Positions 1 through 64,000 of a stretch of 64,000 nucleotides of DNA are shown piece after piece (position 1 is the stretch's first letter; the number at the start of each line of letters is the position of its first letter). A program made the position numbers and the translations under genes. The stretch covers positions 63,836 to 127,835 of the forward strand of contig NIVC01002131.1 in the NCBI GenBank assembly GCA_002269645.1, given 5' to 3'. Origin of the DNA: Macrostomum lignano (Eukaryota). The notes beneath the pieces are model-generated. The model ran no database searches and was not told the DNA's origin. It saw only the letters and a program-made list of their open reading frames with translations.

Positions 1-1002
1 GAACGGCCTCGCCGGGCGCAGCCGTCCGAGGGCGCCGTATTCGACTGCGACCAGGCCCGTCGCGACGGCCGCACTCTGGCGGACGAAGGTCCGGCCGGCT
101 GGGCTGCTGGCGGCCGCCTGACGGAGCTCCTGATCGAGAGGAGCAACGCGCACATGCGGGCGGCGTTCGCCGAGTGCCAGCGGCTTCTGTGCGGCGAAGA
201 CAGCGGCGGCGGCGGCGGGATCGAAAACCTCGCGTCGATGGTGAAACTTCGAGTTCCTGCGGTGGTGGACGAAAACGGCTGCTGACGCTGCTGCGGTGCC
301 TCTGCAGCAGGCCCGGTTACTTTGCCAACCTGCTGAACAAAGCAGTGCACGGCACCTGTGAGTGGGTGGCAACAGACGATGATGTCTGGGAAGATGGTGT
401 CTGGGAAGATGGTGTCTGGGAAGATGGTGTCTGGGAAGATGGTGTCTGGGAAGACGGTGTTTGGGAAGATAGTGTCTGGGAAGATGGTGTCTGGGAAGAC
501 GGTGTCTGGGAAGATGGTGTCTGGGAAGATGGTATCTGGGAAGATGGTGTTTGGGAAGATGGTATCTGGAAAGATGGTATCTGGGAAGATGGTGTCTGGG
601 AAGATGGTGTCTGGGAAGATGGTGTCTGGGAAGATGGTGTCTGGGAAGACGGTGTCTGGGAAGATGGTGTCTGGGAAGATGGTGTCTGGGAAGACGGTGT
701 CTGGGAAGATGGTGTCTGGGAAGATGGTGAAGAAGAAATGATGGTCTTTTAAAGCAGATTTTTACAACACAGCCCCTAGTACACTGGAAAAGTAACAAAA
801 GCATATTTTGGCTTCGCTCGCAGACCACGACGATCAAGTCGTACTTCGCGTGGTGATCAGCCGCTGCGAGTTGGACATGGTGCAGATCAAGGAGGCCTTC
901 CTGGCCGCTCACGGCGACGCTCTGGCCAGCTGCCTTCGCGGCTTCGCTGGCGGGGTGTACCTCAGCGGCCTGCTGCAGCTCATTGGCGAGGGCGGCGACT
1001 GA
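1..1002 (+). CDS. Annexin family protein, C-terminal part (repeats 3-4); exons <1-357 and 824-1002
   Basis: Frame 1 gives DQARRDGRTLADEG...LTELLIERSNAHMRAAFAEC; frame 3 continues GETS...LLTLLRCLCSRPGYFANLLNKAVHGT. After a GT-AG intron (358-823, phase 1): YHDDQVVLRVVISRCELDMVQIKEAF...YLSGLLQLIGEGGD*. This matches the annexin consensus (YFAERL..AMKG.GTDD..LIR..VSRSEIDL..IK). One frameshift near 224-235 resolves with one extra A. Confidence 0.85.
381..729. repeat. 15-bp minisatellite (GTCTGGGAAGATGGT)n, about 23 copies, in annexin intron
   Basis: Read directly; source of the spurious DGVWE/MVSGK ORFs. Confidence 0.95.
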
Positions 1003-1212
1003 TGAGAACTGTTTTTGTACGAGAGCATAAAGACGCCACAGTTACGATTCGCGCAAAGATTTCGCTTTTGTATTACGTTAAAGGGGTTTTACCATAGATA
1101 AACGGAAGGAGGTAAACTCTTTTAAAAATAGTACACAATTTCCAAATGCCTCTAAATCTCCTGACGACATTAAGTGTGATTAAAACTAAGCCTGTGTTTT
1201 TGACAGAAAATT

Positions 1213-1498
1213 AGCTACCATAGACAGTAGCAGTAGAATGACTCGGCTTTCTTGGAAATCAACTGGAGGCCATGCCGTTGAGGAACGAATGTTTGCTGTT
1301 CAATTTAGTATGTTCTCGAGAAATCTGATTCTCTCGACTGAATTTGTCTATGGCAAAACCCCATACAGCGCTTATGCGTTCTCCAGAGCATACGAAATGA
1401 ACTGGTGATACGAACAACATACGTTCCTTACCGGTCTCCAGCTCATTTCTAAGAAAGCCGAGTTTACCGTCATTCTACTGCAGCTGTTCATGGTAGCT
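1213..1498. mobile_element. Fold-back MITE-like element with about 90-bp imperfect terminal inverted repeats
   Basis: Left arm AGCTACCATAGACAGTAGCAGTAGAATGAC-TCGGCTTTCTTGGAAAT..CTGGAG..GGAACG.ATGTT pairs with the reverse complement of about 1411-1498. No clear TSD. Confidence 0.7.
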
Positions 1499-2180
1499 CC
1501 TCGCAGTTGAACATTTTTAGCACTTTTACTTGCAGAGAAATATACACGACTTAAAACTATTTTTATGACTTTCAGAATCTAAATAAACTTTCAAGTGGCG
1601 AAGGTACGAATTTATTAGAGCCGTATCTATTTGTTATGTCTTCTTTCATGAATTAAAGAGTTCCTCAATTTTTGGACTTCAAAACAAATGGCATTCATGC
1701 AGGAATAATAAATAGACATTACTTATATTATTATGACATATTATAGCTATTAATGCAGCTTGCATATCCACTGAATTCCTGTTCCACGGTCAATGACTCT
1801 CAACAACATTACAAAAGCTTGATTAGCCTCAAACTCTTGATTGTGCCGTTGCTGAGTCAGTTTGTTCCGGTACTTTGCTGGCTTTGATTCATTGCGTTGT
1901 TGGTAGCAACGGTAAACAAAACTAAAGCCTTAATCCATCAGTTTTGCGGATAATCTAATTATCTGCTCATTCATTTGTCCTAACAGTGAGGTGGCGCTCT
2001 TTATGGCCTGCATTGTGTGCTCAGGGCTTGCATGGTAAAAATGGCTTTATTGTATAAAACGCTTGTCATGCAATGCATTTTTGACTGAGGGACTGCCAGG
2101 CTGCAACCACAATTAACTTCAGTGTTTTGTCAGTTTAGCAAGTACCTGCATACCTGGAAACAGAGGTAGGTGTTGGTTAC

Positions 2181-2828
2181 TTGTCTTGTCCTTGTCAGCA
2201 TCTCAATAGTCTCCTCATCAGCATCTCAACAGTCTTGTCCTCATCAGCATCTCAACAGTCTTGTCCTCATCAGCATCTCAACAGTCTTGTCCTCATCAGC
2301 ATCTCAACAGTCTTGTCCTCATCAGCATCTCAACAGTCTTGTCCTCATCAGCATCTCAACAGTCTTGTCCTCATCAGCATCTCAACAGTCTTGTCCTCAT
2401 CAGCATCTCAACAGTCTTGTCCTCATCAGCATCTCAACAGTCTTGTCCTCATCAGCATCTCAACAGTCTTGTCCTCATCAGCATCTCAACAGTCTTGTCC
2501 TCATCAGCATCTCAACAGTCTTGTCCTCATCAGCATCTCAACAGTCTTGTCCTCATCAGCATCTCAACAGTCTTGTCCTCATCAGCATCTCAACAGTCTT
2601 GTCCTCATCAGCATCTCAACAGTCTTGTCCTCATCAGCATCTCAACAGTCTTGTCCTCATCAGCATCTCAACAGTCTTGTCCTCATCAGCATCTCAACAG
2701 TCTTGTCCTCATCAGCATCTCAACAGTCTTGTCCTCATCAGCATCTCAACAGTCTTGTCCTCATCAGCATCTCAACAGTCTTGTCCTCATCAGCATCTCA
2801 ACAGTCTTGTCCTCATCAGCACCAACAG
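2181..2828. repeat. 26-bp minisatellite (ACAGTCTTGTCCTCATCAGCATCTCA)n, about 25 copies, directly upstream of the PKD2 ATG
   Basis: Read directly. Bounded by a donor-like GAG|GTAGGT (2165/2166) and an acceptor-like CCAACAG|ATG (2828/2829), so probably an intron. Confidence 0.95.
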
Positions 2829-5800
2829 ATGAGCGGCAACGCCTTGAAGTCTGACAGTCAGCAGGCCATTCGGGATCTGGAGGAGCGCGAGAATGCCTCC
2901 ATTCCGGATGCAGAAGTGTCACCAGCAGCAGCTGATGCAGAGGCTGATGCTGAATCGCCAACCGGAAATGGCAAAGGCGTCGGCTGCTACGGCGGCGGCG
3001 GCTGGTGGCGCTGCCTGGTGCCAGCAAAGGCAAACGAATCAGACGAAGCGGCAAGTCCTGACGATGAAAATCATGTCAAAGCCACTCTGCGAGAGCTCGT
3101 GATCTACTGCTGCTTTCTGGTTCTGATGACTGTGGGTGAGTCTGGGACTGAGACTTGAGAATATACAATGTAGGACAATGCCAGAGACACCGCTTTGAAT
3201 TTCAGTGGCCTTCGGTACCAAGAACATCAGCATGTACAACTTCACCCAGTCGATCAGTGGCTTGTTTCTGAAGGTTCCAATTAGCAATGGCACTAAACTG
3301 TTTGCCGAGATCAACTCAATTCAGGAGTGGTGGAGTGTGAGTAGCTATTTTATACCTGTCCACAGTCATTGAGAACCACATAGGTCTCAACCCCCTAAAA
3401 ACTCTCCAGTTTGTCAACCGGCCACTCCTAGACGGCCTGTTTAGCAGCAGCGGCAACCTCTCGGCGGCGAACGCCACTGCGCGCTCGACAATCTACTACG
3501 AGACTGTCCTGCTGGGCGTGGCGCAGATTCGTCAGGTGCGCGTCGGCAATCGCACCTGCAAGGTGGCCAAGCCGTTCCGCGGCGTCATCGGCTGGTGCCA
3601 CGGGCCGTACTCGGCTGACAACGCGCACAGGGGAGCTTTCCAGGGCAGAGGCGGCGGAAGCGGCATGGCGTGGGTCTATCAGAATGAGGCACACTTGGAC
3701 GGTGAGGGGCTTTCATGCTGTCTCTCAGTGCCTGTCTTAGTGTCTGTCTTAGTGTCTGTCTTAGTGTCTGTCTTAGTGTCTGTCTCAGTGCCTGTCTTAG
3801 TGTCTGTCTTAGTGCCTGTCTTAGTGTCTGTCTTAGTGTCTGCCTTAGTGTCTGTCTTAGTGTCTGTCTTAGTGTCTGCCTTAGTGTCTGTCTTAGTGTC
3901 TGTCTTAGTGTCTGTCTTAGTGTCTGTCTTAGTGTCTGTCTTAGTGTCTGCCTTAGTGTCTGTCTTAGTGTCTGTCTTAGTGTCTGTCTTAGTGTCTGCC
4001 TTAGTGTCTGTCTTAGTGTCTGTCTTAGTGTCTGTCTTAGTGTCTGTCTTAGTGTCTGTCTTAGTGTCTGCCTTAGTGTCTGTCTTAGTGTCTGTCTTAG
4101 TGTCTGTCTTAGTGTCTGTCTTAGTGTCTGTCTTAGTGTCTGTCTTAGTGTCTGTCTTAGTGTCTGTCTTAGTGTCTCTCTTAGTGTCTGCCTTAGTGTC
4201 TGTCTTAGTGTCTGTCTTAGTGCCTGTCTTAGTAGCTGCCTTAGTGTCTGTCTTAGTAGCTGCCTTAGTGTCTGTCTCAGTGTCTGTCTTAGTGTCTCTC
4301 AGTGCCTGTCTTAGTGCCTGTCTTAGTGTCTGTCTTAGTGTCTGTCTTAGTGTCTGTCTTAGTGTCTGCCTTAGTGTCTGTCTTAGTGTCTGTCTTAGTG
4401 TCTGCCTTAGTGTCTGTCTTAGTGCCTGTCTTAGTGTCTGTCTTAGTGTCTGTCTTAGTGTCTGCCTTAGTGTCTGTCTTAGTGTCTGTCTTAGTGTCTG
4501 TCTTAGTGTCTGTCTTAGTGTCTGTCTTAGTGCCTGTCTTAGTGTCTGTCTTAGTGTCTGTCTTAGTGTCTGTCTTAGTGTCTGTCTTAGTGTCTGTCTT
4601 AGTGTCTGCCTTAGTGTCTGTCTTAGTGTCTGTCTTAGTGTCTGTCTTAGTGTCTCTCTTAGTGTCTGCCTTAGTGTCTGTCTTAGTGTCTGTCTTAGTG
4701 CCTGTCTTAGTAGCTGCCTTAGTGTCTGTCTTAGTAGCTGCCTTAGTGTCTGTCTCAGTGTCTGTCTTAGTGTCTCTCAGTGCCTGTCTTAGTGCCTGTC
4801 TTAGTGTCTGTCTTAGTGTCTGCCTTAGTGTCTGTCTTAGTGTCTGTCTTAGTGTCTGTCTTAGTGTCTGCCTTAGTGTCTGTCTTAGTGTCTGTCTTAG
4901 TGTCTGTCTTAGTGTCTGTCTTAGTGTCTGTCTTAGTGTCTGCCTTAGTGTCTGTCTTAGTGCCTGTCTTAGTGTCTGTCTTAGTGTCTGTCTTAGTGCC
5001 TGTCTTAGTGTCTGTCTTAGTGTCTGCCTTAGTGTCTGTCTTAGTGTCTGTCTCAGTGTCTGCCTTAGTGTCTGTCTTAGTGTCTGTCTTAGTGCCTGTC
5101 TTAGTAGCTGCCTTAGTGTCTGTCTTAGTAGCTGCCTTAGTGTCTGTCTTAGTGTCTGTCTTAGTGTCTGTCTTAGTGTCTGTCTTAGTGTCTGTCTTAG
5201 TGTCTGTCTCAGTGTCTGTCTCAGTGTCTGTATTAGTGTCTGTCTTAGTGTCTGTCTTAGTGTCTGCCTTAGTGTCTGTCTTAGTGTCTGCCTTAGTGTC
5301 TGTCTTAGTGTCTGCCTTAGTGTCTGTCTTAGTGTCTGTCTTAGTGTCTGCCTTAGTGTCTGTCTTAGTGTCTGTCTTAGTGCCTGTCTTAGTGTCTGTC
5401 TTAGTGTCTGCCTTAGTGTCTGTCTTAGTGCCTGTCTTAGTGTCTGCCTTAGTGTCTGCCTTAGTGCCTGTCTTAGTGTCTGCCTTAGTGCCTGTCTTAG
5501 TGTCTGTCTTAGTGCCTGTCTTAGTGTCTGTCTTAGTGTCTGTTTTAGTGTCTGCCTTAGTGCCTGTCTTAGTGCCTGTCTTAGTGTCTGTCTTAGTGCC
5601 TGTCTTAGTGTCTGTCTTAGTGTCTGTCTTAGTGCCTGTCTTAGTGTCTGTCTTAGTGTCTGCCTTAGTGTCTGTCTTAGTGTCTGTCTCAGTGTCTGCC
5701 TTAGTGTCTGTCTTAGTGTCTGTCTTAGTGCCTGTCTTAGTGTCTGTCTTAGTGTCTGTCTTAGTGTCTGCCTTAGTGTCTGTCTTAGTGTCTGTCTCAG

Positions 5801-8800
5801 TGCCTGTCTTAGTGTCTGTCTTAGTGTCTGTCTTAGTGTCTGTCTTAGTGTCTGTCTTAGTGTCTGCCTTAGTGTCTGCCTTAGTGTCTGTCTTAGTGTC
5901 TGTCTTAGTGTCTGTCTTAGTGTCTGTCTTAGTGTCTGCCTTAGTGTCTGCCTTAGTGTCTGTCTTAGTGTCTGTCTTAGTGTCTGTCTTAGTGTCTGTC
6001 TTAGTGTCTGCCTTAGTGTCTGTCTTAGTGCCTGTCTTAGTGTCTGTCTTAGTGCCTGTCTTAGTGTCTGTCTTAGTGTCTGTCTTAGTGTCTGTCTTAG
6101 TGTCTGTCTTAGTGTCTGCCTTAGTGTCTGTCTTAGTGTCTGTCTCAGTGTCTGCCTTAGTGTCTGTCTTAGTGTCTGTCTTAGTGCCTGTCTTAGTGTC
6201 TGTCTTAGTGTCTGTCTTAGTGTCTGTCTTAGTGTCTGTCTTAGTGTCTGTCTTAGTGTCTGCCTTAGTGTCTGTCTTAGTGCCTGTCTTAGTGTCTGTC
6301 TTAGTGTCTGTCTTAGTGTCTGCCTTAGTGTCTGTCTTAGTGTCTGTCTCAGTGTCTGCCTTAGTGTCTGTCTTAGTGTCTGTCTTAGTGCCTGTCTTAG
6401 TGTCTGTCTTAGTGTCTGCCTTAGTGTCTGCCTTAGTGTCTGTCTTAGTGTCTGTCTTAGTGTCTGTCTTAGTGTCTGCCTTAGTGTCTGTCTTAGTGTC
6501 TGTCTTAGTGTCTGTCTTAGTGTCTGCCTTAGTGTCTGTCTTAGTGTCTGTCTTAGTGTCTGTCTTAGTGTCTGCCTTAGTGTCTGTCTTAGTGTCTTTC
6601 TTAGTGTCTGTCTTAGTGTCTGTCTTAGTGTCTGCCTTAGTGTCTGTCTTAGTGTCTGTCTTAGTGTCTGTCTTAGTGTCTGCCTTAGTGTCTGTCTTAG
6701 TGTCTGTCTTAGTGTCTGTCTTAGTGTCTGTCTTAGTGTCTGTCTTAGTGTCTGCCTTAGTGTCTGTCTTAGTGCCTGTCTTAGTGTCTGTCTTAGTGTC
6801 TGTCTTAGTGCCTGTCTTAGTGTCTGTCTTAGTGCCTGTCTTAGTGTCTGTCTTAGTGTCTGTCTTAGTGCCTGTCTTAGTGTCTGTCTTAGTGTCTGTC
6901 TTAGTGCCTGTCTTAGTAGCTGCCTTAGTGTCTGTCTTAGTAGCTGCCTTAGTGTCTGTCTTAGTGTCTGTCTTAGTGTCTGTCTTAGTGTCTGTCTTAG
7001 TGTCTGTCTTAGTGTCTGTCTCAGTGTCTGTCTCAGTGTCTGTATTAGTGTCTGTCTTAGTGTCTGTCTTAGTGTCTGCCTTAGTGTCTGTCTTAGTGTC
7101 TGCCTTAGTGTCTGTCTTAGTGTCTGTCTTAGTGTCTGTCTTAGTGTCTGTCTTAGTGTCTGCCTTAGTGTCTGTCTTAGTGTCTGTCTTAGTGTCTGTC
7201 TTAGTGCCTGTCTTAGTGTCTGCCTTAGTGTCTGTCTTAGTGTCTGTCTTAGTGTCTGCCTTAGTGTCTGTCTTAGTGTCTGTCTTAGTGTCTGTCTTAG
7301 TGTCTGCCTTAGTGTCTGTCTTAGTGTCTTTCTTAGTGTCTGTCTTAGTGTCTGTCTTAGTGCCTGCCTTAGTGTCTGTCTTAGTGTCTTTCTTAGTGTC
7401 TGTTTTAGTGTCTGTCTTAGTGTCTGCCTTAGTGTCTGTCTTAGTGTCTGTCTTAGTGTCTGCCTTAGTGTCTGTCTTAGTGTCTGTCTTAGTGCCTGTC
7501 TTAGTAGCTGCCTTAGTGTCTGTCTTAGTAGCTGCCTTAGTGTCTGTCTCAGTGTCTGTCTTAGTGTCTCTCAGTGCCTGTCTTAGTGCCTGTCTTAGTG
7601 TCTGTCTTAGTGTCTGTCTTAGTGTCTGTCTTAGTGTCTGCCTTCGTGTCTGTCTTAGTGTCTGTCTTAGTGTCTGTCTTAGTGTCTGTCTCAGTGTCTG
7701 TCTTAGTGTCTGTCTTAGTGTCTGTCTTAGTGTCTGTCTTAGTGTCTGTCTTAGTGTCTGTCTTAGTGTCTGCCTTAGTGTCTGTCTTAGTAGCTGCCTT
7801 AGTGTCTGTCTTAGTAGCTGCCTTAGTGTCTGTCTCAGTGTCTGTCTTAGTGTCTCTCAGTGCCTGTCTTAGTGTCTGTCTTAGTGTCTGCCTTAGTGTC
7901 TGCCTTAGTGCCTGTCTTAGTGTCTGTCTTAGTGTCTGTCTTAGTGTCTGTCTTAGTGTCTGTCTTAGTGTCTGTCTTAGTGTCTGCCTTAGTGTCTGTC
8001 TTAGTGCCTGTCTTAGTGTCTGTCTTAGTGTCTGCCTTAGTGTCTGTCTTAGTGTCTGTCTCAGTGTCTGCCTTAGTGTCTGTCTTAGTGTCTGTCTTAG
8101 TGCCTGTCTTAGTGTCTGTCTTAGTGTCTGCCTTAGTGTCTGCCTTAGTGTCTGTCTTAGTGTCTGTCTTAGTGTCTGTCTTAGTGTCTGCCTTAGTGTC
8201 TGTCTTAGTGTCTGTCTTAGTGTCTGTCTTAGTGTCTGCCTTAGTGTCTGTCTTAGTGTCTGTCTTAGTGTCTGTCTTAGTGTCTGCCATAGTGTCTGTC
8301 TTAGTGTCTTTCTTAGTGTCTGTCTTAGTGTCTGTCTTAGTGCCTGCCTTAGTGTCTGTCTTAGTGTCTGTCTTAGTGTCTGTTTTAGTGTCTGTCTTAG
8401 TGTCTGCCTTAGTGTCTGTCTTAGTGTCTGTCTTAGTGTCTGCCTTAGTGTCTGTCTTAGTGTCTGTCTTAGTGTCTGCCTTAGTGTCTGTCTTAGTGCC
8501 CGCCTTAGTGTCTGTCTTAGTGTCTGTCTTAGTGTCTGTCTTAGTGTCTGCCTTAGTGTCTGTCTTAGTGTCTGTCTTAGTGTCTGCCTTAGTGTCTGTC
8601 TTAGTGTCTGTCTTAGTGTCTGCCTTAGTGTCTGTCTTAGTGCCTGCCTTAGTGTCTGTCTTAGTGTCTGTCTTAGTGCCTGCCTTAGTGTCTGTCTTAG
8701 TGTCTGTCTTAGTGCCTGCCTTAGTGTCTGTCTTAGTGTCTGTCTTAGTGTCTGTTTTAGTGTCTGTCTTAGTGTCTGCCTTAGTGTCTGTCTTAGTGTC

Positions 8801-11800
8801 TGTCTTAGTGTCTGTTTTAGTGTCTGTCTTAGTGTCTGCCTTAGTGTCTGTCTTAGTGTCTGTCTTAGTGTCTGCCTTAGTGTCTGTCTTAGTGTCTGTC
8901 TTAGTGTCTGCCTTAGTGTCTGTCTTAGTGCCTGCCTTAGTGTCTGTCTTAGTGTCTTTCTTAGTGTCTGTCTTAGTGTCTGCCTTAGTGTCTGTCTTAG
9001 TGTCTGTCTTAGTGTCTGCCTTAGTGTCTGTCTTTGTGTCTGTCTTAGTGTCTGCCTTAGTGTCTGTCTTAGTGCCTGCCTTAGTGTCTGTCTTAGTGTC
9101 TGTCTTAGTGTCTGTCTTAGTGTCTGCCTTAGTGTCTGTCTTAGTGTCTGTCTTAGTGTCTGTCTTAGTGTCTGTCTTAGTGTCTGTCTTAGTGTCTCTC
9201 TTAGTGTCTGCCTTAGTGTCTGTCTTAGTGTCTGTCTTAGTGTCTGTCTTAGTGTCTGCCTTAGTGTCTGTCTTAGTGTCTGCCTTCGTGTCTGTCTTAG
9301 TGTCTGCCTTAGTGTCTGCCTTAGTGTCTGTCTTAGTGTCTGCCTTAGTGTCTTTCTTAGTGTCTGTTTTAGTGTCTGCCTTAGTGTCTGTCTTAGTGTC
9401 TGTTTTAGTGTCTGTCTTAGTGTCTGTCTTTGTGTCTGTCTGTCTGTCTGTCGGTCTCCCAACATCGGTATGTTTGTTTGTCAGAAAAGCAAACTATCCT
9501 ACTACAAGTAGGCAGCTAAGAAAAGATGCTAAAATGAAATCATCAGCAGGGAAAAAAACTCCGCAATCCGCACCCGCCGCAGGCAGCGGGAGCTACTCGG
9601 GCGCGGTGGCCACCTACGAGGGCGGCGGCTACAGAGCCTTGCTGCAGCCGACCTGGGCGGCCTCGGAGCAGACTCTGCGAAATCTGTTTGACTCGCTGTG
9701 GCTCGACCGCAGCACCAGGGCTGTCTTCATTGACTTCACAATGTACAACCCCAATGTGAATCTGTTCTGCGTGGCTCGCCTGGTAGCTGAGCTTCCGGCA
9801 ACCGGTGTGTCCTGGGATGAACCAGAATTTTTGGCAATTCCGTTTAGATAGAAAAACGCTACTATAGTGAGGAGAGAATCGAAAATGACTAGAATCTTTG
9901 AATACGCACTCGGAGCACGCCTCTGATCAAGCAGTGTACACGCTCTGCTGCGCTTTGGTGAATGGCTCCCATGAGCATGATATTAGCCTTTGGCGAACCA
10001 AATATTCTGTCACGCGGTAGAGAATCGAACCCGGGACTTAGGTGGGAGAGTCGGACGAGTTTTAATTTAAATTTTGTTTATGCTTGGATCGCGTTTAGGT
10101 CAGGTTTAGTTAATTTTAGTTTATCCCTGGGTTACTTTCATGCATTCTTCCTAAAGGGGACAGGGCAGCTCAGCGGTAAACGCACCTGACTCTCGCTCCA
10201 CGACCCCTGGTTCAATTCTGTGTTTCGTCAGAGTGCCGATTTTCATCCTTCCTACTACATGCATACTCGCAGATGCGATGTAGGATCAACGATTAGACGT
10301 CTAAAATCATCCCAACAGTTGCCTCACACCCACCCGCAGGCGGCGTGGTCCCCTCCTGGGAGTTCCGCTCTCTCAAGCTGCTGCGCTACGTTGAACCATT
10401 CGATTACTTTGTTGCCGCCTGCGAGTGCGGCCTGCTGCTGATGTGCATCTACTACACTGTGCTGGAGGTGCTGGAGATACGACGACAACGCATGGCCTAC
10501 CTGAAGGTGCTCTCCAATTACCTGGACGTTGCACTGTTGATAGTGTGCTACGTGTGTGCCGGGTTCAACATCTACCGCATCGCCGCCGTGTCCAACAAGC
10601 TGCACCAGCTGCTCGTTGACTCGCTGGACTGCCCGAACTTCTATTCGCTGTCCTACTGGCAGACCTGCTTCAACCACGCCGTGGCTATTGCCGTTTTCCT
10701 GGCCTGGATCAAGGTGTTCAAGTACGTCCGGTTCAGCCGGACACTCACCATGCTCAGCGCTACGCTAGGCTCATGCGCCAAGGATCTGGTAGCCTTCTGC
10801 ATCATATTCTTCATCATTTTCTTCGCCTTCGCTCTGCTGGGCACTTTGGTGTTCGGCACCCAGGTGGACGACTTTCAAAACTTTCAACAGGCGGTATTCA
10901 CGCTGTTCCGCATCATCCTTGGCGACGTGAATTTCTACAAGATCCAGCAGGCTAACAGGCTGATTGGACCCGTGTACTTTTTGCTGTACGTGTTCTTTGT
11001 ATTCTTCATACTGCTCAACATGTTTCTGGCCATTATCAATGAGAAATTTGGCGAAGTCAAGGCTGACAACGAATTTGGCGGCGGACACGCTAGAATCGAC
11101 GTCGCCAGATTTCTGCGCAGGGTGAGTACAGAAGTCATGTTGCCTTGAGACGCGGTGGTGGAAGCTCAGTGCTAGTATTCAAAATACTCACCGCAGAGAG
11201 CCGACAGACTGATGGATAAGCTGGCCGTGAGGCGCCAGAAAGTGCTGGATATTCAGCGAGCTGTGCTGCAGTGCGGCGACGAAGCGACCGTGAACTTTGA
11301 AGGCTGGCGTAATCAACTGAGGCAGTGAGTTGCGATCGTGCAAGCTTTTGAATGCGCGTAGCTATCGGAGACTAGCTGTCCTGTCTCCCTATAATACTAA
11401 TAGTAATGATTGCAAGGGGGCTGTGGGCACCCTGGCGCAACGGTTCGGCGATGTTGTTTTACAACCATGATTATCAGTTCACTTTTGTTAGTTACAGCAA
11501 GGATCCTCAGAGTATCCGATTTTCTTCTAAAAGAAGCGCCAAATGCTCCAAAACGCACACGCACGCAGACGCGGCTTTGCCGATGCCGAGATCGAGGCCC
11601 TGTTCGCCAAATACGACGCCGACGGAGACCAAGTGTTAAGCGCGGCCGAGCGAATGCAAATGCGACGCGACTTGGAGGGTGAAAAGGTGAGCTCTTTCTA
11701 TCGCAGGGATTCTATCTGTCTGGCAGCGATATGAGGGCCAAGAGAGTCTCAATTTTGAAATCCCGCAGATGAAACTGGACCGCGAAATCACCGGAGCGGC

Positions 11801-12200
11801 GCCGGCACCCGACCAGGTTGAAACGTCGTTCGAAGTCGGCTCGGACGCCGCCTGCTCCGTTTTAGACGAGGACGCCGGAGCTCCGGGATTGCGGTCCGGC
11901 TTTCGTGGCGAACCGGCTTCGCGCGACGAGCTGGCGTTCCTAACGCGGCGCGTCGACCGTCTGGAAGGCCGGGTCGGCGGCGCGCTCAACAGCATCGATC
12001 GAGTGCTGATGACGCTCGAGAGGCTGGAACGGCTCCGACTCGAGCACCGCACGTCGCTATACCGAATGCTGAAGCTTGTGAGGGCTCCTTTGTCTGGGTC
12101 GCCTGAGGTATCTAGACTCAATCTGATGGAGCAGCTTCAGCAGGAACTTCGTCAATGGGATTCGCCAGCGGCCGGTGTTGGGAAACCTGAGCAGCAGTGA
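2829..12200 (+). CDS. PKD2: Polycystin-2 (TRPP) cation channel, about 803 aa; exons 2829-3135, 3206-3336, 3410-3701, 9583-9804, 10340-11121, 11197-11324, 11569-11686, 11769-12200
   Basis: All introns are GT-AG with consistent phases. Motifs: [10 protein letters not shown]; [18 protein letters not shown]; [42 protein letters not shown]; pore LFRIILGD; [13 protein letters not shown]; EF-hand [12 protein letters not shown]; coiled coil [18 protein letters not shown]. An upstream exon ending at 2165 is possible. Confidence 0.95.
3720..9452. repeat. 12-bp satellite (TTAGTGTCTGTC)n, about 5.7 kb (roughly 475 copies), filling PKD2 intron 3
   Basis: Read directly; source of the [12 protein letters not shown] pseudo-ORFs. 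Confidence 0.97.
10010..10056 (-). repeat. 3' half of a tRNA-like (SINE-type) sequence with B box
   Basis: Minus strand CCGACTCTCCCACCTAAGTCCCGGGTTCGATTCTCTACCGCGTG contains a GGTTCGATTC B box; no A box or D arm seen. Confidence 0.4.
10156..10226 (+). repeat. Degenerate tRNA-derived head (SINE-like or tRNA pseudogene)
   Basis: A box-like GCAGCTCAGCGGTA, anticodon-loop-like CTGACTCTCGC and B box GGTTCAATTC at tRNA spacing; stems pair poorly. Confidence 0.45.
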
Positions 12201-12354
12201 CTGCCTGGCTGGCTCGAATTTGATTGGGATCCGCTGCCACCAGCCACGATGTAGCCTTATCAATACAAGCTGCATATGACACTTGATAACTTAAAATGAA
12301 CTATCAGCCAATAAGATTTAAGAGAGAGTAGGGGCGACAAACTGGGAGGGGGTA

Positions 12355-16513
<4,159 letters not shown>

Positions 16514-18136
16514 TCACTTTCCTAATAAATAATGATACATTCTTTTTATCTTATAGACAGCGTCACAAGTATAATTCTCTGCACAGAGAACTCAGATCTA
16601 ATACTACGCTCGTATTATCTAACCCTCTTCTGTGCACCATAAAATCGCATAAATGAAATCTACAGTTTAAGATCTCAGAACTTACTTTCTTACCGAAGCT
16701 TTATGTGAGAAGAGTCTCTAAGATTATCGATACTCTTATATCTTTTATGGCTTCAGTGCTATTATATCGCTTACCTATCGCGCATGATTAAACGTGCTGC
16801 TAAATATGCAGCTTCTGACGCACAGAAACAAGCGAAAAGTACATCCAGTACTATTTACCCGCTCTTCTCACCAATTCTTGTTGTTTTCGCTCTCGTTAAC
16901 TTGGCTAGAGGAAAACGCTAGCTCTAATATTTATCCACGGACAGTTTCTGCTTACCTCAACCAGCCAGTGAAACTTAATCTGATTCAAACGGTCTTGTTT
17001 TTGCTTCGTTTGAACGATAATTAGCAAGAAATTGCTGGCTTCTTAAAAATTGTATCATACTTCAAGGGGGTCTGCTGTTTTGTCCATGCATCGCTTGGTT
17101 CACTTTTAGTCTGGCCTGGGCCACAGGAGACACCCACCGGATTTCTTTCTCCCCTGTGTCTCTTCCCCCAAAAACGCGGCTTCATAAAGACGCAGGGAAA
17201 TGAGATGAGTATTAAAACCCGACGCAGGAAGGGAAGCTGAGGCAGAGCAGGGAGACTCTATCTATTACAGACGGGATTTAATTATCCAACGAACGAGCAC
17301 AAAGCATAAAGAAGATGCAGTACAAGGACACAGGGTGGATCCGTAGCCGAGGTCACACTCGCTGCAAGCCATGGATAATGATGCACGCCGATTTGAGAGA
17401 TCGAATTGCTAGAATTTGCTCACCTGAGCATAGAGATTGTTCGCTGTGCAACCGGCCGCGAAATTCTCTCTCGATCTGGGACTCTCGATCTGCTCTCGGC
17501 TGCCCAAATCTTTCGAGTTCGGCAAGAGTTATTCTCTGTACGAGTATGTCTATCCTGACCTCTGCACTGTCACAGGTCAAAGTCCCAGCTCGAACAGAAA
17601 GTGAAGTCGAATTCTGATTAGCGGTAGCTACTCGTGAGCTTTGCACAGACAGTGTTTTGCATTCAATGGATTTTTATTGGCTTCCAATCAATAGTGAAAT
17701 CCGGAAAAATGCACAGCTTCATCAGTAGAAAAATAAACAATAGAAATGAGAGCACAATTAAGTATACACAACGCTCAGTGGAAAGACCAGCGGCTTTTGC
17801 ACGTGGATGATTCGATGCAGCAAATTATAGGAAGATTCCGTCTGTACTCGAGAGGGAAATAAACGTGCCGATAGCTGCTCTATACACTCAATTTTTCGCG
17901 TGCCGTCCTGCGCTTTTCGATTGTCTGTCTGGAATTAATTTGAAAAGGATAAGCATTTATGGGATTAATAAGCAAATATGCAGTCTCATTGATTAATTAC
18001 CCCCTTTGTCAACTCTAACAGAAGCCCCGCATGATACCAAAATTCGCTCACAAAAGTGCTATTCAAAGCATCATTTCTGCATTTTTACACCCTACTCATA
18101 CTCTGGCTTTAAAACTCCCAATTTCCACCTTTAACT

Positions 18137-18450
18137 GTAGCCCCGAAACCCCTCATTTCCACACCCACCTCACACCATAGCCACCGAAACCCCTCATTTC
18201 CACACCCACCTCACACCCTATCCCCGAAACCCCTCATTTCCACACCCACCTCACACCCTAGCCCCGAAACCCCTCATTTCCACACCCACCTCACACCCTA
18301 GCCCCGAAACCCCTCATTTCCACACCCACCTCACACCATAGCCACCGAAACCCCTCATTTCCACACCCACCTCCAGTCCCCGAACCCCCCACCTTTGCAT
18401 CTCACATCATACACTAGCCCCCGAAACCCCCTATTTCCACACCTTCCACA
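18137..18450. repeat. 40-bp C-rich minisatellite (CCCCGAAACCCCTCATTTCCACACCCACCTCACACCCTAG), about 6-7 copies
   Basis: Read directly. Confidence 0.9.
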
Positions 18451-18829
18451 TGTGGAAATCTTTGCATTCAATTTCCAGAGATTGCGCTTCGCCGCACTCT
18501 CAAGATTTTCAAGATACTCTGGCACTTTCAATTTTCACAACTGCACGTACAGCTTCACGGCCGGGCGGCACTCGCTGCAAATGATTTCCATTATAGAAAT
18601 TGAAAATTAAACACCACCAATAGCAGTGTTCGTTTAATTTGCTTTGTTTACGATGAATTATGACCAAGTTTAGATGGTCAAGTTCAAGTTGAAAATCGAC
18701 GCTCCTATTTGTTCTGTCATCTACATGTAAACTGTTATTTCTTAGCACCGGGCTGGTAAATCCACTAGCGCGAGGTGAAATGTGCCTGTTTCAGCTTGTG
18801 CAACATCAGATACGGAGAGGGACAGGGCG

Positions 18830-19035
18830 GATGTGGAGAGAGAGAGAGAGACTGGACGGATGGGCGAAGAGGGACAGGACGGATGGCGAGAGAGTGGAGG
18901 GAGGGTAGAAAAGAAGAGAGGGAGAGAGGGAGAGGGAGAGGGAGAGGGAGAGAGGGAGAGGGAGAGGGAGAGAGGGAGAGGGAGAGAGGGAGAGGGAGAG
19001 AGGGAGAGAGAGAGGGAGAGGGAGAGAGGAGAGGC
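18830..19035. repeat. GA/GGGAGA purine microsatellite downstream of the Cys-rich gene
   Basis: Read directly. Confidence 0.9.
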
Positions 19036-19083
19036 AGCAGGAGCCAGTGTGATGCGCAGAACAGGCCCGAGGCGCTCACCCCA

Positions 19084-20885
19084 TCACAGACCGGAGTACA
19101 CCGGCCCGCCATCTCCGCCTTTAATCAGCGGCATCCGCTCATTGCCGGCCGTTGCCGACGCCGCCGCCGCAGTCATTGAGTCGGAAAAATCGGCGGCACC
19201 CGCGCCGCTAGCATCGACAAGACCGGCTCTACGGCGCCGGCGCCGGCGCCAAGCGCGCACGTAGCCAGCAACGGCGAGGCCGACAATGACGGAGACGATA
19301 GCGGAGGCGGACAGCACCGCGTACAGACTGGCGGTCGCCTGGCAGGCGTTGCTGGACTTGTCAGCGGCCAGGAAAGGACCGCGGCACTGGATTGGCTCGT
19401 AGCTGCCTGCCGGACACACGGACAGGGCCGGACAGGACTCGGGGTCCACCCAGGGCCGGGGACAGTAGTAGCCGGCCGGGCAGGCCAGGCAGCCCAGGGA
19501 GCCCTCGGCCCGATTGTAATAGCCGGGCTGGCACAGCTTGCAGTCGTCTACAGCCGGGTAGGCTTTGTAGAAGCCGCGCCTGCAGGCCTGGCAGTCAAGG
19601 CCGCCTTCGTGTTTCTGATCCCGCCCGGCTGGGCAGACCACACAGGCGCTGGCGCCGGTCCAGTTAGCGAAGGTGCCCGCCGGACAGGGCTGGCAGGCCG
19701 ACTGACCCGCCGTGTGGCTGAACTGGCCTGGCGGGCAGAGCTGTGGAAGTTTTCCAAGAGCGCTAATTAGACGACGAGGCATGAGACTACCTATGTTACA
19801 GTTAGTTGCTCCTGCCTTATACCCAATATGAACTATTGCAATCGCTTGTAAGGAAGGTAATCTGAATGTAGGACAAGCGTACCCCTGCCCGATATAGCCA
19901 GCCCCATTAAAGCACCTATAGTTTTCCCTTCATTCCATGTATCTTATGTATCAGTATCTTCCCAACGGTTCCCCTTCTCCCCCACTGTTTGTTCCCCATT
20001 CTCCCCTACGGTTCGACACTTCCCTACGGTTCCCATTCTCCCCCTACTGTTCCCCATTCTCCCCTCTACGGTTCGACATTCTCCCCTACGGTTCCCATTC
20101 TCCCCTACGGTTCCCATTCTCCCCCTACGGTTCCCCATTCTCCCCCCTACGGTTCGACATTCTCCCCTACGGTTCCCATTCTCCCCCTACGGTTCCCCAT
20201 TCTCCCCCCTACGGTTCCCCATTCTCCCCCTACGGTTCCCCATTCTCCTCCTACGGTTCCCCATTCTCCCCCTACGGTTCCCCATTCTCCCCCTACGGTT
20301 CCCCATTCTCCTCCTACGGTTCCCCATTCTCCTCCTACGGTTCCCCATTCTCCTCCTACGGTTCCCCATTCTCCTCCTGCGGTTCCCCATTCTCCCCTAT
20401 ACGATTCTTCTTCCACCAGTCCTCAATTTTACTTGGCACTCTAAACTGGCCAACTCGTCCGAGTAGCTCCCGGCCGGACAGGCGCCGCACAGCTGTGCGC
20501 CTGACTCGGATTTGTTGAAACCCGGCCGGCATTCGGTACAGTTAATGGCGCCTCTGCTGGGCGCCTCCTCGCCTGCTGGACAGGCTGTGCAGCCGGCCTG
20601 GCCGGACGCAGGCTGGTGCATGCCCACCGGACAGGGCTGACAGTCCCGCTGTCCAGGCTTGGCCTGGCTAGTGCCAGGCGGACACCGGGCGCACTGGCCG
20701 ACATCTGTGCAACGACCCTGGGGACATTTGGTGCAGCCAGGTTCGTTAAGATTCCACACTCGGCCAGCCGGGCACTCAACGCAAGTCGCGGCGTCGCTGG
20801 CAGACATCAAAGAGGCCGTCGATATTAATAATTGCGCAATTAGTGCCGCCGCCAGTCTAACTAAATTGATTTGGCGTTTTATCAT
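19084..20885 (-). CDS. Cys-rich repeat (GCC2-GCC3 / ephrin-receptor-like, TNFR-like) single-pass membrane protein, about 369 aa; exons 20885-20433 and 19740-19084
   Basis: Hydrophobic N-terminal signal (LVRLAAALIAQLLISTASL), about ten CxxCP.G-type repeats (CQPCPVG, CTACPAG, CGACPAGSYS, CQPCPAGTF), TM segment LYAVLSASAIVSVIVGLAVAGYV, poly-Arg stop-transfer and a short tail. Phase-0 GT-AG intron. Confidence 0.85.
19960..20400. repeat. 21-bp minisatellite (CCTACGGTTCCCCATTCTCCC)n in the intron of the Cys-rich gene
   Basis: Read directly. Confidence 0.92.
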
Positions 20886-21343
20886 ACTGTTGATTATTGC
20901 TTTTTTCAGCTTGATTGCCTGTAATTAAAGATGAACGCATAAGCACCACTTAGTTTTATTACAGTGCACACAGCTTTGACGGGAGTGCGCTGCGCTTATC
21001 TTAGTCTTAAGACTGCGGGCTGGTGAAGGGCAATGAAATAAGCCGAAAACCGAGTCCTCGACCCTCTGTCCTTATCTCTTTCAGGCTTCGTCCTTCTCTC
21101 CTATTTGGTTAGGAAGGGTGTACATTTGGACAGACCCCTCCCCCACACCCATAGAGTTCGTAACAAACCGTACATTGCCGTCCTTTGCCGTGAATGTACA
21201 TTGACGATAAGGGAATGGGGGCTAGAGAAAAGTTCTATTTTCTGCCAAGCGAAAAAATAACCGCTTCTGATACGAATACATGTAATAAGCCTAAGGAGAT
21301 TAAGTAAGACGATAAAACTAATTTTTGGTTAAGGTCAATGGTT

Positions 21344-21453
21344 GGTTATTCGTAAGTGAGACTTTAGGATAATAGTCCGGCTCATGAGTGCGCGCAGCCG
21401 GACGCACGAGTGAGCATAGGACTATTATCCTAAAGTCTCACTTACGAATAACC
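21344..21453. repeat. Perfect 35-bp inverted repeat (21344-21378 / 21419-21453) with a 40-nt partly paired loop
   Basis: GGTTATTCGTAAGTGAGACTTTAGGATAATAGTCC and its exact reverse complement; the loop also holds GCTCA/TGAGC and GTGCG/CGCAC pairs. Confidence 0.95.
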
Positions 21454-21668
21454 GCATTGTCGAATTTCAGTGGGGCCATAGACAAAAAGGGCATCGAAAG
21501 GAGAGAGGGGTTACCGAGGAGAGAGAGACATAAAGACTGAGGTGGTTTACTGGAGTTTGGGCCATAGACAACGAAGTTGCAAACAGGCTTGGGGTTAAGA
21601 GGGTGGAAAGGAAGGAGATGTGGAGAGAAAGAGAGAATAAAACGTAAATAGCTACATTCGCTTGGCCA

Positions 21669-22143
21669 TGGAGAACCAGACGTCATATCCGATCAACTGG
21701 GGCAATCTGCCTGTCGAAAGTTTAGCCAACGTATCTAGCAGCGAACTCAATTGGATCTCAAGACTTTCCACATCTCAGAAGGACATGAAGGATAACGAAG
21801 ACTTTTTGAACTTCTTGCACTTTCTTGAGACCTGGAATCGGCTGGGCATTCGATGAGCGAGATCATGGCTATCACGGGTCAAAAGTCCGAGAGCACGGTC
21901 CGGCGCTACCTGGCATGTTAAACGGGACAAGTCCCTGCAACAATGCAGCGATGCAGTGTCGCGTCGCGTGCGTTGAACATGGGACAAAGCGCCGCGACCC
22001 ACGGTCAAGTAACAATGCCTGCTGACATCAGCATCCAAAGTTCCATCGTGCAAGAAGCAGTGAGCGTGTCTGATGGTCGTCAGATGAACGGTCGGAATAT
22101 CTTTATTATGAACAACTGCACTTTCAACAATTGCAATCTGTAA
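21669..22143 (+). mobile_element. Internally deleted, degenerate Crypton-type tyrosine-recombinase transposon relic
   Basis: 21829-21918 translates DLESAGHSMSEIMAITGQKSESTVRRYLAC, matching the YR C-terminal box L..AG.....IM..TGH.S......Y. It is followed (frameshifted) by KRDKSLQQCSDAVSR and a tail ending IFIMNNCTFNNCNL*. A short N-terminal piece MENQTSYP... abuts it directly. Confidence 0.7.
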
Positions 22144-22485
22144 TGGTCTTCGGCACTATGACAATTGCGCCATATTGATACTGCACAATTAACTTTCCAT
22201 AGCGCTAATCTTTTGTTGTTGGTGTTTGCTGTTTTGTTCTAAAAATAGGCGTCCATTATCCCGAGTTTGAAATCATTATCCTGAAGTTTAAGTGAAAAAA
22301 TAAATAAATGTGCTCATGGTTTAACCATAGACGATTGCATTATCCTAAAGGCTGATTTTTGACAATGACTATAGGGTATCAGTACTTTGAAAATGCACAA
22401 TTTTAATGCTTTCTCGAAAGCAAAACCTTGATCGTATAGATAGTGGAATTTAAATTCAGCTAAATGAGTTTAAGTGAGCCAGAAC

Positions 22486-22977
22486 TAGGGATTGCAATCC
22501 CGGGATCCCGAAATCCCGGGATTGGGCCTAAATCCCGGGATTTCCAGTCCCAGGATCCGGGACCCCAAATCCCGGGACTAATTTTTGTTAATATTTTTTA
22601 CAAAAAGTGCTGTAATATAAACATAATTAGGCCCACAACTAGTTTATTATACTGCGCTAATTTCCGTTAATTGCCTCACGTCGTGTGGCACCTTTTTAAA
22701 CCCCGCATCACAGATTTAAATGTCAAATTAATTCCAATTTAAATTTTAATATGATTTGCTTCTTTACTACTAATTAGTACATTTATACTACTTACTTCAA
22801 TAGGTCACAAGATAATGCTGTTATCATCTACAAATAGATCATTATCTCTATAACAATAAAAAAGTAAGCAAAAAAGCGTTTAGCGCATATTTTGCCTTAA
22901 AATTTCAACCTAGAAGCATAAAAATCTGTATTATTCTGATCCCGGGATCACAAAAATCCGGGATTTTGCAATCCCTA
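22486..22977. mobile_element. hAT-type MITE, 492 bp
   Basis: TIR TAGGGATTGCAA...TTGCAATCCCTA; 8-bp TSD GCCAGAAC (22478-22485 and 22978-22985); subterminal ATCCCGGGA repeats. Confidence 0.9.
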
Positions 22978-22997
22978 GCCAGAACTCTGGAAAAAAG

Positions 22998-23705
22998 AGC
23001 GCCGGCTGTAGGGAAGGGGCGCCGGCTGTAGGAAAGGGGCGCCGGCTGTAGGGAAGGGGCGCCGGCTGTAGGAAAGGGGCGCCGGCTGTAGGTAAGGGGC
23101 GCCGGCTGTAGGTAAGGGGCGCCGGCTGTAGGGAAGGGGCGCCGGCTGTAGGGAAGGGGCGCCGGCTGTAGGAAAGGGGCGCCGGCTGTAGGTAAGGGGC
23201 GCCGGCTGTAGGTAAGGGGCGCCGGCTGTAGGGAAGGGGCGCCGGCTGTAGGAAAGGGGCGCTGCAAGGAGGAGAGCGCCGTAGAGAAGAGGGCGCCGTA
23301 GAGAAGGGGCGTCGTTAAGGAGCGCCGTAGGGAAGGGAACACCGTAGGGGAGAGAACACCGTAGGGAAGGGGGCGCCGTAGGGAATGGAGCGCCGTAGGG
23401 AATGGAGCGCCGTAGGGAAGAGAGCGCCGTAGGGAATGGAGCGCCGTAGGGAAGAGAGCGCCGTAGGGAATGGAGCGCCGTAGGGAATGGAGCGCCGTAG
23501 GGAATGGAGCGCTGTAGGGAATGGAGCGCCGTAGTGAAGAGAGCGCCGTAGGGAAGAGAGCGCCGTAGGGAATGGAGCGCCGTAGGGGAGGGGGCACCGT
23601 AGGGAAGAGAGCGCCGTAGGGAAGGGGGCGCCGTAGGGAATGGACTGCCATAAGGGCGCTGTAGGGAAGGGAGCGCTATAGGTAAGGGGCGCTGTAGGGA
23701 AGGGA
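22998..23705. repeat. G-rich minisatellites: 20-bp (GGGCGCCGGCTGTAGGGAAG)n grading into 17-18-bp (GAGCGCCGTAGGGAATG)n
   Basis: Read directly. Confidence 0.92.
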
Positions 23706-24649
23706 GAGAGGGAGAAATCGGGATTCTGTGAACAGTTTGCCGGTGTATTAAATTGGCTAGCCAGCAATAACAGATTTGAGAGACAAAATTGCTACGAATG
23801 CATCGCCAACACTTCAACACTAAGCAGAAACAAAAATGCTTTTAGAAGGGCACCTGTGCACCTGGGCTAAGCTGCTTCATCAACGAAATACATGGACGGA
23901 CTTATCATTGGGCCGCGGGGGATTATTCAGGTTTTGACACACGAGACGACAGGGCGCTGCAAAAGAGACGGGCTTCAGTCAGGCTCAGAGAAATCCTGCT
24001 TTCTTCTATAGTATCTTTTATTATCTTCCCATAATCCCCTAGGAAAGAAGAGACAGGTACAAATCGGGATGCTGGGATTAGACGCTAAGCTCTTATCCTC
24101 TTCCCCTACAAGCGATTGGTCGGCGCCAATGTCCAGTGCTCTCTCATGTCAATCCCCTCCCAAAAATTCTATAAGCTGATGCCCACCGCCCTCGCAATCC
24201 TTCTCGATTCTATCGCAGGGCGAGTAGGTGCAGAAAGAAATCTTTTCTTTTCATTGCAAGATTTCTGCTTCTGTGCTGCCTGCCCCGGCTCGAGTGTCAG
24301 GCTAGACGAACAGGCAGGTAAGAGTGATTGCTTTGCCACTCAGTCAGGGTCTTGAAGAAGTCTTGTAGTCTGCTGATTAAAAAGTACATAGGCGGATTTA
24401 GCAGGACCCTGAAGCCCTTCTGCTGAGGAAAATGAAAGCGTTATTAAAAAGAACACCGAATTGAGTTTCCTGTGTCAGTTTCATTTCCTGCTGCGATATC
24501 TCCGACATGAAGCAAGAAAGCTGACAGCAATACGCGAACTTATTTGCTACTAAAAATGTGATGTCTAAAGATGTGATGTCTAGAGAAAAAAAACGGCTTA
24601 ATATTTGCTATTTTCTTTCATACGAGTACTTTGATAAAAAATTTTGACA

Positions 24650-24920
24650 CACCCAGTACAGCAAATAAAGTACCCAATAGTACAGCAATCAGGATATCCG
24701 GTACAACTATGAGATACCCAGTACAGCAACCGGGATGCCCAGTACAGCAACCGGGATCCAGTACAGCAACCGGGATGCACAGTACAGCAACCAGGATGCC
24801 CAGTACAGCAACCGGGATGCACAGTACAGCAATCAGGATGCACAGTACAGCAACCGGGATGCCCAGTACAGCAACCGGGATGCACAGTACAGCAACCGGG
24901 ATGCACAGTACAGCAACCGG
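24650..24920. repeat. 21-bp minisatellite (CAGTACAGCAACCGGGATGCA)n directly upstream of the adaptor gene
   Basis: Read directly. Confidence 0.9.
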
Positions 24921-24961
24921 CATACTATACCAGCCCGCAGGGATTTCCTACCGCTAATCTG

Positions 24962-28842
<3,881 letters not shown>

Positions 28843-29112
28843 GCCGATTTAACAACAAGGAGGACAAAAAAGACAACGATTTGGCTGAGATTAAAGCTGG
28901 CGAAAAAATGGTCAGAAAATTTTTGTTTAAAACTTTGTTTTTGAAATTTTCTGTGTGTTCATTAAATACTTTGATTGTTGCCAAGCCGCGCACAGTTTAG
29001 CTGACAATCTGTCTGACAATCTGACCCTATCCCTGACATTCTTTCTGATCATCAAGAATACAATCTAATACTTTGGTGTCAAATTCTTTGATTTTTTAAA
29101 ATTGGATTTGAG

Positions 29113-29550
29113 TTCTAGCTCTAATTCTAGTGCTAATTCGAGTTCTAGTAGCGCTAATTCGAGTTCTAGTAGCGCTAATTCGAGTTCTAGTAGCGCTAAT
29201 TCGAGTTCTAGTAGCGCTAATTCGAGTTCTAGTAGCGCCAATTCGAGTTCTAGTAGCGCTAATTCGAGTTCTAGTAGCGCTAATTCGAGTTCTAGTAGCG
29301 CTAATTCGAGTTCTAGTAGCGCTAATTCGAGTTCTAGTAGCGCCAATTCGAGTTCTAGTAGCGCTAATTCGAGTTCTAGTAGCGCTAATTCGAGTTCTAG
29401 TAGCGCTAATTCGAGTTCTAGTAGCGCTAATTCGAGTTCTGGTAGCGCAACTACGAGTTCTAGTAGCGCTAATTCGAGTTCTGGTAGCGCAACTACGAGT
29501 TCTAGTAGCGCAACTACGAGTTCTAGTAGCGCCAATTCGAGCTCTAGTAG
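29113..29550. repeat. 21-bp minisatellite (AGCGCTAATTCGAGTTCTAGT)n
   Basis: Read directly; source of the poly-Ser/LELAL pseudo-ORFs. Confidence 0.93.
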
Positions 29551-29952
29551 GGTCGATTTCAGCTCAAGTGGCGTCAAGATGAGTCAGGGTAATTGCTGTC
29601 GAAAGAAGAGCTGTTGTGCAGTTATCGAACAGAGTGCTCAAAACGAATTCCAGACTCGATACTAAGCTGCATGCGGCAGCTTTCCGACAGAAGCAAAGCA
29701 GAGCAGAGGGACAGGGAAAGGGGATAGAAGAGAGAAGCGCTGGATACATGCCGTCTTCTATTTAGTAGAAGAAGTAGATACCTATCTGCTTGCACGTAAA
29801 TGTACGAAGACATAAAATAAACAGATATTGCCGATATGTAGCGTACATCTAGTTATCTAATTTTACACTACCCAGAGCAAGGACCATCTTTCGATGCGTA
29901 GAGGTAGCTCGTACGAGTGAAAATATATTTCTACATTAGCAGATTCAGTCCA

Positions 29953-30581
29953 TTGCCGATATGTAGCGTAGTTATCTAATTCTTATGTACCAGGATTGGT
30001 GGATTGCCGATATGTAGCGTAGCTATCTAATTCGTATGTACCAGGATTGGTGGATTGCCGATATGTAGCGTAGTTATCTAATTCTTATGTACTAGGATTG
30101 GTGGATTGCCGATATGTAGCGTAGCTATCTAATTCGTATGTACCAGGATTGGTGGATTGCCGATATGTAGCGTAGTTATCTAATTCTTATGTACCAGGAT
30201 TGGTGGATTGCCGATATGTAGCGTAGTTATCTAATTCTTATGTACCAGGATTGGTGGATTGCCGATATGTAGCGTAGTTATCTAATTCTTATGTACCAGG
30301 ATTGGTGGATTGCCGATATGTAGCGTAGTTATCTAATTCTTATGTACCAGGATTGGTGGATTGCCGATATGTAGCGTAGTTATCTAATTCTTATGTACCA
30401 GGATTGGTGGATTGCCGATATGTAGCGTAGCTATCTAATTCGTATGTACCAGGATTGGTGGATTGCCGATATGTAGCGTTGTTATCTAATTATTATGTAC
30501 CAGGATTGGTGGATTGCCGATATGTAGCGTAGTTATCTAATTCTTATGTACCAGGATTGGTGGATTGCCGATATGTAGCGT
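29953..30581. repeat. 51-bp tandem repeat (GATTGCCGATATGTAGCGTAGTTATCTAATTCTTATGTACCAGGATTGGTG), about 12 copies
   Basis: Read directly; no unique spacers. Confidence 0.93.
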
Positions 30582-31025
30582 AAATATCGGTCTACATTAA
30601 AAGCAAAACAAAGGTCAATGGTGCTGCTTCTAGAAGGCGGCCAGTGAAGTAAGGAAGGCAGCAAGAGCAAAAGGACCAGAGCATTTATTTAATTACTCGT
30701 AGGAATTGAAGAGAGTGCAGGAATCGCGAAACGAATGCTTCATAAACATCGCAAGCAGTTTATTTTATATTATATTTTCAGTATATTATACACAAAATGC
30801 ACTGCAATGCATTAGGGCAGTATAAATAATATCGCGTTGGAGGGAAATTTGAAAAATTAAGGCAAAAAGAAAATTAAAACTCGTATACATAGATTAATTT
30901 ACAATGAGAGAGAGAGAAAGTAATTATATAGGCAGGTGTGACATCAGATATTAGCATACTAAGTACACTTTGTACTTTCAAAGATTACGCGACTAGCCTG
31001 CGCTCGGCTGAGGGACAGCTGAAGG

Positions 31026-34000
31026 TCAATTCCGGCACATGGGCAGGCCGGACCACTTGAAGAAGGCCGGCACTGTCTTTGCGGGAATGTTCGACCCGAT
31101 GGCCTTCAGCCGGAGGTTCCTGTCGCTGGTCAGCAGCACAATGTCCCTGTGCAGCCTGACGGGCTGGTCTGTGGGCACGAGTAGGTGGGCTAATACTATT
31201 TATATAAGCTTGCTGCATTCGTCTGGAGGCCCTTTATCTCCCAGCCTCATCAAAGCCTGTATCTCCTAGGCTCATCCAAGTCTTCATCTCCCAGCCTCAT
31301 CCAAACATTTATCTTCCAGCCTCATCCAACTCTTTTATCTCCCAGCCTCATCCAACCCTCCATCTCCCAGCCTCATTCAAACCTTCATCTCTCAGCCTCA
31401 TCCAACCCTCCATCTCCCAGCCTCATCCAACCCTCCATCTCCCAGCCTCATTCAAACCTTCATCTCTCAGCCTCATCCAACCCTCCATCTCCCAGCCTCA
31501 TCCAACCCTTCATCTCCCAGCCGACTGGAACCCCAGGTCCGTGACACGTGACGGTCAGCCTTCAGCAGACGGGACGCACTCACCCTTATCCTTAGGCATA
31601 AAGGCGCTAGCCTTGTCCTGGCAGTGGTTCATGCAGCAGGACAGAATGAGGTCGTCGTTCTTAGCCGGCCGGCCGATCACCTCGGACCGGAAAGCGATGG
31701 TGTCCAACGTGCTGCCCTTGGCCGTGACCGCTTTGACCCGGCGCCTGGCTGCTCCGCCTGCCTTGGACTCGAATGCCTCCTCCAGCATGGCAACCGCGGC
31801 TCGAGCCTGGCTGGCAACGTAGCCAGCGTGCTCGCTCGAGTCGCCGTGCTTAGCCAGGTGATCCAATTCGTTGAGCACTACAATTGGCAGAATCAGATTG
31901 TGCTTGCCCATGGCTAGTAGGCTGCGTATCTCGCCCAGGTAGTGAATGTAGCAATTGGTGTCCGGCAGCAGGTTGATCGGCACAATCTCCAGCTCCATGT
32001 AGCGCTGGCCGGACGACTCCAGGGCGGACTGAAGGCGGGGGGAGGCGGGGTTGATTTGAGGGGGTGACAAGTCACGTGACATCTACTGAGACTGGTCACG
32101 TGACGATTACTGAGACTGGTCACGTGACGGCTACTGAGACTGGTCACGTGACGGCTACTGAGACTGGTCACGTGACGATTACTGAGAGTCACGTGACGGC
32201 TACTGAGACTTGTCACGTGACGGCTATTAAGACTAGTCACGTGACGGCTACTGAGACTGGTCACGTGACGGCTATTAAGACTAGTCACGTGACGGCTACT
32301 GAGACTGGTCACGTGACGGCTACTGAGACTGTCACGTGACGGCTACTGAGACTGGCCACGTGACGATTACTAACACAAATGATCACGTGACAGTGTCTAG
32401 CCAGATGGCAAATCACGTGACAGACAGTCCAATTACCTTATAAGCCCGCTGGCGCTCCTGCTGCTCGTCCAGGGCCCGTCGCAGTTCCTGCTTGCGCAGA
32501 CGCAGCTCCCGAATGCCGTCAGCAGCCGCCGACGCGGCCAGCTCGTCGTCGGCCGAAGCGGCACCGGATTCATCCGGCTCATCCTGGATGCCGGCCTCCG
32601 CAAACTCCAGCGACGGCGGTTGCGGCTGCGGCTGTTGGCAATCTTCCATCCGCTCGGAGGCCAGCTTGTCGAGCTGCTGGCTGAAGTAGGCACCGCCGGC
32701 CTCCATGCTGTAGCCGAGCAGGGGCGGCTCCAGGCCGCACAGATAGTCGGCGAACACGGCGCAGGCGTCCAGCCTGATCGAGTCCTCCAGCAGGCGTTCG
32801 CGCACCGACCAGGCTTCGGGCGCGTCCGTCACCGCCGACAGCTCCGCCGGCGCCTGCTTGGCGACGTAGAAAATCGGGGTCCGGTTGAGCATGGGGGTGA
32901 AGCCGTTGGCGAAGACGTCCTCCTGAAGGATCACGTGCAGCCGGCAGCTGCCCGGCGGCGAGATCGGCGGCTTCTTGGACTCCTCAAAGTCCAACAGCTG
33001 GCGGCGAACCTCCGGCCGGTTGGAGAATCGAGCGCAGTCGGTGAACAGGCTGGCCAGGTCCTCCCAGACGTCCAGCTGAGGCTGCAGGTGCGGGTCACGC
33101 TGCAAGGGTGGCGGGTTCCACGCCTCCGGGGACACCTCCATCCAGTCTAGCAGCAGCTTCAGCGAGGACAGGAGCGCCCGGGTGGGCTCCGGCAGGGGAA
33201 GGCAGCCGCCGTTCTTGACGTGTTCCTGCCGGTTGGGGGGAAGGGCGGCGGTGGGTAACGTATTTAACAACAGATGCGCGCATAGATGCCTACTCATAGT
33301 ATCCTGATTGGGCTGCGATGCCAGTCCGATTCGATTCTAATTTGCTGAATTATTGGCTTAATTAGAATGTCCGCCAGGCATGCCGTGTGACGGGCTGTGT
33401 GACAGGGCGTGTGACAGGCTGTGTGATAGATTGCAGTAATCTGTGTGACAGGCTGTGTAATAGATTGCAGTAATCTGTGTGACAGGCTGTGTGATAGATT
33501 GCAGTAATCCGTGTGACAGGCTGTGTGATAGATTGCAGTAATCTGTGTGACAGGCTGTGTGATAGATTGGAGTAATCTGTGTGACAGGCTGTGTGATAGA
33601 TTGGAGTAATCTGTGTGACAGGCTGTGTGATAGATTGGAGTAATCTGTGTGACAGGCTGTGTGATAGATTGGAGTAATCTGTGTGAAGGCTGTGTGATAG
33701 ATTGCAGTAATCTGTGTGAAGGCTGTGTGATAGATTGCAGTAATCTGTGTGACAGGCTGTGTAATAGATTGGAGTAATCTGTGTGACAGGCTGTGTGACA
33801 GGCCGTGAACCCGGTGCAAACTCACAGCCAGCAGGTGCCGGCAGTGCCTAGCCAGCACGGCGGCAAAGTCCAGCGCCAGCCGAACGGCGCTCTCCAACTG
33901 CACAGATCTGTACTGGGCCGCTCCTGGCGGTCCCTGGCGGGCGGCCCAGCTGGCGGAGAACACGCAGCCGGCCGCCAGTTGAAGTAGCCGCTCAGCCGGC

Positions 34001-36773
34001 GGCTCGTGGCGCAGCCAGGCTGCCAGCTCAAGCAGAGTCTGCGAGCAGGCCTCCTGGAAGCTCTCCATGCCGATGCGGGTGAACAGCTTGCCGTGGCAGT
34101 GCAGGTAGCTGGCCGTGAATGCCGTGTTGATCTCAATGAAGGACAGCTGGTCCAGGTCCTCCTCTTGTTCGACGTCCTCTTCGTCAGAGTTGAGCAGGCC
34201 GGAGCTGAGCTGGCGGCCGGCGCCGGACACCGGCACCCAGACTTCGACGCGGCAGCGCCGGTTCGGCTGTTGAAGCGCCCGGAGGCCGCCGCTGCTGAGC
34301 GACGGCCCGGAAGAGCCGGCGTTCTTCGCCCGCTGACGCTTGCTGCGCTCCGCTTCTCTCTGCCGCCAGGCCGCCTCGGCGCGGCGTCTGGCCTCTTCAA
34401 ATAGCTGGGCCAGGTACTGGCGGGACAGGTCCACCGGGTGGCTGGCGGCCAGCGACCGCATGTAGTAGTACACCGCGTCTAGCCGGCGCTTCTGCCGGGG
34501 CGGCGGCGGGGGGTTCTTCAGGTGGGGCGGTGCTTCAGGTGGGGCGGTGCTTCAGGTGGGGCGGTTCTTCAGGTGGGGCGGTGCTTCAGGTGGGGCGGTG
34601 CTTCAGGTGGGGCGGTGCTTCAGGTGGGGCGGTTCTTCAGGTGGGGCGGTGCTTCAGGTGGGGCGGTTCTTCAGGTGGGGCGGTTCTTCAGGTAGGGGCG
34701 GTTCTTCAGGTGGGGCGGTTCTTCAGGTGGGGCGGTTCTTCAGGTGGGGCGGTTCTTCAGGTGGGGCGGTGCTTCAGGTGGGGCGGTTCTTCAGGTGGGG
34801 CGGTTCTTCAGGTGGGGTGGTGCTTCAGGTGGAGCGGTTCTTCAGGTGGGGCGGTTCTTCGGGTAGGGGAGGGAGTTCTTTAGGTAGGGCGGTGCTTCAG
34901 ATGAGGCGGTGCTTCAGTTGGGGCGGTTCTTCAGGTGGGGCGGTTCTTCAGGTGGGGCGGTTCTTTAGGTGGGGCAGTTCTTCAGGTGGAGCGGTTCTTC
35001 AGGTGGGGCGGCTCTTCAGGTAGGGGTGGTTCTTCAGGTGGGCGATTCTTCAGGTAGGGGAGGGAGTTCTTCAGGTAGGGCGGTGCTTCAGGTGGGGCGA
35101 TTTTTCAGGTGAGGTGATAGTTCAGGCATGAAAATTCTTAAGATGAAAACTTAATTCCTCTCAGGGACAGGGCAGTTCCGCTACTCTTTCAAGCGAAGCG
35201 ATTATTGATTAGCGGATGAAAATTCTTAACATAAAGAAGATTCAAAGTCGGATTGATTGATCTCATGGAAAGTCATCTAATTGGAACTCAAAAAGAGTCA
35301 ATGAATTAAAGAAAACTCACTGTTGCATTAGCCAGCACAGCCAGCTGATGGTAGGTCCGACCATTCTTGGGCTCCAGCGCCACAGCCTTCAAGTACCAGC
35401 TGGGTAAGTTGAAGAGGGTTGAAGAGGGAAGAGAAATAATCATTTCTAGAATCAATTCTTAGTATATGGGATTAGTATATGGGATTACCTTGAATCATTC
35501 ACCTGAGTGTTGCCAAGGGACACTCACAAAATTGGCTTAGAAACATTTCTAAGATTTTTTAATACTTTTTAAAAACATTCCTACGATAATAAATATTTTG
35601 TAGAAACATTTCCATACCATATTTCTTAGAAACATTTCCATTCGATATTTCTTAGAAACATTTCCATTCGATATTTCTTAGAAACATTTCCATGCCATAT
35701 TTCTTAGAAACATTTCCATTCGATATTTCTTAGAAACATTTCCAGACGATATTTCTTAGAAACATTTCCAGACGATATTTCTTAGAAACATTTCCATACC
35801 ATATTTCTTAGAAACATTTCCATACGATATTTCTTAGAAACATTTCCATACGATATTTCTTAGAAACATTTCCATACGATATTTCTTAGAAACATTTCCA
35901 GACGATATTTCTTAGAAACATTCTCATGATAACAATTCATTGCTTAGAAACACTCGTACGATAATTCATTCTAAGAATCTTTTACACTAACACTCAAAAA
36001 ACTGAAAAAGAAATCTTAGAAAAATGAACTCAACGATTTTACTTTCAAACTAAAATACATCTATTTCGTAGAATAATTCACAGGAGCACCCAGCTCACCT
36101 TCTAGCTTCGCTATAGTCGGCGCCACCGGAGAAGACCTCTCTGTAGCGGAGCAAATCACCAATGTTGAGGTAGAGCCGCTGGATGAGCAGCAGGCCGAGC
36201 CGCTGCCAGCGGGTGCACCTCACCGCAGGCGGCAGGAAGCCGATGCGGAGCGGCAGCTCAACCGGCAGTTCGTGCTCGGCGGCCAACTGGTCAGCAAGTT
36301 GTTGCAGAAATTGCCAGCCAGACTCGATCATGTCCAGCGCCAGTTCCCGGCCACGCTCGGCCAGTCGCTCCGGCTGATCCGGCCCGGACATCTGGCGTAG
36401 CTGTTCAACAATTGCGTGAAACCCTGAGCGCCACATTCTCTGGTCTAGGGCCGGCTGCGGGCCTGAGTTCGATTCCTGCCAGCCGGCACCTGCCCGCAGG
36501 GCGTCGGCGCACCTGTGCAGCAGGTCGAGCCGGGGGCGTTGGACCAGGCCCCACCACACCTGCGGGTCCATGCTGGGAGCCCACTGCTGGACCAGCCTAT
36601 CCAGCTCGGAGTCCAGCTGGCAAACCTGCTCAATGTGCTCGGCTGCGGCTTGGGACTCCTCTGACTGCATGGCCGGCTGCGGCTGCGCGTGATGCGACTG
36701 TGGCCGCACTACCACTATGGGGACCTGGGCGTGTGCGGAAGGGGTGGCCGATAGCAATGACAGACAGACAGAC

Positions 36774-36818
<45 letters not shown>

Positions 36819-39800
36819 CGAAAAGAACTTTAGTCAGCATAATTAGTATAGGAAAATATGACACAACCCGATTTCCTTATGGTGAAATACATAGCAAGTA
36901 CAGGCCCAGAAAAATGGCAAAGTCTGAAATTCCATGTGCACGCAGACTTAGTTTTACGAAATGAATAGTGGCTTAATTAGACACACCACTTCAGACATAT
37001 AAACCTGATATTTGCGTATAACTTTACGCATTCAAATTAACTTCTTTTAAAGCAGTATTATATTTCAATTCGATACAAACACGATTTTTACACAAGTTAA
37101 TAAAATTAGCCAGTTTACAAATATTTTGGCAGCTCTTTTAAAACAAAATTGCGTAATTTAACATCCAAGCATTGAAATGTCCAAGTATCCAAGTATCGAA
37201 TCCGATCCGGTCCAATCCGATTAACAAGACAAGGGTGCAAACTAGTCTCCGGTGTGTCCGATCCGGTCCAATCCGATTAACAAGACAAGGGTGCAAACTA
37301 GTCTCCGGTGTGTCCGATCCGGTCCAATCCGATTAACAAGACAAGGGTGCAAACTAGTCTCCGGTGTGTCCGATCCGGTCCAATCCGATTAACAAGACAA
37401 GGGTGCAAACTAGTCTCCGGTGTGTCCGATCCGGTCCAATCCGATTAACAAGACAAGGGTGCAAACTAGTCTCCGGTGTGTCCGATCCGGTCCAATCCGA
37501 TTAACAAGACAAGGGTGCAAACTAGTCTCCGGTGTCCGATCCGGTCCAATCCGATTAACAAGACAAGGGTGCAAACTAGTCTCCGGTGTGTCCGATCCGG
37601 TCCAATCCGATTAACAAGACAAGGGTGCAAACTAGTCTCCGGTGTGTCCGATCCGGTCCAATCCGATTAACAAGACAAGGGTGCAAACTAGTATCCGGTG
37701 TGTCCGATCCGGTCCAATCCGATTAACAAGACAAGGGTGCAAACTAGTCTCCGGTGTGTCCGATCCGGTCCAATCCGATTAACAAGACAAGGGTGCAAAC
37801 TAGTCTCCGGTGTCCGATCCGGTCCAATCCGATTAACAAGACAAGGGTGCAAACTAGTCTCCGGTGTGTCCGATCCGGTCCAATCCGATTAACAAGACAA
37901 GGGTGCAAACTAGTCTCCGGTGTGTCCGATCCGGTCCAATCTGATTAACAAGACAAGGGTGCAAACTAGTCTCCGGTGTGTCCGATCCGGTCCAATCCGA
38001 TTAACAAGACAAGGGTGCAAACTAGTCTCCGGTGTGTCCGATCCGGTCCAATCCGATTAACAAGACAAGGGTGCAAACTAGTCTCCGGTGTGTCCGATCC
38101 GGTCCAATCCGATTAACAAGACAAGGGTGCAAACTAGTCTCCGGTGTGTCCGATCCGGTCCAATCCGATTAACAAGACAAGGGTGCAAACTAGTCTCCGG
38201 TGTGTCCGATCCGGTCCAATCCGATTAACAAGACAAGGGTGCAAACTAGTCTCCGGTGTGTCCGATCCGGTCCAATCCGATTAACAAGACAAGGGTGCAA
38301 ACTAGTCTCCGGTGTTTCCGATCCGGTCCAATCCGATTAACAAGACAAGGGTGCAAGCAGTTTTATTTACTTGATTTTATTTTAGAGTTCTAAACCAGCG
38401 ACAACTTGTGTTTTCGCGCATGCAGTGCATTCGTTCTCGAAAGCAGAAAGTATTTTTGATGAGCTTTTGTATGAGCTTTTTTTATAATAAGCGTTCCTGG
38501 ACAACTCCAACAGATTCGTTGCCTTTTTACATTGGCGTTTGGATGATTAACAATACTATGCAAAAAATGCTCTCTCTCTCTTGTATAAAGCAACCTATTT
38601 ACTTATTTTTTATGGTGTGTAATGCTAGTAGGATGATTTTTCTTGTCGATTTCATTCATACATTTGGTGTACATTCATTTAAATTGTATGTAATTTTAGT
38701 ACCTTTTTGTGTTCAATTTTTGAGAGTGTAAGTTTTATAGCTATATTGGTATTCTTTCTCAAAATGCAAAAAAACTTGTGTTTGTAGACGTAGATGATGT
38801 AGTTGCTGACGTTCATGTTCTAGGAAAAACTTTTGCTTTTTTAAATCACTTTCAGCTACAAGAATTGGTGACATGGATCAAGTGCAACATCTACCGATTA
38901 GTCAGAGACAGAGCAGTCTACGACATTTGATCGAAAACTTTGATCGAGCTTGTGCTTGGTTTGGGGATGATTCCAATCCGTCAAACTGTCGGATCAACTG
39001 GGTATGATTTGTCTTCGGCTACAGAGGGCATCATACCAGCCTACGAATCCCGCTGGTATTCGAACGGGCATCTTAAAGTTCGAATACCAGCGGGTACATA
39101 CGGGAGGATAGCAGGCCGATCTAGCCTAGCTCTACGCGGCATCTTTATCGGTGGAGGTGTTTTTGATCCGGACTATACTGGCAAGATATGCATAGTTTTG
39201 TTCAATTACAATTCCGAAGATTTTCCTACTATGCCGATCTTCGGATTGCGTAGTTGATCTTGGCGCAAGTGTATGTGATGGAGGACGCTTTTGAAGTCAC
39301 ACATGGCCACCTTCTTACCATGTGAATATTATTCGTTAACCTTCATTGTGGCACAATGGTATGCAGACTCAGACTTTATAGCAAGCGATTGTTGTGGTAC
39401 ATGCTCGAGGACGTAGTAACATGCGGTAGTAAAAACCGGATTCGTGTCCGAGCATCTCTGAGAGCTCCGAACATTTTCGGATCTTGTATTTATAGCAAGC
39501 ATTGCATGTTGTTTGTGTCAGTAAAACATTTTAATTGTTGCTTGTTGATTAAGGCATAGTTGAAAATTTTATAATTCTTCAGGTCAGGTTAATTAAGTCT
39601 CATTTAACGCTTATGGTTGATATTTTACACAGCTAAATCACTGTTGAGGCAATGAAAAATCAGTTATTACTAGATCGATGAGAGTTGGAGATATGTTCCC
39701 TATGGTGGAACATTTTCCGCACATCCAACAAACGCACTTTCTGTAATTCGATGTTATAACTGATTAACTTTCGTGCTCAACATCCTCAACTACATTGTGC

Positions 39801-41173
39801 TTAGGATTTGTGAGGGCATTGTGGGGTTGTAGCCTAGTGGTTAGAGAATCGGACTCACGACCGAAAGGTCGGGGGTTCGAATCCTGATCCCACTAGGTAC
39901 TTAAGAATGGACAAATTATATTTTCTTTAAAGAAGGTGATAATGATCAAAATGTTTTTAAGCAAATTTAACTTGAATAGATGTACTATTTTCCTATAGTA
40001 CAAGCATTAACTCACCTGGCGCCCATCTTTGGGCCCTCGGTGCATGGCGTCGCGCCGCAGAGTCTCGGGCAAACGAATGAGACCGCCAGTGTGCGGCTGC
40101 TGCTGCTGCTGTTGAAGCTGACCACCGGCACCGGATTCCGCATCCGGCTGTTGATGAAGATGCTGCGGGCCCATCGGGTCCTGGCCTGGATTCAACACAG
40201 ACTGCGGCGGCTGCTGCTGCTGCTGAGGCATGCGAGGCGACGGCAGGGCAACCACGGGATCCTTGGCCGGGTCGTACAGACGAGCGTCCGGTCGGAGCAC
40301 CTCACCCCGGTCGAACTCGGCCTCGGAGAAGCTGTCCGAGAAGCCGCCGCGACCGCCGCCGCCGCGCGAGGACTCGGAGCAGCGCTTCTCCCGCCTGCCT
40401 GAACCGCCGCCGGCGCCTCCGCCCCTGGGCCGGTAATTGTAACTGGGCTGCGGCTGCGGCAGCGGAGGCGGAGGCGGAGGCGGCGGCTGATGAGGCAGTG
40501 GCGGATGCTGGTCAGCCTCCTGCGGTTCCCACATCTCGTCGTCGGCAAAAAATTCGACAACCGCATCGGCATCGCCAACTGTTTGAAACTGCTTCTTCTG
40601 ATGCGGCTGTTGCTGTTGCTGCTTTTGCAGCTTATTTCCGCTGCGCCGGTTTCTTCTCCGACCTCCGCCCCCGCTTCCGCCCCTGCCTCCGCCCCGCCTT
40701 CGCCAGCAGTATTGCCAGCCTGAAGCTGCGGATCTTGCGGCGATGGCTGCTTTTTTACTGCCTGTTGCTGCTGCTGCTGCTTCGGTTGTTGCTGCGCTTG
40801 AGGATTGGGCTGTTTCTGCTGCTTTTTCTGTTGCGGCGGTTGTTGCTGTTGCTGCTGCTGCTGCTGAGACTGGCCAGCGCTGTGCCCGCCCTTGCGACGG
40901 CTTTTGTTATAAAAAGTGCGCCCGCCACCAGCTGACAGCGCGGCAGCCTTGCCGACAGCGTCCGCGTCTGCCGCACTTGCGGCGGCGCCTTCCGTCCTGC
41001 CACTGCCTCCTCCGCCGCCTCCTCTGCCTCCACCGCCGCCGCCGCCGCCGCCGCCGCCGCTGCCGCTACCAACACGGTCGCTGCGACTGATTGGCGGCGG
41101 TCGATAGATCTGCTGATCTGGATGTCGCTGCTGCCTGCTGCCAGTGCCTTCCATTGACACTCTTGGTGGCTGA
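31026..41173 (-). CDS. SMG6: SMG6/EST1A NMD endonuclease; exons 41173-40016, 36724-36099, 35399-35321, 34491-33826, 33225-32437, 32028-31584, 31168-31026 (possible first exon ending at 41977)
   Basis: EBM-like RHPDQQIYRPP. 14-3-3-like EST1 domain: LYLNIGDLLRYRE..YSEARSWYLKA..PKNGRTYHQLAVLA..KRRLDAVYYYMRSLAASHP. PIN domain: LLPDTNCYI, PIVVLNELD, KNDDLILSCC, VLLTSDRNLRLKA. Phases are consistent. One frameshift in a G run near 40640-40700. Confidence 0.93.
31255..31520. repeat. 25-bp minisatellite (CATCTCCCAGCCTCATCCAACCCTC)n in the last SMG6 intron
   Basis: Read directly. Confidence 0.9.
32071..32421. repeat. 24-bp minisatellite built on the palindrome GTCACGTGAC, in a SMG6 intron
   Basis: 12 perfect GTCACGTGAC copies plus 3 near-perfect ones. 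Confidence 0.93.
33385..33800. repeat. 34-bp minisatellite (GTGTGATAGATTGCAGTAATCTGTGTGACAGGCT)n, SMG6 intron
   Basis: Read directly. Confidence 0.92.
34515..35105. repeat. 17-bp minisatellite (CTTCAGGTGGGGCGGTT)n, SMG6 intron
   Basis: Read directly. Confidence 0.92.
35595..35930. repeat. 26-bp AT-rich minisatellite (ATTTCTTAGAAACATTTCCATTCGAT)n, SMG6 intron
   Basis: Read directly. Confidence 0.9.
37198..38356. repeat. 56-bp tandem repeat (TGTGTCCGATCCGGTCCAATCCGATTAACAAGACAAGGGTGCAAACTAGTCTCCGG), about 20 copies, SMG6 intron
   Basis: Read directly. Confidence 0.95.
38764..38930 (+). pseudogene. Short fragment with a HAD-superfamily motif I (5'(3')-deoxyribonucleotidase-like)
   Basis: With one A added to the A7 run: MQKKLVFVDVDDVVADVHVLGKTF...*. 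The hhhhDxDxhhxD pattern fits HAD motif I, but only about 55 codons are present. Confidence 0.35.
38940..39290 (+). pseudogene. dut: Intronless trimeric dUTPase pseudogene inside a SMG6 intron
   Basis: Motif I GSTGYDL, motif II GRIAGRSSLA, motif III GGGVFDPDYTG. Motif IV reads RIA*LI in a shifted frame (Q codon changed to TAG). Motif V is missing. Confidence 0.8.
39823..39893 (+). repeat. tRNA-derived SINE head or tRNA pseudogene (Val CAC-like loop)
   Basis: A box TAGCCTAGTGG and B box GGTTCGAATCC; TCGG/CCGA anticodon stem around an 8-nt spacer; the T stem has extra Gs, so not a functional tRNA. Confidence 0.65.
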
Positions 41174-41225
41174 CTGGAAGGGCGGATCAGCTTAATTAAT
41201 GCAAACAGACTGCGCGTTTATCAAA

Positions 41226-41655
41226 ACCACTGATTCCATGGTCTATCCCACTGATTCCACAGTCTATCCCACTGATTCCACAGTCTATCCCACTGATTCC
41301 ATGGTCTATCCCACTGATTCCACAGTCTATCCCACTGATTCCACAGTCTATCCCACTGATTCCATGGTCTATCCCACTGATTCCACAGTCTATCCCACTG
41401 ATTCCACAGTCTATCCCACTGATTCCACAGTCTATCCCACTGATTCCATGGTCTATCCCACTGATTGCATGGTCTATCCCACTGATTCCACAGTCTATCC
41501 CACTGATTCCATGGTCTATCCCACTGATTGCATGGTCTATCCCACTGATTCCACAGTCTATCCCACTGATTCCACAGTCTATCCCACTGATTCCACAGTC
41601 TATCCCACTGATTCCACAGTCTATCCCACTGATTCCACAGTCTATCCCACTGATT
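41226..41655. repeat. 21-bp minisatellite (CCACTGATTCCACAGTCTATC)n
   Basis: Read directly. Confidence 0.93.
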
Positions 41656-42300
41656 TCGACAACCTACAAGCGGCGAATAAAGAAAGATTTAAGAGAAGTC
41701 GCTAGGTACACACTATAAACGCGACAATCAACCGACAAACAAATAATCGCGAAGCTCCAAAACTGAACTGGTATTGAATAATTGTGTTCCAAAATTAACT
41801 CTTTAAAAAAACGCAGGTCTGTTAACAAAAAAGCTCTTTAAAAACACAGTTTAGGGGGATAAAGTATAAGCCAGGGGCTTGCAGCTGAGCTTCACACATA
41901 TATTACAGACAACAGACACTCTCTAGTACATACAAGGACAGAATACCGAAATTGCAATAGGAAAAATTGCACTTACACAGAACGCCACCGCCGACTATAC
42001 ATCGAACGCGATTTGAGTTTTTTTGTAATTTATTCTGAAGCAACAACGTAGAAAAAGAGAAAAAGACAAAAAACTGCCGACAAAGAATGAACAAAGAGCT
42101 GATAAAAGTGGAGCGCTGCACTGACACGGGCTGTGCGGTGGGCGCGAGGCAAGGACTAGACAGGGGGGCCGCAAATCGGGCTGGGATCACAGAGTACCGA
42201 TACAAAACTCTCGTGAGATTGCCATTTGCTGCTAACAGCTGTGTACAAGTGTTCAGAGAGCGACTACAAAACTGATGCGAAACAAACGGGTCCACAGTCT

Positions 42301-42347
42301 GACACAGACAGACAGACACACACACAGACAGACACACAGACAGACAC

Positions 42348-42390
<43 letters not shown>

Positions 42391-42391
42391 C

Positions 42392-42422
<31 letters not shown>

Positions 42423-42423
42423 C

Positions 42424-42470
<47 letters not shown>

Positions 42471-42667
42471 CACAGACAGACAGACACACACACAGACAGA
42501 CAGACAGACAGACACACAGACAGACAGACACACAGACAGACACACAGACAGACAGACACACAGACAGACAGACAGACAGACAGACACACAGACAGACACA
42601 CAGACAGACAGACAGACACACAGACAGACAGACAGACAGACGGACAGACAGACAGACACACACACAC

Positions 42668-42698
<31 letters not shown>

Positions 42699-42815
42699 CA
42701 TAGACAGACAGACACATAGACAGACAGACACACAGACAGACAGACACACAGACAGACAGACACACACACAGACAGACAGACAGACAGACAGACACACAGA
42801 CAGACAGACAGACAC

Positions 42816-42866
<51 letters not shown>

Positions 42867-42935
42867 CACAGACAGACAGACAGACACACAGACAGACAGA
42901 CAGACAGACGGACAGACAGACAGACACACACACAC

Positions 42936-42966
<31 letters not shown>

Positions 42967-43083
42967 CATAGACAGACAGACACATAGACAGACAGACACA
43001 CAGACAGACAGACACACAGACAGACAGACACACACACAGACAGACAGACAGACAGACAGACACACAGACAGACAGACAGACAC

Positions 43084-43130
<47 letters not shown>

Positions 43131-43163
43131 CACAGACAGACAGACAGACACACAGACAGACAG
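42301..43163. repeat. Compound (CAGA)n/(CA)n microsatellite between SMG6 and NF1
   Basis: Read directly. Confidence 0.96.
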
Positions 43164-43830
43164 AAAAACACAGGCAGTATAGCTGCTTGATGAAGCCAGT
43201 TCAGTGACAGAAACGCAGCATTGCACTCAGGGCCACAAGGTGAATGCAGCAAAGAAATTGAGGCAACAGTCAATTAGGAAAAATCAATAACAAACAAAAC
43301 AATAAAAAATGCAGAAAACTTTTCTGGGTTAAAGCAAACAACAAAACGGCAAAAAAACATGTCACAGTCAATGAAATGAGGGCAAAAAATTGTGCGAATA
43401 AAAATGATAAACTTGACGATTTTAATACCTCATTATCAACAGCAGATTAATATCTAGATAATCGACAGAAGCTCAATAAATAAAAATAGGTTAAAAACGA
43501 AAAGCCGCATTTCAGACACAACACTGGCATTGGCGCAGGCAAGAAACACAACAAAATAATTTGAAACACTGGGGTGAAACACACAATTAATTGGCGCTGC
43601 GCATTCAAGCTACTTAAAGTAGTGTGCAGATTAGCACGATTTTGACGCTGTCAGTATAGCAAAAATATCGAAAAACGCTAATCAGACTACTGAGATGAAA
43701 TTTTCGCTCTCGATATTAAAAAAAGCCAATCGAACTATTCTACTTAGGCAGTAGCTTGAGTGCTTTTTATTATTATAATTGTTTTTTTTACCAATAAATT
43801 GTGCGCAAATTTCTCCAAAAAAACAAAATT

Positions 43831-44575
43831 TCAACCGCACGATTCGTTTTCAACAGGATCTGGCGCGTCGGCAGCCTCGTCATCTCGGCTGATCTGCACT
43901 AGCGGTGGTGGCAAAGGTCGAGACTGCGACTGCTGCTGTTGCAACGCTCCGGTACGTGGTCGGGAAAAATTCGACGCCTGGCCTACACTGGGACCGTCTG
44001 AGTTCAAAGCGCTGTCAGCTGCAGCAGCTGAAATATCGATGGTTTACGGAAGTATACATAAATATCGTCAATATGATTATTTTCGATTCATATCGGCAAG
44101 CCGTACTTTTTCATATAGTAATGCAGTATATTTTGTAGAATACTTTCGATACATATCGGCAAGCTGTACTTTTTCATTTAATAATGTAGGCTATATTTTA
44201 GTATACTTTCGATACATATCGGCAAGTTGTACTTTGCAATATAACAATGCAAGTACTACCTGCTCGCTGGTTGGTTCTATCTGTTGGACTCTGCAAGCTG
44301 CCTACGCTGGGGCTGGACAGGGAGCTCGACAGGTTGCAGCCGCCGCTGCCTCCGCTGGCCGCCAGGCTCAGCACGCCGGGAAAAGTCGGATTGCCGCCGC
44401 CGCTGCGCCCGGATTCTGAGTCGTCTGAAGGCAGGCAGGTCTCGACCATGGCCTCCAGCAGGTTGACGAAATGCTCAGCATGGCCCTTGTTCTGGTTAGC
44501 CTGACAGTTTTGTAGCGGGTTACGAATAGTGCGGCCCACATAGGACTGAATACTGGATTCAGTGAAACTCGCCTA

Positions 44576-44618
<43 letters not shown>

Positions 44619-44643
44619 GCCTGCCTGCCTGTCTGTCTTAGTT

Positions 44644-44710
<67 letters not shown>

Positions 44711-44713
44711 GCC

Positions 44714-44766
<53 letters not shown>

Positions 44767-44769
44767 TGG

Positions 44770-44832
<63 letters not shown>

Positions 44833-44841
44833 ATGTCTGTC

Positions 44842-44903
<62 letters not shown>

Positions 44904-47900
44904 GGTCTGTCTCTGTCTGTCTGTCTGTAGCCACACCCACAGAAACAAGCCAACTCTGCTCAACCCCTCACCTTAGTAAACTGGCCGGAAAAGCGCCACA
45001 GACCGCCAAATCCGATGCTCTGCAAGTAACTGAGCTGCTGCTGCGACGGCTCCTCAGTGCAGAGCATGTTCTGAATAATACTGTGCACTGCATTTAGTAT
45101 TACATAATCGTGACAATTAGACAGAACATTGTTGATCTTGGCGTCAATCAGTGAATAACTAAAAAATTGAAAAGAAAGAAACGCATTCGAAGATCCTGCA
45201 AACTGAAACAATTCAATCATAGCTCACGACTCACATGACGGGGAACACCTTGGAAAATACGACGCTTGCCTCGGCCAGATATTCGTATAGAATTTGAGAC
45301 TCGTTCTCGTCAGTTGTGTTGCGCACCAGGGTCACCTGCGAGTTTTAGGTATTTTAAGGCGGATTAATGAGGCTTGCAAGATTAGGCTGGCCACGAACAA
45401 CTTTTACCCCTCTGCCTAGGGAGTGTACATTGGCCACAAGCATCTCTTACCCCTCTGTCTAGGGAGTGTACATTGGCCACAAGCACCCTCTGTCTAGGGA
45501 GTGTACATTGGCCACAAGCACCCTCTGTCTAGGGAGTGTACATTGGCCACAAGCATCTCTTACCCCTCTGTCTAGGGAGTGTACATTGGCCACAAGCATC
45601 TCTTACCCCTCTGTCTAGGGAGTGTACATTGGCCACAAGCATCTCTTACCCCTCTGTCTAGGGAGTGTACAATGGCCACAAGCACCCTCTGTCTAGGGAG
45701 TGTACATTGGCCACAAGCATCTCTTACCCCTCTGTCTAGGGAGTGTACAATGGTCACAAGCATCTCTTGTCCCTCTGCCCAGGAAGTGTACACTGAAAGC
45801 CCCAACTAACCAGCACAGCCAGCATCAAAGCCTGGGTTCGCTCGTCTCTGATAACCTCCGCATTTAACAGCACGTTGTCGTCGTGACTGGCAGCAGTTGC
45901 AGACGCCGCTGGCGCACCGGCGCGGTCACCCATTCCCGACACCGCCGACTGGCCATTGTTGTTGCCAACGAAGCCGCTGGCACCAGCAGACGACGTCGAC
46001 GTCGGCGGAGGCGGCGGGGCGGCGGCGGGGGCGGCTGAACGGGGGCTGGCGGCGGCTGCTGAGGCGAATTTCGAGCATCAACGCTGCGCGTCCTTGGCGG
46101 AAGGCCGCCGCAGCCGCTGCCGCTACCGGCACCGAGGCTGCCAGAGGCTCCGCCGGCGCCAACAGTGGCGCGCTGCGATTTCAACACGGCGCGCTGAGTC
46201 TGAATGTCAATCTCAAAGCTTTTCCACAATTTCATATTGGACGCGGTTGCCATGCCGACTGGGAGCACTGGGGATAGGAAATTAGCCTACACAGCCAGGG
46301 GAATGAAGGTGAAGAAGAGTGAGAGTGAGTGAGTGTACGACATTCGGCTATGCATAGCACAGCTATTGTTGCGAAACACAAAATGGCTACTATATATAAA
46401 TAAACACATTGGCTACACGTAAACAGGATTTAAGCGGGGACTATGTATCCACATGTATCTAGTATATCCATTCACAGGTTTACTAATTCTATTAAATTTA
46501 TACCATCTTTTACATTCTGTTTTCCGTCTTGTGTTTCATACAGAAAGTCAGAATAACATGCTTAAGCCACACAGCACTACAGATACTAAAATAACTAGAT
46601 ATGCAACTTTTAACTTAAGGATGAAGAGCATCTACTCTTTTCAGTAGTTTGTTTGCACAGTATCGCTTATAAGTTCAATGTGGCAGACAAAAAGTTCCTT
46701 TCCTTCCTCCGGGTTAACAGCCTCAGGACCACATGGGGTTAAGAATGAACAACAAGCATTGAACCTCAATGTACACAAGTGAAGGCAAGACGGACAAAAC
46801 TCAGCCTAGTGGGCAGGCCCAATCTAGCTCAGCCAATGAGAGACAGTGAGGAGACAGCTAGTGGGCAGGCCTAATCTAGCTCAGCCAATGAGAGAGTAGT
46901 AAGGAGACAGCCTAGTGGGCAGGCCTAATCTAGCTCAGCCAATGAGAGAGCAGTAAGGAGACAGCCTAGTGGGCAGGCCCAATCTAGCTCAGCCAATGAG
47001 AGACAGTAAGGAGACAGCTAGTGGGCAGGCCTAATCTAGCTCAGCCAATGAGAGACAGTAAGGAGACAGCCTAGTGGGCAGGCCCAATCTAGCTCAGCCA
47101 ATGAGAGAGCACTGGATTTGGGTGCAGTGCAGCTTCAAACAGATGCGAATTTTATGGGTCTGCTTGTAGAAAGCAAAAGTATGACTTTTGTCTACGGTTG
47201 TATCCACCACAAAACCCAAGCTCACTATGTTCACGTGATTCAGACTTTCCGCTAAGACACCTGCTTTAAGTAAACAAAAAAAACGGTCTAAATAGAATGC
47301 AATGGTATAAAATATCTATTAAAATTCCTGTTACCTAACACTAGAATTATTACATAAGCTTACAAAGCTCATAGTTCGACTGGTTATCACTAATGAGTGC
47401 AATACACCTATAACAATGGGATGCCAATGGGATAGGACACACAGTTTCGGAGCATACAGCACGTGAGAGACAATATTGTAAACACAAATGACTAAAAGCA
47501 TTATAAGAACGAAAGGGCTGATCACACGTCGAAATATAGAATCGCACAGCAATTTCTAAATAAAAACATAAAACGATAAAATATACTACTTAAACCAATA
47601 TCCACCAGTAGTATTATCTATGCTAGATAATTTTAATTAGCCAAGAAGTGACTCGGAAGCGCGCTGGTTTCACGGTTTCTGCCGCATCCAAAAAACTTTT
47701 GATTTTGCGGCAGAAACTTAAATACTGCAGCCAAGCACTACTTATAGTAACAAGATGCAAAATAGGCATAAAGTGTGGTAAATTAGCAAGACAGACACGT
47801 TTTAAATTTGTGCCTAATTTAAATAACTATCCCAGCTCTTAAGCGAGCGTTTATTTGATTATTTAATTTTTGTTTTTGTTATTCTGACAAAAAACTACTT

Positions 47901-50900
47901 AACAAAAATTAAAAGTTCTTCAAAATAATTATAGATTCTAAAATAATTTTTAAACTACTTCCATCATTACTAGGGTTAAGCTAAAGTAGAGAAATTAAAA
48001 TAGAAGTATTACTCTCTACATCGCTCTTCACTCCTCTCTAGATCGCTCATCCCCTCCTTCTAGATCGCTGATCCCCTCTCTCTAGATCGCTGATCCCCTC
48101 TCTCTAGATCGCTGATCCCCTCTCTCTAGATCGCTGATTCCCTCTCTCTAGATCGCTGATCCCCTCTCTAGATCGCTGATCCCCTCACTCTAGATCACTG
48201 ATCCCCTCTCTCTAGATTGCTGATCCCCTCTCTTTAGATCGCTGATCCCCTCTCTCTAGATCGCTGATCCACTCTCTCAAGATCGCTGATCCCCTCTCTC
48301 TAGATCGCTGATCCCCTCTCTAGATCGCTGATCCACTCTCTCTAGATCGCTGATCCCCTCTCTCTAGATCGCTGATCCCCTCTCTCTAGATCGCTGATCC
48401 CCTCTCTCTAGATCGCTGATCCCCTCTCTAGATCGCTGATCCACTCTCTCTAGATCGCTGATCCCCTCTCTCTAGATCGCTGATCCCCTCTCTCTAGATC
48501 GCTGATCCACTCTCTCTAGATCGCTGATCCCCTCTCTCTAGATCGCTGATCCCCTCTCTCTAGATCGCTGATCCCCTCTCTCTAGATCGCTGATCCCCTC
48601 TCTAGATCGCTGATCCCCTCTCTCTAGATCGCTGATCCACTCTCTCTAGATCGCTGATCCCCTCTCTCTAGATCGCTGATCCACTCTCTCTAGATACTGA
48701 TGAAGTGTCGTTTGAGTCGTGACAGTCACAGGGTACGTGGCCTGGATCTGGCATATACACGAACATATAATTGTGTTAAAAATGTGTTAGGGCTAGAACA
48801 GGTGCTGATAGGGCTGGAACTCGGGCGGCACGGGTTTTCGCTCCAGCACCTTAGCGATGGGATATTCCTCATCAATGTCGGGCTGGTAGGACACTGACGT
48901 GCCCGCAGACGGTCGCCAGGGCAGGTCAAGGGTCCGATTGTACAGCCGGTCGAAGTCGATGCCGCTGAACCAGGCGTAGAACCTGGCGGTGCGGCGGTCC
49001 GGCCGGCAGCCCGGCTCGCACAGCAGGCAGTCTTCGACGAAGTCGCGCGCCTCAGGCGACGGCACCGGCCGCTTCACCGGCGGCGGCGCGGCGGCGGCGG
49101 CCATTTTGGCGGCGGACGTTGACGGAGCCTGTCCGCTGATCGCTTGGGCGTCTGATCGATGGGGGCGGAGAAAGCTAAATGATATCCTATGTAGGGATTA
49201 CAGAGTTGTCCATATAGATATCTTTTAGATATCCATATATAGACCACATGCAGATCCTTTACAGATATCCCATAGATATCGCTTATACGTAGAGATTCAA
49301 TATACCGGTAGAGATCCTATACAGAGATCCCATATAGATATCCCACATAGAGATCCCACATAAAGATCCCATTTAGAGATCCCATATATAGATATCCCAC
49401 AAAAAGATCCCATATAGAGATCCCATATAAATACCCACATAAAGATCCCATATAGATATCCCATAAAGATCCCATATAGAGATGCCATATAGAGATCCCA
49501 CATATAGATCTCATACAGATTCCATATAAAGATGCCATATAGAGATTCTATATAGAGATCCCATACAGATATTAAGTAAAAAAATAGCATAGATATCCCA
49601 AAGAATTCCATAGGCTATCCTCATACAGAAATCCCACATCCCAAAACCGCAGATGTTTCAACTGATGCAGTCTGATCCTCACCCAGCAGCCGCTGAGTGA
49701 GCCGGCGCCGATGCTCCTCAGCGGCCAGCGCCTCGGGCAGCAGGCCCCAGTCCACGCGGCCGTCGGCATCAAAAACGTCCTCCTGTTCGCAGAAGCACTC
49801 CTGCCTGAGCAGTTCGTACAGCACCAGGCCGAGTGCGTAAAAATCTACGGGACAGCCGTAGCCTGCAATTGAATGCATGTACAGTGTGCACACACAGTGC
49901 TTCAAGACCAATAGGAGGCTGCTACACTCTGACTCTCTACTGGAAACACTGTCTTCAGGTGTAAGTCTTATTTCACAATTAGGTCAAAGCTCTTCATAAT
50001 TGAATCTAATTTATGTCCAACGTCTACTGTCTATCGAATTAGGTCTACTCTCGGTCTAATTAGGTTTATTCTGTCTAATTAGCTCTGCTCTCTGTCTAAT
50101 TAGGTCTACTCTTTCTAATTACATGTAGGTCTACTCTTTCTAATTACATGTAGGTCTACTTTGTCTAATTACATGTAGGTCTACTTTGTCTAATTACATG
50201 CAGGTCTACTCTTTCTAATTACATGTAGGTCTACTTTTTCTAATTACATGTAGGTCTACTCTGTCTAATTACATGTAGGTCTACTTTTTCTAATTACATG
50301 TAGGTCTACTCTATCTAATTACATGTAGGTCTACTCTGTCTAATTACATGTAGGTCTACTCTGTCTAATTACATGTAGGTCTACTCTGTCTAATTACATG
50401 TAGGTCTACTCTGTCTAATTACATGTAGGTCTACTCTTTCTAATTACATGTAGGTCTACTCTTTCTAATTACATGTAGGTCTACTCTTTCTAATTACATG
50501 TAGGTCTACTCTTTCTAATTACATGTAGGTCTACTCTTTCTAATTAGGTCTGCTCTTTCTAATTAGGTATGCCCTTTCTAATTAGGGCTGCTCTTTCTAA
50601 TTAGGTCTGCCCTTTCTAATTAGGTCTGCTCTTTCTAATTAGGTTTACACAGTCTAATTAGGTCTGGTTTTTGGCTAATTAGGTCTTCTCTTTCTAATTA
50701 GGTCTACTCTGTCTAACTAGGTTTACTCTGCCTTATTGGATCTACCTTTTCTATTTAGGTCTACTTTGTCGATTCAAGTCTATTTTCTGCATATTTAGGT
50801 CCACTCTTCTGCCCTAAGCTTCAACTAAAAGGCATTTCAAGCGAGTCAGCAGGACCCCAGCCGCGCACCTTTGCCATTAAAGTACTCAGGCGCCGCGTAG

Positions 50901-53900
50901 TACCGAAAACACGTGACATCGCGCAACGGCTGCCCATCCTCCGGCAGCACAGCCGTGATGGCAAAGTCGGTGAGCTTCACGTAGCCCCTGGCGTCGACAA
51001 GCAGATTAGCGGATTGAACGTCGCGATGCACACAGCCAACGCAGTGCAGGTACTCCAGGGCCAGCACCGTCTGGGCAGCGATCGCTCTGATGGCGTCCTC
51101 CTGCGGGACGCAAATGTTGGGGGGGGGGCGTTGAAGCTCCTTCTTGATCAGATTGTCACTAAACATCCCGGCTTAATCCCCATCGGATTAGTGTGATTTA
51201 TTTTAACCTAGATGATTTCATATTAGAGTTTGTTATCATCTTCGGCTTAGGTTAGTCCATAGCGGCTTAGTTTCATCCATATCAGCTTAGCTTAATCCAT
51301 ATCGGCTTAGCTTAATCCATATCAGCTTAGCTTAATCCATATCAGCTTAGCTTAATCCATATCAGCTTAGCTTAATCCATATCAGCTTAGCTTAATCCAT
51401 ATCAGCTTAGCTTAATCCATATCAGCTTAGCTTAATCCATATCAGCTTAGCTTAATCCATATCAGCTTAGCTTAATCCATATCAGCTTAGCTTAATCCAT
51501 ATCGGCTTAGCTTAATCCATATCAGCTTAGCTTAATCCATATCAGCTTAGCTTAATCCATATCGGCTTAGCTTAATCCATATCAGCTTAGCTTAATCCAT
51601 ATCGGCTTAGCTTAATTCATATCAGCTTAGCTTAATCCATATCAGCTTAGCTTAATCCATATCGGCTTAGCTTAATCCATATCAGCTTAGCTTAATCCAT
51701 ATCAGCTTAGCTTAATCCATATCGGCTTAGCTTAATCCATATCGGCTTAGCTTAATCCATATCAGCTTAGCTTAATCCATATCAGCTTAGCTTAATCCAT
51801 ATCGGCTTAGCTTAATCCATATCAGCTTAGCTTAATCCATATCGGCTTAGCTTAATCCATATCAGCTTAGCTTAATCCATATCGGCTTAGCTTAATCCAT
51901 ATCAGCTTAGCTTAATCCATATCGGCTTAGCTTAATCCATATCAGCTTAGCTTAATCCATATCAGCTTAGCTTAATCCATATCGGCTTAGCTTAATCCAT
52001 ATCAGCTTAGCTTAATCCATATCAGCTTAGCTTAATCCATATCAGCTTAGCTTAATCCATATCAGCTTAGCTTAATCCATATCAGCTTAGCTTAATCCAT
52101 ATCAGCTTAGCTTAATCCATATCAGCTTAGCTTAATCCATATCAGCTTAGCTTAATCCATATCAGCTTAGCTTAATCCATATCAGCTTAGCTTAATCCAT
52201 ATCAGCTTAGCTTAATCCATATCAGCTTAGCTTAATCCATATCAGCTTAGCTTAATCCATATCAGCTTAGCTTAATCCATATCAGCCTAGCTTAATCCAT
52301 ATCGGCTTAGCTTAATCCATATCAGCTTAGCTTAATCCATATCGGCTTAGCTTAATCCATATCAGCTTAGCTTAATCCATATCAGCTTAGCTTAATCCAT
52401 ATCGGCTTAGCTTAATCCATATCAGCTTAGCTTAATCCATATCAGCTTAGCTTAATCCATATCAGCTTAGCTTAATCCATATCGGCTTAGCTTAATCCAT
52501 ATCGGGCTGGCTTAATCCATATCGGCTTAGCTTAATCCATATCAGCTTAGCTTAATCCATATCAGCCTAGCTTAATCCATATCGGCTTAGCTTAATCCAT
52601 ATCAGCTTAGCTTAATCCATATCGGGCTGGCTTAATCCATATCGGCTTAGCTTAATCCATATCGACTTAGTTGAATAAACTCACCTTAAAATTGCTAACA
52701 ATCCTATTGTCCTCATTTTTTTCATAATAATCCAACAGAGTTCCGTGCGGAAACTCCTCGAGAAAGACGCCAAAGTTGCAGTAGGCGTCAGTAAAGAAGC
52801 CCAGCCCGCTGCGCACAAACGGATGGTCGAAGGCGAACAGCAGCTGCCGCTCTGTCAGGCAGGCTCGAATCTGGCGCTCAAACTCGCCAGCCTTGAAGCC
52901 CAGAGCGGTGAGGTTAAAGTGCACCCGGCTGCAGGTGACTATCTTGCACCGGTAGAGGGTGCCGGTCTTGCGGCTGCGGAATAGAGGACAAACCGCGTGG
53001 TGGCCTGTGGAAGGTTGATGAGATAGTTCCTCATGGTTATAGCAAATTAAAAAAGAAGTAACCCACAGATAACACAGAAAATTCCAATTAATCCCTGGCT
53101 CAGAGTACCAATTAAATCCTGGCTCAGAGTGCCAATTAAATCATGGCTCAGAGTACCAATTAAATCCTGGCTCAGAGTACCAATTAAATCATGGCTCAGA
53201 GTACCAATTAAATCATGGCTCAGAGTACCAATTAAATCATGGCTCAGAGTACCAATTAAATCATGGCTCAGAGTACCAATTAAATCCTGGCTCAGAGTGC
53301 CAATTAAATCATGGCTCAGAGTGCCAATTAAATCATGGCTCAGAATGCCAATTAAACCCTGGCTCAGAGTGCCAATTAAATCATGGCTCAGAGTACCAAT
53401 TAAATCCTGGCTCAGAGTGCCAATTAAACCCTGGCTCAGAGTACCAATTAAATCCTGGCTCAGAGTGCCAATTAAATCATGGCTCAGAGTACCAATTAAA
53501 TCCTGGCTCAGAGTGCCAAATAAACCCTGGCTCAGAGTGCCAATTAAACCCTGGCTCAGAATGCCAATTAAATCCTGGCTCAGAGTGCCAATTAACCCTG
53601 GCTCAGAATGCCAATTAAATCATGGCTCAGGGTGCCAATTAAATCCTGGCTCAGAGTGCCAAATAAACCCTGGCTCAGAGTGCCAATTAAATCCTGGCTC
53701 AGAATGCCAATTAAATCCTGGCTCAGGGTGCCAATTAAATCCTGGCTCAGAGTGCCAATTAAATCCTGGCTCAGAGTGCCAATTAAATCCTGGCTCAGAG
53801 TGCCAATTAAATCCTGGCTCAGAGTGCCAATTAAATCATGGCTCAGAGTACCAATTAAATCTCGATACAGTTAAAGCCGCTCACCTTTTCGAATAGTGTC

Positions 53901-56900
53901 CTCACGTTCAGCCAGCGCCCATTCGGACCAATTGATGCGGCCGAGCGGGCAGTGCTCAGCGTACTCAGCATAGGGAATCGCCATCCGCTGGCGGAACGCC
54001 CCCGGCCAGACCGAGTCTTCAAGCTGGCGATAGCTGGCCGGCTTGGCGCCCACCAGCTGGGCGGCCGGGACACGCAGATTCGGCTGAGGCCGGCTGGGCT
54101 CTTCGCCATCGTCCTCGTCATGGCAACTGGCTACGGCTGGTTGGCTTTTGATTACTGTACATTCTGCGGGGGTGGATTACAGATGCTCAAACCTGAAGAC
54201 CGCTCTTCACCTCTATCTAGACCGCTCTTCTCCTCTATCTAGACCGCTCTTCTCCTCTATCTAGACCGCTCTTCTCCTCTATCTAGACCGCTCTTCTCCT
54301 CTATCTAGACCGCTCTTCTCCTCTATCTAGATCGCTCTTCCCCTCTCTCTCTCTAGATCACTCTTCCCCTCTCTCTCTAGATCGCTCTTCACCTCTATCT
54401 AGACCGCTCTTCTCCTCTATCTAGACCGCTCTTCTCCTCTATCTAGACCGCTCTTCTCCTCTCTCTCTCTAGATCGCTCTTCCCCTCTCTCTCTCTAGAT
54501 CACTCTTCCCCTCTCTCTCTAGATCGCTCTTCACCTCTATCTAGACCGCTCTTTACCTCTATCTAGACCGCTCTTCACCTCTATCTAGATCGCAATAAAA
54601 GCAGCAAATTACCATTCTCTACGCCCGAGTCTCCGTGGCAGTTGGCAGCAGTAGCAGAAGCAGTCGACAATTTTGACGTCTCATCCAGAAGGCTATCCTG
54701 GTTGTCGCTGGCGCTCAATCCGCTCATTTTATCACTTAAAGTTCTTTGATCAGTTTATTGTATTTGCTAAGCAGAGTAGAAGCACAGATTCTATATACTC
54801 CTAGATGGACCACTCCAGCAGCCTGGCCGCAGAGCGAAAACCCAGGGGTTCAGACCATAGACTATAGCTTCTGCTGTGCTGCTCTCAAGCCTTAGCACTC
54901 GGAGGAAACCACTTGAAAAGCATTCGAATCTGACTGACATGGTCGCAGCCAATGTCTGTGGCCCTAACCTCGGGGTTTTTCGGGGCCTCAGAGACGGCCG
55001 CTAAATATGTATGACTGCAAATAAGCTATCCAGGCTATAAATAGTTGTTAGCTGCGCTTCAGCGAGGCTTGCGAGTCACCATGGCAACTACAGTGTATGA
55101 TAAACATGAGCACATACAAGCGGGCAAATACAGTACTCAGGCACGCACTTGTACACACGCTCACACAGGGTGTACAGCAGCCCTTTGACTTTCCAATCGT
55201 CAGACATGTACACTTTCTGTGCCTTGGGGCTTGGCTCTGATGGCTGTGCATCGCACGACAACTCCCCCCGGCCAATTTTTGAGCACAAAAGCCCCAAATG
55301 AATGCGGTCGCGAGGGGAACCGAACCAGGAACCAGGGGGGGGGGGGGGAGTCAGATGCGTTCACCGCTGCAGAGCCGCTCTTACCCTCACCATGACAACT
55401 AATTAACAAAACAAATTTCAACAAACTTGAAACAATAATTGCTACTCATAAATAGTTAGAAAAAATGAGCAAACAGAACCGATTAAGAGTCCAAGTGAAA
55501 AGTGCAGCTGGGTTACTATGCAGGGAACATGGAACGGAAAGCACAAACTAACACAAGTGCGCGAACAATTAAAAGGTAAAATCGGTGATTCAATTAGTTA
55601 AAATAAACACAAATTGCAATGTAGGAAAATGGGAACAAAAAACACAAAGCTAAAGCAGACAACAAAATGTAATTTAAAAAACACACACACACAAGTACAC
55701 ACAGATACCAACAGATAGTGGAGGCTTTGATGTTTTGACCAATTTAATGCTTGCTTCGAATTAACAAGGCTGTTCGGACAAGTTGGTCATGAAAAATCTA
55801 CTACAGAATGAAATTCAGGCAATTATTTTTTAATCGCCAATCGAGTAATTGCGGGGACTTCCGCATGGCAACCGGTCGCAGCTCGCGCAATAACAGAGAA
55901 AATTAAACAGGTAAAATTAGTTGACAAAAAGGTGTAAAAAATAAGTTAAACTAGTCCATCCTTATTTCATTCGATTTCAGTTTTATTTCAATATCTAATC
56001 TACAAGCCTTCTAATTTGATTTGATAGGTAGACAGAGGGATGAGATGGGTTGGGTAGGGAGCGGACAGGTGGGTAGACTACAGACATAAGTGGGTAGATT
56101 GTGTAGATATGGGTAGGTAGCGGAGGTTGGTAGATAAATGGCGGACAGAGGTGGTTAGATAGTGGGCAGAGGTGGGCGGGCAAAGGTGGGTAGATAGCGG
56201 AGAGGTGGGTAGATAGCGAACAAAGGTGGGTAGATAGCGAACAGAGGCGGATAGATAGCGAACAGAGGCGGATAGATAGCGGACAGAGGCGGGTAGGTAG
56301 CGGGCCGAGGCGGGTAGATAGCGGAGAGGTGGGTAGATAGCGGACAGAGGCGGATAGATAGCAAACAGAGGCGGATAGATAGCGGACAGAGGCGGATAGA
56401 TAGCGAACAGAGGCGGATAGATAGCGGACAGAGGCGGATAGATAGCGAACAGAGGCGGATAGATAGCGAACAGAGGCGGATAGATAGCGAACAGAGGCGG
56501 ATAGATAGCGGACAGAGGCGGATAGATAGCGAACAGAGGCGGATAGATAGCGGACAGAGGCGGATAGATAGCGAACAGAGGCGGATAGATAGCGGATAGA
56601 GGTGTGTAGATAGCGGATAGAGGCGGGTAAATAGCGGACAGAGGTGGGTAGATAGCGGGCAGAGGTGGGTAGGTAGCGAACAGAGGCGGGTAGGTAGCGG
56701 ACGGAGGTGGGTAGATAGCGAACAGAGGCGGATAGATAGCGAACAGAGGCGGATAGATAGCGGACAGAGGCGGATAGATAGCGAACAGAGGCGGATAGAT
56801 AGCGAACAGAGGCGGATAGATAGCGAACAGAGGCGGATAGATAGCGGACAGAGGCGGGTAGGTAGCGGGCCGAGGCGGGTAGATAGCGGAGAGGTGGGTA

Positions 56901-59900
56901 GATAGCGGACAGAGGCGGGTAGATAGCAGAAAAGGTGGGTAGATAGCTGCTTTTGATAGCTTTTATCACCTGCAATAACTAATTATTTCATAATTAAATT
57001 GCTGACACAACAAAACTGGTCCAGAAGAGAAAACCTAATTGAATTAATTGAGCTAAAGAACTTAATAGCCTAATTGTATGCGAAATTTACTGCTTAAATC
57101 TGATAGATCAATTTTAAGTCATTGTAGGCAGTGTCTATAGTGCGCTATATTATAATAAAAAGATTTGTTTAAACAGTAAACGCGGAAAGCGCCATTAACG
57201 TAGATGAAATTATTTTGTAAAAAATATTAAACAACTAAAACTTTGCAAACCGTAAACTAATTATAAAAGAAGACGCACCTGAGACAGCTGATAGGCCTGT
57301 TGCTTCTGGGCGACAGTCGGTCTGCCAGATGTGCCAGCAGCATCAGCTGGAGCTCCGCCGGCTGCTGCAGCTGCGGCGGCGTCGCAGCACTTCTGACGCA
57401 CAACAACTGGACCAGCGGCAGAGTTAGAGAATGGTGAAGCTTGCGACGGCTGCTGTTGAAGCAGAGGCGGAGAAGAACTGTTGCCAAGGCCAGGCGAAAC
57501 GGCTTGCAAATGCTGCTGCTGCTGCTGTTGCAGTTCGCTCACACTCTCCGTTGAATTGCTTTCAACAACCATTGCTCCCATCATCTGGCAGGCTGGATTG
57601 TGCAGCGGCGGGATGGGATGCAAATTGGCAATGCATGACTCGAAGATTTAGTATATGTTGACTAGCCACTTTCGCACCCCCTTCGAGTGGTCTAAATAAC
57701 CCGATCAAAACGATTGACCAATCTGATCTATTTTTGCTTTTAGCCCTTGAACAGTATTTTTAGTGGAAAAGAATCGCCAGTGGGGGGTAAAGTTAAGCAA
57801 AACGGGCGCGGTTAGTACGCAACTGAATAGGGCTCATATTATCAGTTATTACAGTACTGTAGTACGTCTACTAGTACGAATTCAAGATATTAGTACATAC
57901 AATACAATGTATAGCGCTTACGCTTGACATGAAATCGAAGATGGCAGCGGCTGCGGACTTCCTCGGAGACGGCGACCAGGGCGGTTAGGTAAGCCACGCT
58001 GTTTGGCGTCACCTCGTATTTGTCTCTATTATTGGGCGATTCAGAATTAGAATAGAAAAGTATTAAGATAATAACAATTTACTTATCGCACTACTTAATC
58101 CAGATGAGCAGTAGTGCAATACGCGCATTATTCTGTTATTAACTAACCGCTTCTCCGGCTTGGCCACGATAGACAGTAGCATGGATAGAACTCGAATTGT
58201 GCGCGACAGAGTTTTAGGACTGGGATGGCGGAAACCCTTCAACAGGTGGCCAACTAGGGCGAAGTGAAAATTCTCGCGGAATGACAGGCCGACACAGTTG
58301 TCCAGCTGTTTGTAAGAGATGTGCAGGATTAGCGGCTGCCGGTATTCCATCATTATGCTCTCCAATGAGCGATCGGTGAACATGCCTGGAAAATTTGTAT
58401 TGGCAGACAGGGGAGCGGAGCTTTGTAACATGCTGTTTTATGGAGATCTAAGAATGCAGCTAGTGAGGTATGACCCTAGTTGCTATGACACCAGTTGTTA
58501 TGACTAAAGTTGCTATGACACCAGTTGTTATGGCTAAAGTTGCTATGACACCAGTTGTTATGGCTAAAGTTGCTATGACACCAGTTGTTATGGCTAAAGT
58601 TGCTATGACACCAGTTGTTATGACTAAAGTTGCTATGACACCAGCTGTTATGACTAAAGTTGCTATGATACCAGTTGTTATGACTAAAGTTGCTATGACA
58701 CCAGTTGTTATGACTAAAGTTGCTATGACACCAGTTGTTATGACTAAAGTTGCTATGACACCAGCTGTTATGACCAAAGTTGCTATGATACCAGCTGTCA
58801 TGACCAAATTTGCTATAACACCAGCTGCTATGACCTCACTTGCGATTCTATGACCATGATCACTAACAGCAATGAGTACTGGGCCCAGTTTTGATAATTG
58901 AAATAACTAAAAAACACGCAGGTAAGCAAATTCTCACCCTGATTATCGAGATTGTCCAAGCTCTGCTCTAGCAGGGCCAGTCCGGCAGCGTACAGGCTGA
59001 CCTCGTCCAACTGCAGCACGCACAGGGCAATCCAGAAGATGTGCTTATGTATTGGCGAGTTCGGGTTCAACAGCGGCAGCAGGCGAGTCACCGACATTAT
59101 AGTAGCTTCGATTAGCGTCAGGTCGGAGTTCCACTGCGACTCGACGCCCCTGTGCATGCGGACGTCCTTGTCGATGACTTCGAGGTCGCGCGCGTAGCTC
59201 TCTAGCGATTTGACCATGATTCGCAGCAGATGCTTGATCTCGTTCTCCGATACGGACTTGGAGATGCAGCCGAGTACAATGATTGCGCGGTACTGCAGCG
59301 CCGGATTGTGCTGGAAAGCGAATCTCTTGGCTAGCTGGGTCCACTGCTCCAGCCAGTTGCAGTTCGGGATGTCCTTCATCACGGCTGCGAGAGGACGGGG
59401 CGATGATTAGCCAGTATGCTGAGCAGTGTGGGATTTGCGACACTGAGCAGTGTGGGATTCGGACAGTGAGCAGTGTGGGATTTGGGACACTGAGCAGTGT
59501 GGGATTTGCGACACTGAGCAGTGTGGGATTTGCGACACTGAGCAGTGTGGGATTCGGGACAGTGAGCAGTGTGGGATTTGGGACACTGAGCAGTGTGGGA
59601 TTTGCGACACTGAGCAGTGTGGGATTTGCGACACTGAGCAGTGTGGGATTTGGAACAGTGATTAGTGTGGGATTTGGGACACTGAGCAGTGTGGGATTTG
59701 GGACACTGAGCAGTGTGGGATTTGGGACAGTAAGCAGTGTGGGATTCGGGACAGTGAGCAGTGTGGGATTTGGGACACTGAGCAGTGTGGGATTTGGGAC
59801 ACTGAGCAGTGTGGGATTTGGGACAGTGATTAGTGTGGGATTTGGGACACTGAGCAGTGTGGGATTTGGCACACTAAGCAGTGTGGGATTTGGGACAGTA

Positions 59901-62900
59901 AGCAGTGTGGGATTCGGGACAGTGAGCAGTGTGGGATTTGCGACACTGAGCAGTGTGGGATTTGGGAAAATGAGCAGTGTGGGATTTGGGACAATGAGCA
60001 GTGTGGGATTTGGCACACTAAGCAGTGTGGGATTTGGGACAGTAAGCAGTGTGGGATTCGGGACAGTGAGCAGTGTGGGATTTGCGACACTGAGCAGTGT
60101 GGGATTTGCGACACTGAGCAGTGTGGGATTTGGGACAATGAGCAGTGTGGGATTCGAGACAGTGAGCAGTGTGGGATTTGGACACTGAGCAGTGTGGGAT
60201 TTGGGACAGTAAGCAGTGTAGGATTCGGGGCAGTGAGCAGTGTGGGATTTGGGAAAATGAGCAGTGTGGGATTTGGGACAATGAGCAGTGTGGGATTCGA
60301 GACAGTGATTAGTGTGGGATTTGGGACACTGAGCAGTGTGGGATTTGCGACAGTGAGCAGTGTGGGATTTGGGACAGTGATTAGTGTGGGATTGGGACAC
60401 TGAGCAGTGTGGGATTCGGGACAGTGAGCAGTGTGGGATTCGGGACAGTGAGCAGTGTGGGATTTGGGAAAATGAGCAGTGTGGGATTTGGGACAATGAG
60501 CAGTGTGGGGATTTGGGACACTGATCAGTGTGGGGATTTGGGACACTGAGCAGTGTGGGGATTTGTGACAATGAGCAGTGTGGGATTTGGGACAATGAGC
60601 AGTGTGGGATTGGGACAATGAGTGTGAACTTTGGGTGAAAATGATAACACTGACAAGTGTGGGATTTCTGGTCTTTACCATTGCAATTATTAAAGACAAA
60701 TATCAAATCATTCTCACCCGACAGAACTTCCAGCAGGGTGTCAGTGAGCAGTTCCAGACTGCTCAATGGCAGCCGTTCGGCACTATGCACCGAAGAAGAA
60801 GTGTTGCCGGAGGCGGCGGCAGCAGCAGCGGCAGCGGCAGCGGCGGCAGCTGCAGCTGCAGATGCGGTCTCGCCGGCGCTGGAGACGGTCCGCTCGCCTG
60901 ACTTGGTACGGAAAGCGCTCACTGCGGCGCTTTTAATAGAAGAGATGCCGAATACCTGGTAGTACTCGGTCAGGGTGAACTCGGTCAGGTAATGCTTTAG
61001 GTGGTGCAAGGTGCTCTCTGTGTTGGGACATAGCGGAGGCGAAATGTTGTTAAAGAGTAGTTAGGTAAACGGCTTTTTATTGTGTTTGTATATTCTTAAC
61101 GAGATTGTAACGGATTATTCAACCTAATGGTTCTAAAAGGGTTTCCAAGCTGCTTTGAAAGATCGGGCGTTTGATTCTTTAGCGAATCAGGGCCGGCTAG
61201 ATGGGGGATCAGGGTCGGCTAGATGGGGGATCAGGGTCGACTAGATGGGGGGATCAGGATCGACTAGATGGGGGGGGCGGATCAGGATTGACTAGATGGG
61301 GGATCAGGATTGACTAGATGGGAGCGGATCAGGATTGACTAGATGGGGTGATCAGGATTGACTAGATGGGGGCGGATCAGGATTGACTAGATGGGGGGAT
61401 CAGGATTGACTAGATGGGGGGCGGATCAGGATCAACTAGATGGGGGGATCAGGATCGACTAGAGAGGGGGGCGGATCAGGATCGACTAGATGGGGGGCGG
61501 ATCAGGATCAACTAGATGGGGGATCAGGATCGACTAGATGGGGGCGGATCAGGATCAACTAGATGGGGGGATCAGGATCGACTAGAGAGGGGGCGGATCA
61601 GGATCGACTAGATGGGGGCGGATCAGGATCAACTAGATGGGGGGATCAGGATCGACTAGAATGGGGCGGATCAGGATCAACTAGATGGGGGGATCAGGAT
61701 CGACTAGATGGGGGGGCGGATCAAGATCGACTGGATGGGGGATCAGGATCGACTAGATGGGGGCGGATCAAGATCGACTGGATGGGGGGATCAGGATCGA
61801 CTAGATGGGGGGCGGATCAGGATCAACTAGATGGGGGCGGATCAGGATCAACTAGATGGGGGCGGATCAAGATCGACTGGATGGGGGATCAGGATCGACT
61901 AGATGGGGGGCGGATCAGGATCAACTAGATGGGGGCGGATCAGGATCAACTAGATGGGGGGCGGATCAAGATCGACTGGATGGGGGGATCAGGATCGACT
62001 AGATGGGGGGCGGATCAGGATCAACTAGATGGGGGCGGATCAGGATCAACTAGATGGGGTGGGGCGGATCAAGATCGACTGGATGGGGGGATCAGGATCG
62101 ACTAGATGGGGGGTGGATCAGGATCAACTAGATGGGGGCGGATCAGGATCAACTAGATGGGGTGGGGCGGATCAAGATCGACTGGATGGGGGGATCAGGA
62201 TCGACTAGATGGGGGGCGGATCAGGATCAACTAGATGGGGCGGATCAGGATCGACTAGATGGGGGGCGGATCAAGATCGACTGGATGGGGGATCAGGATC
62301 AACTAGATGGGGGCGGATCAAGATCGACTAGAGAGGGGGGCGGATTAGGATCGACTAGATGGGGGGCGGATCACTAGATGGGGGGGCGGATCACTAGATG
62401 GGGGGGCGGATCACTAGATGGGGGGGCGGATCACTAGATGGGGGGGGCGGATCACTAGATGGGGGGGGATCACTAGATGGGGGGCGGATCACTAGATGGG
62501 GGGGGCGGATCACTGGATGGGGGGATCAGGATCGACTAGATGGGGGGCGGATCAGGATCAACTAGATGGGGCGGATCAGGATCGACTAGATGGGGGGGCG
62601 GATCACTAGATGGGGGGCGGATCACTAGATGGGGGGCGGATCACTAGATGGGGGGCGGATCACTAGATGGGGGGGCGGATCACTAGATGGGGGGCGGATC
62701 ACTAGATGGGGGGGCGGATCACTAGATGGGGGGCGGATCACTAGATGGGGGGGGGCGGATCACTGGATGGGGGGTTAGTGAACCAAGGGTTAGGGTGAGT
62801 GTAGCGTACCGCTAAGCTCGAGCTGGCAGGTGCACAGCGAATGAATAATGTTGATAACGAGGCCGTGAATTGAGGCTCGCAGCGACACTGGGCCGGTGCA

Positions 62901-63791
62901 CACCAGCAGTGTGACAATGTGGAACAGCAGCGGCAAATGGGCGGCAACTGAAAGTTAAGCAGAAAAAAAAGCGGGACTTATGACGACGAGCAGTCCGGAG
63001 TTCAAATCCTGTCTTAACAGTTATTGCATAATTTAAATTAATTAATTAAACAATTAATTAAAAGACATTATACTGTTAAACTATAAGGCATGTATCGAAA
63101 AAACACAAAATTAACAAGAAGTTAAAGTTAGTTTGTAAATACAGAAAGTCTAAACATGATGTCCGATATGTATTGAAAAAAAATATAAACAATGATGAAT
63201 ATTACCATTTAACGAATTATTAAATGACAGCATTAGCAGGAAGCGCAGTAGAATAGCGATGTCATTCCACATGTTGTGCGCCTCCAAAGTTGACGTGGGC
63301 GAAGTGCAAGTCTCAGCGATTATCTGTAATTTCAATTGCATTTTTGCAAACAGAAATGCATACTACACTACTAACTAGTATAAAAATAGAAACAGTGATG
63401 ATGATAATAATTCTTGCTTACGCGGCACAGTCTTGTGATGACCTTTTTTGACACTAGCTGAACATTCGACGCCGCCAGAGCGACGGCCGTGTCGGCCATG
63501 ACCTCCGCTGGCAGGCTGCCAAACCCCCGGCTACGCTTCGTTTAATAAAGCAATTCAGCACAATGTCCAATAAGTCGTGCAGTTCGCCAAAGTTCGACCA
63601 GATTTTCGCCTGAAAGTTGGGTACATCTCCACCTGCGACAGCGTGACGCTAATGAGCTTGTCCAGAATGCACACCACCTTCTGGCGCTTGTTCTCGTCTG
63701 GGTGCCGACAGAAGCGGACCAGATTCTTTAGCCAGGGACTCATGTACTCGAGGCACAGGTGCTTCATCTCGATGGAGGACTGCTGGAAGCC
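43831..63791 (-). CDS. NF1: Neurofibromin, C-terminal part (5' part lies beyond the window); exons 63791-63422, 63323-63206, 62947-62810, 61017-60718, 59384-58938, 58385-58148, 58025-57922, 57592-57279, 46267-45811, 45335-45235, 45158-44972, 44500-44260, 44027-43831
   Basis: [24 protein letters not shown]; [21 protein letters not shown]; [24 protein letters not shown]; [13 protein letters not shown]; [18 protein letters not shown]; [16 protein letters not shown]; [16 protein letters not shown]; [19 protein letters not shown]; [19 protein letters not shown]; [17 protein letters not shown]. All are near-identical to the known NF1 C-terminus. Single-base frameshifts at about 63614, 63519, 46017 and probably 46262. 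Confidence 0.95.
44576..44928. repeat. (CTGT)n microsatellite, NF1 intron
   Basis: Read directly. Confidence 0.96.
45400..45790. repeat. 43-bp minisatellite (TCTAGGGAGTGTACATTGGCCACAAGCATCTCTTACCCCTCTG) with shorter variants, NF1 intron
   Basis: Read directly. Confidence 0.9.
46803..47107. repeat. 53-bp tandem repeat containing AGCCAATGAG, about 6 copies
   Basis: Read directly. Confidence 0.9.
48035..48695. repeat. 22-bp minisatellite (TCTAGATCGCTGATCCCCTCTC)n
   Basis: Read directly. Confidence 0.93.
48793..54727 (-). CDS. Degenerate AGC (PKA/PRKX-like) protein kinase, about 494 aa, nested in an NF1 intron; exons 54727-54613, 54163-53885, 53004-52685, 51100-50869, 49862-49683, 49151-48793
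   Basis: Spliced product has consistent phases. [10 protein letters not shown] (beta3 Lys), TERQLL..FDHPF (alphaC), [91 protein letters not shown] (AGC tail). Confidence 0.88.
49195..49610. repeat. Degenerate ATAGAGATCCC-type repeat, kinase intron
   Basis: Read directly. Confidence 0.8.
50030..50720. repeat. 25-bp minisatellite (TAATTACATGTAGGTCTACTCTTTC)n with degenerate flanks, kinase intron
   Basis: Read directly. Confidence 0.9.
51270..52665. repeat. 20-bp minisatellite (ATCAGCTTAGCTTAATCCAT)n, about 70 copies, kinase intron
   Basis: Read directly. Confidence 0.96.
53085..53865. repeat. 24-bp minisatellite (CCAATTAAATCCTGGCTCAGAGTG)n, kinase intron
   Basis: Read directly. Confidence 0.94.
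54205..54592. repeat. 22-bp minisatellite (TCTAGACCGCTCTTCTCCTCTA)n, kinase intron 1
   Basis: Read directly. Confidence 0.9.
55075..55088. promoter_or_regulatory. Candidate RFX X-box upstream of the nested kinase
   Basis: GTCACCATGGCAAC matches the DAF-19/RFX consensus GTHNYY-AT-RRNAAC exactly, about 350 bp upstream of the ATG. A second near-match lies at 55386-55399 and a TATA/MEF2-like CTATAAATAG at 55035-55044. Confidence 0.5.
56030..56945. repeat. 21-bp minisatellite (GATAGATAGCGGACAGAGGCG)n, NF1 intron
   Basis: Read directly. Confidence 0.92.
58470..58840. repeat. 30-bp minisatellite (TTGCTATGACACCAGTTGTTATGACTAAAG)n, NF1 intron
   Basis: Read directly. Confidence 0.92.
59415..60665. 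repeat. 24-bp minisatellite (GAGCAGTGTGGGATTTGGGACACT)n, about 50 copies, NF1 intron
   Basis: Read directly. Confidence 0.95.
61195..62775. repeat. G-run minisatellite (GATCAGGATCGACTAGATGGGGGGCG)n with a 19-20-bp variant, NF1 intron
   Basis: Read directly. Confidence 0.93.
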
Positions 63792-63831
63792 CTGCAAACA
63801 GTGCGGAATGTACATATAGTTGACGCCTCAA

Positions 63832-63952
63832 GATAGACAGAGGCAGACAGACAGACAGACAGACAGGCAGGCAGGCAGACAGACAGGCAGACAGACAGAC
63901 AGACAGACAGACAGGCAGGCAGGCAGACAGACAGGCAGACAGACAGACAGGC

Positions 63953-63983
<31 letters not shown>

Positions 63984-64000
63984 GACAGACAGACAGGCAG
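63832..64000. repeat. (CAGA/CAGG)n microsatellite, NF1 intron running off the window
   Basis: Read directly. Confidence 0.95.

What the first reader, a model, noticed from the sequence alone, without database searches (positions are those of the whole stretch)
46268..57278. Complete six-exon kinase gene nested on the same strand inside an 11-kb NF1 intron
Seen: unmistakable NF1 exons lie on both sides (57592-57279 and 46267-45811). The kinase has its own ATG, stop, candidate promoter and a minus-strand AATAAA at 47850-47855. Known: most nested genes are antisense; human NF1 hosts OMG/EVI2A/EVI2B antisense in a different intron, and NF1 is linked to cAMP/PKA signalling in Drosophila. Inferred: NF1 pre-mRNA must skip six exons and a poly(A) site; in cells expressing the kinase, truncated or chimeric NF1-kinase transcripts, or mutual exclusion, are possible.
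Basis: partly seen in the sequence, partly recalled or inferred. Interest (0 to 1): 0.7.

Follow-up and report, generated by a model that had tools for sequence, protein, structure and literature searches.

The report
Kinase gene nested inside flatworm NF1 intron
In the flatworm Macrostomum lignano, a complete six-exon gene for an unusual PKA-like kinase lies on the same strand inside an 11-kb intron near the 3' end of NF1, and an old duplicate NF1 locus has the same layout, so it is real and ancient but an ordinary kind of nested gene.

Summary
The window is the last 64 kb of Macrostomum lignano contig NIVC01002131.1 (assembly Mlig_3_7).

**Confirmed**
- NF1 exons flank the interval on the minus strand. 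They match human neurofibromin residues 2200-2436 upstream and 2578-2765 downstream.
- Between them lies a six-exon, 494-aa kinase gene with all GT-AG introns. Its protein is identical to the transcript-based GenBank entry PAA60631.1.
- The AATAAA at 47855-47850 is present.

**Corrected**
The in-frame acceptor is 46286, which makes the intron 46287-57278 (10,992 nt).
- In this copy the downstream NF1 exon has a 1-nt frameshift in a C-rich run. A sister copy is intact there.

**Against mis-assembly**
- Three near-identical contigs share the layout.
- A divergent paralogous locus (kinase 56% identical) also has NF1 exon, six-exon kinase, then NF1 3' exons on one strand. The nesting therefore predates that duplication.

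**The kinase**
- It is not a PKA orthologue. It belongs to a family seen only in M. lignano and one unidentified RNA-seq organism.
- It keeps K72, E91, D166, N171 and D184 but has a degenerate glycine loop, HRDxQxxN and DFA.

**Untested**
- No transcript shows the NF1 splice across the kinase, spliced-leader use, or chimeras.
- Two chimeric UniProt entries come from the older annotation; whether transcripts support them is unknown.

Verdict: a new member of a known kind, of modest interest.

The parts
58938..59384 (-). NF1 exon W1 (...[15 protein letters not shown]...DNLDNQG), conserved C-terminal region
   Evidence: GT-AG, phase 1 in and phase 1 out. Aligns to human neurofibromin from residue 2200. 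tblastn with P0013 and P0009.
58148..58385 (-). NF1 exon W2 (MFTDRSLES...IVAKPEK)
57922..58025 (-). NF1 exon X ([34 protein letters not shown])
   Evidence: Aligns to human residues up to 2436.
57279..57592 (-). NF1 exon Y, a low-complexity Q/A-rich linker exon. Its donor TCTCAG|gtgcgt (phase 0) starts the host intron.
   Evidence: Phases fit exon X. 100% identical in L001 and L002. A homologous exon with SMVIESNSNDSLSE lies in the paralogous locus L006.
46287..57278 (-). NF1 host intron, 10,992 nt. It contains the whole kinase gene plus minisatellite arrays.
   Evidence: Boundaries. Tandem arrays.
54613..54727 (-). Kinase coding exon A (ATG at 54727). The 5' UTR extent is unknown.
   Evidence: An in-frame stop lies 9 codons upstream.
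53885..54163 (-). Kinase exon B
52685..53004 (-). Kinase exon C: degenerate glycine loop RKGHHAVC, beta3 Lys in YRCKIV, alphaC Glu
50869..51100 (-). Kinase exon D ([14 protein letters not shown])
49683..49862 (-). Kinase exon E
48793..49151 (-). Kinase exon F, ending ...PYQHLF-TAG (a PKA-like FxxF-type C-terminus)
47850..47867 (-). Candidate kinase poly(A) signals: ATTAAA 47867-47862 and AATAAA 47855-47850. They lie 925-937 nt after the stop, beyond a 684-nt 22-mer array (48012-48695).
   Evidence: Usage is untested.
54791..54797 (-). TATATAG, 70 nt upstream of the kinase ATG. Candidate core promoter element only.
   Evidence: Not conserved in the paralogue.
54697..54698 (-). Phase-0 cryptic acceptor inside kinase exon A (aaccag|GATAGC; an exon would start at 54697). 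UniProt model A0A1I8INE0 uses it to fuse NF1 exon Y to the kinase in frame.
45811..46286 (-). NF1 exon Z (ANFLSP...[14 protein letters not shown]...[24 protein letters not shown]). The true in-frame acceptor is at 46286.
   Evidence: The K-W-K/R-S-L/F-D/E motif is shared with NF1 of other animals. The 3' part aligns to human residues from 2578.
46015..46025 (-). 1-nt deficit in a C-rich run that frameshifts exon Z in this copy and in L002. L001 is intact.
46267..46267 (-). It is out of frame with exon Y but in phase with the donors of kinase exons A, B, D and E.
45235..45335 (-). NF1 exon Z2 ([33 protein letters not shown])
44972..45158 (-). NF1 exon Z3 ([10 protein letters not shown]...[14 protein letters not shown])
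44260..44500 (-). NF1 exon Z4 ([24 protein letters not shown]...)
43831..44027 (-). NF1 last coding exon Z5, with TGA at 43833-43831
   Evidence: Homologous to the last exon in L006 (PPPLVKISQDS).

Best explanation
This is a true sense-oriented nested gene in Macrostomum lignano. An independent, transcript-supported, six-exon gene lies wholly inside a 10,992-nt intron in the 3' part of NF1. The intron corresponds to the disordered linker between human neurofibromin residues about 2436 and 2578. The gene encodes a divergent PKA-like (AGC-type) kinase seen only in this flatworm and one unidentified relative.

The arrangement is old. NF1 and the kinase were duplicated together, and both paralogous loci keep the kinase in the same NF1 intron on the same strand with the same six-exon phase pattern.

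Most likely mechanism (inferred, not shown):
1. The kinase is transcribed as its own unit and ends at its own poly(A) site.
2. NF1 polymerases read through.
3. On the NF1 pre-mRNA, the donor of kinase exon A lies closer to the acceptor of exon B than NF1's own donor does. The kinase exons therefore join to each other.
4. The joined block has no 5' acceptor and no 3' donor, so it is discarded when NF1 donor 57279 pairs with acceptor 46286.
5. Mis-splicing of the NF1 donor to kinase exon B would be out of frame, with a stop after three codons, so it would be non-productive rather than a fusion protein.

The kinase keeps the catalytic Lys, Glu, Asp, Asn and Asp residues. It has a degenerate glycine loop, Gln in place of the catalytic-loop Lys, and DFA in place of DFG. 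Its activity is therefore uncertain.
For: **Identity of the DNA**
- The best kinase hits are M. lignano proteins.
- The window kinase equals PAA60631.1 on contig NIVC01002131.1, and the window end coincides with the contig end.

**Kinase gene**
- Six GT-AG exons give a 1,485-nt ORF.
- Pkinase scores 112 bits. The best PDB sequence and fold matches are PKA.
- The GenBank annotation of this assembly comes from a genome-guided RNA-seq transcriptome (PMC5730564), and it calls the kinase as a separate 494-aa gene at all three loci.

**NF1 on both sides**
- A phase-consistent GT-AG model is colinear with human neurofibromin 2200-2436 and 2578-2765.

**Not an assembly artefact**
- L001, L002 and L007 (the window) all show NF1-up, kinase, NF1-down.

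**Ancient arrangement**
- In L006 (NIVC01004360.1) the 56%-identical paralogue P0129 has six exons with the same phases.
- It is preceded by an exon-Y homologue and followed by an intact exon-Z homologue plus three more NF1 exons and a last exon.

**Selection on the kinase**
- The motif set is conserved among P0001, P0003 and P0004.
- Copies differ by 10 synonymous and 4 non-synonymous codon changes.

**Independent mRNA in a relative**
- RNA contigs L003 and L004 carry only the kinase ORF, with in-frame stops upstream.
Against: - No transcript or read was available that shows the NF1 junction 57279->46286. A protein search with the junction peptide found nothing. The public annotation ends NF1 several exons upstream of the kinase, at a position I only estimated by collinearity.
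- In this copy and in L002, exon Z is frameshifted. These particular NF1 copies could therefore be defective, unless the shift is a homopolymer assembly error.
- The kinase promoter, 5' end and poly(A) site are not determined.
- Two UniProt models fuse NF1 and the kinase. If they rest on transcripts, they would point to chimeras.
- In L006 the upstream conserved NF1 exons lie beyond the contig end. The exon-Y' donor there is assigned only by homology and phase.
Confidence: 0.72

Rival explanations
1. Intronic 'operon-like' coupling. The kinase has no promoter of its own. Its mRNA is cut out of the NF1 pre-mRNA by spliced-leader trans-splicing at an acceptor upstream of the ATG, followed by polyadenylation. 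Each NF1 primary transcript would then yield either NF1 mRNA or kinase mRNA, giving mutually exclusive outputs and co-regulation.
For: [quoted passage not shown] About 7% of assembled transcripts are precursors that carry several genes (PMC8629364 and PMC5730564).
- Matches to the trans-splice acceptor motif [T/C]TNCAG lie 288 and 640 nt upstream of the ATG, and a TTGCAG match lies in the 300 nt upstream of the paralogue's ATG.
- The sense arrangement is retained in both paralogous loci.
Against: - No SL-containing read or contig was available. The SL sequence is absent from the related transcripts L003 and L004.
- The distances from the NF1 donor to the ATG (2.55 kb) and from the stop to the NF1 acceptor (2.5 kb) exceed the 1-kb operon criterion of PMC8629364.
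- An upstream cis donor (exon Y) would compete with the SL for any such acceptor.
- The motif is short and expected by chance.
Confidence: 0.13
2. The kinase exons are alternative exons of NF1. They would give NF1-kinase or kinase-NF1 fusion proteins rather than a separate gene.
For: - UniProt A0A1I8INE0 (P0130) joins NF1 exon Y in frame to the kinase through a phase-0 acceptor inside exon A, with the exon starting at 54697.
- A0A1I8F8L8 (P0005) joins kinase exon F to NF1 exon Z.
- Acceptor 46267 is in phase with four kinase donors.
Against: - Both models come from the older, error-rich assembly and contain frameshifted stretches.
- The cryptic acceptor has no obvious counterpart in the paralogue: the one AG inspected near the start of its exon A is in a different phase (sequence shown; inspection by eye, not a computed scan).
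- The RNA-seq-based annotation calls a separate 494-aa gene.
- The kinase ORF has its own ATG preceded by an in-frame stop, and a conserved C-terminal ...HLF-stop.
- Related transcripts are kinase-only.
- The canonical junction of exon Y to exon B is out of frame.
Confidence: 0.05
3. The 3' NF1 exons downstream of the kinase are no longer used. NF1 would end upstream, and these exons would be relics or a degenerating copy. The kinase would then sit between a truncated NF1 and dead exons rather than being nested.
For: - Exon Z is frameshifted in two of three near-identical copies.
- The public annotation ends NF1 upstream and leaves these exons unannotated.
Against: - All five downstream exons keep GT-AG sites and open frames apart from the single C-run indel.
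- They are 59-93% identical in protein to the old paralogue and align to human NF1 2578-2765. That indicates long-term purifying selection.
- One copy (L001) is fully open.
- The indels sit in homopolymer C runs and differ between copies, which is typical of long-read assembly error.
- Transcript assemblies in this genome break in repeat-rich introns (PMC8629364).
Confidence: 0.07
4. Mis-assembly, or the two NF1 halves come from different paralogues or haplotypes.
For: The genome is repeat-rich and partly polyploid, and the assembly is redundant (PMC5730564).
Against: - Four independent contigs (three near-identical and one divergent) show the same order and strand.
- The flanks are 95-100% collinear between copies.
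Confidence: 0.02

Closest known systems
Human NF1 intron 27b nested genes (OMG, EVI2A, EVI2B)
   Different: The human genes are antisense, sit in a different (central) intron and are unrelated to kinases. Here the guest is sense-oriented, lies in the C-terminal linker intron and is specific to the Macrostomum lineage. The two cases are independent, not homologous.
Cholinergic gene locus (VAChT nested in the first intron of ChAT, same strand)
   Same: A sense-oriented nested gene retained over long evolutionary time. It is a precedent for a host and a guest being made from one locus on one strand (my own knowledge, not tested here).
   Different: In the cholinergic locus the two genes share a 5' exon and promoter and act in one pathway. 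No shared exon, shared promoter or functional link is shown here.
cAMP-dependent protein kinase catalytic subunit (PKA-C, AGC group)
   Same: - It is the best sequence match in the PDB (E about 1e-20) and the best fold match.
- K72, E91, D166, N171, D184 and APE align, and the protein ends in an F/Y-x-x-L-F carboxy-terminus like the PKA FxxF.
   Different: - About 27% identity.
- The glycine loop keeps one of three glycines.
- HRDxQxxN replaces the Lys168 motif, and DFA replaces DFG.
- There is a ~10-aa insert after beta3, a ~40-aa insert before the C-tail and a 130-aa N-terminal extension.
- No orthologue was found outside this lineage among 1.84 billion representatives.
- Pfam AGC C-terminal domain PF00433 was not detected.
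M. lignano SL trans-spliced operons (PMC8629364)
   Same: Same-strand neighbouring genes in a genome where polycistronic precursors are common.
   Different: Operon genes lie one after another with about 100-bp (under 1 kb) spacers. Here the guest is inside an intron, 2.5 kb from either host exon, and SL use is unknown.

Membership tests
Neurofibromin (NF1) as host gene | C-terminal region colinear with neurofibromin on both sides of the intron | tested here: met
   phmmer against the PDB gives human neurofibromin 2200-2436 (268 bits) and 2578-2765 (157 bits), total E=6.7e-126. NF1 orthologues of many phyla were hit.
Neurofibromin (NF1) as host gene | RasGAP, CRAL-TRIO and PH domains in the same gene | tested here: inconclusive
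   These domains lie outside the window because the contig ends. In sister locus L002 the gene called just upstream carries PF00616, PF13716 and PF21877. UniProt models P0013 and P0130 link CRAL-TRIO/PH sequence to exons W1-Y.
Nested (intronic) gene | The whole guest gene (start codon to poly(A) signal) lies between two exons that are spliced together in the host mRNA | tested here: inconclusive
   The geometry, splice sites and phases fit. No M. lignano transcript spanning 57279->46286 could be obtained.
Nested (intronic) gene | The arrangement is reproducible in independent assemblies or loci | tested here: met
   Three near-identical contigs and one divergent paralogous contig.
Eukaryotic protein kinase superfamily | Pfam Pkinase above the gathering threshold | tested here: met
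   PF00069 scores 112.2 bits against a cut-off of 31.7.
AGC group / PKA-like | Closest to AGC kinases, with a C-terminal tail carrying a hydrophobic motif | tested here: inconclusive
   The top PDB hits are PKA, AKT, PKG and STK32. The C-terminus Y-Q-H-L-F lies at the carboxy-terminal tail, like the PKA FSEF, though the MAFFT columns do not pair them residue for residue. PF00433 was not detected, and the AF2 model is weak in the tail (mean pLDDT 56.9).
PKA catalytic subunit orthologue | Orthology to PKA-C across animals, with canonical GxGxxG, HRDLKPEN and DFG motifs | tested here: not met
   27% identity. The motifs are [16 protein letters not shown] and DFA. The family appears only in M. lignano and one unidentified RNA-seq organism.
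Catalytically active kinase | beta3 Lys, alphaC Glu, catalytic Asp and Asn, and Mg-binding Asp present | tested here: met
   K152, E183, D265, N270 and D283 align with PKA K72, E91, D166, N171 and D184. The HMMER pairwise alignment instead put Thr at K72, so this rests on the MAFFT alignment.
Catalytically active kinase | Glycine-rich loop, catalytic-loop Lys and DFG Gly | tested here: not met
   One of three glycines is kept, Lys168 is replaced by Gln, and DFG is replaced by DFA. All three changes are conserved in both paralogues and in P0004. Activity needs an assay.
M. lignano operon (PMC8629364 criteria) | The downstream gene is SL trans-spliced and lies within 1 kb (repeat-adjusted) of the upstream gene | not testable with these tools
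   No SL-read data were available. Raw distances are about 2.5 kb, of which about 0.75 kb is tandem repeat.

The most novel reading that the evidence does not exclude
NF1 and the nested kinase form one regulated unit that has been kept together through a gene duplication. The kinase mRNA would be released from the NF1 primary transcript by spliced-leader trans-splicing or intronic polyadenylation. Each NF1 transcript would then become either neurofibromin mRNA or kinase mRNA, which would be a built-in switch between a Ras-GAP and a PKA-like kinase or pseudokinase.
Probability: 0.1. Interest if true: 0.6.

Novelty: new member of a known kind. Interest (0 to 1): 0.3.

Why it matters
- **Annotation.** The public M. 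lignano annotation appears to end NF1 several exons early and leaves its last exons unannotated on this contig. Older UniProt entries fuse NF1 with the kinase. This analysis gives a phase-consistent model for the NF1 exons present in the window (nine from 59384 to the stop) and for the kinase.
- **Biology.** A sense-oriented guest gene has been retained in the same NF1 intron in two old paralogous loci. That is a clean natural case for asking how a host pre-mRNA ignores six good exons and a poly(A) signal, in an animal that is transgenic-tractable and also uses spliced-leader trans-splicing.
- **Limits.** Sense-nested genes are common, about a third of nested genes in human. The kinase is not a PKA orthologue, so no special NF1-PKA link is implied.

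Tried and rejected
- **My first kinase model.** I joined exon B to an acceptor at 52973 and it was out of phase. The annotated protein P0001 showed the true acceptor at 53004.
- **Catalytic lysine.** I first read the catalytic Lys as lost, because HMMER aligned HFNLT to PKA HYAMK. MAFFT with the paralogues places YRCKIV on YAMKIL with a 10-aa insert, so I no longer call it a dead kinase.
- **Locus-tag suffix 'g2'.** I considered the 'g2' in the paralogue's tag (BOX15_Mlig014081g2) as evidence of a polycistronic unit. The naming rule in PMC5730564 is ambiguous because prefixes are cluster names, so I did not use it.
- **Gene IDs in the literature.** Searching main texts and two sets of supplements for the four Mlig gene IDs found nothing.
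- **Junction peptide search.** A protein search with the NF1 exon Y-Z junction peptide returned nothing. It did not even return the known P0130, so the search is insensitive on this low-complexity sequence.
- **Promoter comparison.** Aligning the kinase upstream regions of the two paralogues showed no conserved element.
- **Structure.** The AlphaFold model had low confidence (pLDDT 56.9). The fold search only confirms 'protein kinase, PKA-like'.
- **NF1 from another organism.** P0098 and its locus L005 have the Y-Z equivalent in one uninterrupted ORF with no kinase. The organism is unidentified, so this says little about flatworms.

Full report
**Source of the window.** A search with my first kinase model returned Macrostomum lignano proteins at 97% identity. 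Cluster look-up and contig look-up showed three GenBank proteins. PAA68955.1 and PAA85016.1 are the same sequence (P0001). PAA60631.1 is P0128. They sit on three contigs of assembly GCA_002269645.1 (Mlig_3_7). The window's kinase is identical to P0128. The 9,273 nt upstream of its ATG equal the distance to the end of contig NIVC01002131.1. The window is therefore the last 64 kb of that contig, reversed.

**The kinase gene.** Six coding exons lie on the minus strand: 54727-54613, 54163-53885, 53004-52685, 51100-50869, 49862-49683 and 49151-48793.
- All have AG acceptors and GT[G/A]AG-type donors, and they give a 1,485-nt ORF of 494 aa.
- An in-frame stop lies nine codons upstream of the ATG.
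A 684-nt 22-mer array lies between the stop and these signals.
- The GenBank annotation of this assembly is derived from a genome-guided RNA-seq transcriptome whose gene ends were set from trans-splice and poly(A) reads (PMC5730564). The separate 494-aa gene therefore has transcript support.

**NF1 on both sides.** On the same strand I could build a phase-consistent GT-AG model.
- Upstream exons: 59384-58938, 58385-58148, 58025-57922 and 57592-57279.
- Downstream exons: 46286-45811, 45335-45235, 45158-44972, 44500-44260 and 44027-43831 (stop).
- More NF1 exons lie further upstream, up to 63812.
- The joined product matches human neurofibromin 2200-2436 and 2578-2765 and NF1 of many phyla.
- The 5' part of exon 46286-45811 carries the motif [14 protein letters not shown]. 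This corresponds to K(V/H)W(R/K)SLD(L/I)... in other animals' NF1.

- Exon 57592-57279 ends in phase 0. The acceptor at 46267 is phase 1 and runs into a stop after 11 codons. The acceptor 19 nt upstream (exon start 46286) is phase 0 and correct. The host intron is 46287-57278, 10,992 nt.
- In the window and in L002 the exon is 476 nt and changes frame in a C-rich run near 46019. In L001 it is 477 nt and open. The copies differ only in the lengths of homopolymer C runs. I think an assembly error is the likelier cause, but a real defect in some copies is not excluded.

**Not a mis-assembly.** tblastn of the NF1 upstream block, the kinase and the NF1 downstream block gives the same order and strand on L001, L002 and L007, which is the window. 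Megablast collinearity was run against L001 only, at 95-99% identity (the L002 run failed). Blastn of the exon Y and exon Z regions found both exons in L001 and L002.

**The arrangement is old.** The kinase has a paralogue, P0129 (PAA47700.1, 518 aa, 56% identical), on contig NIVC01004360.1 (L006).
- It has six coding exons whose lengths have the same remainders modulo 3 as those of the window's gene.
- About 1.6 kb downstream, on the same strand, lies an open 405-nt exon. It encodes ...MKGWKSFEIDAQTQR...[23 protein letters not shown] and is followed by clear homologues of the remaining NF1 exons.
- Upstream, at 628-777, is a homologue of the low-complexity exon (SMVIESNSNDSLSE against [14 protein letters not shown]). 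It has a phase-0 donor at the homologous position.
- The contig ends before the conserved upstream NF1 exons.

NF1 and its guest were therefore duplicated together, and both copies kept the nesting. Transcript contigs from an unidentified organism (SRR30276804 and SRR30276812) encode a 506-aa relative that is closer to the paralogue (66.5%) than to the window's kinase (54.6%). They contain only the kinase ORF, with in-frame stops upstream and no spliced-leader sequence.

**What the kinase is.**
- Pfam Pkinase is clearly met. The best solved relatives by sequence and by fold are PKA catalytic subunits, followed by AKT, PKG and STK32.
- A profile search of 1.84 billion representatives found only the P0004 cluster and M. 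lignano fragments above 350 bits. Everything else was generic or multi-domain kinases at 230 bits or less. The family has so far been seen only in M. lignano and that one unidentified organism.
- Aligned with human PKA-C alpha, K152, E183, D265, N270, D283 and APE correspond to K72, E91, D166, N171, D184 and APE.
- The glycine loop is RKGHHAVC, the catalytic loop is HRDVQSAN, and DFG is DFA. The protein ends in YQHLF. These features are conserved in both paralogues and in the other organism.
- Between near-identical copies there are 10 synonymous and 4 non-synonymous codon changes.
- It is a maintained gene whose catalytic competence is uncertain.

**How it probably works (inferred).** Full-length NF1 needs donor 57279 to pair with acceptor 46286 across the guest.
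- On a read-through NF1 pre-mRNA, the donor of kinase exon A is nearer to the acceptor of exon B than the NF1 donor is. The kinase exons would therefore join to each other.
- The joined block lacks a 5' acceptor and a 3' donor and would be removed with the intron.
- Direct use of the exon B acceptor by the NF1 donor would be out of frame (AAT GTA CAG TAA).
- A phase-0 cryptic acceptor inside exon A (exon start 54697) could give an in-frame NF1-kinase fusion, and UniProt A0A1I8INE0 is such a model.
- A0A1I8F8L8 fuses kinase exon F to NF1 exon Z.
- Both models come from the older assembly's annotation, and P0005 contains frameshifted stretches. I treat them as a sign that gene predictors merge the two genes, not as transcript evidence.

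**The trans-splicing alternative.** About 30% of M. lignano genes receive a spliced leader and about 15% lie in operons (PMC8629364). A live alternative is therefore that the kinase mRNA is released from the NF1 precursor by trans-splicing. Motif matches exist 288 and 640 nt upstream of the ATG, but they are short and no SL data could be consulted.

**Context and novelty.** About 63% of human nested genes are antisense (PMC3192792), so sense nesting is a minority but ordinary state. I found no paper mentioning these genes. This is a new instance of a known kind of arrangement. Its most interesting features are its retention through a duplication and the practical corrections to the NF1 and kinase annotation.

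Noticed in passing
window 46015-46025 (minus strand), compared with L001:18060-18536 and L002:17712-18187: NF1 exon Z is 476 nt in the window and in L002, which frameshifts it. It is 477 nt and open in L001. The copies differ only in the lengths of C homopolymers, which suggests an assembly or polishing error, but a real defect is not excluded.
   Followed up: partly
window 43831-63812 (minus strand); L002:1-1020: GenBank ends its 2,131-aa NF1 model roughly 9 kb upstream of the kinase. By my collinearity estimate that is near window 63.5 kb. On this contig NF1 is not annotated at all, so the NF1 exons from 59384 to the stop at 43831 (nine in my model), and any further upstream, are missing from the public annotation.
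   Followed up: partly
UniProt A0A1I8INE0 (P0130) and A0A1I8F8L8 (P0005); window 54697 and 46286: Two database proteins are NF1-kinase chimeras. One joins NF1 exon Y to an acceptor inside kinase exon A. The other joins a donor inside kinase exon F to NF1 exon Z. Both come from the older assembly's annotation.
   Followed up: partly
It is in phase with the donors of kinase exons A, B, D and E, so an exon E to NF1 exon Z chimera would read through in frame. This may be coincidence.
   Followed up: no
L006 (NIVC01004360.1) 628-11457: A second, divergent NF1 locus (NF1-B) exists, with its own nested kinase paralogue (PAA47700.1). Its last exon keeps the RMRHGSSS motif, which the window's NF1 last exon lacks.
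   Followed up: partly
window 48012-48695, 49309-49569, 50101-50762, 51245-52663, 53084-53861, 54197-54593, 56201-56947, 58478-58834, 59419-60622, 61186-62774: Almost every intron of both genes is filled by a different minisatellite array with a period of 13-30 nt, up to 1.6 kb long. Array lengths differ between the three near-identical copies, which accounts for most of the differences in intron length.
   Followed up: partly
window 12448-14889 (minus), possibly extending to 16495: An intact 813-aa ORF with reverse transcriptase and RNase H domains, which looks like a non-LTR retrotransposon. The adjacent upstream ORFs have no Pfam hit.
   Followed up: partly
window 10345-11148 (plus): An exon encoding a complete polycystin cation-channel domain (PF08016, 211 bits). 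A PKD2-like gene lies on the opposite strand.
   Followed up: no
window about 31555-40534 (minus): An SMG6/EST1-like gene (EST1 DNA/RNA-binding domain plus PIN domain) starts about 3.3 kb downstream of the NF1 stop on the same strand. It is annotated in GenBank as a 1,088-1,300-aa protein.
   Followed up: partly
window 19084-19782 and 20397-20885 (minus): Cysteine-rich exons with ephrin-receptor-like / TNFR-type repeats and a transmembrane-looking segment. This is an unannotated receptor-like gene.
   Followed up: no
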